64,000 nucleotides of DNA from the IMG/VR virus record IMGVR_UViG_3300049855_000348, positions 124,001 through 188,000 of that record. One strand, 5' to 3'. Within the stretch, counting starts at the first letter, position 1, and every line of letters starts with the position of its first letter. Positions 1 to 64,000 of the stretch are shown piece after piece. Under the pieces are notes generated by a model. It had not been told where the DNA came from, did not search any database, and saw nothing but the letters and a program-made list of their open reading frames with translations. The position numbers and the translations under genes are program-made.

Positions 1-167
1 TACTCCAGGAGTGTCATCGATGGGCTGATAGAGGCACCGGCGTGAAGCCTGCGGATGCACTCCATGGCGACAATCGCCCCATGCGTGGCATAGGCGATGT
101 CGTCGTTTTGGTACTTGTTTGCGATCGTCTTCCGAGGCGAGCGCCAGTGGTCTTGAGTGAACGGCAT
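1..167 (-). CDS. Truncated ORF running off the left edge (MPFTQDHWRSPRK...SMTLLE); possibly a class I SAM methyltransferase
   Basis: ATG at 167, 11 nt after the giant gene's stop; open to position 1. It ends ...TLLE-TA(x), i.e. TLLEY, which could begin a motif I of the L-[DE]-Y-G-C-G type. Partial sequence only. Confidence 0.5.
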   Translation of the reverse strand, partial: MPFTQDHWRSPRKTIANKYQNDDIAYATHGAIVAMECIRRLHAGASISPSMTLLE

Positions 168-177
168 GGTCTATGAA

Positions 178-3100
178 CTAGGCGGCGACTGCTTTCACGA
201 CAGCGAAGTTGATGACGGGGGCATCGGAGGCAGTGCCTGCGATTGATGCGAACGTGATTCTGAACGATCCAGCCGCGACAGCCGACACACAGGCGATGTA
301 AGTGTTGGTGCCAGACTTGACCGAGACAACAATCGTGTCAGTTGCTGCAACGGCTGAGTTGGTAACCGTGAAAGAAACCCAAGCATTCAGGGTCGGAGCA
401 ACGGTGAACAGAGTGATTGCACCAGCAACGGTGTTGAGGGTAACGCCGGTGGTTCGGCTGGTGATCTGGGTAACCGCACCACCAGCACCGGTCGAGTAAC
501 CGATACCGGCAGTGGCGTTGTTCGAGAGGACCGCACCGTTGAACTGCGAACGACCAGCCTGCACCCAGAGAGCGTAGGAGTTGGTCAGGGTTGCATTGGT
601 ACCAGCGACAGGAGCACCAGTGATCGCAAAGGTGGCTGCGCTGGTGATGGTCGATGTACCAACGAAGGCGTAGGTTGGAGCAGCTACTACGAAGGCACGC
701 TGAGTCGTGATGGCACCAGTCGCCCACTGCACCGTGCGATCCAACGAGAAATTTACATCATGGATTTCAGTTGAAGCAGTAAGAGAGGTATGAGCGCCAC
801 CAAGAATAATGAATGCTTGCTGTGGCGACCCTGTTCCAGCCGGTTGTGTAATCCTGATGCTTCCATCAAACTGCGAACGACCAGCCTGCACCCAGAGAGC
901 GTAGGAGTTGGTCAGGGTTGCATTGGTACCAGCGGCAGGAGCATTGTCGATGGCGAAGGTAGCTGCGGTAGTGATCGTTGAAGCACCGACAAATCCATAG
1001 GTCGGAGCCATGATCAGAACGCAACGTTGCGTTGTTAGAGCACCAGTGTTGAATTGTTGTGTTGCTGAAAAATTGAAAAGGACAGAGTTGTATTCCGTTG
1101 AAGCTAGAGCCCCTGTATGCGCCCCACCAATAAGTCTAAGCATTGGGGTTCCACCACCAGCGGCAGTACCTGCACTTTGTGTAATCGACCAGCCGCCAGC
1201 CCCCTGACCTGCACCACCTTGATTATGAATAGTTCCAACAATAGCACAGTTGAAGGTCCAGGCTCCAGATGTTTGAGAAGTTAGTGTTCCGCCTTTTCCA
1301 CCAACACCGTTTCCAGCGATAAGCGCATCGGTGTTGACAGTGAGTGTTCCGCCGGTGGTAACAGGACCATCAAGCTGAGTTTTTCCACTCTGCACCCAGA
1401 GAGCGTAGGGGTTGGTGATCGTTACATTGGTGCCAGCCGCAGCAGGACCTTCAATAGCAAAGGTCGCAGCCGTGGTGATAATCTGACCGGCACCAGAGCA
1501 AGCATAGGTCGGAGCCGAGATGAGCACCGCACGCTGTGTGGTCGGTGTCGTCGTCGCAAACTGAACAGTGCGGGCAAGGTTGAACCAAGCGTCGAGCAGT
1601 TCGGTCGATGCTGGAGTGAGGGTGTGGGCAGCACCGTCAAACCGAATGGCCAGCATGTTTGCCGCAGTGCCAGAAGCGATTGCTGCCGGATTTATGAAGA
1701 TCGTATCAAGATAGACCCTGCCGGCTATACCAACACCACCAGAGATGACAACAGCACCAGAGGTCTTGTTGGTGGAAGCGGTCGTGTTGGAGAACGTGTT
1801 GATACCAGAGAGGGTCTGCGTCATTCCTCTCGTGACGAAAGTATCGTTGCCGGTCACTACTGGCAGGGTGAAGGTTCTTGAAGAAGTCTGTGCTCCGGTG
1901 TCAAACGTGGTGAGCGTATTACCAGTGTGATTGTCGACCTGGAAGTTTAGTTGCTTACCAGGAGCAACGTTGCCAGCGATGACGAAGTTGGAGTCCGATA
2001 CCGTAACACTTGTCGCTGAGTAGAAGTTTGCCTGCCCAGAGGTTGAAGAAATATCAGCAAGAGTGCTAATGCTGGCTGTGCTTAGTGTAGCCGTTCCAGT
2101 GACAGTGAGATTACCCTGGAGACGAGTATTACCTGCCTGCACCCACAAGGCGTAGGCGTTGGTAATCGTGGCATTGGTGCCAGCCTGCGGAGCATTATCG
2201 ATGGCCACGGTTGCAGCCGTGGTTGCTGTGCTGGCACTGGCAAAAGTGATGGTCGGAGCCTTGATCGAAAAAAAACGCTGAGTGGTGAGTGTTCCTGCTG
2301 CCCATCTCACCGAACGGTTCAAAGCAAAGTTCACATCCGAAACTTCGGTTGATGCCGTGTTTCCAGTCGCAGCACCGTTTGCTGCGCCGATAATCGTGAA
2401 AGTCTCTGGAGTACCACTGCCCTGCGCTGTCGGAGCAAGGGTCAGTCCGTCTATTGAACTGTAGAGTAGTTCGGAGCTACCTTGAATCGTATTCACACCG
2501 GATCCAAAGGCGATTTGTTCGGCTGAGATCGAGCCACCAATGGTACCAGATCCGAATGGACCAACGGTAGAACTGTTGATTCGCGCAAAGAGACCTGAAG
2601 TGGTCGTCCACACATCACCGTTCACCGGCGAAGTTGGAGCGGTACCGTGCGGGAGTCGGAAACCAGAAACAGAAGTTGTCGATGCGGCAGTACGGAGAAG
2701 ACCACTCTCAATATCGAGAGCGACCGAGGTCGTTATGGTCGCATTGGTTCCAGCAACTGGAGCACCACCGATACTAACCGTTGCGGCAGTTGTAATCGTC
2801 GAGGCACCGACAAAGGCGTAGGTTGGCTGTAGGATTCTGAAAGCACGCTGAGTCGTCAGCGCACCAGTCGCCCACTGAACGGTACGCAAGAAGTCCCAAC
2901 GTACATCGTTGACTTCTGTTGATGCCGCATTGTTGGTGTGATTTGCACAATTCAGCGAGAAGGCAACCGGCGCACCTCCAGAAACTGCTGGTCTGTTGAA
3001 TACGAGACCGCCATTGACGGTGTACGTCAAATCGGCAGAGCCACTGATGGTGTTGGTTCCAGAACCGATGGCCAACTGATCAGCCGCGATCGAACCACCA

Positions 3101-6100
3101 ATCGTACCACCACCGGAACCGAACGGACCAACTGTAGTGCCATTGATCCGAGCGAACATGCCAGCAGTGGTTGTCCACACGTCACCATTGGTCGGCGATG
3201 ATGGTGCAGTTCCATGCGGAACACGAAGACCGGCAACGGTTGTGGTCGAGGCTGCGGTACCAAGAAGACCAGACTCAATCCAAAGTGCGTAAGAAGTGGT
3301 GATGGTAGCATTACTACCAGCAGCGGGGGCACCAGAGATCGCAACCGTCGCAGCGTTGGTGATCGTTGAAGAACTGACAAAGGCGTAGGTCGGAGCAGCG
3401 ATGCGGAAAGCTCTCTGAGTAGTGAGTGCGCCACCCGCCCATGTCTTCGTAGCCGACAAGTCGAAAATAATACTCGACGCTTCAGTGCTTGCCGTTTGGG
3501 CGGTATGCGCTCCAGCAGCTACCCGGAAGTCAGCAGTGGCAGCACTACTGTAACTCTGAGATACGATGTCGACGATGCCTTTGGTCTGCGATGCACTACC
3601 GCCGATGGTCATGCCACCAATGCCAACATAAGAGAAACCAATTCCGTCTGTGTAATAGATTCCAGTGCTGTTGCCCGGTGATGTGAAGGTGATGCCTGGG
3701 GCTGAGGCACTGCCATCTAGCGCGACGTATGGTACAAACGCTTGAACCGAACTGGTACTCGCGGTTAGCACTTGAGTGCCGGTTGCTGATAATCCAACAG
3801 CACCACCAGCATTATACATGCCGGTATCATTTGACGTGGGGCCAACCGAGTAAGTTGGGAGAGACGCTGATCCGTTAGGACCACCGTACTGACCTGCTTC
3901 CACTCGGATCGCATAACCACGTGTGATCGTGGCATTCGTGCCAGCAGCAGGAGCACCGGTGACTGACAGTGTTGCTGCCGTAGTGATCGTCGAGGCACCG
4001 ACAAAGGCGTAGGTTGGAGCACGAATAACGAATGCACGCTGAGTTGTCAGGGCACCGGTTGACCACTGGACTGTACGAGAAAGATTGAAGTCAACATCGG
4101 GAACCTCTGTCGATGCCGTGTTACCAGTGCTTGCTGCACCAACGATAACCAACAGTTTTGGAGTTCCGACACCGCTTGCGGTTGGTGCAATGTGTACTTG
4201 ACCAAGCGTACCTGAGCGATGTGGACCTCTAAAGTAGACTGAATCATCAAAGTTGCTGATTCCAGCCTGTACCCAGAGGGCGTAGGTGTTGGTGATGGTG
4301 GCGTTTGTACTAGCGACAGGAGCACCAGTGATAGCGAAGGTAGCGGCGTTGGTGATGGTTGAAGCAGCAACGAAAGAATAGATCGGAGCAGTAATAACAA
4401 AGGCGCGTTGGCTAGTGATATTACCAGTCGCCCATTGTACGGCTCTTCCCAAACCGAAAAGGACATCGATGACTTCTGAACTAGCTGATAATCCAGTGTT
4501 GGCCGGAGCGGTTACCTGAATCAATTTTGGTGTACCGGAGGTGGCAGCGACAGAAGGCGCAATCTCTAATTGACCGGTTGTAGCTGAAACCTGTTGGCCT
4601 CCGAACCCTACCTGACCGTCAAATTGTGAGCGTCCACTTTGTGCCCACATCGTGTATGCGTTGTTGATGATAGCATTGCTACCAGAAGCAGGGGCACCAG
4701 TGATGGCAAAGGTTGCTGCTGTGTTGATCGTCGAAACACCAACGAAGGCGTAGGTCGGAGCCTGAATCAGGAAGGCTCTCTGAGTCGTCAACGTACCTGT
4801 CGCCCATTGAACTGTACGATTCAATGAAAAATCAATATCTGGAACCTCGGTCGACGCAGTGATGCCAGTATTGGGAGTACCTACCACCCGAACAAGTCGT
4901 GGTGTTCCATTACCGGCAGCAGAGGTCGGAGCGATGTCGAGCATCGCCGTACTTCCAGTTACCACACCCTGTGAACCAGAGAGTAAAACTTGGGCACCGA
5001 AGCTGGAGATACCGTTCATGACCCAAAATGCGTAACGGTTAGTAATCGTCGCATTTGTTCCAGCGGTTGGAGCACCAGAAATAGCGAAGGTGGCAGCAGT
5101 CGTAATTGTCGAAGCGCCAACGAAGGCGTAGGTCGGAGCCTGGACAAGGAAAGCTCTCTGAGTCGTCAGCGCACCAGTCGCCCACTGAACCGTTCTGGCA
5201 AAATTGAAGTTCACATCGGGAACTTCAGTGCTCGCAGTCATGTTGGTGTTGGCAGCACCGGTGACGAGGAACGCAGTCTGAACACCTGTGGCAACGGCTG
5301 TAGGAGCCAATGTGAGGCCAGTAGTCGCGGTGTAGGTCAGAGTCGCAGAACCCTGAATGGTATTGGTTCCTGAACCAAAGGCGACTTGACCAGAAGCAAT
5401 CGAGCCACCAATGGTGCCACCGCCAGCGGTGTAGTTGACCGTCACACCATTGATGCGAGCGAAGAGACCGCCAGCAGAGGTAGTCCACAAATCACCATCA
5501 GTTGGTGATGATGGAGCAGTGCCGTGAGGAATGTTCAAACCGGCACGAGAAGTTGACGAGGCCGATGTCAGGACCGATCCACTGAAGAGCGATGGGTTGG
5601 TGTTCCCTGAGTAGATGGCGTAGGTGCCGGTGAAGCCGGTGGAAGATGGACCGATCAAAAGGGTGGCGTTGTTCGTACCAACGGTCTGATCAGCGAGGTA
5701 AGCTCCGATCGCACGAGTGATGGTTGAAGTGGAACCCAGGCTGTGTGCCAGAACCTGAACGCCTGCTACAACCGAGGCGGTGTAAGCTACTGCCGAGGTT
5801 CCGAGAGAAACTGAAACACCAACGACAGCAGAAGTACCACCAGATGTTCCGGTGAGGGTGATTCCAACAGCGGTCTGACCAACACCGCTCAGTGGATTGG
5901 TGGCACCAATGGCGATGATGTTGAGGGAGCTACCAGCACCACCGATGCCCATACGGCCAGCGATGGTTGCTGTCGTACCATCATAGGTGAAGTTCGCACT
6001 TCCCTGGATGGTGTTGGCACCGGAGCCGTAGGCGACCTGATTGGAAGCGATCGAACCGCCGATCGTTCCACCACCTGCACCAAACGGACCAACAGTAGAT

Positions 6101-9100
6101 CCATTGATCTGTGCGAACATGCCGGCAGTGGTGGTCCAAACATCACCATTAGTTGGCGATGATGGAGCAGTGCCGTGCGGAAGACGAACGCTTGAAATGC
6201 TGGTGGTAGCTGCTGGAGCGATGATGGTACTGACCACCGTCAACTGTTGTGTGCTTCCGAAGGTCGCCGCGAGTGCTCCATTGCCGGTGTAGATCTTGAT
6301 AGCATCACCAGCGGTCCTGGTAACCAGTTCCAGGTCACCAGTGCCATAGGCGTTGATTTGTTTGATCTGCGAAGCTCCACGGAAATCAAGCAAGTTTGCC
6401 GCACAGAAAGATGGAGCACGAACAGAATTTGAACCACCTGGGTCTGTTCCTGCGATGATGATGCCACCACCAATAGCAACGTTCGTCGCGGCAACACCAT
6501 TACCAACAGTGACCGAACCAACAGTCGAACTCGTTGCCGAGGTAGTCTCTGGGAAGTTGACAACTGTGACAGTCGAGCCAGAGCGTGTGGCTTCAAGAAC
6601 GCTTGTGGCGACGCTCAGAGCATCATCAACAGCACGAATGACGAAGACACCAGCAGAGGATGCGAGCACATCCCAGAAACGATTGTTTGCTGTTGCTGCA
6701 CCGTTGTTCAAACCAAGTCGCGGAATAGATGCTTGGACAGTGATGAGAGCGTCGCTGGTAGCGCCTGTGGTGTACGAACCACCACGAGCGTGAACGCCAC
6801 CACCAACGAAGGCATCACCGCTGATACCAACACCACCACTGATAATCACTGCACCAGTTGAGGTGCTGGTTGAAGCCGTGGTGTTCTGGAACGTGGTAGG
6901 GGCAGCCGTTGAGAATGTCACCGCACCATTGGCGAAGGTGGCGATGCGGGTGCCAGCCTCGCAGATGGCAACACCGCTGGCATAGGTGATGCCAGAGGTG
7001 TTGTTGGTGATGAAGCTGTAGGCTGGGGTTCCGACAGCGCCGCCGTCGGTAAGGAAGATGCGACCACCGGCGTAGATGTTTCCACCACCGATGCCCACAT
7101 TGGTTACGGCTGTCGTCTGGTCACCGATGATCAGAGCACCAGTGATGGTGTTGGTTGCAGCCGTAGTGAGTGTGCTGCGGATGGTCTTAGCAGCAGCTAA
7201 ACCACCAGCCACGAACAATGCGGCAGCGCCAGCCGTATAACCGGCATCAGTCGAATCCAGAATAGAAACTAAGCCAGCGAAGCTGGATCCATAGGTCGAT
7301 GCTGAATAGATGGCATAAGAGCCGGTGTAAACGGCTGGTGATGTGGTTGCACTGATCGTCAGGTAGGCGCGGTTGGTACCGGCATTCGGGTCGACCAAGG
7401 CAAGCTGGTGGACTCTCGTGATGGTTGAGGCACCACCCTGAACAATCGGGCTCGCCAAGAGAGTGACGACATCATTGCATGTGAAGGCAGAGTTCTGAGT
7501 GGCTGCGGCGACACTGACACCAACAACCATTGTGGTGGCCGCACTCGATCCACGAACGAAGACGATGTTACCACCCTGCGTGGTTCCGGTCAGGCTGTTG
7601 CTTGCCGAAAGATTCAGGATGTACGAAGCCGATGCAGAAGTACCGACACCCATGACGGTGCCAACGTTCGCTGCTCCGGCCACACCAAGACCACCAGCGA
7701 TCACCACAGCACCAGTAGAAGTGTTGGTCGAGGCTGTAGTGCTAGTGAAAGAAGAATCACCAGTGCCAGCAGCGATGGTCAGACGATTTGCGTTGGTGGT
7801 ACGAAGATTCAGAGCGTGAGCGGTAACAGTACCGACAACAGCCGTACCGGCGAATGACCCAACAGCAACTTCAACCAGATTCACCGTGTCATAGCAAACC
7901 AAGGCTGGATTGAAGGTGGTGCCGGTGGCTTCCAGATAGAGGGCTCCAGAAGTCACCGCAGGACTTCCGAGTGAGCCGTTCATCAAAACGGTAACGGCAC
8001 CACCAGTGCGCAACTGCTTCGCCACGCTGAGGCCACCGCTGAGAACCACCGAGGCGGTGCCAATCGCCGAGGCATCAGTCGTATCACTGATGACGACAAG
8101 ACCAGCACCCTGGGTGTAGATGGCACGATTGGTGCCAGCACCAGAAATCGGTTCGATTTCAAGAGCGTTGTAGGTGGTGATCGCACCACCACCTGAGATC
8201 TGAGGAGCGCCGAGGTAGATGCCACGTGCTGTAGCGATGACTCCAGCAGCCGAGATCGAGACACCACCCGCACGGATGGTGAAGGCGTTCGTCATGTTGC
8301 CGGCAGCGGTGACGGCGATGTCGAAGTTACCAGCTACCGCACCAGTGACCGTACCGGTACCGGCGTGGATGACGGATCCATAGACCGCACGCAGGCCAAT
8401 GGCTGCGGTGTAGTTGAAAGCGTTGGCGCTTGTTCTGACAATCGCTCGATTCATGACGCGATTGGCATTATTTGCCGTGAGCACCATCGTCACATCAGAG
8501 AGGAATGGACTTACATCAGCACCTGGATCAGTGATGGTCATGCCTTGGCTGATCGCACCTGTCAGACCGAGGGTAGAGCCATTCCAGGTAAGGTTTGCGC
8601 TTCCAGTGATTGTGTTGGTACCAGAACCATAAGCGACTTGGTTGGAGGCAATCGAACCACCGATCGTACCACTACCAAGCTGAACCGTCGCTCCATTGAT
8701 ACGAACGAAAGCCGCCGTTGTGGTTGTCCACAGATCTCCATCCACCGGCGAAGAAGGAACAGCGCCATGCGGAAGATTGAAACCAGCACCACCAGAGGCT
8801 GATGCTATCGTGGTCACCTTGTTCCCGAATGTCCACTTGTAGAGCGAACCAGAGATCACTGTTCCCGCTGAACTGTCTGCATCGAGGAATCGGTTAGAAG
8901 CAAGCGATGCAGTAACACAGGAGAAGAAGGCACGAGTGCCGGAAACATCATAAACGGTCGTCAACGCCGGAAGAGCCGCATAGGTGTCAGAGGTCAGGAA
9001 GATGCTGGTGTTGTAGCCCAGTGCTCCGACCAGTTGAAGACCTGCACGGGAGGTTGTTCCACCGAGGTAATTCTGAATCTTTGCAAGAATATCACTGTTG

Positions 9101-12100
9101 TCGGAATAGTTGAAATCGAAATAGCTGGTCGATGTCAGAACACCCGACGTGTCGATGGACATCGTGAGCGTCGAACTGCCTGGCATGAATCCGATGCCAG
9201 CGGTGGAACGGAATCCCATGGCATCCGCAGAAATGGCCCCTCCACCGCCAGACACAGCGGAGTAGTGGCCGAAGATAATAGGTGCCGTTCCACTCCTATA
9301 GAAAAGCTGATAAACGCCATTTGCCGAAGTAGAATCGACCTTGAAGATTTCTGAGTTCGCACCGCCCGACAACGTCAGCTTGCCGCCAGCGAAAATGTTT
9401 CCGCCACCGATCGCCACAGAAGTAGCCGCGACACCATTGCCAATAGTGATCGAACCAACAGTAGAACTCGTTGCTGAAGTAGTCTCTGGGAAATTGATGT
9501 GCGTGACAGTCGAGCCAGAACGAACGGCTTCAAAGGCAATCGAAGCGGTGTTCAAAGCATCGTTGAGAGCACGCAGTACGAACGTACCCGAAGAGGTTGC
9601 GTACGAATCCCAGAACCGATTGTCTACTGTGGCACCTCCATGATTCCAAGAGATACGCGGTGCAGATCCCTGAATCGTCAGTGCAATGTCGGAAGTAGAA
9701 CCAGAGATATAACTTCCACCACCGGCGTGGATACCGTTTCCAACAAAGAGATCTCCGTTGATGCCAGCACCACCAGTGACAACAAAAGCACCAGTGGTGG
9801 TAGAGGTGGAGGTGGTGCTGTTATCCACCAACACACTGTTCGACCCAGCGGTACCGGCGATAATATGCAGATTTCCATTTGTTTGTGAGATATATGAATT
9901 GAATGCTATGCTATCGGTAAACTGCAAAGTCGTATCGGCACCACTACCATTTGAGGCAATACGATGGATGATATTCGCACGAAGAGTCGTGCTAGTGGCG
10001 TTGACCTCATACACATTCAAACGACTTGTGGTGGAGGATAGAGAAACGTTCGGATCAACACCGATACGGACAAACAAAGAACCAATCGCAGCACCAGCAA
10101 CGATATTACCACCGCCGATACCAACGTTGGTTCCAACAGTTGAACCGTCACCGATATTGACAGCACCGGTAAGTGTTGTGGTAGAGGCTGTGGTACTTCT
10201 AATGGTGACCGTCTGTCCGGTGGTCTTGGCCACAGTGAAAGTGCTGTCAGCACTTACCGCAAGCAAACCATCACTAGCAGCGATGGGCAATGTACTTCCT
10301 ACCGTGACACGGAAGTCTGTTCCCGTGGGAACGCCGATGTAAATGTGGCCAGTAGAGAAAAATGTAGCGCCATCAACACTTCCAGGAGCCGGACCACTGC
10401 TGTGCGTGATGGTGCGCTGCGTACCACTGAATTCGATGCTGGTATTGACGGTCAGCAGTGATCCATCAAACGTCAGATTCGCCGATCCCTGAATCGTGTT
10501 TGCTCCGGATCCAAACGCGACTTGGTTGACTGCGATCGTACCACCGATGATGCCAGCAGCAGACAACGTCGAGTTCACCCACAGTGTGCCGTTGTAGCGA
10601 AGAAGATCACCGGTCGTAGGTGAGGTGATCGTGACATCCGAGATGTTGGTCAGAGCCGGCAGAACATCAACATTCACCAGGATCTTACCAAGCGTCGGGT
10701 GTGCTCTGGCAACGGTACCGATTCGGATCTGATTCGCTGGTGACGTTGGTTGCGTGGCAGTCAATGTTCCAGAAGTCGTGAGCCACAACATATCACCATC
10801 TGAAAATGCCGACGTGTTGACATCGCTGGCAATTCCACTGGTGACAACATAGCCATCCGAGTTGTTGGCGATGGGGACCGTCACGATACCGATGGAGCGG
10901 AAGCCAGTGGAGTTGGCGTTGGTGGCCAACGTGATATTTGGCCTGAAACCAGTCGCACCCGAGATGTAGACGACCTTTCCAGCCGCAATGGTTGAGCCGG
11001 TGCTATTTCTGACCAAGGCAACCGATTCTTGCCCCATGTGAACGACCTGCACGTCGTTCCAGTAAGTCATGGCGTTCTGGTCTGAATCGTAGTAGAATCG
11101 GCCCTCTGACAGAGCCGGAACCGAGGCACCGGTGTCCAATTGTCCGTAACGGAAGCTGACAGCCTTGGAGGTCGAATTGAAGGTGAACGTTGCGTCACCG
11201 GCAAGCGTGTCGAGAGCACTACCGTAGCCAATCTGAGTGGCTGCAAGAGTACCCAGAATCGTACCAGTTCCTGCCGGCAGATCCGCAGCCACCAAGGCTC
11301 TGAACGTTGGAACCGCTAAACCACCACTGGTTGGGCCAGCGAAGACAAGGTTGGCAGCCTGATTCGTCAGCGTGCCAGTCAACGTTCCCGAGGTGGTGAC
11401 TGGCGAGCCAGAGACCGAGAAGATCGACGGGAGTGACAGTCCAACCGAGGTGACCGTGCCACCACCTCCACCAGCACCGACAGCAACCCAGCCAGTGTTC
11501 CCAGCGCCGGATTCCTTGACGTAGAGAGTGGTCGACGTGCCGCCATCGGTACGCTGGAAGATGTCACCAACAGAACCAGTGACGACACCCTCAGGAGTGC
11601 CAGTGCCACGCTTGATGTTTTTGGCGATGATGACGCCGGCAGCGTTGGTAAAGTCCGTGCCATCGAAGGTCAGATTCGCCGAACCCTGAATGGTGTTCGT
11701 GCCCAGGCCGAAGGCCACCTGATTGGCTGCGATCGAGCCACCGATTGAGCCACCAGCACCGGCATCGAGTTGAACGGTCACACCACCACGGCGAGCGAAG
11801 ACACCAGTCGACTCAACCCAGAAGTCACCATCCTGAGGAGTCGAAGGGGCAGCACTCTGAGCGATGTTCAGACCGCCACGAGTTGCAGAAGAGTTGGCAA
11901 GGACACGACCAGAGACCTGTGCATCGCCGGTGATCTCGACGCCATTGACCGACACCGCCAAGCGGTCAGTACCCATGACAACCGTGACCATTTTCTCGGC
12001 AGCAACAGTGCGGTCGAAGTAGAAACCGATACGACTCGGCCCGCTATGAGCTTCGAGCCAGGACTTGTCGCCATCCGCCTGCGGAGCGGCAAAAGCGAGG

Positions 12101-12162
12101 TAGGAGTTGTCACCAAGGACAACCGAGCGGAAACCCGTATCTCCCATCCATGATTGTTTCAT
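178..12162 (-). CDS. Giant (3994 aa) repeat-built tail fibre / adhesin-like virion protein
   Basis: Uninterrupted 12-kb ORF, very rich in G/S/T/A. It contains recurrent modules GTIGGSIAxNQVAxGSGxNTIxGSA, PHGTAPSSPxxGDxWTT, STxTxTGAxVxxGGxGI and ASTExxDxxFxxxRTVQWATGALTTQRA, of the kind seen in long phage fibres. It sits in the late region. Confidence 0.8.
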   Translation of the reverse strand: MKQSWMGDTGFRSVVLGDNSYLAFAAPQADGDKSWLEAHSGPSRIGFYFDRTVAAEKMVTVVMGTDRLAVSVNGVEITGDAQVSGRVLANSSATRGGLNIAQSAAPSTPQDGDFWVESTGVFARRGGVTVQLDAGAGGSIGGSIAANQVAFGLGTNTIQGSANLTFDGTDFTNAAGVIIAKNIKRGTGTPEGVVTGSVGDIFQRTDGGTSTTLYVKESGAGNTGWVAVGAGGGGGTVTSVGLSLPSIFSVSGSPVTTSGTLTGTLTNQAANLVFAGPTSGGLAVPTFRALVAADLPAGTGTILGTLAATQIGYGSALDTLAGDATFTFNSTSKAVSFRYGQLDTGASVPALSEGRFYYDSDQNAMTYWNDVQVVHMGQESVALVRNSTGSTIAAGKVVYISGATGFRPNITLATNANSTGFRSIGIVTVPIANNSDGYVVTSGIASDVNTSAFSDGDMLWLTTSGTLTATQPTSPANQIRIGTVARAHPTLGKILVNVDVLPALTNISDVTITSPTTGDLLRYNGTLWVNSTLSAAGIIGGTIAVNQVAFGSGANTIQGSANLTFDGSLLTVNTSIEFSGTQRTITHSSGPAPGSVDGATFFSTGHIYIGVPTGTDFRVTVGSTLPIAASDGLLAVSADSTFTVAKTTGQTVTIRSTTASTTTLTGAVNIGDGSTVGTNVGIGGGNIVAGAAIGSLFVRIGVDPNVSLSSTTSRLNVYEVNATSTTLRANIIHRIASNGSGADTTLQFTDSIAFNSYISQTNGNLHIIAGTAGSNSVLVDNSTTSTSTTTGAFVVTGGAGINGDLFVGNGIHAGGGSYISGSTSDIALTIQGSAPRISWNHGGATVDNRFWDSYATSSGTFVLRALNDALNTASIAFEAVRSGSTVTHINFPETTSATSSTVGSITIGNGVAATSVAIGGGNIFAGGKLTLSGGANSEIFKVDSTSANGVYQLFYRSGTAPIIFGHYSAVSGGGGAISADAMGFRSTAGIGFMPGSSTLTMSIDTSGVLTSTSYFDFNYSDNSDILAKIQNYLGGTTSRAGLQLVGALGYNTSIFLTSDTYAALPALTTVYDVSGTRAFFSCVTASLASNRFLDADSSAGTVISGSLYKWTFGNKVTTIASASGGAGFNLPHGAVPSSPVDGDLWTTTTAAFVRINGATVQLGSGTIGGSIASNQVAYGSGTNTITGSANLTWNGSTLGLTGAISQGMTITDPGADVSPFLSDVTMVLTANNANRVMNRAIVRTSANAFNYTAAIGLRAVYGSVIHAGTGTVTGAVAGNFDIAVTAAGNMTNAFTIRAGGVSISAAGVIATARGIYLGAPQISGGGAITTYNALEIEPISGAGTNRAIYTQGAGLVVISDTTDASAIGTASVVLSGGLSVAKQLRTGGAVTVLMNGSLGSPAVTSGALYLEATGTTFNPALVCYDTVNLVEVAVGSFAGTAVVGTVTAHALNLRTTNANRLTIAAGTGDSSFTSTTASTNTSTGAVVIAGGLGVAGAANVGTVMGVGTSASASYILNLSASNSLTGTTQGGNIVFVRGSSAATTMVVGVSVAAATQNSAFTCNDVVTLLASPIVQGGASTITRVHQLALVDPNAGTNRAYLTISATTSPAVYTGSYAIYSASTYGSSFAGLVSILDSTDAGYTAGAAALFVAGGLAAAKTIRSTLTTAATNTITGALIIGDQTTAVTNVGIGGGNIYAGGRIFLTDGGAVGTPAYSFITNNTSGITYASGVAICEAGTRIATFANGAVTFSTAAPTTFQNTTASTSTSTGAVIISGGVGISGDAFVGGGVHARGGSYTTGATSDALITVQASIPRLGLNNGAATANNRFWDVLASSAGVFVIRAVDDALSVATSVLEATRSGSTVTVVNFPETTSATSSTVGSVTVGNGVAATNVAIGGGIIIAGTDPGGSNSVRAPSFCAANLLDFRGASQIKQINAYGTGDLELVTRTAGDAIKIYTGNGALAATFGSTQQLTVVSTIIAPAATTSISSVRLPHGTAPSSPTNGDVWTTTAGMFAQINGSTVGPFGAGGGTIGGSIASNQVAYGSGANTIQGSANFTYDGTTATIAGRMGIGGAGSSLNIIAIGATNPLSGVGQTAVGITLTGTSGGTSAVVGVSVSLGTSAVAYTASVVAGVQVLAHSLGSTSTITRAIGAYLADQTVGTNNATLLIGPSSTGFTGTYAIYSGNTNPSLFSGSVLTSASSTSRAGLNIPHGTAPSSPTDGDLWTTSAGGLFARINGVTVNYTAGGGTIGGSIASGQVAFGSGTNTIQGSATLTYTATTGLTLAPTAVATGVQTAFLVTGAANTNMTASTEVPDVNFNFARTVQWATGALTTQRAFLVQAPTYAFVGASTITTAATFAISGAPTAGTNATITNRYAFWVMNGISSFGAQVLLSGSQGVVTGSTAMLDIAPTSAAGNGTPRLVRVVGTPNTGITASTEVPDIDFSLNRTVQWATGTLTTQRAFLIQAPTYAFVGVSTINTAATFAITGAPASGSNAIINNAYTMWAQSGRSQFDGQVGFGGQQVSATTGQLEIAPSVAATSGTPKLIQVTAPANTGLSASSEVIDVLFGLGRAVQWATGNITSQRAFVITAPIYSFVAASTITNAATFAITGAPVASTNATITNTYALWVQAGISNFDDSVYFRGPHRSGTLGQVHIAPTASGVGTPKLLVIVGAASTGNTASTEVPDVDFNLSRTVQWSTGALTTQRAFVIRAPTYAFVGASTITTAATLSVTGAPAAGTNATITRGYAIRVEAGQYGGPNGSASLPTYSVGPTSNDTGMYNAGGAVGLSATGTQVLTASTSSVQAFVPYVALDGSASAPGITFTSPGNSTGIYYTDGIGFSYVGIGGMTIGGSASQTKGIVDIVSQSYSSAATADFRVAAGAHTAQTASTEASSIIFDLSATKTWAGGALTTQRAFRIAAPTYAFVSSSTITNAATVAISGAPAAGSNATITTSYALWIESGLLGTAASTTTVAGLRVPHGTAPSSPTNGDVWTTTAGMFARINGTTVGPFGSGGGTIGGSIAADQLAIGSGTNTISGSADLTYTVNGGLVFNRPAVSGGAPVAFSLNCANHTNNAASTEVNDVRWDFLRTVQWATGALTTQRAFRILQPTYAFVGASTITTAATVSIGGAPVAGTNATITTSVALDIESGLLRTAASTTSVSGFRLPHGTAPTSPVNGDVWTTTSGLFARINSSTVGPFGSGTIGGSISAEQIAFGSGVNTIQGSSELLYSSIDGLTLAPTAQGSGTPETFTIIGAANGAATGNTASTEVSDVNFALNRSVRWAAGTLTTQRFFSIKAPTITFASASTATTAATVAIDNAPQAGTNATITNAYALWVQAGNTRLQGNLTVTGTATLSTASISTLADISSTSGQANFYSATSVTVSDSNFVIAGNVAPGKQLNFQVDNHTGNTLTTFDTGAQTSSRTFTLPVVTGNDTFVTRGMTQTLSGINTFSNTTASTNKTSGAVVISGGVGIAGRVYLDTIFINPAAIASGTAANMLAIRFDGAAHTLTPASTELLDAWFNLARTVQFATTTPTTQRAVLISAPTYACSGAGQIITTAATFAIEGPAAAGTNVTITNPYALWVQSGKTQLDGPVTTGGTLTVNTDALIAGNGVGGKGGTLTSQTSGAWTFNCAIVGTIHNQGGAGQGAGGWSITQSAGTAAGGGTPMLRLIGGAHTGALASTEYNSVLFNFSATQQFNTGALTTQRCVLIMAPTYGFVGASTITTAATFAIDNAPAAGTNATLTNSYALWVQAGRSQFDGSIRITQPAGTGSPQQAFIILGGAHTSLTASTEIHDVNFSLDRTVQWATGAITTQRAFVVAAPTYAFVGTSTITSAATFAITGAPVAGTNATLTNSYALWVQAGRSQFNGAVLSNNATAGIGYSTGAGGAVTQITSRTTGVTLNTVAGAITLFTVAPTLNAWVSFTVTNSAVAATDTIVVSVKSGTNTYIACVSAVAAGSFRITFASIAGTASDAPVINFAVVKAVAA
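542..607. repeat. 66-bp perfect direct repeat, copy 1 (copy 2 at 869-934)
   Basis: aactgcgaacgaccagcctgcacccagagagcgtaggagttggtcagggttgcattggtaccagcg is identical at both positions, compared base by base. Confidence 0.95.
869..934. repeat. 66-bp perfect direct repeat, copy 2
   Basis: Identical to 542-607; offset 327 nt (109 codons), so in frame. Confidence 0.95.
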
Positions 12163-12172
12163 GACTTACCTA
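12163..12172 (-). promoter_or_regulatory. Candidate late promoter TAGGTA-agtc-ATG of the giant fibre gene
   Basis: Same TANNTA + 4 nt + ATG geometry as upstream of 15751, 23218, 38020 and 63296. Confidence 0.5.
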
Positions 12173-12182
12173 CGAAGAAGAG

Positions 12183-12206
12183 CCCGGGGAGGCGGACCTC
12201 CCCGGG
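12183..12206 (-). terminator. GC-rich hairpin, probable intrinsic terminator
   Basis: Perfect 10-bp stem cccggggagg/cctccccggg with a 4-nt loop, just after the 12216 stop; weak pyrimidine tail (CTCTTCTT) on the minus strand. Confidence 0.7.
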
Positions 12207-12215
12207 TGTTTGAGG

Positions 12216-12608
12216 TCACTCGTCGTTCAGGCTGAGCAGCATCAGCAGTTCGATGGCGTACTTGGTCACCATGAACGCACCCTGCTTCAGGTAATAGCGC
12301 ATGCAGGCGCGGACGGCTTCTTTTTCCTTGTCGGTCCACTCGACCTCGACCTTGGGATCGCCCCACTTGTTCAGGCGGATCTCATGGGCACTGGCGAGTT
12401 CATCCTTGTCCGGCTTCGGACGATCCGGCAGTTCAGGGATGGCTTCGCAGGCGGCGAACGAGCGGCAGATCAACTGACCCTGCTTGGCTTCGTCCTTGTA
12501 CCACTGCGTGGTGGGAAGGATCTCGGCGAGGACGCTGGCTGCGCCTACGGAGATGGTGTACTTGGTCTTGGTCGGCGTTGCGACCTTGGCGGCTTCTTCG
12601 GTGCTCAC
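12216..12608 (-). CDS. Hypothetical protein (130 aa), possibly a fibre-associated chaperone
   Basis: ORF with codon usage typical of this genome, directly upstream of the fibre gene; function inferred from position only. Confidence 0.75.
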   Translation of the reverse strand: MSTEEAAKVATPTKTKYTISVGAASVLAEILPTTQWYKDEAKQGQLICRSFAACEAIPELPDRPKPDKDELASAHEIRLNKWGDPKVEVEWTDKEKEAVRACMRYYLKQGAFMVTKYAIELLMLLSLNDE

Positions 12609-12683
12609 GGTTTATAATCCCCGGTGGGCGGTGAAGGATCTACGTTGTTCGGATTGAGCTACGAGATCTCCTTCGGTGTGATC

Positions 12684-13133
12684 CTATGTAAGCCCTTGCC
12701 GGTATTTTGATGCCCACTTGTAGAGCTTGTTGGGCGAGTAGCGGCAGGGCTTGGCACCCTCCAGCAGGCCGATCTTCTTCAGGGTGGCTACGGCCAGTTC
12801 AGAACAGAACCATTTGGTCTTATTCTCACGGCTGATGCCGAGGACCTGAGCCATCCACAGACCGAACCAATCGTAGCCGGAGCCCATCTCCCCAAGGAGA
12901 AAAGACTTCACCTCTTCGAGTTGGGCATCGGTGAGGGGGATGTCGACCGTGGTCCAGCGGTCGGGATCGAGCAGCCGACCCAAGGCGAACTGCGTGACGC
13001 CTTGCTGATCATTGGCCTCGATGACGTTTCCGTGCTCGAACAGCATCCCGACGTGGAAGTACGGACCACCAGTCCACAGGCAGATCAGACGCTCGAAGAT
13101 GTTGTGCGGACGCTTCTGAAAGATGAGTTGCAT
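12684..13133 (-). CDS. Permuted papain-like (NlpC/P60, YiiX/YaeF C92-type) amidase/peptidase
   Basis: His precedes Cys: YFHVGML ... GSGYDWFGL ... WFCSELA ... SPNKLY, the signature of circularly permuted NlpC/P60 enzymes. Confidence 0.85.
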   Translation of the reverse strand: MQLIFQKRPHNIFERLICLWTGGPYFHVGMLFEHGNVIEANDQQGVTQFALGRLLDPDRWTTVDIPLTDAQLEEVKSFLLGEMGSGYDWFGLWMAQVLGISRENKTKWFCSELAVATLKKIGLLEGAKPCRYSPNKLYKWASKYRQGLT

Positions 13134-13145
13134 GCCCGATATTTA
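13134..13145 (-). promoter_or_regulatory. Candidate late promoter gcTAAATA-tcgggc-ATG
   Basis: TAAATA matches the 3' six bases of the T4 late consensus TATAAATA, 6 nt before the ATG at 13133; no SD sequence. Confidence 0.55.
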
Positions 13146-13158
13146 GCGGGCGAACTGC

Positions 13159-13617
13159 TCACTTACCGGCACGACGGTTCTTCACGGCGATCCGCAGGGC
13201 ATCACGGCTGCGAGTGTCGCCACGCTGACGCATCTGGGCGACCTCTTCGTCGATGCTCATGGTCTCAGGCTGGTACTCGTGGGTCGTGGCAGAAGCCTGG
13301 GCTTTCGCCACCTTGGCCGGCTTCGAGACGATGTCAGTTGTGTATCGTTCGACCTTCTTGGAACACTTGGGTGGCTTTACCTCCAAAGCGGTTTCGTCGC
13401 TGGTCTGGAAGTCGAAGGTCCGTTCGTGGAAATCCCGCAGGCGCTCATGCCGTTCAGCCGTGAGGGGGAGACCCATCAGGCTTTCGTGGTTGAGGGAGCG
13501 GGCTTCTTGGAGGAGGGTGACGAGGGCGGCAGAGGTGTAAAGCATTGGGCGGGAGCATGTCAGTGCTTCCGCGTTTTCAATACGGCCATTCCTGGGCAGT
13601 TTCAGACAGGATCTCAC
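13159..13617 (-). CDS. Hypothetical protein (up to 152 aa; start may be the ATG at 13545)
   Basis: Fills the gap in a minus-strand operon; carries head-protein-like xxE motifs (LLQE, LNHES). Confidence 0.65.
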   Translation of the reverse strand: MRSCLKLPRNGRIENAEALTCSRPMLYTSAALVTLLQEARSLNHESLMGLPLTAERHERLRDFHERTFDFQTSDETALEVKPPKCSKKVERYTTDIVSKPAKVAKAQASATTHEYQPETMSIDEEVAQMRQRGDTRSRDALRIAVKNRRAGK

Positions 13618-13640
13618 CGCCAGTGGCGTTGGGTACCCAA

Positions 13641-15602
13641 TCAGCCAAAGATGCCGATGTCGAGCTTCCTGGCCTGCTCAGTGATCACTTGGTCGACCGG
13701 GCAGAACCAGAGGTACTTGTCGTTGTCGGACAGGACACCGTCCATGGTCTTGGTGGTGTAGCCGTTGACGATGGGCTGCATGATCCCAGTGCCGGAGAGC
13801 GGGTAGCTGGGATCGTTGTAGGGAGCGTTGAGGTTGAGCGGGACCTTCTTGAAGCCGAACTTCTTGGCAAGCTGGTCCGAGGTGAAGGAGCGAGGTGGAT
13901 TGGCACCACCCAGCTTCACCTTCTGCGCATAGGTGACCCACCAGAGGTTCTTCACCCCGTGAGCCTTGGCAGTGAGTTTGACGGCATGCATGGCCCAGCG
14001 AGGGAATTTGTCGACGACCTCACGCATGGCGGCGATGTCTTTTTGCCACTCTTGGGTCTCGGAAGACTCTGGGTCTCTCCTGTCGATACGAGCCCGGGCT
14101 TCGGCTGCATCCTTGAGGTGATGGTCGGCTTGCTTCTGAGCTTCTGCGAGTTTTTCCTTCAGGTCGTTGATCATCGCTAAAACATCATTTGGTTTGAACC
14201 ACTCATTGGTTCTAGCATGCACGCCAACTTCATTCAGTGCTTTTCTTGCTGCGAGCATATCTGGAATGACATCCAGCAGATTTTTAGGAAGCGTTGGGTC
14301 ATTCGTTGGTTTGAAAGAGTCCCAGGTGATATGCAAAATATCACCGAGCAACTTCTGTCTTTCTACTTCCAAGGCTCTCCAGCCAGCATCGTTGGCTTTG
14401 ACAATTTCATACCACTTTTCAACGAGTGGTAGAGCCTTCTGAGAGTCACCAACGTTCGCCATGGTACGATGAGCGGCTTTGGTCGAATCGTCATGAGCAT
14501 GCTGATGAGTCAGGGCGTTGTACTTCATGTTGCCAACCTGTGGATGCTCCAGGTTGTCGACATCCTGCTGTAGTTCTTCGATCAGCCAGTTCTCAGCATT
14601 GAGCTTGTCGATGCGTACCCAGCCAAAGGGACGGCTGCCACGATGCACTGACTTGTGATTGCTCTTCCGCAGATCCTTCATGAAAGCGTAGAGCTTCGGA
14701 TGCTCTGTCTTCCATTTCTTCTCGACGCTGGCTGGTAGTCCAACAGAGACTAAGGCTGAATCAGCACCTTTACCACGGATCATCTGAGCGTTGTGGTAGG
14801 TGCCACGGAAATCTTTCACGTGGCTCGTGGCGAACTTATCCTTCGGAGCCTTCATGATCTCCTGGTACTTGTCGGCACGGAAGACCTTTGAGCCGTGTTC
14901 GTTCGGCGAGATGACGCCGACCTTCTCCATCTCACGGAGCATGGTATCGATGTCGGCCTTCGATTGAGTCTTCAGTTTGGGACGCAGCTTCTCCCAGGAC
15001 GTGTCGGCGGTCGGTACCTCGTCTGGCATCCACTTCTGCCAGTGCTCGGTCATGGTTGGTCTCAGACCGACTTCTTTGCCGGTCTTCTTGGTGATCAGAC
15101 CCTTTGCCGCAGCAGCCTGTGCCTTCTCGCGTCTGACCTGCTTGATCAGGTTCTGGGCTCGCTCAACAGCGGTGGCATCCCACGGCACACGGGTGAACTT
15201 GTATTTGCCATCGACCGTGGTTCTGACTTCACGCTCTGGATTCATTCCAGAAGCGATGGAACCCACTTCTCGAATGATACGTTGCTTGGACTGATTCTCC
15301 AAACGATCAAACAGACTCTGGTGAATATAGAGTTTACCATTCACATGATCGATCATGGCTGATTCAATCGAGCCGCTGATCTCCTCATTGCTGTATTTTC
15401 TGGTCAGAGCTTCGTATAGGTTATCCGGGAAGTCTCTGTCCGACTGAACGACCTTTCTTACAAAATCGTCAGCCTCTTCACCACTCATACCGGTGACCAG
15501 ATCATCCAACTCTGAAGCCGTCCAATCACCCCACTCGCCAGTTGAAACGGCGGTGCTGAGCTTGTTCTTGAGATTGGCCTCTTCAAAGATGGCGTTGAGC
15601 AT
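13641..15602 (-). CDS. Hypothetical 653-aa multi-domain probable virion protein with a W-L-I-E-E-L-Q-Q-D motif
   Basis: Long ORF coupled to the upstream ORF by a TGATG overlap. PFGWVRID...WLIEELQQD resembles the EE-x-Q-S-D motif I recognise from large uncharacterised phage polyvalent proteins. Confidence 0.75.
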   Translation of the reverse strand: MLNAIFEEANLKNKLSTAVSTGEWGDWTASELDDLVTGMSGEEADDFVRKVVQSDRDFPDNLYEALTRKYSNEEISGSIESAMIDHVNGKLYIHQSLFDRLENQSKQRIIREVGSIASGMNPEREVRTTVDGKYKFTRVPWDATAVERAQNLIKQVRREKAQAAAAKGLITKKTGKEVGLRPTMTEHWQKWMPDEVPTADTSWEKLRPKLKTQSKADIDTMLREMEKVGVISPNEHGSKVFRADKYQEIMKAPKDKFATSHVKDFRGTYHNAQMIRGKGADSALVSVGLPASVEKKWKTEHPKLYAFMKDLRKSNHKSVHRGSRPFGWVRIDKLNAENWLIEELQQDVDNLEHPQVGNMKYNALTHQHAHDDSTKAAHRTMANVGDSQKALPLVEKWYEIVKANDAGWRALEVERQKLLGDILHITWDSFKPTNDPTLPKNLLDVIPDMLAARKALNEVGVHARTNEWFKPNDVLAMINDLKEKLAEAQKQADHHLKDAAEARARIDRRDPESSETQEWQKDIAAMREVVDKFPRWAMHAVKLTAKAHGVKNLWWVTYAQKVKLGGANPPRSFTSDQLAKKFGFKKVPLNLNAPYNDPSYPLSGTGIMQPIVNGYTTKTMDGVLSDNDKYLWFCPVDQVITEQARKLDIGIFG

Positions 15603-15751
15603 CAGATCTTCTCGATGAAGTTCTTGGTCTTGTCGATCGCTTCAGCAGCCTTCGAGCGCAGGTACTTGCGGACCTGCCAGATGGCTGCCAGAGACAGGCA
15701 GATGCTCAAAATGTTGGCGATGATGCCAGTGATCACAAGGAGCGTGTTCAT
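15602..15751 (-). CDS. Small single-TM membrane protein (49 aa, MNTLLVITGIIANILSICLSLAAIWQVRKYLRSK...), not in ORF track
   Basis: ATG at 15751 preceded by TAACTA-agcc; hydrophobic N-terminal helix followed by basic residues; its TGA overlaps the ATG of the 653-aa gene. Confidence 0.75.
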   Translation of the reverse strand: MNTLLVITGIIANILSICLSLAAIWQVRKYLRSKAAEAIDKTKNFIEKI

Positions 15752-15778
15752 GGCTTAGTTAGCCGGGAAACAGGCACC

Positions 15779-15816
15779 AAAAAAGAAGCACCCCGAGTCT
15801 TTCGACCCGGGGTGCT
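15779..15816 (-). terminator. Rho-independent terminator after the major capsid gene
   Basis: Minus strand AGCACCCCGGGTC-GAAA-GACTCGGGGTGCT followed by TCTTTTTT. Confidence 0.9.
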
Positions 15817-15846
15817 CGCCTAACCTTCAGGCTGCCTGATCAGAGA

Positions 15847-17406
15847 TCAGAGCGAACCGCCGAAGATCGTTCCACCGACACCGCCACTGCTGAACAGGTT
15901 GCGGACGTTGAGGGTGGCGTAGTAATACTGGCCATCCTCGACGAGGTGCTTGGCGTAGCGGCTGAGCATCGCCTTGCGCGGGGTGAAGTCCTCGGGATCG
16001 AGGATCGCATCGGTCATCAGGACCGGCACGTACGGCGCGTGGATGTACGCCGCTTCCAGTTGGCTCTGCGGCTTGCGACCGATGAGGATCTTGTTCCGTG
16101 GGAACGAGGTCATCACGAAGACCGTGTAGCGGTCTTCCAGGGTGCCGGCCTTGTAGACGGCAGCATCCGAAGGAGCGATGCTTCCAGCGCCCTTCCAGGT
16201 GTTGACGTTGGCGAAGCGGGCAGCGATTTCCGGGCCGGTGACGATGAAGTTCGCCGGGCCACGGTTGGTGAAGCGGTGGATCTGAGCAGCGACATCGTTG
16301 ATGCCGTGGATCAGAGCGATGTTGCGGTCCTTGAAGTTGCCGCTGACACCACCGACGACGCCGGTACCACTGGTCGCGTAGTCGAACTCGAAGCGCAGAC
16401 CAGCGATGCGGAGCAGATCGTTGATACCTTCACGGTTCACGTTCTGCGCCATCAGGTTGGTCATGATGCCGGTGAGTTCTTCTTCGAGATCGATGTCATG
16501 GTACGCACGGAAGTCCATCTCGGCCTCGGGGGTCCAGATGGTCTTCAGCTTGCGGGTCTTGGCCTTCAGCATTTCGCTGTCCATGCCGACTTCGACTTCA
16601 GGAATCGACGAGTTCTTTTCCAGGTCGAAGCAGTAGTCGATGGCAGCGATCAGCGTGGTGGTCGCACCGACGGTGTAACCGGTCAGCCATGCAGCCGACG
16701 CGGTGATGGTCAGTTGGCTCGAACCGTTCAGGCCGACAGTCGGCTGGACGGACAGGGTGAGGCCGGTCAGTTCGTTGTAGACGATGCTGAACGTGCCGCC
16801 CTTGGATTCGACGACCGCCTTGACGGTGTTCGTGTCCTGGTCGATCAGGCTGATGCGAACCGGGGTGAACGTGCCGGGCAGGGCTGCCGGGCTGGCCAGC
16901 GAGGTGAAGTTCAACGCCAGGGTGTTGATGTTGGCGTTGGTGATCGTCGAGCCGGAAAGCTCGTACTGGATCGATTCACTGTCGTAGTATTGATCCGCGT
17001 TCCACAGGTTGAACTGGGGAGCCGCGAAGCCCTTGGGACGACCGAGTTCGATCGCGCTGTTGACACCCGCACGGAGGCGGTTCTGGGTCAGGCGCTGACG
17101 GAGGTAGAACACCAAGCCGGTCGGCTGGGGGATCGCCTGCACGTTGCAGATATCCGGGAGGATGATCTGTTCGCCCCATGCCTTGCGGATGGTCGGCAGA
17201 GCGGTGCGGGTGAACGCAGCGATGTTGCCGGAGACGGTGTCTTCGTTGATGTTGCGGACTTCGTTGTCCAGGAGGCGGGCGCAGAGACGGGTGCGGCTGG
17301 AGTCGAGACCTTCGCAGAGTCCCGCCCACTGTTCGGTGAGGGTTTCGACTTCGCGCTTGTCGCTTTCCAGATAGTCCGAAATTTCGGCTTCAGAGAGGCG
17401 TGGCAT
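15847..17406 (-). CDS. gp23: Major capsid protein, T4 gp23-like
   Basis: gp23-type motifs VQAIPQPTGLVFYLR, AKTRKLKTIWTPEAEMD, EINREGI-like NVNREGINDL, APYVP and PRKAMLSRY; last gene of the head module; strong SD (AAGGAAA). Confidence 0.95.
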   Translation of the reverse strand: MPRLSEAEISDYLESDKREVETLTEQWAGLCEGLDSSRTRLCARLLDNEVRNINEDTVSGNIAAFTRTALPTIRKAWGEQIILPDICNVQAIPQPTGLVFYLRQRLTQNRLRAGVNSAIELGRPKGFAAPQFNLWNADQYYDSESIQYELSGSTITNANINTLALNFTSLASPAALPGTFTPVRISLIDQDTNTVKAVVESKGGTFSIVYNELTGLTLSVQPTVGLNGSSQLTITASAAWLTGYTVGATTTLIAAIDYCFDLEKNSSIPEVEVGMDSEMLKAKTRKLKTIWTPEAEMDFRAYHDIDLEEELTGIMTNLMAQNVNREGINDLLRIAGLRFEFDYATSGTGVVGGVSGNFKDRNIALIHGINDVAAQIHRFTNRGPANFIVTGPEIAARFANVNTWKGAGSIAPSDAAVYKAGTLEDRYTVFVMTSFPRNKILIGRKPQSQLEAAYIHAPYVPVLMTDAILDPEDFTPRKAMLSRYAKHLVEDGQYYYATLNVRNLFSSGGVGGTIFGGSL

Positions 17407-17546
17407 GTGAGTGTTTCCTTAGAAACGGGGGTTGGTGCTTGGCATCGACACGATGCTTCGCGGCAGCTTTGGACCCCCCTTCACCTACGCGCCCCTCGCA
17501 TACACACAGGGGGCTGTTGAGGCCGGTGAAGACCCTCGCTGATGTC

Positions 17547-17552
17547 TATGTA
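17547..17552 (-). promoter_or_regulatory. Candidate late promoter TACATA for the capsid gene (leader about 140 nt)
   Basis: Same hexamer as upstream of 18396, 30974, 38020 and 41777; lies between the upstream terminator and the capsid gene. Confidence 0.5.
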
Positions 17553-17589
17553 GGGTTAGCGACAAAGACGACTTGATCATGCACCACAG

Positions 17590-17622
17590 AAACGAAGAAA
17601 CCCCGGGATTTCCCGGGGTTTC
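17590..17622 (-). terminator. Intrinsic terminator after the gp22-like gene
   Basis: GAAACCCCGGG-AAAT-CCCGGGGTTTC followed by TTCGTTTCT on the minus strand. Confidence 0.85.
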
Positions 17623-17646
17623 GCTCGAATCCTGATCGGCTCAGGC

Positions 17647-18396
17647 TTACTTCTTGATGCCGGCCAGACGGCGCATGCGTTCCATCTGGGGGCTGAAGCC
17701 CTTCTGGGTGCCCTGTTCGCCCTCGGCGATGACCTTCTCACCCTTGCCGGTGGAGTCGAGGTGTTCCTCGTTGGCGGACGTGCCCTTGGTCGGGGCGGTC
17801 TCTTCGACGGTGACCTGGAGGCTGGTTTCCAGGCTCTCGCGGAGTTCCTTGACCGTGCCTTCGGCGACGTTGGCACGGGCGGTCTGCTCCAGGACCTTCT
17901 TCTTCTCGCCCTTGATCTGCTCTTCGAGGGCGGCGACCTTGGTCTTGAGGTCCGTGACTTCCTTCGGATCGACCTTGGCACCTTCGGTGATCTCGGCCTT
18001 GCCCTTGGTGATCAGCTTCTCGACCTCTTCGAGGAGAGCCGAGCCGCGCTTGGCTTCGGTCTGCTCGGCGATGCGGGCGAGACGGTCACCATGGCTGTCG
18101 ATGGCGGAGACCAGGAGACCCTTCACGCGCTCGGCGAGAAGTTTCTCGTACTTGGTCAGTTCCTCCTTGATCGTCTTGTCGCCAGCTTCCTTGGCTTCTT
18201 CCAGCTTCTCCAGGTAGGAGGCTTCGAGCTTGATCTTCTCGGCCTTGACGGCTTCGGTGATCGCACCCTTCTTGCTGGCTTCGGCTTCGGCGACGGTCTT
18301 GGTGTAGAACGCCTCCAGCGACTCGACCACCTTGGTCGACTCGTCGGCACCGATGGTCTCGGTCAGGAGCTTCTTGAGATCGGCTGGGACGGGCAT
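17647..18396 (-). CDS. Prohead core/scaffold protein, gp22-like
   Basis: Charged coiled-coil protein between the protease and capsid genes (T4 order 21-22-23); many [LIV]xE motifs; TACATA and an AGAAGGA SD upstream. Confidence 0.75.
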   Translation of the reverse strand: MPVPADLKKLLTETIGADESTKVVESLEAFYTKTVAEAEASKKGAITEAVKAEKIKLEASYLEKLEEAKEAGDKTIKEELTKYEKLLAERVKGLLVSAIDSHGDRLARIAEQTEAKRGSALLEEVEKLITKGKAEITEGAKVDPKEVTDLKTKVAALEEQIKGEKKKVLEQTARANVAEGTVKELRESLETSLQVTVEETAPTKGTSANEEHLDSTGKGEKVIAEGEQGTQKGFSPQMERMRRLAGIKK

Positions 18397-18427
18397 GGGC
18401 TATTCCTTCTCGTGTTTATGTACGAGG

Positions 18428-19111
18428 TTACTTGATACCCAGCCAGCGATCGACGAGCGATGCCAAACCGAGCTTCTGAGTGGATGGGCGGGCTTTGGTG
18501 AACTCGCAGAACTCACGGATCAGTTGCTCACTGACCACTGAGGGGCGGGCACCTGGGGTGCTGGGGTCATGGACCAGATCGTAGGTCTTCATCGAGTAGT
18601 CTTCACCCACCATGGTGTCACCACCCTTGGTGAAGAGACTGCCGGCACCACGACTGGAAGTTCCGACCTTGCCACCCAGGGCATCGCAGCAGCCGATGGC
18701 AGCCGGGCCGAGGGGCAGTGACGGGATGAGCGTCATGCGTCCTTCGGTGATGCCGCTGGAGTTCATGTGCAGACGGTCGATCCGCAGACAGGTCTTCTGC
18801 ATGTTGATGTTGACCGTCTCGGGGTGATCGAGTTCCCCGAGGATGCCGCCGTTCTCTTTGATGATCTGCTGGAGCTTCTTGGTCTCACGCTCCAGGATGT
18901 GGAGCGGGTAGATGCGACCGTTCTTGTTGCGGGTGTTGGCCCGCTGGAACAGACCTTCGAGGACACGGGTGCCGCCCTCGCCGGCCTTCATCTCGCCCTC
19001 GAACAGGAAGGCTGCATGGCTTTCGCTGATGAGACCACGACGTGCTTCAAGAACGTCGTTCTCGTACGGCTTGACCTGCACCCATCCCTGTGATTCGAGG
19101 AGCGTCTTCAT
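18428..19111 (-). CDS. gp21: Prohead core protease, T4 gp21-like
   Basis: Motifs NKNGRIYP, GELDHP, SSRGAGSL and YDLVHDPSTPGA of gp21/S77 proteases. Confidence 0.95.
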   Translation of the reverse strand: MKTLLESQGWVQVKPYENDVLEARRGLISESHAAFLFEGEMKAGEGGTRVLEGLFQRANTRNKNGRIYPLHILERETKKLQQIIKENGGILGELDHPETVNINMQKTCLRIDRLHMNSSGITEGRMTLIPSLPLGPAAIGCCDALGGKVGTSSRGAGSLFTKGGDTMVGEDYSMKTYDLVHDPSTPGARPSVVSEQLIREFCEFTKARPSTQKLGLASLVDRWLGIK

Positions 19112-19113
19112 GA

Positions 19114-21003
19114 TTACTGTCCCAGGCTCAGATCATCTTCCGCACCGGCTGGGGCTGGCTGGCCGCCAGGAACACCCTGGTCGCCTTCAGCGCCGGCTTC
19201 GTCACCACCCTTGTCGCCGATGGTGCTCATGTCGTCGAGATTTTCGTCGCCCATCTCATCTTCGGCGTTGGCTTCGTCCTGATCGGTCTTGTCCTTGCCG
19301 ACGGCGTCGAAGTAGTCGCCGATGACCTGGAGCATGGAGGAGATGTCGTCGCCGGTGAGTTCGGGCTGTTCGCCACCTTCACCGTCAGCAGTTCCATCCA
19401 CCTTGGCCTTGAGGTCGTTGAACTCATCCGAGTCTTCGATCTCGTCGCCGACCACGTCGAGGACCTTCTTCAGCATCTCACGGGCACGATCGGCTGACAT
19501 CGAGAAGGAGATCTGCTCACCTTCGTCGTCGCCACCCTCGTCGTCCATGCTGGTGAGATCTTCGTCGCCACCGAGATCATCTTCACCTTCGCCATCGGCG
19601 TCGGTCATGCCTTCGGTGCTCTTGTCATCGTTCAGATCGTCGCTGCCGAGGTCATCGGCGGCACCGAAGTCGAAGTCTTCAGCTTCGAGGAACAGGTGAT
19701 CAAGCTGCGTGCTGATCGGCAGTTTCTGCGACTTGATGGCTTCCGAGATCTCGTTGTCACCGATGCTGACCAGGAACTTATCCTTGGCAGCCTTGCCGTC
19801 CTTGGTCTCGCCTTCGGCGACGATGGCCTTGGCCACGGTGCGGATGTCGGCGGGATCGAAGGCGTCGATGTGCGGAGCGATGGCCTCGTAGACCTCGTCT
19901 TCCGTGAGCAGGGCCAGGAACGGCGCATGCTCGACGATCGCGGCGGCGGTCGACTGGTTCTTGATGAGGGCGGCGGTCTCTTCGGTGACCGGATCGGCAC
20001 GGAACGACTTCCAGGCCACAGCGGCACGGTAGTAGAAGTCCTTCTTCGGATCGAGGGTTTCCTTGATCGTCTTCAGATTGACGACGACGATACCTTCGTC
20101 GGTCTTCTTCTCTTCCTTGTCGTCCTTCTTGTCCTCGCCGTCCTTCTTCTCTTCCTTGTCGTCGTCCTTCTTCTCGCCCTTGTCCTTCTTGTCGTCCTTG
20201 TCGTCTTTCTTGTCATCGTCCTTCTTCTCGCCGTCCTTGTCGTCTTCCTTGTCCTTGAGGAAGGCCGGCTTGTCGTCGCCATCCTCCTCTTCGGCGATGG
20301 AGACGAGGACCGCAGCGCCCTTCGGACGCATGACGGTCGGGACGCCGAGTTCATTCTTCTCGACGATGAAACCTTCGATGAGCGGATCACGCTTCGAGAG
20401 ATCCAGGGTGGCCATCATGGCGACGGCAGCTTCGAGCAACGGAGCCAGCTTCTTGCCGATCTCCTTGCCTTCGTGGATCTTCTTGCGCAGGGCCGACGCC
20501 TTCTTGAAGACGAGGGTCTTGGCCGACTTCTTGGCTTCCTGGATGAGACGCCAGCGGGCGGCGGTCGACTCCTTCAGGTAGCGGGCACGACTGGCCGCGC
20601 CTTCCTTTTGCTCGACCATCTTGACGGCACCAACGGCTTTGGTCTTCATCTCCATGACCATGCCGATGAGCTTGCTGGCTTCATCTTCCTGGTCTTCGGC
20701 GACGAGGTCGACGAACTTGGCGGCGATCTCGTCGAGGAAGCTGGTGTTGTTCGCCTCCTCGGAGATGTTCATCAGGCGACGGCAGTCGGTCAGTGCGACC
20801 CGTCCTTCGCTGATGGTGTAGTGGGCGACGAACAGGTTGGCTTCACCATCGGCGAAGGCCACGCTGCTTTCGCTCACAGCGATAATCTTGTGGCTGGCAC
20901 CTTTATGGGCCGACCACACGCCCAAGGCGAGGTCCAGTTGCTCACGGATCACCGCCTCAGAGCCGGCGTCGATCTTTTCCAGGATGTTGCACAGATGGCG
21001 CAT
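19114..21003 (-). CDS. Large acidic prohead scaffold-like protein (629 aa)
   Basis: Occupies the gp67/68 position between portal and protease; very acidic C-terminal half and a KDDK-type charged repeat. Confidence 0.7.
   Translation of the reverse strand: MRHLCNILEKIDAGSEAVIREQLDLALGVWSAHKGASHKIIAVSESSVAFADGEANLFVAHYTISEGRVALTDCRRLMNISEEANNTSFLDEIAAKFVDLVAEDQEDEASKLIGMVMEMKTKAVGAVKMVEQKEGAASRARYLKESTAARWRLIQEAKKSAKTLVFKKASALRKKIHEGKEIGKKLAPLLEAAVAMMATLDLSKRDPLIEGFIVEKNELGVPTVMRPKGAAVLVSIAEEEDGDDKPAFLKDKEDDKDGEKKDDDKKDDKDDKKDKGEKKDDDKEEKKDGEDKKDDKEEKKTDEGIVVVNLKTIKETLDPKKDFYYRAAVAWKSFRADPVTEETAALIKNQSTAAAIVEHAPFLALLTEDEVYEAIAPHIDAFDPADIRTVAKAIVAEGETKDGKAAKDKFLVSIGDNEISEAIKSQKLPISTQLDHLFLEAEDFDFGAADDLGSDDLNDDKSTEGMTDADGEGEDDLGGDEDLTSMDDEGGDDEGEQISFSMSADRAREMLKKVLDVVGDEIEDSDEFNDLKAKVDGTADGEGGEQPELTGDDISSMLQVIGDYFDAVGKDKTDQDEANAEDEMGDENLDDMSTIGDKGGDEAGAEGDQGVPGGQPAPAGAEDDLSLGQ
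20100..20290 (-). repeat. Low-complexity K/D/E repeat coding tract (DKEDDKDGEKKDDDKKDDKDDKK...)
   Basis: Repeated gtc/ctt triplets visible on the plus strand. Confidence 0.85.
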
Positions 21004-21030
21004 GGGTTGCCTCAGGGTTTATCTACGGAT

Positions 21031-23010
21031 TCAGACTACTGCTTCGGTTAGGCGCTTGATTTCAGCGTTGACCTTGCTGTTGATGGTCGATTCGTTGATG
21101 GCTTTCTGGGCGGTATCGAGCTTCGACAGGGACTCGTTGATCGTCATCCCGGCCTTGGTTTTGATGCTCAAACCACCCATCTCGCCATGGGTCAGGGCAT
21201 GCTCGAAGGTAGAGATTCTGGTCTTGGCCAGCTTCATGCCCTTCCGCTTGGTCATCCAGGCTTCGACCAGGGTCTGGTACTGGCGTTTGGTGCGGTCGTG
21301 AGCCGACTCGGTGACCGGCTTGCGCTTGTCCTGCACGCTGGCCATCTCGGGGGTACCCGGGGTCGGCATGGCTCCGCCAGGGGGTGGTTGGGTGCCATCG
21401 CCCGGCACGCCTTCTTGGCCACCACCCTCGGCACCCGGGGTGCCACCGGCGACATCCTCACCACCTGGGCTGGGCATGGCACCACCAGGACCCATGCCAC
21501 CCAGACCAGCACCGGCACCACCAGCAGCCGCACCCTGGGCAGCCGCCTCGGCCTGCATCTTCTGCTGGTCTTGCTGGAGCTTGAGTTGCAGGAGTTCGTT
21601 CGCCTCATCCTCGCCGAAGCCCATGATCTCGGTCAGGATGTAGATGTCCGGCAGGATCTCAGTCGCACGGGCGGTGCTGACGATCTCCAACTTGGCGGAC
21701 ATGGCATCGAGACGGAGGAGTTCTGACAGCGCCGACGGTGGCGTCATGCGCAGGGTGAAGCTGGTGATCTGACGGAAGTTGAAGCCGCGCAGCATCAGGT
21801 GAATGAAGCAGATCTTGTTCAGACCCTCGACGAACGCACGTTGCAGACGTTCGATCGTACGGCTGAAGCGGATGTCCTGCTGGCTGAGACCGGCCTTGGC
21901 GTCGAAAGCACCATCACGGCTGAGGTAGCTCGTGGGGATCTTCATTTCACTGTCGATCTTCTGACGGAACCACTTCAGATCTTCGATCTCACCCATGTTC
22001 TGGCCACCGGGCAATTGCTCGATGCGGGTGTTGTCTTTGTTGTCCTGGATGGGGATGTAGAAGTCTTCATCCCACGCCAACGGGTTCGCCTTCTCATCGA
22101 TCTCACCGGTGCGCGGATTGATGAAGCTCTTCTTACGGAACTTCGCCATCAGGTTGCGGATGTAACCTTCGGCTTCATCCTCAGCGAGATTGCCGACGTT
22201 GACGTAGAACACACGACGCTCAGCACCACGGCTGATACGGTAGATCACGATGGAATCTTCCATCAAGCGAACTTGACGCCACGTGCGGCGAGCGGCTTCC
22301 ATGATCGAACGACCATAGATCGAATCGCTACCATCCGGCAGACGCCAGTGGACGACACGGAACGGTGACAGGCTGATTTCTCCGCCCTTTTCACCACCTG
22401 CTCCACCACCCCATGACATTGCTTTGCCAGTGCGCTTCGGATCGTAGACGGCGTTGCGCAGCTTGAAGCCGATCAACTTGCCGTTCTCTTCCTGACGATC
22501 GAAGCGACGATGGTCGATGCGCTGGATGTCGTAGACGCCACGGAAATCCTTACGGAACTTGATCTCGTAGGGTGCATCACCGTAGGTCGCCAAGCGACGC
22601 ATGGTGTCCCAGCCCTTCGAGTCGATGCGCAGAACTTGGAACAGCAGACGTTCCAGTTCGGTATTCACATCCTCATCGTCGCCTTCGACTTTGATGATGT
22701 GGTGATCGACAGTGTCGGCCTGTGTCGCTTCGTCGGCGTAGATGTCGAGACCACCGCTGATGGCTGCGTCTTCGGCCATCTCGGAGTAGTCACGATATTT
22801 TTCCTGACGAGCACGCCAGAAATCGAAGTTCTGGCGATAGTTGCCATCGCTCATTCCAGAGCGGTAGCCGGGCTGCACGCCATGCTTGAGACGCTTCTTC
22901 AGATCGTGCTGAGTCTCGATGTCGTCCATGCCGAGGCGATGGCGCGTCGAGAACTTGCGCATCAAATCTTTGAGTTCTGGCCAGCGATCGAGCGTGACTT
23001 CATCAGCCAT
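21031..23010 (-). CDS. gp20: Portal protein, T4 gp20-like, with a C-terminal extension
   Basis: Motifs MEDSIVIYRISRGAERRVFYVNVGNL, EDFYIP, LPGGQN, EDLKWF, MKIPTSYL and QDIRFSRTIERLQ. Confidence 0.95.
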   Translation of the reverse strand: MADEVTLDRWPELKDLMRKFSTRHRLGMDDIETQHDLKKRLKHGVQPGYRSGMSDGNYRQNFDFWRARQEKYRDYSEMAEDAAISGGLDIYADEATQADTVDHHIIKVEGDDEDVNTELERLLFQVLRIDSKGWDTMRRLATYGDAPYEIKFRKDFRGVYDIQRIDHRRFDRQEENGKLIGFKLRNAVYDPKRTGKAMSWGGGAGGEKGGEISLSPFRVVHWRLPDGSDSIYGRSIMEAARRTWRQVRLMEDSIVIYRISRGAERRVFYVNVGNLAEDEAEGYIRNLMAKFRKKSFINPRTGEIDEKANPLAWDEDFYIPIQDNKDNTRIEQLPGGQNMGEIEDLKWFRQKIDSEMKIPTSYLSRDGAFDAKAGLSQQDIRFSRTIERLQRAFVEGLNKICFIHLMLRGFNFRQITSFTLRMTPPSALSELLRLDAMSAKLEIVSTARATEILPDIYILTEIMGFGEDEANELLQLKLQQDQQKMQAEAAAQGAAAGGAGAGLGGMGPGGAMPSPGGEDVAGGTPGAEGGGQEGVPGDGTQPPPGGAMPTPGTPEMASVQDKRKPVTESAHDRTKRQYQTLVEAWMTKRKGMKLAKTRISTFEHALTHGEMGGLSIKTKAGMTINESLSKLDTAQKAINESTINSKVNAEIKRLTEAVV

Positions 23011-23218
23011 TGGTAGCCACCTTCGGGAGCACGCCCTTCTGGTCCGCCAGCGATCCCGGACGGGACGCCTTCATGATACGATCCATCAGGCGCTCAGCCG
23101 GATCACGGCGTTCAGCACGACGAACCTTGGACTTCATCTTCGGACCATGGGAGATCCGACGACTGGCCTTCTTGACCGCCGAGGCGAAACGACTGTTGAC
23201 TGCTCCGGTCAGATCCAT
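23003..23218 (-). CDS. Small basic hypothetical protein (71 aa)
   Basis: ATG preceded by gcTAGATA-ggcc; 8-nt overlap with the portal start. Confidence 0.7.
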   Translation of the reverse strand: MDLTGAVNSRFASAVKKASRRISHGPKMKSKVRRAERRDPAERLMDRIMKASRPGSLADQKGVLPKVATNG

Positions 23219-23271
23219 GGCCTATCTAGCAGACCTCCTGAGGGTAACGATTTACGAGCATACATACTTCG

Positions 23272-25209
23272 CTACTTCAAGAGCCATCCCAAGATATCTT
23301 CACCGGCGATCTCGTTCATCTCATGCATCTTCTCGATGAACTGACCGTGCTTGGTGCCCACGAGTAGGTCTTCACGCTTCTTCTTGGCCAGAATCTTCTC
23401 GGATGCCTCTGAGTAGACTGGCTTTGAGACCATGGTCTCCTGCTCGCCGATGGTCTCATTGACCAGCAGGACCGATTCCGGCTGCCGTGGGGTGGCCCGC
23501 TGGGCTGCCCGGATGACTTGGTCAGCGGTGCTGATGCACCATGCCATGATCAGATCGTCGTGGCTGTGGGAGTCCGCCTCGATACGACCTGTCTTGGTGA
23601 CGATGAACGTCTTGAGTTCGTCGATGAGACGGTGGCCATGGATGATCCAGGAATCGTCATAGAGACCCGATTCCAGGTCGGCGATCATCGTGTTGCGGGA
23701 CTTCGAGGTAGTCGTCCAACCCAGCTTCCCGTTCTCAGGGTCTGAGTAGATGCGCTTGTACTTCTGGATCTTGTCCAGACTGACCAGGGTCGCACCACCA
23801 GCCGTGGCGTTGACCTCGACGGCAATGACGGCGGTACCGTACCGGTAACCGGTGTGTGCCAGGATCGCAGCGTATTTGTCTTCTGGCAGCTTGCCTTGGA
23901 ACTCTGCGACCTGCTCGCCGGCTGTCACGTCGATCACATGGAACGCAGATTTGTCGAGACCACCAGCCGTGGCACAGTCAGCACCGATGGCGTATTTGTG
24001 AGCCGGTATCTTGGTGCCATCGGGGTTGATCTTCTCTCCGATGAAGTCTTTCCAGATGACCAACTTTCCACCGTATTCAAGACGCGGCTTCGGACTGTTC
24101 TCGTCCTTGGCGTAGGTGTCGGCAACGCGCTCCATCTTTTCGATGTGCTCGGAAGAGATGTAGGTGTTACCGGCAGCAAGGAATTTGCCCAAGACTTCCT
24201 GATCCCACTTGCGCTGACCAAGCTGACGGAGCACTGATGCTGCCCATTCCGGATTGTTGTAGTCCGGATGGTCGGTGTATTCCATGCGAGCGACTTTGAA
24301 GTCGTTCTCACCAGCGATGGCTTCCTGATATTTGTGGTAGTACCAACCACCGATGCCGCCCACACCGTTGACGGTTGAGACGACGAACACCGAACCCTTG
24401 GTGGACACGAGGGTGGGATAGATGCCGGCCCAGATGTCTTCGATGCGCTCGATGAAAGCCGCTTCGTCGATCACCAGGATCTTGGTGGTGAACGAACGAC
24501 CACCGGCCTTGCCAGATGGGAGTGAGCGGATCTTCGATTTGTTGGGCAGCCAAAGTTCAGTGGCTGATTCTTTCAGACCACGAGCACGATCCCACTTGAT
24601 GGGCTCGCCCTTGTCGTTGAGTCCACCACGCAGCCACTTCGGCAATGACTGATAGACTTCTTTCACATTTTCTTGCAGGTATTTCGTCGACTCACGTTGA
24701 CCGATCGAAATCACCATGCATTGCATGCGCGGGTGAACCAGGGAGTACCATAAACAGTACACCCCAGTGAGCAGCGACATGCCAGCCTGACGAAACTTCT
24801 TGGTGATGACGAAACGTTCGTTCATCAACATCTGCGCAGTGCGAAGCTGATATGGGTAGAGTTTGAAGTGAACGTAACCGTGAAGCTGGTTGTTGATCCA
24901 GACGTACTTCGAGCAGAAGTATTCAAAGCCAGTCTGCGGATCAGCAATCTTCGCCCATTCATCACAGATACGCTGGTACACCGATGGGTTGGTCATCCCA
25001 TTGAATTGCGGTGCATCCGGTGCTGGCTTTGGTGCCGGGCTGTGCTGCTGAATACCGTCTTCAGAACCTGGAGGTGTGTTCGTGCTTGGCGGCTGTTCTT
25101 CCTCATCGTCAGCAACAGCCGTAGCGCCAGTAGAGCGAAAATTCTTCAAAGCCTGCCGACCATTGTCGAGCAGGTTCTGGATATTCGCAAAGCCACTGCG
25201 TTTGAACAT
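23272..25209 (-). CDS. gp17: Terminase large subunit, T4 gp17-like
   Basis: KLYPYQ, KKFRQAGMS (Walker A), VIDEAAF (Walker B), STVNG coupling motif; RNase H-like nuclease motifs IGADCA and HDDLIMA. Confidence 0.95.
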   Translation of the reverse strand: MFKRSGFANIQNLLDNGRQALKNFRSTGATAVADDEEEQPPSTNTPPGSEDGIQQHSPAPKPAPDAPQFNGMTNPSVYQRICDEWAKIADPQTGFEYFCSKYVWINNQLHGYVHFKLYPYQLRTAQMLMNERFVITKKFRQAGMSLLTGVYCLWYSLVHPRMQCMVISIGQRESTKYLQENVKEVYQSLPKWLRGGLNDKGEPIKWDRARGLKESATELWLPNKSKIRSLPSGKAGGRSFTTKILVIDEAAFIERIEDIWAGIYPTLVSTKGSVFVVSTVNGVGGIGGWYYHKYQEAIAGENDFKVARMEYTDHPDYNNPEWAASVLRQLGQRKWDQEVLGKFLAAGNTYISSEHIEKMERVADTYAKDENSPKPRLEYGGKLVIWKDFIGEKINPDGTKIPAHKYAIGADCATAGGLDKSAFHVIDVTAGEQVAEFQGKLPEDKYAAILAHTGYRYGTAVIAVEVNATAGGATLVSLDKIQKYKRIYSDPENGKLGWTTTSKSRNTMIADLESGLYDDSWIIHGHRLIDELKTFIVTKTGRIEADSHSHDDLIMAWCISTADQVIRAAQRATPRQPESVLLVNETIGEQETMVSKPVYSEASEKILAKKKREDLLVGTKHGQFIEKMHEMNEIAGEDILGWLLK

Positions 25210-25216
25210 GCCTAAT

Positions 25217-25525
25217 CTACCAGCAACACTCGGGAAGCGGGACTTTCTGTCCCTTGAGTTCGTGGAAGCAGTCGTCGAGGAAGTGAATCACACCATCGGT
25301 CAGGAAGATGTGACAGCGACTCTCTGGGCGAGATCCGTTTACCAACAATGACGGCGTGAAGGTTGGCTTCTCCATGTCGCCATTCCACTGCCAGACCGGT
25401 TCACGGCCTTTGATGCGGTAGGGATGGTGGCTCTTGCAGCCTGGGCAGTAAAAGACCAACGTGATGTCCTCGGCCTGCTCGTCGGTCGTGGCGTCTCCGC
25501 TATACAGCTTTTTGAGGACTGACAT
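25217..25525 (-). CDS. DUF6527-like small Cys/His protein (family often mislabelled 'ammonia monooxygenase')
   Basis: CPGCKSHH...WQWNGDMEKPTFTPSLLV...CHIFLTDGVIHFLDDCFHELKGQKVPLP matches the family pattern as I recall it. Confidence 0.7.
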   Translation of the reverse strand: MSVLKKLYSGDATTDEQAEDITLVFYCPGCKSHHPYRIKGREPVWQWNGDMEKPTFTPSLLVNGSRPESRCHIFLTDGVIHFLDDCFHELKGQKVPLPECCW

Positions 25526-27146
25526 TGGTATCTCCCATGGCGAACGGTGCGTCTTCGTCTTCTTCCTTCGGCATGGGCGGTGGTTTACCGGTGGTCAGGA
25601 AGTAGGTGATGGCGGTACGCAGCATGGCGGGAATGGCTGATCCTTGAGTCTTGAGCAGCCACTGGAAGTAGGCTTTGTTGCCGACCAGGAACTTGGTGGC
25701 CTTGCCGACATCCGGGTAATCGATGGTGACACTGCCGTCATCGTTGACCACCAGAGACTCTGGATCGACGCCTGACGCCTGGGCGAAGCGATCCTTGATG
25801 GCCGTCAGGACCTTCTTCATGATCCAGGCTGGAGGCATCTTCATGCCCATGCGGCTGGCGATGGTAGCAAGGCGGAGGTCCATGGCTCCCCAGACCGGCC
25901 CAGGACTCGCCAGAAGCTCTTGGAAGCCCTTTTTCACTCCAACCGGGTTGCCGGCAGCCCCGACCAGTTTGATCGGTCCTGACGCCTGCTTACGGGCAGC
26001 AACGAAGCCATCCGGATCGCCATAGAGGGTCCAGTCGGCGATGCGCTGGGTGAACTTGTCTTTGTCCCAGGCTTTGCCGGTCTGTTTCTCGTAGCTGGTC
26101 TTGAACGTCTCGTAGGTCTTGTCGAGGTCCAGATTGTCAGCCGTGAAGACGGCTTCCCGCAAGATCTCGATCCGCTCCTTCAACGGCACAGCCTGCACCG
26201 GTGCTGGTGTAGGAGCCGGCTGAGGGGCTGGCTTCTGGGCGGCTGGTGCCATCTTCGACGGCTGGAGTTCCTTGTTGACGATCTCACGACCTTCGACCTT
26301 GCCGAGGTGGTAGTAGTCGAAGCCGGGCAGGATGGCGATCTTCTGCGGCGGAAAGTCACCGGTGACCACTGCGGTGCAGGCTTGGCCAACGATCTCAGTG
26401 AACAGCGCCGGCACTGCGGCAGGCGGTGCCATCTTGATGTGCGTGTTGTAGGCGCGGATCTCACCCTTGGTGCCGAACGGCTGACCACTCACGATGTGTG
26501 AGTAGTAATCGTGAACGGCACGGAACTTCAGATTCTGTTCATGAGTCCAGATCGGATGAGCGGTACCACCCTTCCAGATCTTGAGAACTTTGGTCTTCTT
26601 GACCTGATTCTTCATTTCCTCGGCATTGGGATACGGATCCTCGGCGACGTACTCGACCTTCACCACACCGGTGAGGCGCTTGTAAAGCGTCTCGATGTGG
26701 GTGATCAGAGACTTCCACGCAGGCGCAGCCTTCGCATCCATCATCGGAGCATCTTCGTAGGCTTTCGCCACGAGCTTGGAATACTCGCCGAAGTCTTTCA
26801 GTTGGATCGTCTCGGTGATCAGACCTTCCCTGATGACCTTGAGTTTTTTACCCTTCAATTCTGGCTCAGCGTATTTGATCGAAACGATGCATGCCCATGA
26901 GCCAGTCTTGTCGAGCCACTTCTTCAGGCCGGATTTGCTCTTGATGGCGAACACACCGCGACCATCAGCCCAACGAACAACGTAGGCTTTGCCTTCTTCA
27001 GCAGTTTCTGGCAGGTCTTTGTCGTCGATGATTGCCTGGACTTTGGCAACGTCGGCAGCCTCCGGCGCACCACCATCTTCGATCTCACGGATCTGACGGT
27101 GATTGCCGTAGGCTTTTCTCAGGATGCCTTTGATCGCTGGTCTCAC
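25500..27146 (-). CDS. Multi-domain probable internal virion protein (548 aa) with a FRAVHDxxxH...GE domain
   Basis: NLKFRAVHDYYSH...GEIRAY...ALFTEIVGQ is a motif I recognise from large phage polyvalent proteins. Domains are separated by ITE and LRE motifs and a Pro/Ala linker. Confidence 0.7.
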   Translation of the reverse strand: MRPAIKGILRKAYGNHRQIREIEDGGAPEAADVAKVQAIIDDKDLPETAEEGKAYVVRWADGRGVFAIKSKSGLKKWLDKTGSWACIVSIKYAEPELKGKKLKVIREGLITETIQLKDFGEYSKLVAKAYEDAPMMDAKAAPAWKSLITHIETLYKRLTGVVKVEYVAEDPYPNAEEMKNQVKKTKVLKIWKGGTAHPIWTHEQNLKFRAVHDYYSHIVSGQPFGTKGEIRAYNTHIKMAPPAAVPALFTEIVGQACTAVVTGDFPPQKIAILPGFDYYHLGKVEGREIVNKELQPSKMAPAAQKPAPQPAPTPAPVQAVPLKERIEILREAVFTADNLDLDKTYETFKTSYEKQTGKAWDKDKFTQRIADWTLYGDPDGFVAARKQASGPIKLVGAAGNPVGVKKGFQELLASPGPVWGAMDLRLATIASRMGMKMPPAWIMKKVLTAIKDRFAQASGVDPESLVVNDDGSVTIDYPDVGKATKFLVGNKAYFQWLLKTQGSAIPAMLRTAITYFLTTGKPPPMPKEEDEDAPFAMGDTNVSPQKAV

Positions 27147-27148
27147 GT

Positions 27149-28057
27149 TCAGCCCAGTGCGATCTCGACGATGGCCTTGCGGAGTTTGGTCTTGGTGCTC
27201 TCGGTGATCTCCTTCTTGACCTCGGTCTCATCCTTGCCTTCAGCGGCTTCGGCTTCGAGACCCGGCAGGCGATCCTGCATGTCTTCGATTGCACCTTCGA
27301 TGTCTTCGATCTTGGCCTTGAGCCAGTTCATTCCGTCCTCGGAAAGATCATGCTTGGCCAGCATCCGCTTGTAGCGACCGATGTTCATCTTCTCGATACG
27401 GATGGAGACACGGAGGTCAGCAGCCAATTCGGCTGCACCACCCTTGCGCTCGTCGGCTTCATCCTTGGCGGTTTCCAACTTCTCACGAGTTGGATCTTCG
27501 GCGATCTCCTTCTCCTCGTCATGACCTTCAGGCTGGTTCTTCACTTCGGGAGCATCATCGCTGAGCGAGTGTTCCTTCACGTCAGAAATCTGCACCACCG
27601 AGGTGACAGGGTCTGCACCCTTACCATCGAACGTGTGTCCGAGGTAGTATTTCTTCGCCTCTTCGAGCGTGCCATTGAAGCCGGTGTGCCAGTGGTTGCT
27701 CTTGGTTGACACCTTGAGGTTGATGCGCTTCTTCTTGGCGGTTTCTTCCTCTGATTCAGTGGCGGTATGGATCACTGGCTTGTCATCCACCTCAGCGAGA
27801 TGGGTGTGAACCATGTGCTTCTTGCTCTTGGACGGCTTGAAATGAGCGAGAGCCGCGTTGTGAGCATCAGCCCTGGTTTCGGCATGGGTCTCATGCTTCT
27901 TGTCGCCGAAGTAGGAGATGTAGCCGTACTTCTTCTTTGCCGCTGGCTGTGCGGTGGCGACTTTGGACTCATCGTTTTCAACGAGAGGTTTCTTGCCAAC
28001 TCCGAGGCTCTTCATCACCCCGGCGACAGATTCGTTGATGCGGAGGGAGTTGATCAT
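27149..28057 (-). CDS. Hypothetical acidic probable internal head protein (302 aa)
   Basis: Operon-coupled; INES, LVE, VKE and ITES motifs. Confidence 0.8.
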   Translation of the reverse strand: MINSLRINESVAGVMKSLGVGKKPLVENDESKVATAQPAAKKKYGYISYFGDKKHETHAETRADAHNAALAHFKPSKSKKHMVHTHLAEVDDKPVIHTATESEEETAKKKRINLKVSTKSNHWHTGFNGTLEEAKKYYLGHTFDGKGADPVTSVVQISDVKEHSLSDDAPEVKNQPEGHDEEKEIAEDPTREKLETAKDEADERKGGAAELAADLRVSIRIEKMNIGRYKRMLAKHDLSEDGMNWLKAKIEDIEGAIEDMQDRLPGLEAEAAEGKDETEVKKEITESTKTKLRKAIVEIALG

Positions 28058-28060
28058 GGC

Positions 28061-28396
28061 TCAGTCTTTCTTTCCGATGAGGGCGGCGATCTTCTTGAGG
28101 CGTTCTTCGAGTTTTGCAGCGTCTTTTCCATCACGCTTGTGATTGCTGATGCGGGCGCTCAAAGCATCATGTGCTGACTGGAGGTGAACATCCTCGTGGT
28201 CGGCGATGGTGGTCTCATTGACCTTCTTGGCCTTGGCGGCATCGGCTTTGTTGCGCTCGACCGTCTTCTGAAGACATGCCCCACAGGTGAAACGATCAGT
28301 ACACTGACAGTCCTTCGGCTTGTTCTTGCCGAAACGGGCTGGACCAGTGGTGACTTCGACGACAGGCTTCACGCCATGACGAATGATCTTGATCAT
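28061..28396 (-). CDS. Hypothetical protein (111 aa) with a CxC-x4-CxxC motif
   Basis: CQCTDRFTCGAC; coupled by 2-3 nt gaps to both neighbours. Confidence 0.75.
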   Translation of the reverse strand: MIKIIRHGVKPVVEVTTGPARFGKNKPKDCQCTDRFTCGACLQKTVERNKADAAKAKKVNETTIADHEDVHLQSAHDALSARISNHKRDGKDAAKLEERLKKIAALIGKKD

Positions 28397-28398
28397 GG

Positions 28399-29601
28399 TT
28401 AGATCCTCTTCACTTCACGGCTGCCGAGATTCTTCCAGAGAGCTTCTGGGTTATGCTCGTCAGCACGCTTGTTCTTCGTGTTGGCCACGATGTGAGCCTT
28501 GGCTGCTTCCTTGAACTTGCCCTTCAAGGTAGCGAAAGACTCCATCGGACGATGCAGCATATCGACCGTCAGCTTGTCACTGACGACGCCTGCCTGGATG
28601 CAACGTTGAACGATGTCCTTCAGCGTGTCCTTCTTGAAGTTGTCGTGATCGAGTGGCATGCCGACCTGAGCGGCCAGGAAGTAGATGATCTGAAGAGCAT
28701 CCGGGTGGAACGAATAGCGGTAGTCGATGTTCGACCAACGATCGTTCAGACGATTCTTGCTCTCATCCTTGTGCTTGAGGTAGTAGACGGCGGCCAGGGT
28801 TGCCTGATCGTCGTCGTTCTGCATCTCGCCGTGGGCACGCAGGAACTCGTAGTGGCTCTCGAAGTCGTCACCAGCTTCTCCGCCGACGGTCTTGTTCAGC
28901 CAGTCGGTGAGTTCGGCTTTGTTGTCGAGTTGCATCTGGTTGATGCGGTCGGCGAGACCAGATGCCTTCTTGGTCAGGCTCGCCATCTCAATGCCATCAC
29001 AGAGAGAGTGCATGATATCGATCTGTACCATGGCCTGACCACTCTTGTTGGTCAGATTACCGAGATTCGACTGCACACGCAGACGCTCGTCGTGATGATC
29101 CTTCCAGTTGGTCTGGCCATGACGAGCCTGGAGGATTGCACGCAGTTCACCGACGGTGAGCGGTTCAGCACCCTCACGGTAGATCGGGAACAGGAAACTG
29201 AACTGGTGGCCCATCTTCTGAGGATCGAGATCTTTGCCGCTGGTCTTGCTGGCGATGTCGCGGGTGTTCTGGGTGTTCTCGATCGCCCACTGCTTGATGC
29301 GTGACAGCGTCTCGGGCTTCTCCATGCGGATGATCACGTCGATGTCACCAAACACGGCACGGTTCTCCGCACCGAACTTGCCGGAGCCGATCATCTTGAC
29401 CTGTACGTCATCATCAGTCTCGGCGGCGATACCGTCGAACTTCGAGCGAAGCTGCTTGAGCGTCGACTCGATGAAAGCACGGGGGACAAGGTCTCCACCG
29501 AGGATTCCAGACTCCACAATGAGTGTAGAGGAGTTTGCACGCTCCAAAATCACTTCATTGAGGACGCTGACGAAGGCTCTTTGTGCGGATGGGCGGATCA
29601 C
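28399..29601 (-). CDS. Pol-beta superfamily nucleotidyltransferase, probably virion-associated
   Basis: IGSG...FGDIDVII (GS...DxD) and a third Asp in VQIDIM; N-terminal LNE/ILE/IVE motifs. Confidence 0.7.
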   Translation of the reverse strand: MIRPSAQRAFVSVLNEVILERANSSTLIVESGILGGDLVPRAFIESTLKQLRSKFDGIAAETDDDVQVKMIGSGKFGAENRAVFGDIDVIIRMEKPETLSRIKQWAIENTQNTRDIASKTSGKDLDPQKMGHQFSFLFPIYREGAEPLTVGELRAILQARHGQTNWKDHHDERLRVQSNLGNLTNKSGQAMVQIDIMHSLCDGIEMASLTKKASGLADRINQMQLDNKAELTDWLNKTVGGEAGDDFESHYEFLRAHGEMQNDDDQATLAAVYYLKHKDESKNRLNDRWSNIDYRYSFHPDALQIIYFLAAQVGMPLDHDNFKKDTLKDIVQRCIQAGVVSDKLTVDMLHRPMESFATLKGKFKEAAKAHIVANTKNKRADEHNPEALWKNLGSREVKRI

Positions 29602-30974
29602 GTCTGCTTCCCCTTTGGGGAGTTGATGTTCTCGAACACCTCCAAGAGGCTCCCCTTCTTGGTCTTCTTCTCGATCGTCTTGCGACCATCTTCGACGGAG
29701 TCGCCGATATGATCCTTGTAGGGATATTGGCTACGACTCTTCTTCATCGGCTGCTTCTGAGGTCTGGTCTGTTGCTGCTGCGGCTGAGGTTGCGGTTTAG
29801 GTTGAGGCGGTTGTGGCACTGCTGGCCCACCAGTCTCTTCACCACCCTGAGCAGAATCCTGCTGCGGCGGTACTGGCTTCACTTCCGGTGCCGGTGGCTT
29901 GGCCGGCTGAGGGGCAGGTTCGGCAGCCTGCTGAGCGGCTGGCTGCTGAGCGGCTGGCTGTTGCTGGGCTGGCGGCTGGGCCGGTTGCTGTTGGGCTGGC
30001 TGAGCGTTCGGATCGACCTTGGCCCATTCGTACTGCGACGCCGGCAATGAGATTGTGCTCTTCCCATCGGCTGATGGCTTTCCAGTGTTGATGACGTAGT
30101 TGCCCTTGTCATCGACAATAGCGACCTTGCCAGTGTGAACCTGATTGGTTTTCGGATCCGTAGCAGTGACCTCATCACCTTCCTCGAATTTCTTATCGAA
30201 GGTGACTTTCTTCGCCGGTGGTTGAGCCGGTTGTGGTGCCGGCTTGGCAGCGGGCTGCTGTTGTTGTGACTGCTGCTGTTGCGGCTTTGGCTGTTGCTGC
30301 TGTTGCGGCTTTGACTGTTTCGGTTCCGAAGAACCTCCACCACTGAACACTCCAGCGTGATCACTCATCACACGCTGGATACCAGTTTTGATTGAGTTCT
30401 GGTCACCAGCGCCAGCTTTCACGGCTTTGTCGATACCATGCAGCGCACGAGCGGTCTGCACGTCACGAACTTTGATGCCCTTCTTCAGAGCCTCAGCTTT
30501 GTCCTGTGCAGTGATGAATGACTTCACCTGTGCAGCAGCTTCTTCCTTCGTCTTGCCCTGACCTTCGAGGCGCTTCTGAAGGTGATCACGAGCGGCTTGT
30601 GGGTTCTTCTTGTAGGCGTCGAGGAACTTCTCGGTCTCAGTCTCGTTGCCGAAAATCTTCTTCAGTTTCGTTTTGAATGCACCATAGAGGTAACGAAAAC
30701 CGCTGACTGCATCCCGCCAGATACCTTCGTTGATCAACTCGTACTGATCATGCTCATTGAGCACGAACATCTGATCTTCGTTCACTGCGACAACGAGATC
30801 ACCCAGAATGGCATCGGCCTTCTTCTCGACTACGATCTTGCGACCGTCAAGATGCGTGCTCTCCATGAGCGCCATGCCGTTCCTGGTGAACTGCCGGGCG
30901 ATCTTGGTGACCGGCTTCTGGCATTTCATCTCGTTGAGAACAGACGGGTGAATGTTCTTGCTGTGCAGGTACAT
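29598..30974 (-). CDS. Hypothetical P/Q-rich probable internal head protein (458 aa)
   Basis: GTGA overlap with the next gene; SD AGAGG and TACATA upstream; long QP/AQQP tracts flank a small beta domain (KFEEGDEVTATDP...). Confidence 0.8.
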   Translation of the reverse strand: MYLHSKNIHPSVLNEMKCQKPVTKIARQFTRNGMALMESTHLDGRKIVVEKKADAILGDLVVAVNEDQMFVLNEHDQYELINEGIWRDAVSGFRYLYGAFKTKLKKIFGNETETEKFLDAYKKNPQAARDHLQKRLEGQGKTKEEAAAQVKSFITAQDKAEALKKGIKVRDVQTARALHGIDKAVKAGAGDQNSIKTGIQRVMSDHAGVFSGGGSSEPKQSKPQQQQQPKPQQQQSQQQQPAAKPAPQPAQPPAKKVTFDKKFEEGDEVTATDPKTNQVHTGKVAIVDDKGNYVINTGKPSADGKSTISLPASQYEWAKVDPNAQPAQQQPAQPPAQQQPAAQQPAAQQAAEPAPQPAKPPAPEVKPVPPQQDSAQGGEETGGPAVPQPPQPKPQPQPQQQQTRPQKQPMKKSRSQYPYKDHIGDSVEDGRKTIEKKTKKGSLLEVFENINSPKGKQT

Positions 30975-30987
30975 GCTGGCCTCTGAG

Positions 30988-32292
30988 TTATGTAGCGGCC
31001 TGGGAATCCGAGATCAGGTCTGCCAGCTTGGTCTTGATGAACTTGTTCGCCTCGACCAGGAAAGCATCCCACAGGGCACCACGGCCAGTATGGCGATCGG
31101 TCGGGACATTCTCGTCGTTGAGGTGCAGGGCGTAGAGGTCACCAGGGACACCCTCCTCCTCCAGGTGTCTGCGAACCCACTGCATCACTGCATCTTCGGT
31201 CACATCACCCTTGATTTCCTCCAGCGAGTGGATGGCTTGGGTGATCGGGTCGTGATTGGCGTCGGCGAAGAGATAACGACCGACCTGACCACGTACCCAG
31301 GCCGACAGGTAATTCAGGTCGCGGTAGTCTTCCAAGTGCTCACGGCTGTTGGCACCGTATTCCTCGATCGTGTCGGCGATCTCCTTGTCTACGTCGGCTG
31401 CCCGGCGATAGAGTTTGGCGACAACGTCCCTGTAGGCATCCCGCGTAACCGCTGTGCTGTCCGAGACTTTGCCCTGCTTGTCGAGTTTGCGAATGTCGAA
31501 ATCGTCGAAACGTCGAATGGCGTGTCGAAAGAAACGCTCGTAGTCCTTCTCGGTCGGCTGGTCACCGGCCTGGGCCAGGAAGTTGTTCAGGATCTGGCTG
31601 AAGGCTGGGTCCTGTTCAGCCGACTTGGCCATGCCTGCCACGACCTTCTCAGGTGCCTCCAGACGGCCACGGAAGAGCAACGGCAGGCTGTCGGTACCCA
31701 GCTTGTGGGCGATGCTCTGGACCTGCGCATGGCTCTCCCAGCGACCGGCCATCTTCAGCGCCTGTTCCTCGATCTCACCAGGGTCAGTGAGTAGGTCAGA
31801 GAGACCGGTTTCGGGCACCTCATACTTCACGCCGACCACGACCATCCTGGCCTTGGCATCGTCCTTGTGCAGGCGCGTTTCCGGGTTGCGGGTACCGATC
31901 TCCACCACGATCAGGGTACCAGGATCGACAGCATCGAGCTTGCCGGACTTGGTACGCTGGATGATCTGTTCAATCGGCTTGCGCAGATCCTTCTGGGTGA
32001 AGCCAATGGAGAAGCCGACGTTATCGTCATCGAGATGGTTGAGATCGACCTCGTAGCGACCAGACCAGAAGCGCCAGCAGTCCTCGGGATTGTTGGCGGT
32101 GTCCTTCTCCTTCGTGCGGTAGCACTTCAGCAAGGCACCACTGGAATGGGCAACGATCTCGACTTCCTGAGCGTGTAGGTAGCGGACCAGATCCTCACCG
32201 CCGTTGTGCTCGATGAAGTCTGACAGTGCCTTGAAGCGGGGCTCCATGGCTTGGGCGATGTCTTCACAGAGAATGCGTTTGTGGTGGATCAT
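30988..32292 (-). CDS. Hypothetical protein (434 aa)
   Basis: ATGA overlap with the upstream gene; typical codon usage. Confidence 0.8.
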   Translation of the reverse strand: MIHHKRILCEDIAQAMEPRFKALSDFIEHNGGEDLVRYLHAQEVEIVAHSSGALLKCYRTKEKDTANNPEDCWRFWSGRYEVDLNHLDDDNVGFSIGFTQKDLRKPIEQIIQRTKSGKLDAVDPGTLIVVEIGTRNPETRLHKDDAKARMVVVGVKYEVPETGLSDLLTDPGEIEEQALKMAGRWESHAQVQSIAHKLGTDSLPLLFRGRLEAPEKVVAGMAKSAEQDPAFSQILNNFLAQAGDQPTEKDYERFFRHAIRRFDDFDIRKLDKQGKVSDSTAVTRDAYRDVVAKLYRRAADVDKEIADTIEEYGANSREHLEDYRDLNYLSAWVRGQVGRYLFADANHDPITQAIHSLEEIKGDVTEDAVMQWVRRHLEEEGVPGDLYALHLNDENVPTDRHTGRGALWDAFLVEANKFIKTKLADLISDSQAAT

Positions 32293-32984
32293 TTGGGTAG
32301 TTCTCCGTCATCGCCCCAGGCATCGCCATCGCCCTTCTTGGCTTGCTGGATCTTGAGTGCGGCCAGAGCGGCGGCATCGCCGTTCTTCTGGGCATTGACC
32401 AGGAGTTCAGCCACCTTGTGAACCTGTTCACTGGCCTTCATCGCCAGTTCGAGGGATTTGAGAGTCGCACCGGTGTTGTCGGCGATGACTGTCGCCACTG
32501 GCATCGACAACTGCATGCTGTCCAGAACTTCGGCACGATCGAGATGCACCTGGAATAGCGAGATGGCCATTGCACGGTTGTGCTGGGCCAGTTGCAGGTC
32601 CTTGTTCAACAGGACTGCGAGGTTCTTCTCGAACGTACCCTGATCGCTCAGATCGAACGTAGTGGGTGCTGAAGCATCGGCCTTGGCCACTGTTCCACGT
32701 GGAACAACGCTTGGCAGCGCCACGGCCTTTGGACCACCAGCGGCAGCAGCCGGCTGACCCTGGCCGGAACCGCCCTGCCCGCCCGGCTGACCCTGGCCGC
32801 CAGCGGCTTGCGCGACCGCATTGGCCGGTTGAGCGGTCAATGGCGGGGCGATGGCCTGCGACTGTGGCGTAGGCGGCGGGAGCGCCACCGCCTTGTGAGC
32901 CGGGTTCTGAGAGGTGGGCAGCGTCCCGAGGAGGTCATCCAGCATCTGGATGGCGGGTGGTTCTGGGGGCTGCTCTCCACTCAT
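32289..32984 (-). CDS. Hypothetical protein (231 aa): P/G-rich N-terminus and helical C-terminus; weak small-terminase candidate
   Basis: ATGA overlaps at both ends; function speculative. Confidence 0.7.
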   Translation of the reverse strand: MSGEQPPEPPAIQMLDDLLGTLPTSQNPAHKAVALPPPTPQSQAIAPPLTAQPANAVAQAAGGQGQPGGQGGSGQGQPAAAAGGPKAVALPSVVPRGTVAKADASAPTTFDLSDQGTFEKNLAVLLNKDLQLAQHNRAMAISLFQVHLDRAEVLDSMQLSMPVATVIADNTGATLKSLELAMKASEQVHKVAELLVNAQKNGDAAALAALKIQQAKKGDGDAWGDDGELPK

Positions 32985-33709
32985 GCGTTGAAGACCTGAT
33001 CCAGCAGCTTGGTACGCTCCTCATCCGACAGCACGGCCTCTTTGAGTTCGGTGCTGCGGGGCGTGGTGAGCTTGCCGGGATTGGTGATCTCGTGATGACC
33101 CTGCGGACGGCCTGCGCCGTCCTTGCCGTAGCCAGCCGGCACGTTCTTGCCGTCAGCGCCAGGGAAGATGTCCTTGGCACGCTGCGCTGGGCGCTTGTCA
33201 GCCGCATCATCGTTGAAGGACTGCTTGTCGTCCGGGTTTGCAGCATCTTCAGCGGGCTGGACGGTGAGTTTTTCAACAGCCGTGCTGCCACCTTCAACAC
33301 TCTCGACAGCCTGCACCACCGGCTTGCCGGAGGCACCCTGCTGACGATTCGCCATGGCATCCTGCTGGATGCCTTTGGAGGCGGCAGTCGGGCTGATCTT
33401 GGTCGGCTTCGGCTGGGCGGTGAGGTTCTTGTTCACCTGCTCCTGCTGCTTCGGGTCGATACCCTGCTGGTGGGCCATGTCCGCCTTGACGGCCTGATCA
33501 CCCTGCTGGGCGTTGGCGGCAGCGGTGGCCTGCACTCCATTGGCCAGTTGCTGGGCGGCAGTCTGCACCTGCTGCTGGGGCTTGCCCGGTGCCATCTTCA
33601 CCGGCTTGCCGGGAGTGGGCAGGGCGGTGCCGCCAGCGGCCTGGGCATTGGAGGAACCCTGAAGTTCTTCCAGGATGGCGGCGACGTTTTCGTGGTAGAC
33701 TCGGCGCAT
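32981..33709 (-). CDS. Hypothetical Q/A-rich protein (242 aa)
   Basis: Operon-coupled; YHEN, ILEE and LKEA motifs. Confidence 0.8.
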   Translation of the reverse strand: MRRVYHENVAAILEELQGSSNAQAAGGTALPTPGKPVKMAPGKPQQQVQTAAQQLANGVQATAAANAQQGDQAVKADMAHQQGIDPKQQEQVNKNLTAQPKPTKISPTAASKGIQQDAMANRQQGASGKPVVQAVESVEGGSTAVEKLTVQPAEDAANPDDKQSFNDDAADKRPAQRAKDIFPGADGKNVPAGYGKDGAGRPQGHHEITNPGKLTTPRSTELKEAVLSDEERTKLLDQVFNA

Positions 33710-33712
33710 AGG

Positions 33713-34381
33713 TCAGACCTTTTTGAACTGGATGGCCAACTGGCTCTTGAGCACCCCAGCACCAACAGGCTTGAGCGCCTTGGACTGGACGATGCGACCG
33801 AAACGACGGAGGGCGAGCGGATCCTTGGGATCGAGGGCGCTCTGCGTCTTCATGACGCGCACGATCTCCTTGACCAAGTTCGGCGACATGACCTTCGAGC
33901 CCGGATCGACAGTCGTTCCCAGGGGAGCGATAGCACGGGTGACGTTGTCGAAACGGCGAATGCGCAGACTCGAACCGTCACGGCTGATGCGGTAGTGCTT
34001 GCCCTGTTTGCCGACGGCAACGATGGCAAGAATCTTGCTCTCTTTGAGATCGAAAAGGTTGGAATAGCCGATGTAATCCGCATTTTGGTAATGCAGACCA
34101 CCCTTGCTCAGGAAGGTGATGTCGTAGCCCAGATCACGCAGCACCCACGACAGCGTCTGGAGCGTGCTGAGGAACTGGCCGTAGTCGCTGATGTCGATCG
34201 GGTAGTCGGTGCCACCCCACTTGTTCTTGATCGGACCCTTGGCCTCGACCTTCTTGACGATCGTGTTGATGCGATCGGCCTTCTCGTCGGAGCCGCTTTC
34301 ACCGGTGGCGTAGGCCATGCCGTTGTAGGGCCAGCGATTCTGGAAGCCGGCGTTCTTGCGTTGGATGGTCAGCAGGTCCAT
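33713..34381 (-). CDS. Hypothetical protein (222 aa)
   Basis: 3-nt gaps to both neighbours; globular composition. Confidence 0.8.
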   Translation of the reverse strand: MDLLTIQRKNAGFQNRWPYNGMAYATGESGSDEKADRINTIVKKVEAKGPIKNKWGGTDYPIDISDYGQFLSTLQTLSWVLRDLGYDITFLSKGGLHYQNADYIGYSNLFDLKESKILAIVAVGKQGKHYRISRDGSSLRIRRFDNVTRAIAPLGTTVDPGSKVMSPNLVKEIVRVMKTQSALDPKDPLALRRFGRIVQSKALKPVGAGVLKSQLAIQFKKV

Positions 34382-34384
34382 GGG

Positions 34385-34942
34385 TTACTCCACCAGCTTG
34401 GCGAGATCTTTGACGGCGTTCATCACGGCCTGGATGGGGCCACGCAACGTCAGTTTGTGAGTCTTGATCGAGTTGTCGCTGGCCTTGTTCTCGGTCAGCG
34501 CCTGGATGAGCAGGTCGACGGTCTTGATATTGGCCGTCACCTCGGTCATCTTGTCGGACACGTCCTGGAGAGTGTTCAACGACGTGGCAGGCTTCTTGAG
34601 CTTGACTTCTGGGTTCGTGGGTGGCTTTGCGCCCTGATTTTGGCCGTTGGGGGCTCCAGCCTTGTTTTGTGGCTGCATGCCGCTAGCCTGCCCGGCCTTG
34701 GGATCCACCGCTGGGGCTTCACCCGGCATATCGAGGGGCGACGTGCCACCAGCTTCGCTGATGATATCCTCGGGCTTCATGCGAACGCCGAGTTCTTCCA
34801 GAACGCTGTTGACGCGGGGATCCACCTTGCCGCGCTCTTCGCGCATCTTGTTTTCCGAATGGTTCGGATCGACGCCCATCTTCTGGAGGGCTTTGGCGAC
34901 TTGGGCATTCACTCCACCGGTGCGTTTCTGAAACATGGTCAC
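34385..34942 (-). CDS. Hypothetical protein (185 aa), first gene of the long minus-strand late operon
   Basis: SD GGGAG upstream; contains IISEAG and ends LVE. Confidence 0.8.
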   Translation of the reverse strand: MTMFQKRTGGVNAQVAKALQKMGVDPNHSENKMREERGKVDPRVNSVLEELGVRMKPEDIISEAGGTSPLDMPGEAPAVDPKAGQASGMQPQNKAGAPNGQNQGAKPPTNPEVKLKKPATSLNTLQDVSDKMTEVTANIKTVDLLIQALTENKASDNSIKTHKLTLRGPIQAVMNAVKDLAKLVE

Positions 34943-34975
34943 TCCCGGCTATCAGCCTGTCACATAGGTACCAGC

Positions 34976-36427
34976 ATGTTGACCTTCTCCTACTCGAACG
35001 CTTGGACAGCCACCTACCAGGGTGACGTTCGGGGCGTCGCGTGGCTGAAGCGTCTGTTCACCTACACCGACATGGCAGACACCCGGCACAAGCAGCGGCT
35101 GGGTTATTTTCCCTCCTACTGCACGCTCGACACCGATGGGTGCCGGATGTCCCACGGGCAGGTGATCCACGCTGTACGGCACGCCAAAGCCGACGGCATC
35201 CCCATCACGATCAATGACCCCAGTTGCCGGTATCTGGTCGAATCTGGTCCTATCCCGCCAGATTACCTTCCGGAGATCACCGGGTACGACTACCAACTTT
35301 TGTCAGCCCAGATCGCCCTGGGCAGCGGGCACGGGCTGGTGGTGATCGCCACCGGTGGTGGCAAGACCGTCGTGATCGGGATGGTGCTCAAAGCTCTGGC
35401 CACCATGACCAACGTTCAGGGTATCCTGATCCTGATCTACTCGAAGGACCTGCTGAACCAAACCGCCAAGCGGATGGAGAAGTACGGTGTCCCAAGTGAC
35501 GACATCGGTGTCATCCACTCCGACATCCCACCAGCCAAGCAGGCTATCGCAGCCACGAAGCGCATCGTGCTCGCCACCCACACCTCCATCGCCAAGTACC
35601 ATGGGGTGATCGAACGGACGCAATACGTGCTGGTCGATGAGGGTCACCGGGCGGTCGGCCCACTTTACTCCGCCCTGTTCGGCAAGCTGCCCAACCTCGT
35701 GAACATCCTCGGCTTCACCGCCACACCATGGGACAACGAAGCTGAGCGGATGAAGATGCTGGCGATCTATGGCCAGATCCTGGTGAACATCCCGGTGCGC
35801 TTCCTCATCGATCGCGGTGTGTTGATGAATCCCGAGGTCTACTTCATCAAGCTCTACTACAAAGACCGCGACATCAAACTGTGCAATCAGATGGAATGGC
35901 GTGAAGCCAAGACTCAGTTCATTCTTGAAGACCGTAACCGCAATCTGCTACCGATCGTTGCTCTGAAGAAGTTCGGTGGTCGCATGCTCGTCATCTATGA
36001 CGATCTCGACCATGGCGAGCATCTACAACAACTTTACATCGAGCAAGGTTTCGAGACTCGTCTCGCTGAAGGAAAGACTTCCACTAAGAATCGTGCGAAT
36101 GCCATCGAATGGTTCGAGCAAGACTGCGAGCCTGGACAGTGGGGCAAGGTTCTGCTCGCCTCGAAGGTATTCGATGAGGGTGTCGACATCAAAGGCGGCT
36201 GCGACATTTTCTTCGCCATCGGTGCCGGAAAAGATGTCAGCAAAGTTGCACAGCGACTCGGTCGTGCTCTACGAAAAAACCGCAGCGGTAAACTGCGGTG
36301 TTTCGACTGCCAGGACAGCAATCATCCAATCCTGTCGCGGTGGTCATCCACTCGTCGTGGGGCGATCGAGGATCTGAAGATTCCGGTGAAGACGATCAGC
36401 CTGGAAGAGTTTGCGGTTCTGACTTGA
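34976..36427 (+). CDS. uvsW: SF2 DNA helicase, UvsW-like (true start 34976, not 32957)
   Basis: IATGGGKT (motif I), VDEGH (II), GFTATP (III), VFDEGVDI (V) and QRLGRALR (VI). The upstream part of the tracked ORF is the antisense shadow of minus-strand genes. Confidence 0.9.
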   Translation: MLTFSYSNAWTATYQGDVRGVAWLKRLFTYTDMADTRHKQRLGYFPSYCTLDTDGCRMSHGQVIHAVRHAKADGIPITINDPSCRYLVESGPIPPDYLPEITGYDYQLLSAQIALGSGHGLVVIATGGGKTVVIGMVLKALATMTNVQGILILIYSKDLLNQTAKRMEKYGVPSDDIGVIHSDIPPAKQAIAATKRIVLATHTSIAKYHGVIERTQYVLVDEGHRAVGPLYSALFGKLPNLVNILGFTATPWDNEAERMKMLAIYGQILVNIPVRFLIDRGVLMNPEVYFIKLYYKDRDIKLCNQMEWREAKTQFILEDRNRNLLPIVALKKFGGRMLVIYDDLDHGEHLQQLYIEQGFETRLAEGKTSTKNRANAIEWFEQDCEPGQWGKVLLASKVFDEGVDIKGGCDIFFAIGAGKDVSKVAQRLGRALRKNRSGKLRCFDCQDSNHPILSRWSSTRRGAIEDLKIPVKTISLEEFAVLT

Positions 36428-36785
36428 CCAGGAGTTGTTCGACTTTTTTGGCGAACGCTTCCAGCATGTTTTCCACGCCAGAGGTCATGTTCAACCTCGT
36501 CTGCTCTTGGCAGTAGCTGGGCACGTGATCGAACCAGTGCCAGTTCCACTTTCCTGAGTAGGGATTGAGATGGCCTCCACAGTCGTGTGTGGGGAGATGC
36601 TTGATTGCGGCTGGGATATCCTCGAAATGGCAGGCCAGCCAGTCATCCATGGGCCGGACACGAAGAGGGCCAGCCACCGTGTTGATCCGGAACTCTTTGT
36701 TCCAATCGCACGGTACTTCCTCCAGGTGAAGACGATCCTTCAGCTTGAGCAGGCCGGCGAGCACTTCTTTGGTCAGGTCGATCAT
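36396..36785 (-). CDS. Hypothetical protein (129 aa, MIDLTKEVLAG...)
   Basis: ATGA overlap with the upstream gene fixes the start at 36785; overlaps the uvsW end convergently by 32 nt. Confidence 0.7.
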   Translation of the reverse strand: MIDLTKEVLAGLLKLKDRLHLEEVPCDWNKEFRINTVAGPLRVRPMDDWLACHFEDIPAAIKHLPTHDCGGHLNPYSGKWNWHWFDHVPSYCQEQTRLNMTSGVENMLEAFAKKVEQLLVKSEPQTLPG

Positions 36786-37069
36786 GTGATGACTCCGTTC
36801 GTGAGATTCAGTTCTCCGACGTAGAGGTAGTTGTGCCCCTGGCTGATGGATGGGTCTGGGTAGTGGGCCGGTGGTTCGGCGAAGGTACACCCATCACCGA
36901 ACTTCAACAGCTTCAGATGTCCGAGCGTCTTGCTACCAAGATCGTGGTTTTGGTAAGCCGCCCACCGTCCACCACGTTCACGTACCGTTGTCAGTGCCTG
37001 TGGATGGATACACTTCCCCTCAGCATTTTCATTCTCGGGGTCGATGAGTTTGGCGACAGTGGTGGTCAT
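36782..37069 (-). CDS. Hypothetical protein (95 aa, MTTTVAKLID...)
   Basis: SD GAGGAA before the ATG at 37069. Confidence 0.7.
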   Translation of the reverse strand: MTTTVAKLIDPENENAEGKCIHPQALTTVRERGGRWAAYQNHDLGSKTLGHLKLLKFGDGCTFAEPPAHYPDPSISQGHNYLYVGELNLTNGVIT

Positions 37070-37094
37070 GTGATTCCTCGGGTTGATTGGTGTT

Positions 37095-37286
37095 TCAGCG
37101 TGAGATGTAGAAGCCAGCGCGATCCTTGCCGACGAGATCTTCGAGTTCTTTGTGAGCTTTGATGGCTGCCTGCTCAGCCTCAGCGAAAGCCAGCGCAGCA
37201 GCATGCCGCTTCTCACTGGCTGCTTTGGCAGCAGCACCGAGGGTGCGAGCGAGAGCATCGAAATCGGCAGCGGGTTTCTGACTCAT
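37095..37286 (-). CDS. Small helical hypothetical protein (63 aa, MSQKPAADF...)
   Basis: ATGA overlap with the upstream gene. Confidence 0.65.
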   Translation of the reverse strand: MSQKPAADFDALARTLGAAAKAASEKRHAAALAFAEAEQAAIKAHKELEDLVGKDRAGFYISR

Positions 37287-37564
37287 ACCATGACCTCCGT
37301 CTTGTGGGTGCTGTATTGTGGGCTGAAGATCGTCAGAGCCTTTACGACGCCATTCCATTCTTTCTTGATGATTTCCTCCGCCTCTGCGAGCACAGCGTTC
37401 ATCTCGGCACCGTAGCGGATCCACGCCTGCTTTCTGCCGTTGATGGTGAACGTGATGAGGTATGGCTTCAGACCATTGACCTCTCCCAGCTTGAAGAAGG
37501 ACGCCTTGGTGTATTCCACCCAGGCACCTTCGTATTCGGCGGTCTTTTTGTCTTCGTTGTTCAT
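37283..37564 (-). CDS. Hypothetical early protein (93 aa, MNNEDKK...), apparently leaderless
   Basis: ATG lies 6 nt after the -10 hexamer TATACT. Confidence 0.75.
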   Translation of the reverse strand: MNNEDKKTAEYEGAWVEYTKASFFKLGEVNGLKPYLITFTINGRKQAWIRYGAEMNAVLAEAEEIIKKEWNGVVKALTIFSPQYSTHKTEVMV

Positions 37565-37570
37565 GTCCAC

Positions 37571-37598
37571 AGTATAGCGACTAAAAGGTCGCTGTCAA
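37571..37598 (-). promoter_or_regulatory. Sigma70-type promoter TTGACA-16-TATACT with a perfect GCGAC-N6-GTCGC palindrome as its spacer
   Basis: Minus strand TTGACA GCGAC CTTTTA GTCGC TATACT gtggac ATG. Confidence 0.9.
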
Positions 37599-37602
37599 CA
37601 CC

Positions 37603-37686
37603 CTATCCGAACAGCGCCTTGAGGCGGAACAGGAAGCTCGGCTTCGTGACGGGGTAGCGGCCAGCGGAGTTTGAGGTGTTACGCAC
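37603..37686 (-). CDS. Possible micro-protein (27 aa, MRNTSNSAGRYPVTKPSFLFRLKALFG), not in ORF track
   Basis: GTG start with AGGA 7 nt upstream; codons typical of this genome; fills an intergenic gap. Confidence 0.4.
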   Translation of the reverse strand: MRNTSNSAGRYPVTKPSFLFRLKALFG

Positions 37687-37737
37687 GGTGTGTTCCTACT
37701 AGGGGGAGGCGTTCTGTTTTCTAGAAAATAGAATGGG

Positions 37738-37950
37738 TTAGCGACCACGTGGGGATGGTTCGCCGTCCTTCTGGACGTAGGGGGCGATCTTCACACCCGG
37801 ATTCCAACGTTTCGCAAACGCCGCCTTGTTTCTCTCCCAATGGGCAAGAGCAGCCTCTTCACCCCGTTCGCTTGCGAGGTATTCGTAGATCAAGCCATCG
37901 CTGACGTTGACGTAGAGGTGGACGAGAGGGAGTTCGGCGGTGGTGCTCAT
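37738..37950 (-). CDS. Hypothetical early protein (70 aa), apparently leaderless
   Basis: ATG 6 nt after a perfect TATAAT. Confidence 0.75.
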   Translation of the reverse strand: MSTTAELPLVHLYVNVSDGLIYEYLASERGEEAALAHWERNKAAFAKRWNPGVKIAPYVQKDGEPSPRGR

Positions 37951-37956
37951 GCCCAG

Positions 37957-37984
37957 ATTATAGCGACACTTTAGTCTAAGTCAA
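37957..37984 (-). promoter_or_regulatory. Sigma70-type promoter TTGACT-16-TATAAT with a TAGAC-N6-GTCGC spacer
   Basis: Minus strand TTGACT TAGAC TAAAGT GTCGC TATAAT ctgggc ATG. Confidence 0.9.
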
Positions 37985-38019
37985 CACCTTCCTCAACACC
38001 GGTCATGGCTACATAAGCC

Positions 38020-38196
38020 ATGAACCTCAAGCCCCTCGTCGAAGATACCTGTTCCGGCAACGTGGCTGCATTTACCCGGGCTCGCATTGGTGGCGGGGAT
38101 GACAAGGTCGTCCGCAAGCCTGTAGAAAAGAAGAAGGGTACCGGACTCAAGCCCGGTACCCTCTTCGACTTCGTCAACGGCTACAAGAAACGCTAG
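38020..38196 (+). CDS. 58-aa protein carrying a copy of the predicted mature capsid N-terminus (LVE|DTCSGNVAAFTR), not in ORF track
   Basis: MNLKPLVEDTCSGNVAAFTRARIGGGDDKVVRKPVEKKKGTGLKPGTLFDFVNGYKKR; gcTACATA-agcc-ATG upstream; 11/13 identity to capsid residues 55-67. Confidence 0.8.
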   Translation: MNLKPLVEDTCSGNVAAFTRARIGGGDDKVVRKPVEKKKGTGLKPGTLFDFVNGYKKR

Positions 38197-39569
38197 CCGG
38201 CAAGCTGACCGGTTGCCTTGAGCAATCCGTTCAGCAGATCTTCAGCCGAGGCCGAGGCACCTGCCGGGGGTGGATTGCTGACCGGTGGAGCCTGCTGGAC
38301 CGACGATTGAGCCACGACCGGGGGCACAACAGGGTTCGTCGATACCGAGGGCGGTACGGGCATCCCAGCGTCACTGCGGATGGCAGCCTTGATGTCAGAG
38401 ACCTTCTCCAGGTCCTCCAACTTGGGCATGCTCACCCGGGTTGATGGCAGGGTAGCAGGAGCCGAGTGCAGGGGCGGCGGCACATGCTGGTGGCTGGTGG
38501 TGGGCTCGGCTGGCTTGAAGACCACAACCGGTTCCTGAGGCTGTGCGGTCGGACCATTGATCGGCACCCCACCCTCCTTGAACAAGCTCTGCTGGCCTTT
38601 GCTGGCGTTCTCCTTGGCGATCACGGCGTCAGACTCGGCGATGAGCGCCTTGTATGCCTTCTCAGCGTCGGTGATGTTCTTGGCCCCGGTGACGGTCTCG
38701 ATCTGCTCCGGAGTGAACATGCTACGGCTGTTCAACTCGTCGACCATCTTTTTGAGATCGGCGTCGATCTGTTCCTTGGTGCGACGACCACGCTGAACCG
38801 TTCCAGAGATCGGCGGCTTGCTGCTACCAACACCAGTCAGGATCTGCTTGGTATCGGTGGTGACACCGGCTGTCTGAGCGGGTGATCCGAGGCTGGGCGG
38901 GGTGGCCGGCTGACCGTTGTTGCTGAAGGGGAGCGATGTCACCTCGTAGATGTCCGGCACTTCAATGTCGATCCAGTCGACCGCATCCATCATCATCTCC
39001 ATCGCCCAGTCGGTCGAATAGAGAGGGAAACTACCAAGCTGACGAGCCGCGATCTCCGCTTCGGCCAGGATGACACCGAACACATAGCGATCAGGAACCT
39101 GACCAGCACCGCCGATGGTGCCGAGTTTGATGAGACGACCGGCGATATCGGCATCGTAGTCCTTCACCACACGGTTTTTCACGTCGGTGCCGGAGAGTTC
39201 CAGCGTCGCAAAAGTGGCGGTTACCAGACCAAACGAGCAATCCCACTTCACGCGGGCATTGAGTGATGCCATCAGACGCTGTTGGTCACTGACCATCAGG
39301 CAACCTTTGTCGTTGCCCTCAAGTTTGTTCTTCAGGTACCAACCCCAGACCTCGTTCGAGTTGATGTTCTGGACTCGACTGGTGTTGTCCAAGCTGATGA
39401 TGTTCTTCTCAGCATCGAACTTGAAATTCTTGTGGTTGGCCTGGATCGCCTTGAGCAGGTACTTCACCGGCACGCCGATGACACGCGCCATCTCGAAGGC
39501 GGTGAACTTCGGCAAGACATCCTTGCTGAGCTTGATCGACTCGACGATGGATTCACGAGTGATTTTCAT
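38193..39569 (-). CDS. Hypothetical protein (458 aa): possible N-terminal HTH-like segment and a Pro-rich C-terminal tail
   Basis: ATGA overlap; TAFEMARVIGVPVKYLLKAI looks helix-turn-helix-like (weak). Confidence 0.75.
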   Translation of the reverse strand: MKITRESIVESIKLSKDVLPKFTAFEMARVIGVPVKYLLKAIQANHKNFKFDAEKNIISLDNTSRVQNINSNEVWGWYLKNKLEGNDKGCLMVSDQQRLMASLNARVKWDCSFGLVTATFATLELSGTDVKNRVVKDYDADIAGRLIKLGTIGGAGQVPDRYVFGVILAEAEIAARQLGSFPLYSTDWAMEMMMDAVDWIDIEVPDIYEVTSLPFSNNGQPATPPSLGSPAQTAGVTTDTKQILTGVGSSKPPISGTVQRGRRTKEQIDADLKKMVDELNSRSMFTPEQIETVTGAKNITDAEKAYKALIAESDAVIAKENASKGQQSLFKEGGVPINGPTAQPQEPVVVFKPAEPTTSHQHVPPPLHSAPATLPSTRVSMPKLEDLEKVSDIKAAIRSDAGMPVPPSVSTNPVVPPVVAQSSVQQAPPVSNPPPAGASASAEDLLNGLLKATGQLAG

Positions 39570-40363
39570 GAGTCGGCTCCCTTATGAGCGAGTTGTTGAC
39601 CGGTGATGGTGATCGTGCCGGAAGTGGTGACGATGTGGACATAGCCGCTGTCGGCTTCCACCTCGATGTCGAGCACGACACCACCACGACACTTGCTGTC
39701 TGGTGTGGTATCGAGTCGACCGAAGAGCTTGGAAGAGAGTTCGGTGTGAAGCTGTTGGAAAGGACGTTCCAGACCGTTGGCCTGAATCAGTGTCTTGGCC
39801 GTCGAATAGGTCGCTTCGTTCTGTGCCAGCGCATAGGCAGCTTCCAGCATCGACTGGAGTTTCTTGTGATCGGTGCGCGGCGGCTTGACGGTGATATTCA
39901 CTGGTCTTTGCGGGGCTGCGATGGTTGGAGCCGGAGCACCAGGAGCGACAGCAGGGGCGCTAGTCGCTGGGCGTGTTGGATCTACCGGGCGCAGATGCTT
40001 TCCAGCCGCAAGGGTTGACGGAGCGACCGCAGCCACGGTGACACCAGACTCACTGATGGGTGAACCGAGCGGAATCGGGCCATTCTCTTCGTGCGGTCGA
40101 GGAACAGCACCTCCAGCACCCATGATCTCAGGAACCGAACCTTCTTCACTGTCGAGATTGATCGCCTTTTTCGGATCGAACGACACGCTCTTGTTCATCT
40201 GAGTTGGTGTCTTCTTCTCATTGAGGACAGTGACGATCTCGGTGTCGTTCAGTTGTCCGAACAGAGCGGCGGTCCATCCGAGAGATTTCACCTTGTGCCA
40301 GATAACACCCTTGGCGATCATGTTCCCTTTGTATGGAATCAGTTCATCGTGATCAAAAGCCAT
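39566..40363 (-). CDS. Hypothetical protein (265 aa, MAFDHDEL...)
   Basis: ATG at 40363 lies 7 nt after the resolvase stop; the longer tracked start overlaps the resolvase. Confidence 0.7.
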   Translation of the reverse strand: MAFDHDELIPYKGNMIAKGVIWHKVKSLGWTAALFGQLNDTEIVTVLNEKKTPTQMNKSVSFDPKKAINLDSEEGSVPEIMGAGGAVPRPHEENGPIPLGSPISESGVTVAAVAPSTLAAGKHLRPVDPTRPATSAPAVAPGAPAPTIAAPQRPVNITVKPPRTDHKKLQSMLEAAYALAQNEATYSTAKTLIQANGLERPFQQLHTELSSKLFGRLDTTPDSKCRGGVVLDIEVEADSGYVHIVTTSGTITITGQQLAHKGADS

Positions 40364-40370
40364 GGTTTCT

Positions 40371-41015
40371 TTACCTGTAAATGGTGATTTTAGCGGCAAC
40401 ATCAAGATCGTCCTTACGAACGCCCAAAGTGCCAGGAATGGGTTTCGCATAGGCAACCAGTGATATCCGTCCTAAGACATAGGCGTCAGCGATATTGTTG
40501 TCGCTGGATTCAAAAGTCCAGCGTTTGTAGACCCCGAGCATCACTTGGTCCTTCTCACACGTCCCTTTGCCGGTGGCGAACTTCTTCAGTCCATTGGTGC
40601 CACAGCAGGCGAAGTGCCAGTCGGTCCTGCTCATCATGATTCTGAAGTGCCAGCCCAGACCACCGAGCTTGGCCATCTGATGAGCTTGAGAGAAGGCGAA
40701 GTCTTCCATCACCGCACAGACCTTGCGACCAGCAGCGATCTCGGTGACAAACTTGTAGGTCTCACTGAACAAAGTGACGATGCGGTGGACTTCATCCATC
40801 GGCGTCGAGCCGGCCTTGGTAGAGATCAGTTTCTGGCCAAGCAATGTGCCCTGGTCGTCAAAGATACAGACGCCAGTGCCGGTCATCGACTGGTCGATGC
40901 CAACATAGACCCCACCCTTCACCCAGGGAGAGACTTGCACGCATGCGGGTACGAGGTTCTTTTTCTTAGCCACTGACACCCTTCCGTCGCGCCCATCGAC
41001 GTTCGTGTTCGACAT
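40371..41015 (-). CDS. ruvC: RuvC-like Holliday junction resolvase (start 41015 or GTG 40973)
   Basis: VGIDQSMTGTG, VMEDFAF, LKKFATGKG...KDQV and NIADAYVL: RuvC acidic catalytic residues. Confidence 0.85.
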   Translation of the reverse strand: MSNTNVDGRDGRVSVAKKKNLVPACVQVSPWVKGGVYVGIDQSMTGTGVCIFDDQGTLLGQKLISTKAGSTPMDEVHRIVTLFSETYKFVTEIAAGRKVCAVMEDFAFSQAHQMAKLGGLGWHFRIMMSRTDWHFACCGTNGLKKFATGKGTCEKDQVMLGVYKRWTFESSDNNIADAYVLGRISLVAYAKPIPGTLGVRKDDLDVAAKITIYR

Positions 41016-41226
41016 TCACCGCTGCGACTTCTTCAGCTTTCAGCGATGGTGACGTGAGCGCACGGAAGTGTTCAGCCTTGAGGCGGATCTCATGTGCGAC
41101 ACGACGCAGTTCGGCTTGGGCCACACCTGCGCCGTGCCCGCCAGCCGCTACCTTCTCTCGATTCAAACGCTGGCTGTTGGCCAGGGTCACGAGATCGTCA
41201 AAGATGCGGATGGCGTCAGGAGTCAT
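40966..41226 (-). CDS. Small helical hypothetical protein (86 aa)
   Basis: TGATG overlap with the upstream gene. Confidence 0.7.
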   Translation of the reverse strand: MTPDAIRIFDDLVTLANSQRLNREKVAAGGHGAGVAQAELRRVAHEIRLKAEHFRALTSPSLKAEEVAAVNVEHERRWARRKGVSG

Positions 41227-41777
41227 CAGACGTGGTTGTAGCCGTCCCCACCGTTATCGACGATGCTCTTGGCAGCAACGTTGATCGATGGAGCGGTACC
41301 AGACTTCGGCCAGTTGGTGTCGAGATCGCGGTTGGCGATATCGGTTTCGTTGACGATGAACGGACGGATCAGACGTTCAGCCCATCCACCGACTTCAACC
41401 TGAGCCAAGGTGGCTGACTTGTAGAGGATCATGCGACCTTCGTCGCCGACCTGAGCACCTGCGGACATGATCTTTTCGATCACACCGCCACCAACGACAG
41501 CGCGGGTCGTGTAGGTGTACTCGGATGACGACTTGAGGAACGTGTAGTCCTGGTTCGGTTTGAGACCACTGTTGGTCGGCACGAAGCCAGAGCCATGCAC
41601 CGTCGGGACACGCAGAACTTTTGACGGCACCTCTTTCTGCGCTGTCAGACCCGGCTGAACAACGAAGTTCATGTCCCCGATGGTGAACTGGAGGACCTGA
41701 TTCTTCTGGTTGTTCTGCGTCTGGAGTGCAGGGTTCTGATTCACTGCCGTCGAATCAAATGGATAGGTGGCGAGCAT
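41226..41777 (-). CDS. Late-expressed beta-rich hypothetical protein (183 aa, MLATYPF...), possible tail/baseplate component
   Basis: gcTACATA (41796-41801), then GGAG SD, then ATG 41777 argue for this start rather than 41849. The structural role is inference. Confidence 0.6.
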   Translation of the reverse strand: MLATYPFDSTAVNQNPALQTQNNQKNQVLQFTIGDMNFVVQPGLTAQKEVPSKVLRVPTVHGSGFVPTNSGLKPNQDYTFLKSSSEYTYTTRAVVGGGVIEKIMSAGAQVGDEGRMILYKSATLAQVEVGGWAERLIRPFIVNETDIANRDLDTNWPKSGTAPSINVAAKSIVDNGGDGYNHV

Positions 41778-41845
41778 GGCGTGTTTCTCCACGCCTATGT
41801 AGCTGGACGCAGCGAAAATCAGAGTCAGGAGGGCCAGGGTCCTGA

Positions 41846-44800
41846 TCATACCGGTTTGATCGCCCAGGAGGTCTGCTCATCGACCATGGTGGCCACGATG
41901 GTACCAGCACGGCTGGAACCCGGCACATCGGCGTGGGTGATGACGAAGATCCGCTTCACCCGATTGACCATGGAAGCGATCAGATCCTGCACGGCACGGC
42001 GACCCTTCACGTCGAGGGCGTCGAAGACTTCGTCGAGGGCCAAGAAGCCGGCACGGTGCCGAGAACGCTGACGGGCCAACTCGAAGATCGAGAATAGCGC
42101 AGCCAGATCGGTCCACTTGCGCTGACCGCCTGAGCGCCGGCCATACCGTTCCTGGTAGGTCAGATCCGAGTTGAAGGTGAGGGTCATCTTCCCGCCGAAG
42201 TGTTGTCCGATGTAGGACTGGACGACGAGATTGAGTTGTTTCACGCTCTGGTCAAGCAGGAAACCCCTCATGGAGCCCTTAGCGGCAAAAGCCTTGTCCC
42301 AGAACGTGATGTAAGCCGATTTCAGGTCCAGGGCATGCGCCTGAGCCTTTGAGGTTTCCATCGCAGCGAACGCAGCCTGTCGGTCGGCGACCAAACGGTC
42401 CTTGGCGATCTTCAGAGCGGCAGCCGGGTCGGTGGCGGTGAGGTTGCGCTCCTCTTGAGCCAGGGCCGCCTCGGTAGCGGCTCCACCAGCCTCCAGGGCC
42501 GACTTTTCTTGCAGGAGGGCCGAGAGTTCCCCGGTGAGGCGTTTGTGCTCATCCTGAGCCTTCTGGAGGGCTTCTTTGGCCGAGACGAGATCCGTCACCG
42601 CCTGTGATGCCAGGATCAGATCGGCCTTGGTCCGGTAGGCACTCATGATGGCAAGTAGACCGTCGAGGATCCGCTGGAAGCCGGAGGCAGTGATGATGTC
42701 CTCCAGCCTCTCCGGCATGGGCAGGCACTGGTTGGCCTGTTCTGCGAATCGAGCATCGACCTGCTGCCGGCGTACGGCGATGGCCTGCAACCGAGCTTCC
42801 ATGTCCGGCAGGGACTTGGTCAGCGTTTCGAGCACGGTCTTGGCCGCAGCCAACTGGGCCAGGGTGGCGAGACCCTTGAGGGATTCATCAGCCTGAACTC
42901 GCAGTGCCTGGGCTTCGCTGATGAGTTTGGTCTGTTCGGCTTTGTAGGTCCGGTACCCTGCTCGCAGGCTCTCCAACTCAGCGTTGAGACCCTTCACCAC
43001 GTTGACCATCGATTCGCCATTGATCGAAGTCAGACACGTCGGGCAGTCACCACCAGTGGTGAGCTTTGAGAGCTTTTCAGCCTTCTGTGAGATCGGCGTT
43101 GCTTGCGTGGTGGTGGCCTCGGCCTTCGCACCTTCAGCCGCAGCCAACTGATCTTTCTGTGTTGCCTCTTGGCGGAGGACGTTGGCACGTTCATTGGCAG
43201 CAACCACTGCCGCTTCCTGTTTCAGTGCCGCTTCGAGACCAGTGATGCGATCACGAACAGTGCCGATCTCCGACTTGAGGATGTTCTCCTCGTTGGTGAT
43301 GTTGTTGTGATCGATGCAGCGGGAATTCCAAAGCGATTGAAAGCGAACGATGTTCTTGTTGGTCTCTTCCGCCTTGTCGACGTTGGCCTTCGCCTCGACA
43401 CGGATCGCCTCGACACCACCAGAGAGTAGTTGGACCTTCTCGGTCGCAGCCTTCACCACATCGTTGCTGTACTGAATAGTCTGCTCACCACTGGCTTCTG
43501 CATACATCAAACGTTCGCGTTCTTGACGCATCTTGACCTGATGGTCGTTCTTGCGCTGGGCCACTGAACTCAACATCACCTGATGATTCTTTTCAGCGTC
43601 GAGGATCTGCGTTTCGATGGCAGAGATCTGCGCTGCTGAGCGTTCGATTTCACCAGCACGAACCTTCTGAATGTTGGCCTGTTGTTCGAGTTGATCACTC
43701 ATGAGTTTCTTCAACTCACGAGTCTTCTCCAGGTAAGCGTCGAAGCGTTCGAGACCCAGCATCTCTTCGATCATGGCACGACGTTTCTTCTCGTCTCCGG
43801 TCATGAAGTTGGCCGTCACGTTTTGGCCCATGATGTAGGAACGACTGTAGGTCTCACGGTCGATGCCGATGAGATCGATGATCATCTTCTGGGTAGCTTT
43901 CGGATCACCCTTCTCGAATGACTCTTGATAGACGCCATCCTTGTAGACCTTCACACCAGTACCGCCGAGGTCGTGGTACTTGCGGAAGCGTTCGATGCTC
44001 CAGCCGTTGGCATGGTTCACCCGAACGTAGCAGTTCTTCCCCTTGCCGGTGAACTGAGGGTCGTAGACCACATCGTCAGCCTTCATCTCATCACGGATGG
44101 TCTCGCCGAAGTAGCACCAGAAGATAGCTTCGAGGAACGTGCTCTTGCCGGCACCGTTCTCACCTTCGAGGTACCACACGCCTGGACGCAGGTCATCAAA
44201 ATTGATGGTGATCTTTTCCTTCACACCAAGGAAGCCCTCAAGAGTCAGGCTGGAGACTTCACCATCGAAAGCCATGCCACCCTTTTCGGCATCTTGGAAA
44301 CGTGAATTCACCTCAGCGATGATCGATTTGCCGAACTGGATGGTGATGTCCACATCCAATTGACTATCGCCAGTGATGACCGACTTCACGAAGGGCTCGA
44401 CGAGGCCAGCGGCGGAGGTGGCTTCAACACCGAGGACTTCAACCTCCTGATCACGAATCGCTTTCTCGATGACCGACTCTTTGCGTACCGAGATGACACC
44501 GGCAGCTTCGAGCTTCAGTTGCAGGGCTTCGTGCTGCTCATCGGTGACGAGGTCGTCATAGATGACAGTGACGAAGCAGTCCTTGAGTGTGGTCAGATCC
44601 TGCGGCAGATCGCTGACACCGAGAACCTTGAAGGCATCGTGGTGTGGATTGAGGATGAACCGGTCGTTACCGGTATCCATGTCGAGGACCATGATACCAC
44701 GCTGGTCACCGGCATCGCCGAAATTGAACTGGAGGGGTGAGCCGCAATAGGTCACCCGGTGATCCATGCGCTGGAAGACGTGGAAGTGGCCAGAGTAGGT

Positions 44801-45337
44801 GGCCTTGAATGGGGCGAACACGTCGGGACCGACAGCACCAGAGAAGGTGGTCTTGTAGCGGGTGTTCTGTACCGCACCGTTGATGCCGAGGTGACCGAAC
44901 ACGGTCATCTTGGCGGCACGCTCGGGGAACTGCCGGGCGAAGTCCTGCACGAAGGCGACGATCTTCGACTGGTCTTCGTAGTAGGGGATGAACAGGAAAT
45001 GATCACCTACCGGGGTGATCTCACGGAAGACCTTGATCTTCGGATGCATATCCAGTCCGTCGAGACTGCTGACGGAGGTAGAATGCTTGAGGTTGAGATC
45101 GTGGTTGCCCAGGGTGAGGAACACCGGCCACTTGTCGGCGAGCTTGCGAAAGAAGTTGATGGCAGCCGACTGGCTGACCACATCGACCGCTTCACGGGTA
45201 ACCAGGGCATCACCCATGCAGACGACGGCCTGCACGCCTTGTCGTTGGAACTCTTCAATGATCCAGTCGCCGGTTTTGATGATGCGATCCAGCCCCTGTG
45301 GCTGGAAGTGGATGTCAGAGAAGATTCCAAGTTGCAT
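41846..45337 (-). CDS. Fused Mre11/SbcD (gp47-like) nuclease + Rad50/SbcC (gp46-like) ATPase in one ORF
   Basis: Metallophosphoesterase motifs SDIH, MGD, GNHD, GH and GHFH, then Walker A GENGAGKS, coiled coil with CPTC hook, signature SGGQ, Walker B LDEVFDALD and VITH; no intervening stop. Start 45337 or 45340. Confidence 0.93.
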   Translation of the reverse strand: MQLGIFSDIHFQPQGLDRIIKTGDWIIEEFQRQGVQAVVCMGDALVTREAVDVVSQSAAINFFRKLADKWPVFLTLGNHDLNLKHSTSVSSLDGLDMHPKIKVFREITPVGDHFLFIPYYEDQSKIVAFVQDFARQFPERAAKMTVFGHLGINGAVQNTRYKTTFSGAVGPDVFAPFKATYSGHFHVFQRMDHRVTYCGSPLQFNFGDAGDQRGIMVLDMDTGNDRFILNPHHDAFKVLGVSDLPQDLTTLKDCFVTVIYDDLVTDEQHEALQLKLEAAGVISVRKESVIEKAIRDQEVEVLGVEATSAAGLVEPFVKSVITGDSQLDVDITIQFGKSIIAEVNSRFQDAEKGGMAFDGEVSSLTLEGFLGVKEKITINFDDLRPGVWYLEGENGAGKSTFLEAIFWCYFGETIRDEMKADDVVYDPQFTGKGKNCYVRVNHANGWSIERFRKYHDLGGTGVKVYKDGVYQESFEKGDPKATQKMIIDLIGIDRETYSRSYIMGQNVTANFMTGDEKKRRAMIEEMLGLERFDAYLEKTRELKKLMSDQLEQQANIQKVRAGEIERSAAQISAIETQILDAEKNHQVMLSSVAQRKNDHQVKMRQERERLMYAEASGEQTIQYSNDVVKAATEKVQLLSGGVEAIRVEAKANVDKAEETNKNIVRFQSLWNSRCIDHNNITNEENILKSEIGTVRDRITGLEAALKQEAAVVAANERANVLRQEATQKDQLAAAEGAKAEATTTQATPISQKAEKLSKLTTGGDCPTCLTSINGESMVNVVKGLNAELESLRAGYRTYKAEQTKLISEAQALRVQADESLKGLATLAQLAAAKTVLETLTKSLPDMEARLQAIAVRRQQVDARFAEQANQCLPMPERLEDIITASGFQRILDGLLAIMSAYRTKADLILASQAVTDLVSAKEALQKAQDEHKRLTGELSALLQEKSALEAGGAATEAALAQEERNLTATDPAAALKIAKDRLVADRQAAFAAMETSKAQAHALDLKSAYITFWDKAFAAKGSMRGFLLDQSVKQLNLVVQSYIGQHFGGKMTLTFNSDLTYQERYGRRSGGQRKWTDLAALFSIFELARQRSRHRAGFLALDEVFDALDVKGRRAVQDLIASMVNRVKRIFVITHADVPGSSRAGTIVATMVDEQTSWAIKPV

Positions 45338-45343
45338 CATCTC

Positions 45344-45371
45344 ATCCTAGCGACATTTTGGTCTAAGTCAA
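45344..45371 (-). promoter_or_regulatory. Sigma70-type promoter TTGACT-16-TAGGAT with a TAGAC-N6-GTCGC spacer
   Basis: Minus strand TTGACT TAGAC CAAAAT GTCGC TAGGAT gagATGATG; the second ATG is 6 nt from the -10 hexamer. Confidence 0.85.
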
Positions 45372-45670
45372 ATGGACAGCGGCTTGCCCGCCAGCACGTC
45401 ATTTAGGGTCCAACGAGACCTCATCACTTTTTATCACACGTTCTCGTCTGATGGGGATTACCCGTGTGGTACCTGGGAATCTAGTCCCTTGGCGGTTAGA
45501 GCCACCGGCTCGATCTACGTCTGATGTGAGGATTGAATTACCCCAGCATTTCAACTACTCGGATCAGGAGTCACCGTCCCGGCTTCGCGTAGCCTCGAAA
45601 TGCCGAGGTTTCCGGCTTGGCTACCATATCGGTGAAGTTTGGTGGGCTACCGACGCTCCCACCAGGAATC
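45372..45670 (-). ncRNA. About 300-nt non-coding, hairpin-dense segment; candidate structured RNA or cis element
   Basis: No credible ORF; at least six short stems and a duplicated GGGTAAT...CATCAGACG unit. No known RNA family recognised. Confidence 0.35.
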
Positions 45671-45676
45671 CATGAT

Positions 45677-46237
45677 TCAGATTGGGAGAATCACCATGTA
45701 GGCGAACAGCATCTGCTCATCGGGCGCACGCACGTGGCTACCTGGGCTGAAGACGAAGAGGGTTGTGTTGGGGCGATGGTTGTCGAGCAACCACTTCTCC
45801 AGATCCACCATGGTGGCGAACTTGGTCAGCACGGTCTCTGCCGCACTGCCCTTCCATGGGAAACGGGTGTCCGGTGCCTGACGGATATCCATCTTCAGCT
45901 TGGCAGCTTCGGCAGCAGCCTTCACCCCTTCGATGGTGATGAACTTGCCATCCGAGGTTTGACTGACGCTGACTTCACCTTGGATGAGCTTGCGGGTCTT
46001 GCCGTCAGGGAAGATCACGACGTTCACCCAGCGTTCGACGCCGTTCTCAGACACCTTGGTCTTGATGACGGCGAAGCACCAACGACCGGCGAGCGACTTG
46101 TCGGTGGCGACGATGCGCTTGGCAGCTTCCTGAGGGGAGGCATGACCGGTTTCATCGATCATCTGTCCCATGAAGTCGTACCACGTCTGGCCGACGTAGG
46201 TGGGAATTTGCTTGGTGGTGACGCTGGCAGTAATCAT
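45677..46237 (-). CDS. Hypothetical protein (186 aa)
   Basis: 1-nt gap to the upstream gene; typical codon usage. Confidence 0.75.
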   Translation of the reverse strand: MITASVTTKQIPTYVGQTWYDFMGQMIDETGHASPQEAAKRIVATDKSLAGRWCFAVIKTKVSENGVERWVNVVIFPDGKTRKLIQGEVSVSQTSDGKFITIEGVKAAAEAAKLKMDIRQAPDTRFPWKGSAAETVLTKFATMVDLEKWLLDNHRPNTTLFVFSPGSHVRAPDEQMLFAYMVILPI

Positions 46238-46238
46238 A

Positions 46239-46670
46239 TCAGTCTCTGGTTTCTTTGAGGGTGACGAGGTCGGTAACGGGTGGGAAGAAGTGGATCAGCA
46301 GACGGACGAAGTAGCTGGTGTAGCTGTTCGACAGTTTGAAACCGCTGTTGCGGTCTCGCGTATCGATGATGTGTTTCCACCGTGCCACTTCAACGAGCAT
46401 CTTCATGCCGAAGGATTCTTTGCGCTCCAGCATGACCTTGGTCATCTGAACGAAAAGCGTCCAGACCTGCGGATTATCACGCAAGAACTGACGAGCCTTC
46501 TCGTCGAGATCGTTGCTGGGGGGAAAGGCCAGATCCAGTTTGGCATCGAGCAATGGAATCCCAGGCGGTGGCACGTAAGGAGGCGGCTCTGGTTTGGTGT
46601 CGAGACGTGGACCGGCACCAGCCTTGCCCAGTCTGTCGAGATCTAATTCAAAAGGATCGTCGTTATGCAC
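46239..46670 (-). CDS. Conserved phage hypothetical protein (143 aa; F..F...NP.VW..F...E..RW...FKL.N.Y...F.RL family)
   Basis: Pattern recognised from a widespread uncharacterised phage family. Confidence 0.7.
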   Translation of the reverse strand: MHNDDPFELDLDRLGKAGAGPRLDTKPEPPPYVPPPGIPLLDAKLDLAFPPSNDLDEKARQFLRDNPQVWTLFVQMTKVMLERKESFGMKMLVEVARWKHIIDTRDRNSGFKLSNSYTSYFVRLLIHFFPPVTDLVTLKETRD

Positions 46671-46944
46671 GCTTCACCTTCTTGGTGAAGATCAGTCCAG
46701 CGGCACCTTCGTTCTCAACCCACAAGACCACACGATCATCAAAATAACGACCAAGAGTGGGATGACTCCTGGCCGATTCGATGATCTCTTTACCCTTGTC
46801 GTTGAGGAATGATTTCTTTCCTTCGATATCAAGATCGAAGAAGTCGACCTTGTAGTGATCGGCGACAGCCTCAATTGCATTCAGGCCAATGCGATTCAAA
46901 CGCTGGTCGATCCGAATGTTGTCTTCGTCAGGTCTTGGAGACAT
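46663..46944 (-). CDS. Hypothetical protein (93 aa)
   Basis: Overlaps both neighbours in operon fashion. Confidence 0.7.
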   Translation of the reverse strand: MSPRPDEDNIRIDQRLNRIGLNAIEAVADHYKVDFFDLDIEGKKSFLNDKGKEIIESARSHPTLGRYFDDRVVLWVENEGAAGLIFTKKVKRA

Positions 46945-47215
46945 TCCCTACCCCTCTGGATTTCAGGTAGTCGGCAAACAATTGGCGCTCGTGCAGAGCA
47001 CAGAAAGCAGATTCTTCAATCCACTGTTCCTGAGTGCCGTACTCCAAGCTCGGATGGTGCTGCTTCATGTAATCCATGACGAGAGTACACCCGATGCAGT
47101 GTTTGTGATCGACGGTAAGCGCAAACTCCTGGCAGACTTCATTGCGATGAGCAATCATTCCATCCAGGAGAATGGCCAGCGGATCAGACGGGGAGTTTGA
47201 TTGGGGTCCGTCCAT
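46928..47215 (-). CDS. Hypothetical Cys-containing protein (up to 95 aa; CIGC ... CALH)
   Basis: Protein-like only from MDGPQ or MIAHR onward; possible metal binding. Confidence 0.55.
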   Translation of the reverse strand: MDGPQSNSPSDPLAILLDGMIAHRNEVCQEFALTVDHKHCIGCTLVMDYMKQHHPSLEYGTQEQWIEESAFCALHERQLFADYLKSRGVGNVSKT

Positions 47216-47579
47216 CCTGTTCCTTGCCGACCGATTTCTCGGAACGCCAGACCGCTTCGAGGCGACGCAGGAAGTCCACGTCACTGGCCTTGGGTGTCTT
47301 GGCGCTCTCGACGTGGTGGAAGCGAGCAGCGCCCTGTGCCTTGCGGATCTCCTTGGTACCGATGTGTAGGTGGACCACATCAGCCTTGGAGTGCTTGCGG
47401 ATCTGAGGGATTGCTCCAGCAGTGCCGTCGATCGCCAGAACGGCGACCGGCAGATCCGGAATGACACCGCTCACTTCCTCAGGCGTCTTGTAGAGGAAGG
47501 CTACGCGGTTGGCGAGCCAGCGTCCTGCTAGCTCGACATGCTTGTCCGTATCGCCGGTGATGAGGAAGATGGTTTTCAT
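47184..47579 (-). CDS. Hypothetical protein (131 aa, MKTIFLITG...), possible degenerate P-loop kinase fold
   Basis: ATGA overlap with the RNase H stop; N-terminal IFLITG strand without an intact GKT. Confidence 0.65.
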   Translation of the reverse strand: MKTIFLITGDTDKHVELAGRWLANRVAFLYKTPEEVSGVIPDLPVAVLAIDGTAGAIPQIRKHSKADVVHLHIGTKEIRKAQGAARFHHVESAKTPKASDVDFLRRLEAVWRSEKSVGKEQDGRTPIKLPV

Positions 47580-48559
47580 GATGTCCACTGATTCCTGTAC
47601 GTGGTGCAGAGAAACTGGGCTGTTTGATTGGCTTGTTCGGTGGCGAACTGATGACGTTGTTCCAGCCAGAGGCTGAAACGGGTGAAGTTGGTGGCGATCT
47701 GTCGAATGCTCTTCTGCTCAAGCTCAGAGACGATGACTTTCACCTTCTGGTGAATCCTTGAGTTGAAGAGATCCATCATGGAGAGATTCAGAGCTACGAC
47801 AGCACGAGCATCCTGTGCCACAGGAACTGGTGTCGGGTTGTTCTTGCTCTTACGCGGAGTGACCATGCCAGTCTCTTCGGCCAGCAGCGTCGGTACACGC
47901 TTTTCGATGATCGCCTTGGTGGCCGTGACTTCACCGACACCGATGAGTCCTGGGAGGTTGTCCGAGGCATCGCCCTGAAGGGCTTTGCAAAGCAAGGATT
48001 CCTGAGGGGTCAAGCCGGTCGACTCGACAGTACCATCACCCTTGTAGCGCCAGATCTTCCCATCTTCGCCAAGCTGATAACGCAGTGAATGAACTGGGTC
48101 GATCATGTAGGTGGTGGCATTGATCAATTGCAGGTAGTCGTTATCCGCAGTGATCAAGATGCCGGGCTTACCAACGTTGAGAGCCACCGCAGCAGCGGCC
48201 ATATCATCAGCTTCGATCCATGGGTACTGGAAGTTGGGGCAACCCATCAAGGAGATGAGTTCTGGCAGTACCTCTTCGATGCAGGTCGTGGCCATGACAT
48301 GCGCTGCTTCACGCACTGGATCCTTGGCCAGTTTCTCGGCACGATGTGCCTTGTAGCTGGGATGGACCTGCTTCCGCCAGCTTCCGCCCTTTGGATCCAG
48401 ACACCAGTAGACACGGGTGGCTTGGTATGAGCGGATGAATTGAGCAACCTTGGCGATGATCTCCAAAGCCACGGCTGGAGGACCGTGACGAAGAGACTCG
48501 GGCGGCAGCGAGTTCGCTGTCGCATTGGCAAGGTAGGATGCATCGACGTAGAGGTACAT
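47576..48559 (-). CDS. rnh: 5'-3' exonuclease / RNase H (T4 rnh, FEN/PIN family)
   Basis: YVDASYL, SWRK...YKAHR, IEADD, TADNDYLQL and ALQGDASDNLPGLIGVGEVTA; TGATG overlap fixes the start at 48559. Confidence 0.92.
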   Translation of the reverse strand: MYLYVDASYLANATANSLPPESLRHGPPAVALEIIAKVAQFIRSYQATRVYWCLDPKGGSWRKQVHPSYKAHRAEKLAKDPVREAAHVMATTCIEEVLPELISLMGCPNFQYPWIEADDMAAAAVALNVGKPGILITADNDYLQLINATTYMIDPVHSLRYQLGEDGKIWRYKGDGTVESTGLTPQESLLCKALQGDASDNLPGLIGVGEVTATKAIIEKRVPTLLAEETGMVTPRKSKNNPTPVPVAQDARAVVALNLSMMDLFNSRIHQKVKVIVSELEQKSIRQIATNFTRFSLWLEQRHQFATEQANQTAQFLCTTYRNQWTS

Positions 48560-49089
48560 CACTCGGCCTTGTGGATCATCACGTCGCACGGGTCTTTGTC
48601 CCATGCATCGAAGGTGTCAGCCAGGGTGGTGAGATAGGAAAGATCGGCTGACGATCCAACCACTCGATTGTTGCCGACGACGATCTTCACATCACGCACG
48701 TTGGCGAGGTTGATGAAGGTCATCTCTTCCTTGTCGCTGCTCAGCAGGGCTTTCTTGAGCAACGTGGCGAAGTTGTCGTCTTCGCCTTCACTGGTTGGGT
48801 TGATGCGGAAGAAGTGAGTGTCGATCGGATAGATGGAAGCCTTCAGATCCCCCAGGAAACGAACCGTCAGGCTGCCCTGATTCTTGAGCGCCTGATTGAT
48901 CTGTTCCCGTAGAGAGACCGTGAAACTGCCGAGCACCGACGGGACCATGATCCCATCGTCATTGAACGGCAGTTCGAGCGGATCAACCTCAGCCGCCTTG
49001 GCGACCAACTTGAGCGCAGCGATGGTGCGCTGGACTGAGAAGTCCGGTCCAGTCTTATCCACCCTTCCGAAACGGATCACTTGGTTCAT
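48559..49089 (-). CDS. Hypothetical protein (176 aa)
   Basis: 1-nt overlaps on both sides. Confidence 0.75.
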   Translation of the reverse strand: MNQVIRFGRVDKTGPDFSVQRTIAALKLVAKAAEVDPLELPFNDDGIMVPSVLGSFTVSLREQINQALKNQGSLTVRFLGDLKASIYPIDTHFFRINPTSEGEDDNFATLLKKALLSSDKEEMTFINLANVRDVKIVVGNNRVVGSSADLSYLTTLADTFDAWDKDPCDVMIHKAE

Positions 49090-49571
49090 CAGAGTGCCTG
49101 CGGACCTTTGCCTTCAGGCGTCGGCGGAGGCAGTTGACCACCAACCTGTTTCTCGGCGTGGTGTTCAGCCGAGGTGGCGAGCTTGTTGCCGGCACCGGCA
49201 TTCGGAGCCTTCGCCAGGATCTCCTTGATCTCATCACCACCGAGGATGCGTGGCTTGCCACCCTTCAGCGAGATCCACGGACCCTGCTGATCTTCCGGTA
49301 GACCGGCCTGGACGATCTGGAGGTTGAGGCAGGAGGCGATGGCACGGACGTTCTTGGGCTGCGTACGATGCAGGAACTTGAAGAAGTCCTCACCGCCGAC
49401 GGTCCATTTCTTCCGGCGATCGAATTCATCGGTCTCATAGACCCAGAAGTCGCCGATCAGACTGCCGTCATCACGGATGGTCAACTTGACCTCGCACAGC
49501 GGCTTCGGCTTCTTCGGTTTCTCGTCGCCGATATTCTGGGTGTTGCCACCGGTGTTGTTGGGCTTGGCCAT
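49089..49571 (-). CDS. Hypothetical protein (160 aa)
   Basis: SD GAGGAA; typical codon usage. Confidence 0.75.
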   Translation of the reverse strand: MAKPNNTGGNTQNIGDEKPKKPKPLCEVKLTIRDDGSLIGDFWVYETDEFDRRKKWTVGGEDFFKFLHRTQPKNVRAIASCLNLQIVQAGLPEDQQGPWISLKGGKPRILGGDEIKEILAKAPNAGAGNKLATSAEHHAEKQVGGQLPPPTPEGKGPQAL

Positions 49572-49650
49572 GACTGGGTTCCTCAGCTAGGTAGACGATG
49601 TGGTTCTGCCCCGGAAGTCGGGAGCAAGGTTGGTTGGCAGGTGATTGCTT

Positions 49651-49678
49651 ACGATGGCGTCAATAGTGTCGCTGTCAA
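49651..49678 (-). promoter_or_regulatory. Candidate promoter TTGACA-GCGAC-N6-GACGC-CATCGT
   Basis: Perfect -35 and the palindrome in the same register as the other copies; weak -10. Confidence 0.6.
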
Positions 49679-49683
49679 TACGG

Positions 49684-51261
49684 CTACTTGGGAGTCGCTA
49701 TAGGTGGCGGTTGGAGCCCCATACCCCAGGCAGCATTTTCAGCCTGCTGACCTTGAGTGAGTTGCACGACCGCATTTTTGGCTTTGACCGAGTGAGTGCC
49801 GAACGACGAGGCACCCAACAGCGACTCCATACCAGCCTCTGGACTGTCTGGGGTGAATGGAGGTTGGATCGCCAGGGTTCCACTGCTGGCAGCTTTGGCG
49901 ATGGCAGCCGTGGTCGCCTTGGCTACCGCAGCGTTGTAGTTCATCGTTGAGGCCGAGTCCTCGGAGATACGCAGCGTCTTGTAGTCGACATCGGTCATGA
50001 TGGTGTAGCAGTCGTCGAAGTCGCGGACCTTCGAGGCATACAGGCGCATCTTGCCCATCTGCTTCTCAGCTTCGGTCTGATTCAGCGTCAGCACACAGTC
50101 CAACACATGCATGACAGCGTAGGAGTCGGCGATGTCTTCCTTGCCGATCTTCTCCTTGCTGGCTGCATTACGATTCGACTGGAGTGCGGTGACGATCGGG
50201 ATGTCCATCTCCATGGCGATGGCACGGACCTCTTCAGCGATCTGCTTGAGCTTGGCGTAGTCACGCTTCATGTCGACGTTGTCGGGATCGTTCGGCAACA
50301 TGATGGTCAGGTAGTCGAGAATGATCACGTCCGGCTTCGGGCCACCGAGCAGCAGGTAGTCATTGAGCGATCCACGAACGGTGTTCGCTGAGGCTGTGCC
50401 AGTTGGATGCTGGATGACGTAGAGTTTCCCCATCGTCCCTTTGTCTTTGATCTTCTTCAGCGCATCGTCGAGGATCTGAGGGTTGTTGCGACGCTCGTCG
50501 GAGGAAACACCACCGATGCAGACATCGTAGCGAGCCTTGGTTTTCTCAGCAGAAAGCTCGAAGGTGAAGTGGTAGACGTTCAAACCATTGAGAACACAGC
50601 AGGCACCGACATTCACGAGGTTGATCGACTTACCAGAGCCTGTCGGACCCATGAAGGCTGACAGGGCAGCTACCTGGAAGCCACCACCATGCTTGGCATT
50701 GAAGGTTGCCCACGGTGTCTTCACACCGGCCTTGAGCGTCTTCTCCTTGGTAACACGGGCGACAACTGACTCAGCCTCAGTGCTGAGGTAGGCATCAACC
50801 GGTTGTGCCAACGTGTGGCGAACGGTGATCTCTTCGAGGAGCTTCGGAATCGACTTGTGATTCTTCTGAGAGATGAGCTTGGCAGCCTCGATGATGAAGC
50901 GATCGTAGTCGACCGCCTTCATGTGATCCATCAGACAGTCTTTGGTGTATTTCTCTTCGGTCTGGTAGTTCTTGGTGAAAATTTCATCGATATATCGGAC
51001 GAAATTTTCCAACGCATCGTAGACGCTGAGATGTTTCAGCAGTTCTTGTTTGATGATCGAGATCGTCGGGAGTTCTTTGTACTTCGTCGTATGCTCATCG
51101 ACGATCTTGAAGATCACCTGGATGTGTGGTTCATTCCAGTGATCGACCTTCAGCCGATTCTTCCACTTGACCAGGAAGCTCTGGTCTTTGGTAACGATGA
51201 CAATCGCCTGCTGCTCGATTTCCGGAAGGAATTCAAGTTTGCGAGTCGGAATGTCGGTCAT
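49684..51261 (-). CDS. gp41: Replicative DNA helicase, T4 gp41/DnaB-like
   Basis: MGPTGSGKS, HFTFEL, IILDYL, TALQSNR, IADSY and KVRD motifs. Confidence 0.92.
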   Translation of the reverse strand: MTDIPTRKLEFLPEIEQQAIVIVTKDQSFLVKWKNRLKVDHWNEPHIQVIFKIVDEHTTKYKELPTISIIKQELLKHLSVYDALENFVRYIDEIFTKNYQTEEKYTKDCLMDHMKAVDYDRFIIEAAKLISQKNHKSIPKLLEEITVRHTLAQPVDAYLSTEAESVVARVTKEKTLKAGVKTPWATFNAKHGGGFQVAALSAFMGPTGSGKSINLVNVGACCVLNGLNVYHFTFELSAEKTKARYDVCIGGVSSDERRNNPQILDDALKKIKDKGTMGKLYVIQHPTGTASANTVRGSLNDYLLLGGPKPDVIILDYLTIMLPNDPDNVDMKRDYAKLKQIAEEVRAIAMEMDIPIVTALQSNRNAASKEKIGKEDIADSYAVMHVLDCVLTLNQTEAEKQMGKMRLYASKVRDFDDCYTIMTDVDYKTLRISEDSASTMNYNAAVAKATTAAIAKAASSGTLAIQPPFTPDSPEAGMESLLGASSFGTHSVKAKNAVVQLTQGQQAENAAWGMGLQPPPIATPK

Positions 51262-51266
51262 GTGAT

Positions 51267-51635
51267 CTACCGTTCGATATGAATGAGGCGAAGTTGCCGC
51301 TGAAACGCCCGTCTCAATGACTTCTTCAGCGTGGGGATCCGATCTTGCGGGATGCCCAGGAATTCTGCAACACGTTCTTCGGTCCAGCGTTCTCCCGCCT
51401 GTTGCAAGGCGAAATCCATCGGAACGTTGTAGATGAAGTCAAACAACTTGCGCTGTTCTTCAGTCTTCAACCAGTCACGGACTTTGCCCATGAAGGCTGA
51501 GTCCTTGAGTAACTGCGTCTCGAACGATCCTTCAACTGAAGCATCCGAGGATGACTTCGGCAACGCGCTGAAGTCGATCTTTGGCGGTGACGACAACCGT
51601 ACGGTAAGAGTGGGTGTAGTGGTTCGCTGCGGCAT
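51267..51635 (-). CDS. Small protein with a C-terminal sigma-region-4-like HTH (start uncertain; possibly 51491)
   Basis: WTEERVAEFLGIPQDRIPTLKKSLRRAF resembles region-4 HTHs; the tracked start overlaps the upstream gene by 104 nt. Confidence 0.6.
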   Translation of the reverse strand: MPQRTTTPTLTVRLSSPPKIDFSALPKSSSDASVEGSFETQLLKDSAFMGKVRDWLKTEEQRKLFDFIYNVPMDFALQQAGERWTEERVAEFLGIPQDRIPTLKKSLRRAFQRQLRLIHIER

Positions 51636-52305
51636 ATGCCTCTTCCCATTCGGCCTGGGGTGTTACACCACGATGAGATTTTTCGGCAGTCTTACCGAGC
51701 GGCATCTCATGTGCGCAGGCTTCGACCGGAACGTAGAGATGACTGAGCGAAATGTTGAGCGCCCAGCCGGCAGCCTGCCCGACCAGATCACCCATCAGCA
51801 TGTTGTATTCTTCATCCATCGCTTCGGTCACCGAGGCGAACTGCTCAGGGGACAGTTCGAGCTTCGAGTAGGCAGCGATGTCTCCGAACCAGCGATCGAC
51901 GAAGATCACACCACCGCCATTGGCCTTGGCGGCAGCAACCTGGGCGATGAGTTTGCGAGCCAGGATGCCGGGCAATTCCCGCTGCATCTGCTCACGGAAT
52001 CCCATGAGGTTGATGTCGTTGTAGGTCTCAGGGTAGGGCTTACCCTGTTCCTTGAGTGATGCCTGAGTCTGCTGGAACCATGCGGTGGAGCAGGAGGGCA
52101 CCGAGAACTGGGTCAGGGATTTGTAGTCGTAGGAGGACAGATCGAACGAGCCGTCGATGGGGAGATCCGGGGTCTTCCCCTCCATCAGATCGGCCAGAGC
52201 ACTCTTCAGATCCGTGATCAACGTACTCTTTCCGACGCCATGTGCGCCGGAAAGAGTCAGGATGGTGATGATGCCACGTGGAAACAGGTTGTGAGAACGC
52301 GGCAT
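51532..52305 (-). CDS. P-loop nucleotide kinase-like ATPase (AAA_28/NadR/dNMP kinase type)
   Basis: SGAHGVGKSTL and FVDRWFGDIAAY; TAATG overlap with the upstream gene. Confidence 0.75.
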   Translation of the reverse strand: MPRSHNLFPRGIITILTLSGAHGVGKSTLITDLKSALADLMEGKTPDLPIDGSFDLSSYDYKSLTQFSVPSCSTAWFQQTQASLKEQGKPYPETYNDINLMGFREQMQRELPGILARKLIAQVAAAKANGGGVIFVDRWFGDIAAYSKLELSPEQFASVTEAMDEEYNMLMGDLVGQAAGWALNISLSHLYVPVEACAHEMPLGKTAEKSHRGVTPQAEWEEAYAAANHYTHSYRTVVVTAKDRLQRVAEVILGCFS

Positions 52306-52694
52306 TACTTGCCGGCCTTGATGTCGGCGAGGCTCAGATCATCCGAACGACGACGGCGCTTCGGCAGGTGAGCGTCCGAGACGAAGCCCTCAGGCAGGAT
52401 CGGGAACACGCACTTGTCGTAGTATTCCAGACCCTTCTCCGTCAGGATGAAGTCGCAGCGCGAGGTCTCGCCCTTCAGATTGATCTGAACACCTTGGAGA
52501 TCAGCAGGCGCATCTTCGATCAGGCCAGCACTCTTGGCCGGGTAGACCACATTGCGCTTCTCGTTGCGGCTGAGAACTCGGTAGTCATTCTTGACGACCC
52601 AGAATACCGCAGCCAGAGAGCAGCCGGGACGCGGCTTTTCAGGGAATGCGTTGTAATACGTGGTCTTCGGGTGCATTGGCTTCGGTGAGCCCAT
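52305..52694 (-). CDS. Hypothetical protein (129 aa, MGSPKPM...)
   Basis: GAAAGG SD; downstream of a palindrome-containing promoter. Confidence 0.7.
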   Translation of the reverse strand: MGSPKPMHPKTTYYNAFPEKPRPGCSLAAVFWVVKNDYRVLSRNEKRNVVYPAKSAGLIEDAPADLQGVQINLKGETSRCDFILTEKGLEYYDKCVFPILPEGFVSDAHLPKRRRRSDDLSLADIKAGK

Positions 52695-52722
52695 AGTATC
52701 GCCTTTCGGTGCGGTCGCTCTG

Positions 52723-52750
52723 TGTATAGCGACAAAAAGATCGCGCACAA
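52723..52750 (-). promoter_or_regulatory. Candidate promoter TTGTGC-GCGAT-N6-GTCGC-TATACA
   Basis: Same 6+16+6 architecture as at 37571, 37957 and 45344. Confidence 0.7.
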
Positions 52751-52763
52751 TAAAAATCAGGCG

Positions 52764-53090
52764 TCACGACTTGGCGTGCAGGATTCCCATAGCAGCGGAG
52801 AGCACTACCGCCAAGTGACCATCATCAATGGACTCGGGTTTCCGAATGCCGGGCATCCGGTAAAAATTCATTCTCGGCGGGAACTCTTCCTCCATCTGCT
52901 CAGCCAGAGCATGACCGATCCGGTCGTTCTGTTGTGCAGTCTTCACCAAGACCTCGACTTGCTGAATCGTGACGACGGCTTCACGACTGACGTTGATGCG
53001 GGTGACCTTCCGAGGTGTGAGCGTGCGCTCCCCGCCAGCGAGAGGGTTCTTCACTGGTCCCTGGTAGTTCGAGAAATCCAGGTCCACCAT
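52764..53090 (-). CDS. Hypothetical protein (about 108 aa, MVDLDFSNY...)
   Basis: Last ORF before the non-coding gap; start uncertain (53090 or 53129). Confidence 0.55.
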   Translation of the reverse strand: MVDLDFSNYQGPVKNPLAGGERTLTPRKVTRINVSREAVVTIQQVEVLVKTAQQNDRIGHALAEQMEEEFPPRMNFYRMPGIRKPESIDDGHLAVVLSAAMGILHAKS

Positions 53091-53129
53091 GGCTGGCAGA
53101 CTACTGGCTTGTAGCACCCACACAAGCAA

Positions 53130-53890
53130 TAGCAGTCAAAGGATCGCTAGGATTGACCCATCAAAATTGCCTTACTCAAAACTGCAAGGGTCAAAAAAAA
53201 CCCGGCGGAGTAAAATTTATAAAATTTATAAAAGTCATAAATTACTTGACAAAATATAATCTATCTGAGAATTGCCTTTGTCATGTCTTGCATTGCCAGG
53301 GTCCTGCCCTTGGATCAAGGTGGTAACAACTTAGCGCGAAGCGCGATAACTTACACTGACTGAGCTAAGCTAGGCTGTCCTTACAAGGAGAGTAAGAACA
53401 GCAAGACTTACAAGACTTGCAAGTCTTTCGCATTTTTGAAAGACGTGGTAGGGACTGCATAGACATCACTGGGGTATGAGAAGTCGCTACGCGAACTGGC
53501 ATGAACCTATGTTCTTGAGGATGACCACACCTTCATGAGCAAGTCTTCGCGCTTCGCGCTGAGGGTGTCTTGCCCTTGAGCTAAGGGTATGAAAGCATCA
53601 CTGGGATAGCTGGGGTCATGCAAGGCTTGTAAGCCGAGCAAGGCTTTCAAACCACACAGCCTAGCAAGCCACCGGCTTTCCGTTTTCTGGCCATCTGACG
53701 GGCTGTAGGTCGCCCAATGACCATCCAGGGTCAACCTGTCTCAAATCGCCCAGGAACGGCTCGATTGAGTACCCCTGATGAGATACGGATTGGTGTGACA
53801 CGGGTCAATAGAGACACTACCACATCCAGTATCGTGTTGTATTGACAGTTTTTGGGTGATGCCACACTTCGGCCTTCCGGTCTAAGTCAA
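53130..53890. other. Candidate replication origin / control region
   Basis: About 760 nt without a credible ORF at the strand switch. It holds an AT-rich tract with TAAAATTTA tandem repeats, six CAAG-D-CTT octamers and two oppositely oriented GCGC-GAA-GCGC hairpins. Confidence 0.6.
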
Positions 53891-53905
53891 CACCCAGAGG
53901 AAGTC

Positions 53906-54523
53906 ATGCAAACGATCTACGACATCGAAACCATTGCCGTTCTCGATGCCAAGTCGATCAACCGTCGTTCCTTCCGATCTGGACCAGCCTCACGCATCCT
54001 TTCAATTTACGATGACCCTGAGATCCTACGGAAGCGACTTGAAGCGAATGTCCCCTGCCCGCTCAAAATGGCGATTGAAAAAAATGGTTACGATCCCGCC
54101 AATCCTCCGAAGTTGAAGCGCGGTCATTACATGGATCCGAAGGAGTTGTTCTACCGCACCATGAAAGTTCAGATGGCTGGTGGAATCGACAAAGCGGGTC
54201 GTGATGGAGAACGTTTCATCGAACTGCTGACCCTGCTGGCGAATGGTTATATGGGTCGCATCATGTTCAAGGATACCGGCTCGATGGCCAATCTCACTGA
54301 AGACATGGTGCAAGAAGCTATCACCAAGTGTGCGATGATCGTCATGCGCTTCAATCCCTGGGACCCCCGCGCCACCAAACCCACTCTCAATAACGCTTTC
54401 GCCTATTTCACCACGGTTATCCGCAATCGCTTCTATGAAACACTCACTTGCCCATTGGTCGGGTCGGATGTGTTCCTCGAAGATCTCAAAACCGAAAACC
54501 AGTCGATCGGTGATTTGATTTGA
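53906..54523 (+). CDS. gp55: Late-transcription sigma factor, T4 gp55-like
   Basis: HYMDPKEL...LANGY...F...EDMVQEAI...RFNP...AFAYFTTVIRNRF parallels gp55 (YVNNKEL...IAEG...NF...EMIADGI...NFD...PHAYIT); SD GAGGAAG. Confidence 0.8.
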   Translation: MQTIYDIETIAVLDAKSINRRSFRSGPASRILSIYDDPEILRKRLEANVPCPLKMAIEKNGYDPANPPKLKRGHYMDPKELFYRTMKVQMAGGIDKAGRDGERFIELLTLLANGYMGRIMFKDTGSMANLTEDMVQEAITKCAMIVMRFNPWDPRATKPTLNNAFAYFTTVIRNRFYETLTCPLVGSDVFLEDLKTENQSIGDLI

Positions 54524-54547
54524 CTTAGCGACAATTTGGTCTAGATT
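54520..54547 (+). promoter_or_regulatory. Candidate promoter TTGACT-16-TAGATT overlapping a GCGAC-N6-GTCTA site
   Basis: TTGACT ta GCGAC AATTTG GTC TAGATT; palindrome shifted 2 nt relative to the other copies. Confidence 0.6.
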
Positions 54548-54759
54548 GGCTTCCTGGAGGAAGTCCGTTTGACGAACTGTGCGACTGGCATCACGAGTGC
54601 ATCTCGTGACTCATCAACCAATGCGTCGATCTCCGCTGGCTCGATCTCGCCTTTGGCGGCTCGGGTGGCGATCAACTCGAATTTGTCGTGCAGGATTTCT
54701 TCCAGCCGCTTCGAGAGCGTGAAGATGTCACGCGCATGGTTTTTCTGAGATTCCGCCAT
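54541..54759 (-). CDS. Small helical hypothetical protein (72 aa, MAESQKNHARDIF...)
   Basis: Typical codons (ATC, GAG, GAC); amphipathic; its ATG shares the CATG palindrome with the primase start. Confidence 0.55.
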   Translation of the reverse strand: MAESQKNHARDIFTLSKRLEEILHDKFELIATRAAKGEIEPAEIDALVDESRDALVMPVAQFVKRTSSRKPI

Positions 54760-55876
54760 GGCAGATTTATCCACCCCAGACGACATCAGGATCGAAAAAC
54801 TTCGCCGCTGGCTGGAGGGTAAGGGGATTGACGTGGTACAGATCGGCAACGAACTGTGCTGCCCATCCCCCTTCAAAGAGCGTGAAAAGCGCAAGACCGA
54901 CCCCCATTACCACGACGATAAGCGCCGGCTGTCGATCACAGTGGTCCAGGAAGCCGGTATCCCCACCCTGCGTTGGCAGTGTTGGTGGTCGAAGGGGAAG
55001 ACCGGCAAGCCGTTCGGTGGTCGGTCGGCCTATGCCGTCTCGATCCTGGCCAAGACCTCACAGGAGGAGATCGCCAAGCTGCTGGATTTAGAGTACGACG
55101 CCCAGGTCGAAGCCGCCGAGACCAACCTCGACAAGGCTATTGCCATTCTCGGTCAGCCGGCCCGCCAGTTGGAGGCACGCCGTCAGTTCGCTGCCGCCAA
55201 GCAGGCCAAGGTCCGTCGACCTCACCAATTGCCGACCAGCCTGCTGCGCATGTGGGATGGAAGCCCACTGACCATGGGCGGTGAGCAGATGGTCACCGAG
55301 CGTGGCATCCTGCCTGAGATCGGGAAGACCTACGGGCTGTTGTGGGACTATGAGGAACAGGCTGTGGTGATGCCCTGGGCTGATCGTGATCAACGAGTCA
55401 TGACCTACCAGTGTTGGTACGGCAGCAAGTATCGTTTCCCCAAGGAGAGTGAAGACCTGATGACGAAGATGGATGCCATCTTCGGACTGCACACCTGGAC
55501 CCCTGGTAGACCACTCATTCTTTGTGAGGGTGGCTTCACAGCCATGTCAGTTTGCGGTATGGCTCTTGGTGGATCAACGATCTCTGATGAGCAGATCGCT
55601 CTGATCCACGGTTGTGCTCCGTCGATGACGGTGGTTGCCTTCGACAACGACACCGGTGGTCTCTACGGGGCACAGGGTGTCACCAAAGCTCTCTCCCAGG
55701 CTATGCCCTACACCAGAGTTGTGCCGGTCTTCGCTCCCACTGGGAATGATTGGAACGATGTCATCAAGGTGAATGGCTTTCAAAAGACGATGGAGCTTTT
55801 CGCTCGACGGATCAAGGATTCTCTCACGATGGAACCGGCACACGCCATTGCATTGCAGTATCGAGGCACCCGATGA
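54758..55876 (+). CDS. gp61: DNA primase, T4 gp61/DnaG-like
   Basis: N-terminal Zn-finger-like CCPSPF...CWW; TOPRIM motifs LILCEGGFTA, VAFDNDTGG and DWND. Confidence 0.88.
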   Translation: MADLSTPDDIRIEKLRRWLEGKGIDVVQIGNELCCPSPFKEREKRKTDPHYHDDKRRLSITVVQEAGIPTLRWQCWWSKGKTGKPFGGRSAYAVSILAKTSQEEIAKLLDLEYDAQVEAAETNLDKAIAILGQPARQLEARRQFAAAKQAKVRRPHQLPTSLLRMWDGSPLTMGGEQMVTERGILPEIGKTYGLLWDYEEQAVVMPWADRDQRVMTYQCWYGSKYRFPKESEDLMTKMDAIFGLHTWTPGRPLILCEGGFTAMSVCGMALGGSTISDEQIALIHGCAPSMTVVAFDNDTGGLYGAQGVTKALSQAMPYTRVVPVFAPTGNDWNDVIKVNGFQKTMELFARRIKDSLTMEPAHAIALQYRGTR

Positions 55877-56427
55877 ATTCACCAGCCAATGAACCGACTG
55901 ATCCGAAGGTTGCCTTCGTGCATGTGGTGAAAGATCACATCAAGCATAAGCCGATCGCTGAGATCGCACGATTGTTGATCTCTGATCAGTACGCTGATTT
56001 CTGGCAGGCACCGTTCTCCAACGGACAGGGACGCTGGGATTCCAACGGCGGTCTCGCTGAAGCAACTGTCCTTGGTTACCGTGCGATGCGCTTTCTCATG
56101 GCGACGGCGAATAACCTTTTCTCCACGCTCGACGCCGACGCTGAGAATCGGATCGTCGCTCTCTACCTCTCGCTCATGTCCGCTCGTTGGGCCGATGTGA
56201 GGAACCTCCATCGTACATTCAGCAAGTTCAACCCAGCCAGTGCATCGTCGGTCGCGGTGGCCAATGCCGTGGCTTTCGGCATCGACCTCAAGCCGACTGA
56301 AGTAACTGCACTGACACGCTGGTACTCCAGTCGTATTGAACTGGCCAGGGAGTTCGACGGCTTCACGGTCGAGTGGTGGGTTCTCAGTGAAACGATGAAC
56401 TGGCTCTTCGTCGGCAACCGTCGGTGA
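55873..56427 (+). CDS. Degenerate HD-domain-like protein (184 aa)
   Basis: FWQAPFS...GGLAEAT..GY aligns by eye with the YhaM-type F...P.S..HH...GGL..HT motif, but the histidines are missing; ATGA overlap with primase. Confidence 0.55.
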   Translation: MNSPANEPTDPKVAFVHVVKDHIKHKPIAEIARLLISDQYADFWQAPFSNGQGRWDSNGGLAEATVLGYRAMRFLMATANNLFSTLDADAENRIVALYLSLMSARWADVRNLHRTFSKFNPASASSVAVANAVAFGIDLKPTEVTALTRWYSSRIELAREFDGFTVEWWVLSETMNWLFVGNRR

Positions 56428-56469
56428 CTTGACAATTCCTCCCGCTCAATAGCGTGCAAAAGATCGCCA

Positions 56470-56805
56470 ATGCCACAGTACCTCGTTCTCTTCGATTTGC
56501 CTGACGAACTCATCGAACACATGAAGAAACATGGAGAAATCGATTGGGGCGCTGTCGGCCCGTACTCGGATGAAAAACACATAGAGCAGTTTGCCACTTC
56601 GTTGAAGTTGACCAGGGAACACTTCAAACTCGAAGGGGATCAAAAACTTCACGGTCTTTATACCAAGGGCAGTGAGGTGATCATCGGGCACACCGGTACC
56701 TCACCAACCTGCGGCCTTCACGCTCGAATCATCACCGGTCTTTGGAACGCTCTTCACCATCAGGTAACGCATCCACCCATCGGTGCTGAGGGGGCTTTGC
56801 TGTGA
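56470..56805 (+). CDS. Hypothetical protein (111 aa)
   Basis: Preceded by TTGACA-15-TAGCGT; GTGA-coupled to the next ORF. Confidence 0.75.
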   Translation: MPQYLVLFDLPDELIEHMKKHGEIDWGAVGPYSDEKHIEQFATSLKLTREHFKLEGDQKLHGLYTKGSEVIIGHTGTSPTCGLHARIITGLWNALHHQVTHPPIGAEGALL

Positions 56806-56954
56806 ACAATCAGAAGAAGCTCGAAAAGAAAAAGAAGAAGGCCAAGGCGCGTGCGGCCAAGCGTAAGGAACGCAAGAGAAACGCGGAAAAACCAAGGCAA
56901 GTCTTCATGACTGGCCAAGACACTCCAGATCTCTCAGGAACCGGATTTCCGTGA
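56802..56954 (+). CDS. Highly basic 50-aa protein (MNNQKKLEKKKKKAKARAAKRKERKRN...), not in ORF track
   Basis: GTGA overlaps at both ends (with the 56805 stop and the uvsY start). Confidence 0.75.
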   Translation: MNNQKKLEKKKKKAKARAAKRKERKRNAEKPRQVFMTGQDTPDLSGTGFP

Positions 56955-57505
56955 CCGAACCTATCGTCGGATCAGCCGAAGACTTCACCATTGAAGTCCT
57001 CACCGAACTCGGTGCGAAGATCCGTCATGCGGCTCTCGATCAGATCGCAGTCAATGATGAACACCTTCTTCAGGATGCCAAGGAACTGCCGCAACTTCTC
57101 TTCTACTACCAAGCCGCATGGTGTCGTCTCAACCTGAGGGCAGCCCAGACCAAGATCAAACTCGAACAAGCTGAAGCCAACGCCTTCGTTATGCACAAGG
57201 CCAACAATCTCAAACTCGGCGAGCGCATGCCGGTCGAAGAGATCAAGGCACGCATCATCCTGGAACCGAATGTCATATCACTCACCAACGAGCATGCCGA
57301 ACTGGAAGCCAAGGCGGCCACCGTCAAGGGCATCCTCGAAGCTCTTCGTCAGAAGGGTTATTCGCTGCAACTCGTTGCCTCCATTCGCGGCAAGGAGGAA
57401 GACTGGCTCCGGTCATCCTTCGCTGACCGCTTCGCTGATCACCCACAACGGGAGCAGATAGCTTCCGCTTTCAATTCTGTCATCGGCTCTAATCTGGTTC
57501 GCTAA
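56951..57505 (+). CDS. uvsY: Recombination mediator, UvsY-like
   Basis: Helical coiled coil with LPQLLFYY...EEIKARI...EALRQKGYSL pattern; adjacent to gp32 and UvsX. Confidence 0.7.
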   Translation: MTEPIVGSAEDFTIEVLTELGAKIRHAALDQIAVNDEHLLQDAKELPQLLFYYQAAWCRLNLRAAQTKIKLEQAEANAFVMHKANNLKLGERMPVEEIKARIILEPNVISLTNEHAELEAKAATVKGILEALRQKGYSLQLVASIRGKEEDWLRSSFADRFADHPQREQIASAFNSVIGSNLVR

Positions 57506-57579
57506 TCACCCCCTCATGCATCGTCACGGCATTCGCCATCGACACTTAGATGCAGGGACAACAACAAAGGAAGCCTACC

Positions 57580-58872
57580 ATGGCTCTCTTCGACGTACTC
57601 GGTAACATCAACCCCTCCACCGTCCAAGGGCAGAAGCCCACCAAAGGACGCTTCATCAAGGAAGGATATCTCGACTGGGATAATCCTGAGATCGCCAAGG
57701 TCGATCCGAACAACAAGGCCATCAAAGAAGTCGTCGGCGTGATCTTGCCGCCGTACGCTTCCTACCTCCAAGAGCGTGTCGCTGCCGCACAAGCTGGCAT
57801 CCCGTTCAACATCCCATTCTACCTCCAGGTCGGCAATCATGCGATGGGTCATCGCAACGATAAGGAGAAGGTCTACATCTCCTGCCAGCGTGAACTGGTT
57901 CGCAACAACAAGGTCGGCGCGGCTTACCCCATGCTGCACCCCGATGTCGCCAAGATGTCGGATCACTGCGAAGTGTGCGCGACCTGCTGGGAAAATCTCT
58001 GGCCGATCGTTCAGCAGTACCAGAACAACAAGAATTCGCCCGAGTACAAAGCCTACAAGGAAGCCCACAAGCAACTCTGCCCGCAGCAGAAGTACGTCTT
58101 CAACTTCCTGCCGGCTGGCTCAGCGACTCCTGTGCTGCTCGAAGCTGCCAAGACCCTCGGCGAGTCGATCGTCAATCTCCACTACGACGACAAGCATCCC
58201 GACCTGCTCTGGCCGTATCCGGTCGGTCACTTCGCCTGCGCCTGGGTGCAGTTGAAGCGTGAAGAGAAGCCCGACACCACGAACTACTCGGCAGCACCGG
58301 TCTATCACAACCTGCCGCACGTTCGTGATGCCGCCAGCGGTGCGTTCAACGAACGCCTCTACCTGGAAATCATCGGCAAAATGAAGGATCTGCGTGAGGT
58401 CAGCAAGCTCTACGTGCCGGAACAGGCCGACATCACCAAGGCTCTGCTCAAGCGCGACAAGATCCTGACGAGTGTCGGTCTTGGCATCGCTACCGATCGC
58501 TCAGTGGCGGATGCGGTGAATGGTGCCACTGCCGGTGTGAACGGTCAGATCGCCAGCCCGCCGCCGATCATGGCCACTGGTATGCCGGCTGCGTTCCCGG
58601 TTCCCGGTGCGACGCCGGTGCCGGCTGCAATCCCGCAGCCGACTGCCACGTTGCCTCCGGCGATCCAGAGCACCCCTGCTCTGCCGCCCGCCACGCCGAC
58701 CATGCAGCAGCCCCCGGTTGCTCAGGCCAACGTGCCGGCCATGCCGCCCAGTCTCCCGGCGACTCCGCCTCCCGCCGCCACTCCTGCTCCGGTGAAGTCA
58801 CCGGGTCAGACCCCGGCTTCGGGTGAAGCATTCAACATGCTTCAGAATCTGCTGGGCGAACCGCCCAAGTGA
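57580..58872 (+). CDS. gp32: Single-stranded DNA-binding protein, T4 gp32-like, with a Pro/Ala-rich tail
   Basis: H...C...CEVC Zn ligands, LW...YK...K...KYVFN, KTLGESI; SD AAAGGAAG fixes the start at 57580; context uvsY-gp32-uvsX. Confidence 0.75.
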   Translation: MALFDVLGNINPSTVQGQKPTKGRFIKEGYLDWDNPEIAKVDPNNKAIKEVVGVILPPYASYLQERVAAAQAGIPFNIPFYLQVGNHAMGHRNDKEKVYISCQRELVRNNKVGAAYPMLHPDVAKMSDHCEVCATCWENLWPIVQQYQNNKNSPEYKAYKEAHKQLCPQQKYVFNFLPAGSATPVLLEAAKTLGESIVNLHYDDKHPDLLWPYPVGHFACAWVQLKREEKPDTTNYSAAPVYHNLPHVRDAASGAFNERLYLEIIGKMKDLREVSKLYVPEQADITKALLKRDKILTSVGLGIATDRSVADAVNGATAGVNGQIASPPPIMATGMPAAFPVPGATPVPAAIPQPTATLPPAIQSTPALPPATPTMQQPPVAQANVPAMPPSLPATPPPAATPAPVKSPGQTPASGEAFNMLQNLLGEPPK

Positions 58873-58887
58873 ACTGAAGAGAATCGA

Positions 58888-58913
58888 GAGGGCGGCTCGT
58901 GTGAGTCGCCCTC
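58888..58913 (+). terminator. Hairpin after gp32
   Basis: gagggcggctc-gtgt-gagtcgccctc (11 bp with one G-U); weak U tail. Confidence 0.65.
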
Positions 58914-58946
58914 GCCTCTTCGTCAACTCACAGCACAGAAAAAACC

Positions 58947-60230
58947 ATGTCCAAAGACAAAAAACCCGACGGCAAGCACAAGGCGTCGAAGGTCGATCGT
59001 GAAGGCGACGGCCCAGACATCTCGAACTTCGACAATTTCATGGACACCATCACCAAGGGTGTGGATCGCATCACCAATGTCGATCCCAACACCGCAGTGC
59101 GCTGGTTGTCCTGCTACAACGTTGCCACCAACCTCGCTCTGTCTGGCCATCCCGAACGTGGGCTGCCGGTCGGACGCATCATCAACTTCGAGGGTGAAAG
59201 CGACACTGGTAAGACCCTGCTCGCCTTGACCTGCATGCGTGAAACGCAGAAGCAGTACGGCAGCCTCTTCCGTGGTCTTGTCATCGACAGCGAACGCGGC
59301 CAGAGTCTTCAGCGCAATGCCGACCTCGGCATCATGGTGAAGAAGAAGCCCAAGAACGCCAAGAAGCCGAACGTCGAAGACGGCGAAGACGACACTGGAG
59401 ATCCCCGTGCCGGCACTTTCAAGGTCATCCAGACCACTGACGTGACCACCGTCGCCGACAACATCCTGCCGCCGTTCCTGGCTGCTGCTCGGGCACACCC
59501 CGAGATGATGTTCATCCTGCTCATCGACTCCGTGTCGATGCTGGTGACCGAGCATGAACGCAGCACTGACTTCGGTACTCGTGACATGGCTCGTGCCCAG
59601 GAACTCCGCAAGCTGATGCGCCTGCTGAACGATGGCTACTCGGACAACCTCACGGTATTCCTGGTCCATCACCAGACCGACCGCATCGCCACGGCTGGCA
59701 AGCAACTGACCGCTCAGCAGGGCACCCACGACAAGACCATCGGCGGTGGCAAGGCGATGAAGTTCGTCCCCTCCGTGCGCCTGGAAATCAGCTACGGTGG
59801 CAAGGAACGTCGCGGCTCCGGCGACAACGAGCGCATCATCGGTGCGAAGTGCAAGATCCAGGTCATCAAGACGCGCCTGTACCGCCCGCTCTTGATCGCC
59901 CAGACCTACATCGATCACAACACCGGCTTCACCCAGTTGGGCGGCTTGGCCGACCAGTTGGAACAGCAGGGTGTGATCACTTCGCCCAGTCAGGGCTTCA
60001 AGCAGTGCAAGGCACTCTTCGGCGACAAGAAGTGGCGTGAGGCCGACCTGGAGCAGGAACTGGAGAAGCCAGAGAACGCTCGTAAGGTCGTCGACATGAT
60101 CGTCGAGAAGATGCAGATGGCATCCTTCGGCGAGGGTGATGAAGCCGAACAGGCCAAGACGGAAGCGGATCCTCTGGATCTCGACTCCCTCGAAGCTCTG
60201 GCCACCAAGTCGGCTGACACCAAGAAATGA
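58947..60230 (+). CDS. uvsX: RecA-like recombinase UvsX
   Basis: NLALSG...GLPVGRII..EGESDTGKT, VIDSE, LLIDSV, GGKAMKFVPSVRL and KTRL.RP. Confidence 0.93.
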   Translation: MSKDKKPDGKHKASKVDREGDGPDISNFDNFMDTITKGVDRITNVDPNTAVRWLSCYNVATNLALSGHPERGLPVGRIINFEGESDTGKTLLALTCMRETQKQYGSLFRGLVIDSERGQSLQRNADLGIMVKKKPKNAKKPNVEDGEDDTGDPRAGTFKVIQTTDVTTVADNILPPFLAAARAHPEMMFILLIDSVSMLVTEHERSTDFGTRDMARAQELRKLMRLLNDGYSDNLTVFLVHHQTDRIATAGKQLTAQQGTHDKTIGGGKAMKFVPSVRLEISYGGKERRGSGDNERIIGAKCKIQVIKTRLYRPLLIAQTYIDHNTGFTQLGGLADQLEQQGVITSPSQGFKQCKALFGDKKWREADLEQELEKPENARKVVDMIVEKMQMASFGEGDEAEQAKTEADPLDLDSLEALATKSADTKK

Positions 60231-60237
60231 TGTGACC

Positions 60238-60266
60238 TGCCCCGGGAGGGATGCTCTCCCGGGGCA
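60238..60266 (+). terminator. Hairpin after uvsX
   Basis: tgccccgggag/ctcccggggca 11-bp stem; no U tract, so possibly a processing or stability hairpin. Confidence 0.55.
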
Positions 60267-60281
60267 CTACATGAGAGAGCC

Positions 60282-60515
60282 ATGGCGCAAGATCTGTTCG
60301 TGACCTTCATCGATGACGACAACGTCGTCCATATGCTTTTGGCCAGGGAATGCCACTTCACGTCGATGCGTGGTCAGATGTCGATCGAGATCAAGGGTCG
60401 TGTGTACCATCTCGCCAAGAACACCAATTACACCATCGGTGATCTGGCTGGTTGTCTTCCGCAATTCAACCAAGCCATCGCCTTGACCAACCTGAACCGT
60501 CCACCCGAGATCTGA
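60282..60515 (+). CDS. Hypothetical protein (77 aa)
   Basis: GAGAG SD; abuts the next gene. Confidence 0.7.
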   Translation: MAQDLFVTFIDDDNVVHMLLARECHFTSMRGQMSIEIKGRVYHLAKNTNYTIGDLAGCLPQFNQAIALTNLNRPPEI

Positions 60516-61118
60516 ATGACCAAAGAACAACAATCTGTCGATGTCGAGTGCAAGCATGAGGTGGTCAACTACTCCATCCCGGCGATCTGTGCCAAGTGTG
60601 GTGCGCAGGTCGACGAGGGTATCGTAGCGGTGAAACTCTCAGACCTACCTGCCGACAAACAAGCCACGATTGCAGAACTCGCCCATGGTCTGCCTGACGT
60701 GGAGATCGGAGATGTCGAGTCGACTCCGGCTGCCATCAACATGCGTCGGCCACTCAAGATCCGTGCCGGTATCGAAAGAAAGCCCGCCAAGGCCGATTCC
60801 AAACCCTCAGAAGGCAAGAAGCCAGCCAAGGGAGCCATCACCAAGATCGAGGCTCTAAACGCCAAGGAACGCATCTTCGTGGTCAACGGGGTGAAGTTCT
60901 ATGCCGCCGTGACCGACTCCGGCTTCCGGGTGCTCGCTGCCTGCCATGAGTCGAAGAAGACCCTGGAGTCGGCTGCTCGGGTGCTGGAGATCAAAGGCTG
61001 GATCCCGAAGGTCAAACGCTCGAAGGACGACAAGAGTCTGTTCTCGCTGGAAGCCAAAGAGAAGCGCCCGTCCGGCCCCTGGCCTGATGAGGACCCAGTC
61101 GAAGAGAAGAAAGCCTAG
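60516..61118 (+). CDS. Hypothetical protein (200 aa) with N-terminal C-x-H...CxxC
   Basis: ATG immediately after the upstream TGA; typical codon usage. Confidence 0.75.
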   Translation: MTKEQQSVDVECKHEVVNYSIPAICAKCGAQVDEGIVAVKLSDLPADKQATIAELAHGLPDVEIGDVESTPAAINMRRPLKIRAGIERKPAKADSKPSEGKKPAKGAITKIEALNAKERIFVVNGVKFYAAVTDSGFRVLAACHESKKTLESAARVLEIKGWIPKVKRSKDDKSLFSLEAKEKRPSGPWPDEDPVEEKKA

Positions 61119-61486
61119 CCGTCTACGGTCACCTCGGTGATCCGCTTGGTCGGGTCCTCGGCGAAGTGCCAGACTGGCTGCTTGCCCGGGATCTCTTCTT
61201 TACAACTCAAACACCGGATGACGAGGGTGTAGCGCAACGGGGATCGTTTGGTCGAAACGATGTGGCAATCGTGGGTATAGATTGCGAGCCCTTGGCGTGG
61301 TCGGATGAAGGCGACGCTATGCCCCAGCCGACCAGGGGATGGGAATCGATGTAGGAACACCTTGCGGAAGCTCCTCTGTGAGACGATCTCGACAATGAGG
61401 ACTCCATGACCGGAGGTATCATCGTACTGGGTGATCTCCCAGGACAGACTGTCACACCGGTGAAATTTCCACTTACCGCCACTCAT
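61115..61486 (-). CDS. Hypothetical beta-rich protein (123 aa)
   Basis: Downstream of a palindrome-containing promoter; shares a CTAG stop palindrome with the 60516 gene. Confidence 0.6.
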   Translation of the reverse strand: MSGGKWKFHRCDSLSWEITQYDDTSGHGVLIVEIVSQRSFRKVFLHRFPSPGRLGHSVAFIRPRQGLAIYTHDCHIVSTKRSPLRYTLVIRCLSCKEEIPGKQPVWHFAEDPTKRITEVTVDG

Positions 61487-61516
61487 GCCTAGAACCTAGC
61501 ATGGTTGGTGTGGAAT

Positions 61517-61566
61517 ACAATAGCGATCAAAATGTCGCTTGATTTTGAAGTCTGATTTGGTACACT
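61517..61566. promoter_or_regulatory. Divergent promoter pair around a GCGAT-N6-GTCGC site
   Basis: Leftward: palindrome followed by TATTGT (-10). Rightward: TTGATT (61539) -16- TACACT (61561) -6- ATG 61573, with the palindrome abutting its -35. Confidence 0.75.
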
Positions 61567-61572
61567 GCGGGC

Positions 61573-61683
61573 ATGTTCAAACTCCCCATCCTGGCAGTCC
61601 TCCTCATCGCCACCTTCGCCTGCGGTCTCTACGTGGGCCACAAGCTCGGCTTCGCCCACGCGCAGAAGATCCAGACCAAGTGA
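61573..61683 (+). CDS. 36-aa single-TM micro-protein (MFKLPILAVLLIATFACGLYVGHKLGFAHAQKIQTK), not in ORF track
   Basis: Leaderless geometry (6 nt after TACACT); GTGA overlap with the next gene; hydrophobic helix. Confidence 0.75.
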   Translation: MFKLPILAVLLIATFACGLYVGHKLGFAHAQKIQTK

Positions 61684-62069
61684 GTAAGCCGGTTCAGGTC
61701 TATGATGGCAATGGGTTATTCGATAACGAATACTTCATAGCCAAAGAGTCGACCAAGATCGTCCTCGAACTGAAGGGATTGTTGATCGCACTTGAACGAT
61801 ATGCCAAGATGGGTGTTCGCAGAAAAGACGTTCACGGACACGATCTCGAACCACTGGATCCGGAAGAAATCTCACAAATTATAGAAAGCGCCAAAGCGGT
61901 TTATGATTGGCTGAATGATTTTGAACCTTACGAACTAGCGGCACCCGTCATTTATAGACTCGGCTTCCTTGCTGGGGAGTGTGTGAAGAAAGGATTCAAT
62001 CCGTTTGCAGCCCAACTCCATCAGCTTGTCGGCGGAATGAGTAAGATCCATGAATCACGCCGTCATTGA
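61680..62069 (+). CDS. Hypothetical protein (129 aa, MSKPVQVYDGNG...)
   Basis: GTG start overlapping the micro-protein stop; first of three genes sharing an N-terminal motif. Confidence 0.75.
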   Translation: MSKPVQVYDGNGLFDNEYFIAKESTKIVLELKGLLIALERYAKMGVRRKDVHGHDLEPLDPEEISQIIESAKAVYDWLNDFEPYELAAPVIYRLGFLAGECVKKGFNPFAAQLHQLVGGMSKIHESRRH

Positions 62070-62472
62070 TGTCGTTCAAGTCTACGAGGGTGACGGTGTC
62101 AAACCGCCACGACGGAAAATCGTACGTCCTCCGAAGCCGTTCGAGAACGAAGGGAAGTTTCGGATCACCATCAATGATATCACGTTCATCATCAACTATA
62201 AGGTCCAAGAGTTCAAACAACATGGTGTGGTGACGAGTCAAAACGTTGCTGTGACCGGTTGCGGTTTTGGCGGAGTCTTCACCTCCAGTGATCTCAAATT
62301 ACAGGAACCGGTGAAGATCAGACAGGTCATGGTCGGCAAACAAAAAGTGCAGACCTACCTGTGGGATCTCGATGTTCTCATGATCACACGTATGACGCTT
62401 GAACGCTTCGGCGATCACCTCGCCAAGCATGCAGCCCACAAGAAAAAATACTACAAGAAGAGGACATGGTGA
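62050..62472 (+). CDS. Hypothetical protein (140 aa, ...VQVYEGDG...)
   Basis: Operon-coupled; shared N-terminal motif. Confidence 0.75.
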   Translation: MNHAVIDVVQVYEGDGVKPPRRKIVRPPKPFENEGKFRITINDITFIINYKVQEFKQHGVVTSQNVAVTGCGFGGVFTSSDLKLQEPVKIRQVMVGKQKVQTYLWDLDVLMITRMTLERFGDHLAKHAAHKKKYYKKRTW

Positions 62473-63167
62473 TGGAGATCCAGTGCTATGATGGTGATGG
62501 AGTTGAGCCATTATACGTTCGTCAGAAACGCGAAGCCGAGGAGGCTCGCTATCGCAGGCGTGTTGAGCAGGTTGGTCTGCGTCTGGCAAATCGTGAGCGC
62601 CGTGAACGCCATCGTTCAGAGCGTCAGAAGGCCAAGCCCATCGTTCGTTGTGAACGATTCGAGATGCGACGTGTCGGCAACAAGACCCATTTCCACATCA
62701 AGTCGACTGATCACCCAACCAAGCTGATCTTCTTCGCCGGTGACCATTTCAGGGAGATGACCTTTCGTTACCCTTCCTACGATGATGTCAGAGACCCCAT
62801 GCGGATGCCGGTGGTCCTCAGGGCTGTCAACGTGAAGGTCCTCCAGATGCATGCCGTCGAACCCATGGGTTCTGACGATGACACTCCGTTGTTCTATGAG
62901 ACTTCGATCACCATCGAATCAGACACCCTCATCAACGAGTCGGCCAAGGTTTACAAAGCCTTCCGAGACTCTATCTGTCTCCCCATTCCAACCCTGAAGG
63001 GCACTCATGGCTCAATACAGCCTGGGCAAGTGGCGTCATCCGAAGACCGAGCAGATTCGGATCTACCTCAACGGCCTCGACAGCACCGAGCAAAAGGTGT
63101 GGTTCGAGAGGGGGGAGCGAAAAAACGACCAGCTTCCGCCCGAGTTCGGCATCAAGCTGTGTTGTGA
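62472..63167 (+). CDS. Hypothetical protein (MEIQCYDGDG...); the last 54 or so residues overlap the next gene
   Basis: TGATG overlap at the start; shared N-terminal motif; 161-nt 3' overlap is suspicious. Confidence 0.65.
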   Translation: MEIQCYDGDGVEPLYVRQKREAEEARYRRRVEQVGLRLANRERRERHRSERQKAKPIVRCERFEMRRVGNKTHFHIKSTDHPTKLIFFAGDHFREMTFRYPSYDDVRDPMRMPVVLRAVNVKVLQMHAVEPMGSDDDTPLFYETSITIESDTLINESAKVYKAFRDSICLPIPTLKGTHGSIQPGQVASSEDRADSDLPQRPRQHRAKGVVREGGAKKRPASARVRHQAVL

Positions 63168-63288
63168 AAACACGGTAACGCTGACCAAGCAGGAGGTTGT
63201 GGAGGAGATCGCCGAGGCGTTCTCCGAGATGGACCTCTTCCTCGACAAGACCACCTGGAGCCGCCTGGGAAGGGCTGCTAGCTGGTAA
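63007..63288 (+). CDS. Hypothetical protein (93 aa)
   Basis: GAAGGG SD; typical codon usage. Confidence 0.75.
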   Translation: MAQYSLGKWRHPKTEQIRIYLNGLDSTEQKVWFERGERKNDQLPPEFGIKLCCENTVTLTKQEVVEEIAEAFSEMDLFLDKTTWSRLGRAASW

Positions 63289-63295
63289 CTAAGTC

Positions 63296-63793
63296 ATGCC
63301 GGTCACGCTCCCATCCCCGATCCTCTACAGCGCCCTGACCATGCTTCAGGACACGGATGAGAACGTCATCCTCCAGCGCCTGTACGACCGTGATGAAGCC
63401 CTACTGGCCGCCTTCAACGCCCTCAACGACATCCGTGAAGACCTGATTGCCCAGTTCTCCCGCTTCGACGATATCGAAGCCCGTATCCGCTCGATCGGCA
63501 ACATCATCAACGCCATCATCGCAGCGTTCTATCAGGACATCGACGGTAACGGCATCGTTCCGGACAACTACGCCTTCTTCAACCAGTTGATCGCCGACCT
63601 GAAGTTGAACATCAATGCGATCAACGCCGTCAGTGGTGGCATCATCAACTTCCTTGGTGTTCAGACCGCTGTGACGCCGGTTGCTGAGCATCTGGCCCGT
63701 CTCCAGGGGCTCGACAATCTGATCAAGGAAAAGTTGAACTACATCTACAGCAAGTGGGACATCGATCCGAACGACGATCTACTCTCGCTGTGA
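63296..63793 (+). CDS. Helical hypothetical protein (165 aa) with a DxDxNG loop
   Basis: TAACTA-agtc-ATG start; heptad-like helices around QDIDGNGIV. Confidence 0.75.
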   Translation: MPVTLPSPILYSALTMLQDTDENVILQRLYDRDEALLAAFNALNDIREDLIAQFSRFDDIEARIRSIGNIINAIIAAFYQDIDGNGIVPDNYAFFNQLIADLKLNINAINAVSGGIINFLGVQTAVTPVAEHLARLQGLDNLIKEKLNYIYSKWDIDPNDDLLSL

Positions 63794-63966
63794 CGCAGGA
63801 CGAGATCTACAAGATCTTCGCCAAATTCGTGGTGGGTAATCCAACCGCAAAAGCCGACGCTGTTGTAAAACACGTGCTATCGGCTTCTGGTGGATTCGGT
63901 GATCCGGTAACCATCAGCATCTGGTACAGTCAGTGGAGAATCATCTGGACCGAGTTGGCTCTCTAG
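63790..63966 (+). CDS. Small hypothetical protein (58 aa, MTQDEIYKIF...)
   Basis: GTGA overlap with the upstream stop. Confidence 0.65.
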   Translation: MTQDEIYKIFAKFVVGNPTAKADAVVKHVLSASGGFGDPVTISIWYSQWRIIWTELAL

Positions 63967-63993
63967 TTGACAGCGACATTTTGGTCTTATATT
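63967..63993 (+). promoter_or_regulatory. Candidate promoter TTGACA-GCGAC-N6-GTCT-TATATT at the window edge
   Basis: Perfect -35 immediately followed by the recurring palindrome; the downstream gene lies outside the window. Confidence 0.7.
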
Positions 63994-64000
63994 TCCAATC

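What the first reader, a model, noticed from the sequence alone, without database searches (positions are those of the whole stretch)
61680..62501. Three consecutive, otherwise dissimilar genes share an N-terminal [VI]-Q-[VC]-Y-[DE]-G-[ND]-G motif
VQVYDGNG (61692-61715), VQVYEGDG (62074-62097) and IQCYDGDG (62478-62501) lie within the first 16 residues of each protein. The codons differ, so conservation is at protein level, and I see no similarity in the rest of the proteins. This looks like a shared short linear tag: a common docking peptide for one host or phage hub (polymerase, clamp, protease), an export or packaging signal, or a modification site. I know of no described system with this motif.
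Basis: partly seen in the sequence, partly recalled or inferred. Interest (0 to 1): 0.62.

Follow-up and report, generated by a model that had tools for sequence, protein, structure and literature searches.

The report
Shared N-terminal tag on phage proteins
A rare lineage of freshwater T4-type giant phages puts the same flexible 8-12-residue N-terminal peptide ([VI]-Q-V-[YF]-[DE]-G-D-G-V-x-P) on many unrelated small accessory proteins, which points to a common docking or targeting tag whose partner is still unknown.

Summary
The three motifs sit exactly where stated. The 220-kb phage genome holds two more canonical copies and about six decayed ones, all at N-termini. The canonical form did not occur in 30 shuffled genomes.

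Orthologues on related metagenomic contigs keep the tag while their bodies drift to 28-66% identity. Other relatives carry arrays of three to six consecutive tagged genes. The 21 tagged proteins first collected fall into 14 body families with no detectable similarity. Profile comparison aligns only the tag. AlphaFold gives different folds (an all-alpha bundle; a helix plus a beta domain), with the tag disordered.

The phage is a distant T4 relative with a gp21-type prohead protease, so the closest precedent is the T4 capsid targeting sequence. However, the tagged genes sit in operons led by the early-type promoter, none has the late-type promoter motif close by, and there is no consistent protease site.

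My best reading (0.4) is a docking peptide that links variable early accessory proteins to one shared partner. Capsid targeting is the main rival (0.25). The partner is unidentified, and one complex prediction gave no verdict.

The parts
61522..61575 (+). Conserved hairpin (61522-61539), then a sigma70-like promoter (TTGATT 61539-61544, 16-nt spacer, TACACT 61561-61566) placed 6 nt before ATG 61573. It heads the operon that holds A, B and C.
   Evidence: The element is nearly invariant across the window, L014 and L015 (alignment A1). It has the same architecture as about two dozen TTGACT-N16-TATACT-N6-ATG promoters in the genome. The hairpin was listed by the terminator scan.
61573..61683 (+). 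Gene for a 36-aa hydrophobic peptide, first gene of the operon. It has no tag.
   Evidence: ORF list. It is conserved at 55-58% identity in L014 and L015. Its TGA overlaps the GTG start of gene A.
61680..62069 (+). Gene A, 129 aa. Tag VQVYDGNG at 61692-61715 (residues 5-12). The body is an all-alpha bundle.
   Evidence: AlphaFold model: pLDDT 89, helices 12-128, residues 1-13 below pLDDT 50. Orthologues L015_A (45-49% identical) and L014_A (28%) both carry VQVYDGDG. No Pfam or PHROG family.
62050..62472 (+). Gene B, 140 aa, basic and beta-rich. Tag VQVYEGDG at 62074-62097 (residues 9-16), followed by VKPP.
   Evidence: The orthologue L014_B (33% identical) has IQVYDGDGVK. No family found. A weak KlcB-like lead from the ESM Atlas (0.85).
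62472..63167 (+). Gene C, 231 aa. Tag IQCYDGDG at 62478-62501 (residues 3-10), followed by VEPL. Then an Arg-rich helix, a beta domain, and a disordered tail that overlaps the next ORF (63007-63288).
   Evidence: Orthologues P0002 (VQCWEGDGVEP) and P0003 (IQCYDGDGVEPP) are 64-67% identical. A distant homologue in L020 has LEVFDGDG at 34% identity. AlphaFold model: pLDDT 67, tag disordered, residues 170-231 disordered. The beta domain weakly resembles the Hcp/tail-tube fold.

Best explanation
The motif is a modular short linear motif at the N-terminus. It is a four-residue beta-strand ([VI]-Q-[VC]-[YFW]), then an acidic tight turn ([DE]-G-[D/N]-G), then usually V-x-P. It sits on a flexible arm 1-9 residues from the initiator Met and is attached to many unrelated small accessory proteins of one lineage of freshwater T4-type jumbo phages. 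I propose that it is a docking peptide. Each tagged protein would use it, probably by beta-strand addition, to bind one common partner (a host or phage hub) soon after infection. The fast-evolving bodies would then bring different activities or targets to that partner, as in an adaptor system serving host takeover or counter-defence. Shown here: the motif exists, it is strictly N-terminal, it is selected at the protein level, it is kept in orthologues, the bodies are unrelated, the tag is disordered in the models, and the tagged genes lie in early-type operons. Inferred: that the tag binds anything, what the partner is, and what the bodies do.
For: There are five canonical tags in the genome, all within residues 2-16, and none in 30 shuffles. 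It is the only significantly shared N-terminal peptide in the proteome. The tag persists in orthologues of A, B, C and E while the bodies fall to 28-66% identity, or below blast detection for E. The 21 tagged proteins collected through fall into 14 body families. hhalign aligns only the tag. A is an all-alpha bundle and C is a helix plus a beta domain, and the tag has pLDDT below 50 in both. Synonymous sites vary freely, and the substitutions Y/F/W and D/E are conservative. Tagged genes form arrays: five in a row on L051, three on L043, five or six within 4 kb on L187. Their neighbours look like counter-defence genes: a Lar-like gene in L015, NADAR in L187, and YAcAr and DUF1643-like genes next to the window's locus. 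The A-B-C operon, and those holding D and E, start at the sigma70-like promoter class that also heads the helicase and SbcCD-like genes. The candidate late promoter CTAGATAA, found before the tail sheath, the portal operon and a head gene, is absent from the A-B-C and E operons.
Against: No partner has been identified. The tag matches no bacterial linear motif that I know (clamp-binding, SSB-tail, degron or TonB/TolB boxes; judged from memory, not tested). The timing inference rests on promoter motifs, not on expression data. The strictly N-terminal position is not required of a simple docking peptide, and would fit a targeting signal, a degron or a packaging signal at least as well. The body functions are unknown, so the adaptor logic is conjecture.
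Confidence: 0.4

Rival explanations
1. The tag is a capsid or virion targeting sequence, the functional equivalent of the T4 CTS. It would bind the scaffolding core of the prohead, so that a variable set of small proteins is packaged and injected with the DNA, for example to disarm host defences at once.
For: The phage is T4-type. Its major capsid protein matches phrog_138 at 4e-47, and a Peptidase_S77 (gp21-type) prohead protease and a gp22-like scaffold lie between the portal and the capsid gene. T4-type phages are the one group where unrelated small proteins are known to share a 10-19-residue N-terminal peptide, and that protein set is hypervariable (PMC9026906, PMC3012670). The size range (65-239 aa), the clustering and the counter-defence-like neighbourhood all fit. 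In T4, targeting is separable from cleavage, and an Asp at the cleavage position still allows targeting.
Against: There is no sequence similarity to MKTYQEFIAE. No [LIV]-x-E site lies at a fixed place after the tag (my reading of the sequences). The distance from Met varies from 1 to 9 residues. The isoelectric points are mixed rather than uniformly basic. The genes lie in early-type operons, and no late-type motif occurs in the A-B-C or E operons. The complex prediction of two scaffold copies with A scored 0.00, which the tool counts as no evidence either way.
Confidence: 0.25
2. The tag has no common partner. It would be a relic of common ancestry: extremely diverged paralogues whose N-terminus happens to be the slowest-evolving part, or a segment serving folding, stability or expression within each protein.
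For: Arrays of similar-sized small genes such as those on L051 could arise by tandem duplication. A graded series of decayed tags exists (g040, g045, g052, g084, g212, g248).
Against: The predicted folds differ. The tag is not packed against the body in either model. Profile comparison finds nothing beyond the tag. The tag is far better conserved than the orthologous bodies, which implies selection on the tag itself. An RNA-level role is unlikely because synonymous sites and the offset from the start codon both vary.
Confidence: 0.12
3. The tag drives tag-to-tag co-assembly. The beta-prone strand VQVY/VQVG would pair between tagged proteins, or with a host protein carrying a similar motif, as in amyloid-like signalling motifs (RHIM core [IV]-Q-[IV]-G; bacterial BASS motifs). 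It could possibly block a host amyloid-signalling defence.
For: In the Bab/Agp defence system, adjacent genes that share one short terminal motif are the hallmark of amyloid signalling (bioRxiv 10.1101/2024.11.07.622273). Variants IQVGDGIG, VQVGDGDG and IQVGSG occur. From memory, these resemble the RHIM tetrad.
Against: The conserved part is 8-12 residues and is followed by Pro, which breaks beta-structure. Known motifs span about 23-25 residues. All copies are N-terminal and on small proteins, not the pairing of a sensor N-terminus with an effector C-terminus. No fibril evidence exists.
Confidence: 0.08

Closest known systems
Capsid targeting sequence (CTS) of T4 internal proteins IPI, IPII, IPIII and Alt
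   Same: It is a short N-terminal peptide (10-19 residues) shared by otherwise unrelated small proteins of a T4-type phage. The protein set is hypervariable between relatives and is linked to counter-defence. The present phage has the gp21-type protease and a scaffold that this system needs.
   Different: The sequence is unrelated. No consistent protease site follows the tag. The distance from Met varies. The genes lie in early-type operons without the late-type promoter motif close by. No virion data exist.
Amyloid signalling motifs (RHIM; fungal and bacterial FASS/BASS, e.g. Bab/Agp BASS11)
   Same: A short terminal motif is shared by products of adjacent, otherwise dissimilar genes. The core is beta-prone, and the Q-containing tetrad ([VI]-Q-V-G in some copies) resembles the RHIM core.
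   Different: The tag is much shorter, is capped by Pro, is always N-terminal and occurs on many small proteins. It is not arranged as a sensor/effector pair.
N-terminal packaging signals of extracellular contractile injection system payloads, and encapsulin cargo-loading peptides
   Same: A disordered terminal peptide loads diverse cargo into one protein machine, and cargo genes are often consecutive (from my own knowledge, not tested here).
   Different: Those signals are longer (eCIS) or usually C-terminal (encapsulins). There is no sequence resemblance, and no such machine is encoded next to the tagged genes.
NHL and FG-GAP beta-propeller repeats
   Same: The same words (RVQVYDGDGKF, ADYDGDGRADL) occur in those repeats as a strand-turn-strand hairpin. 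This supports a strand plus tight-turn conformation for the tag.
   Different: Those motifs are internal and repeated four to seven times within one fold. The tag is a single N-terminal copy outside the folded body.

Membership tests
T4-type capsid targeting sequence / internal proteins | The phage has a T4-type head module with a gp21-type prohead protease and a scaffolding core | tested here: met
   PF03420 Peptidase_S77 at 1.1e-14, above the cut-off. Portal, terminase and gp23-like capsid protein. A helical 249-aa scaffold-like gene lies between the protease and the capsid gene.
T4-type capsid targeting sequence / internal proteins | A short N-terminal peptide shared by otherwise unrelated small proteins | tested here: met
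T4-type capsid targeting sequence / internal proteins | The peptide ends at a prohead-protease cleavage site ([LI]-x-E in T4) | tested here: not met
   No [LIV]-x-E lies at a fixed distance from the tag in the 21 sequences (my reading). The specificity of this phage's protease is unknown, so the result is weak.
T4-type capsid targeting sequence / internal proteins | Expressed late, with the head proteins | tested here: not met
   Judged by promoter motifs only. The tagged operons start at the early-type promoter, and no CTAGATAA (one mismatch allowed) occurs in the A-B-C or E operons. No expression data exist.
T4-type capsid targeting sequence / internal proteins | The proteins are present in the capsid and are injected | not testable with these tools
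   The phage is uncultured. The only runs holding this DNA are freshwater DNA metagenomes.
Amyloid signalling motifs (RHIM/BASS) | A motif of about 20-25 residues able to form a beta-arch core | tested here: not met
   The conserved part is 8-12 residues, with Pro at position +11 in 12 of 21 copies. BASS11 spans about 23-25 residues.
Amyloid signalling motifs (RHIM/BASS) | The motif sits at the N-terminus of a sensor and the C-terminus of an adjacent effector | tested here: not met
   All copies are N-terminal and on proteins of 65-239 aa.
Sliding-clamp binding motifs (PIP box, QL[SD]LF) | Consensus with hydrophobic or aromatic residues at the last two positions, and a clamp encoded by phage or host | tested here: not met
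   The tag has D-G where the consensus needs hydrophobic residues (my reading). No gp45-family match in the genome (PF09116 and PF02916).
NHL / FG-GAP propeller repeats | The motif recurs four or more times within one beta-propeller domain | tested here: not met
   There is a single copy per protein. The A body is all-alpha. The local HMM finds one hit per protein.

The most novel reading that the evidence does not exclude
The tag defines a new phage adaptor system. One invariant N-terminal peptide would plug a rapidly diversifying repertoire of early proteins into a single host machine, for example a protease or unfoldase or the transcription apparatus. The phage could then swap target-binding bodies in its arms race with host defences while keeping one effector arm, a bacterial-virus counterpart of F-box-type adaptor families. 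A rarer version is that the tag mimics a host amyloid or beta-strand signalling motif and blocks an abortive-infection pathway.
Probability: 0.15. Interest if true: 0.85.

Novelty: new variant of a known kind. Interest (0 to 1): 0.66.

Why it matters
If the tag is a docking or targeting peptide, it is a ready-made handle. It would mark a whole set of otherwise unannotatable accessory genes as belonging to one pathway (up to 11 of roughly 260 predicted genes here, and arrays in relatives). It would also point to a single partner that a pull-down could identify, and it could serve as a portable tag, as the T4 CTS does. It would show that the idea of one constant peptide on many variable bodies is not confined to T-even internal proteins but recurs with a different sequence in a distant T4-type lineage. 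That bears on how phages diversify counter-defence repertoires.

Tried and rejected
- **Chance:** rejected.
- **RNA-level signal:** rejected, because synonymous sites and the offset from the start codon vary.
- **Full-length paralogy:** rejected at the sensitivity available. The hhalign hit between A and B (22 columns, a helix against a strand region) is spurious.
- **Pfam and PHROGs:** nothing for A to E.
- **Megablast against phage records:** the 6-kb region found nothing.
- **IMG/VR scans:** three pattern scans gave only internal, unrelated occurrences such as tail-fibre C-termini. Relatives sought through UvsX gave none. Through the capsid protein, one 11-kb head-module contig was found.
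- **Word search with D residues 1-40:** returned only D itself.
- **T4 late promoter TATAAATA:** absent from gene starts.
- **gp45 clamp families:** not found.
- **Promoter motifs in relatives:** not recognisable.
- **Foldseek of the A model:** nothing significant against PDB or BFVD. The top Smac/DIABLO row has E 0.13 and TM 0.3 and is not evidence.
- **ESM Atlas leads:** C Argonaute-N/PAZ-like at 0.88 and B KlcB-like at 0.85. Both are below the level at which such hits are reliable.
- **Complex prediction (two scaffold copies plus A):** score 0.00, no verdict; the tool says this counts neither for nor against binding.
- **T4 ip gene timing:** a look in a T4 omics paper found no mention.
- **Locus L054:** this metagenome hit reads like a eukaryotic Sec13-type WD40 exon. 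It was set aside and not compared or searched further.

Full report
**1.

A six-frame scan of the window finds [VI]Q[VC]Y[DE]G[ND]G three times only, at 61692-61715, 62074-62097 and 62478-62501. Even the five-residue pattern Y[DE]G[ND]G occurs nowhere else in the 64 kb.

The three genes are:
- **A:** 61680-62069, 129 aa. Its GTG start overlaps the TGA of a 36-aa peptide gene.
- **B:** 62050-62472, 140 aa.
- **C:** 62472-63167, 231 aa. This ATG is the start that best fits the AAGAGGA ribosome-binding site.

All-against-all blastp finds similarity only in the first 8-14 residues. Pfam and PHROGs give nothing.

**2. The phenomenon is larger than three genes**

The window is bases 124001-188000 of a 220,489-bp virus record with direct terminal repeats and 56% G+C. 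The whole genome holds two more canonical copies:
- **D:** genome 28481-28858, MNEVQVYDGDGTIPL. Its ATG overlaps the upstream stop codon.
- **E:** genome 37411-37085 on the minus strand, MGLSEVQVFDGDGVIPPE, a coiled-coil protein.

All five lie within the first 13 residues, and the strict motif did not occur in 30 shuffled genomes. A local HMM of the tag gives five hits of at least 34 bits, and then nothing above 10 bits.

An unbiased comparison of the first 25 residues of all predicted proteins ranks tag pairs in the top 11 places. It also reveals decayed copies:
- g040: MSIQVGSGLTPP
- g045: MRSIQVGDGIG (immediately upstream of E)
- g052: MSEIQVLDG
- g084: MNNPIQVYDGG
- g212: MNSVQVNDGG (on a DUF1643-like body)
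- g248: NEVQIIEGD

**3. The tag is kept in orthologues while the bodies drift**

A word search with C found two orthologues at 64-67% identity, on contigs L014 and L015. These contigs are syntenic with the window: peptide gene, A, B, C, then the next genes. Their tags are:
- A orthologues: VQVYDGDG on both contigs
- B orthologue: IQVYDGDG
- C orthologues: VQCWEGDG and IQCYDGDG

The bodies are 28-66% identical. The exhaustive HMMER search added two E-like proteins carrying VQC[YF]DGDGVVPPE. One lies on L184 at the syntenic position. There the neighbouring genes are 45-47% identical, but the E body is no longer detectable by blast.

**4. Relatives carry arrays of tagged genes**

A metagenome scan for [VIM]QVYDGDG returned 99 stretches of DNA. 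Most are unrelated internal occurrences, such as NHL-type repeats and one enzyme family. A handful of phage-like contigs carry the motif at N-termini:
- **L051:** five consecutive small tagged genes.
- **L043:** three consecutive tagged genes.
- **L020/L040:** a C-like gene, a canonical tagged gene and a VQVGDGDG variant.
- **L028:** syntenic with genome genes g011-g016, with one tagged gene.

Longer contigs of the L020 type (L187, L188) show five or six tagged genes within 4 kb, beside a NADAR gene.

Three IMG/VR scans found only internal occurrences. Among 1.84 billion representative proteins, the tag profile found 13 proteins at E of 0.001 or better. Eleven belong to this clade and are N-terminal. 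Two are FG-GAP-type repeat proteins. The tag is therefore specific to a rare lineage, and within that lineage it is always N-terminal.

**5. The bodies are unrelated and the tag is a free arm**

The 21 tagged proteins collected through fall into 14 body families. hhalign of the A, B and C families aligns only the tag.

| Protein | AlphaFold confidence | Predicted body | Tag region |
|---|---|---|---|
| A | pLDDT 89 | all-alpha bundle, residues 12-128 | residues 1-13 below pLDDT 50 |
| C | pLDDT 67 | long helix plus beta domain | tag disordered |

The consensus is [VI]-Q-[VC]-[YFW]-[DE]-G-[D/N/K]-G-[V]-x-P, starting at residue 2-10. Synonymous sites vary freely, so selection acts on the protein. 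The same words occur in NHL and FG-GAP repeats as a strand-turn-strand hairpin. This suggests that the tag is a beta-strand plus a tight turn.

**6. Genomic context**

The phage is a distant T4 relative:
- a gp23-like capsid protein, only about 30% identical to the nearest phage record;
- portal and terminase genes;
- a Peptidase_S77 (gp21-type) prohead protease;
- a helical scaffold-like gene.

Two promoter-like classes emerge.
- **Early-type:** about two dozen copies of TTGACT-N16-TATACT, often 6 nt before the ATG. These precede DNA-metabolism operons, including the helicase and an SbcCD-like fusion.
- **Late-type:** CTAGATAA placed 3-5 nt before the start codon. It precedes the tail sheath, the portal operon, a head gene and a 3,994-aa ORF.

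The A-B-C operon has a diverged early-type promoter that is conserved in L014 and L015. D and E also lie downstream of early-type promoters. No late-type motif (one mismatch allowed) occurs in the A-B-C or E operons. One CTAAATAA lies 3.7 kb upstream of D. These timing assignments are inferences from motifs only.

**7. Mechanism**

The data fit a modular N-terminal linear motif under its own selection. I commit to a docking peptide that links variable early accessory proteins to one shared partner (0.4).

The main rival is a T4-style capsid targeting sequence (0.25). It is attractive because this is a T4-type phage and the logic is identical (PMC9026906; PMC3012670). It is weakened by the early-type operon context, the absence of a consistent protease site, the variable offset from Met and the mixed charge of the proteins.

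Two further readings are less likely:
- A relic or folding role without a partner (0.12).
- Tag-to-tag or amyloid-like co-assembly (0.08). The precedent is Bab/Agp (10.1101/2024.11.07.622273), but the tag is too short and is capped by Pro.

One complex prediction, two scaffold copies plus A, gave no verdict.

**8. Novelty**

The sequence motif matches no Pfam or PHROG family, and outside this lineage the large searches returned only unrelated internal occurrences. The principle of one constant N-terminal peptide on many unrelated phage proteins is known from the T4 CTS. I therefore rate it a new variant of a known kind. There is a modest chance (about 0.15) that it is a new adaptor-hub system.

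Noticed in passing
whole genome; in the window e.g. 37570-37610 and 45340-45380 on the minus strand, and 61539-61575 on the plus strand: There are about two dozen near-identical sigma70-like promoters, GTGTTGACTTAGACC-AAAA-GGTCGCTATACT, with a palindrome (GACC..GGTC) in the spacer. The start codon often lies only 6 nt after the -10 box, which suggests leaderless mRNAs.
   Followed up: partly
window 12162-12170, 21003-21020 and 23218-23226 on the minus strand; elsewhere in the genome: A second motif, CTAGATAA (or CTAGATAG, GTAGGTAA), lies 3-5 nt before the start codon of the tail sheath gene, the portal operon, a head gene and the giant ORF. It is a candidate late promoter replacing the T4 TATAAATA, which is absent from gene starts.
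   Followed up: partly
window 63007-63288 (+) against 62472-63167 (+): The last roughly 55 codons of C overlap the next ORF (93 aa) in another frame. Both readings are conserved in L014 and L015. AlphaFold gives C residues 170-231 as disordered. This could be overprinting or a mis-set end of C.
   Followed up: partly
window 61115-61486 (-): A 123-aa Cys/His-rich ORF lies on the opposite strand, between the upstream gene and the tagged operon. It is conserved in L015 (133 aa) and is possibly a small nuclease or a mobile element.
   Followed up: no
window 178-12162 (-): A single ORF of 3,994 codons follows a late-type promoter motif. Its function was not examined.
   Followed up: no
window 41849-45340 (-): A 1,164-aa protein matches SbcD-like (residues 1-348) and SbcC-like (residues 363-1138) families. 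It appears to be a fusion of the T4 gp47 and gp46 equivalents.
   Followed up: partly
L015:1807-2049 and L014:~330-545: Relatives carry a Lar-like restriction-alleviation gene (PF14354), and in L015 an extra 150-aa gene, inserted between the peptide gene and A. The locus is therefore a site of gene gain and loss.
   Followed up: partly
window 62634-62978 (C residues 55-169): The beta domain of C weakly but consistently resembles the Hcp/tail-tube fold (Foldseek E 6e-3; VIA Z 5-6.3, rmsd about 4 A over 88-100 residues). This is below the level at which a shared fold can be claimed.
   Followed up: partly
window 63296-63793 (+): The 165-aa gene just downstream is 85% identical in L014, far better conserved than A (28%) or B (33%) on the same contig. 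The tagged genes therefore evolve unusually fast.
   Followed up: partly
genome 17860-22700 (outside the window, locus L004/L005): A stretch of about 4.8 kb has no predicted ORFs and ends in at least one tRNA-like sequence. It is probably a tRNA cluster.
   Followed up: no
L054 (metagenome contig Ga0056116_1037722): The motif hit there reads like an exon of a eukaryotic Sec13-type WD40 protein. It is unrelated to the phage tag and was set aside without further searches.
   Followed up: no
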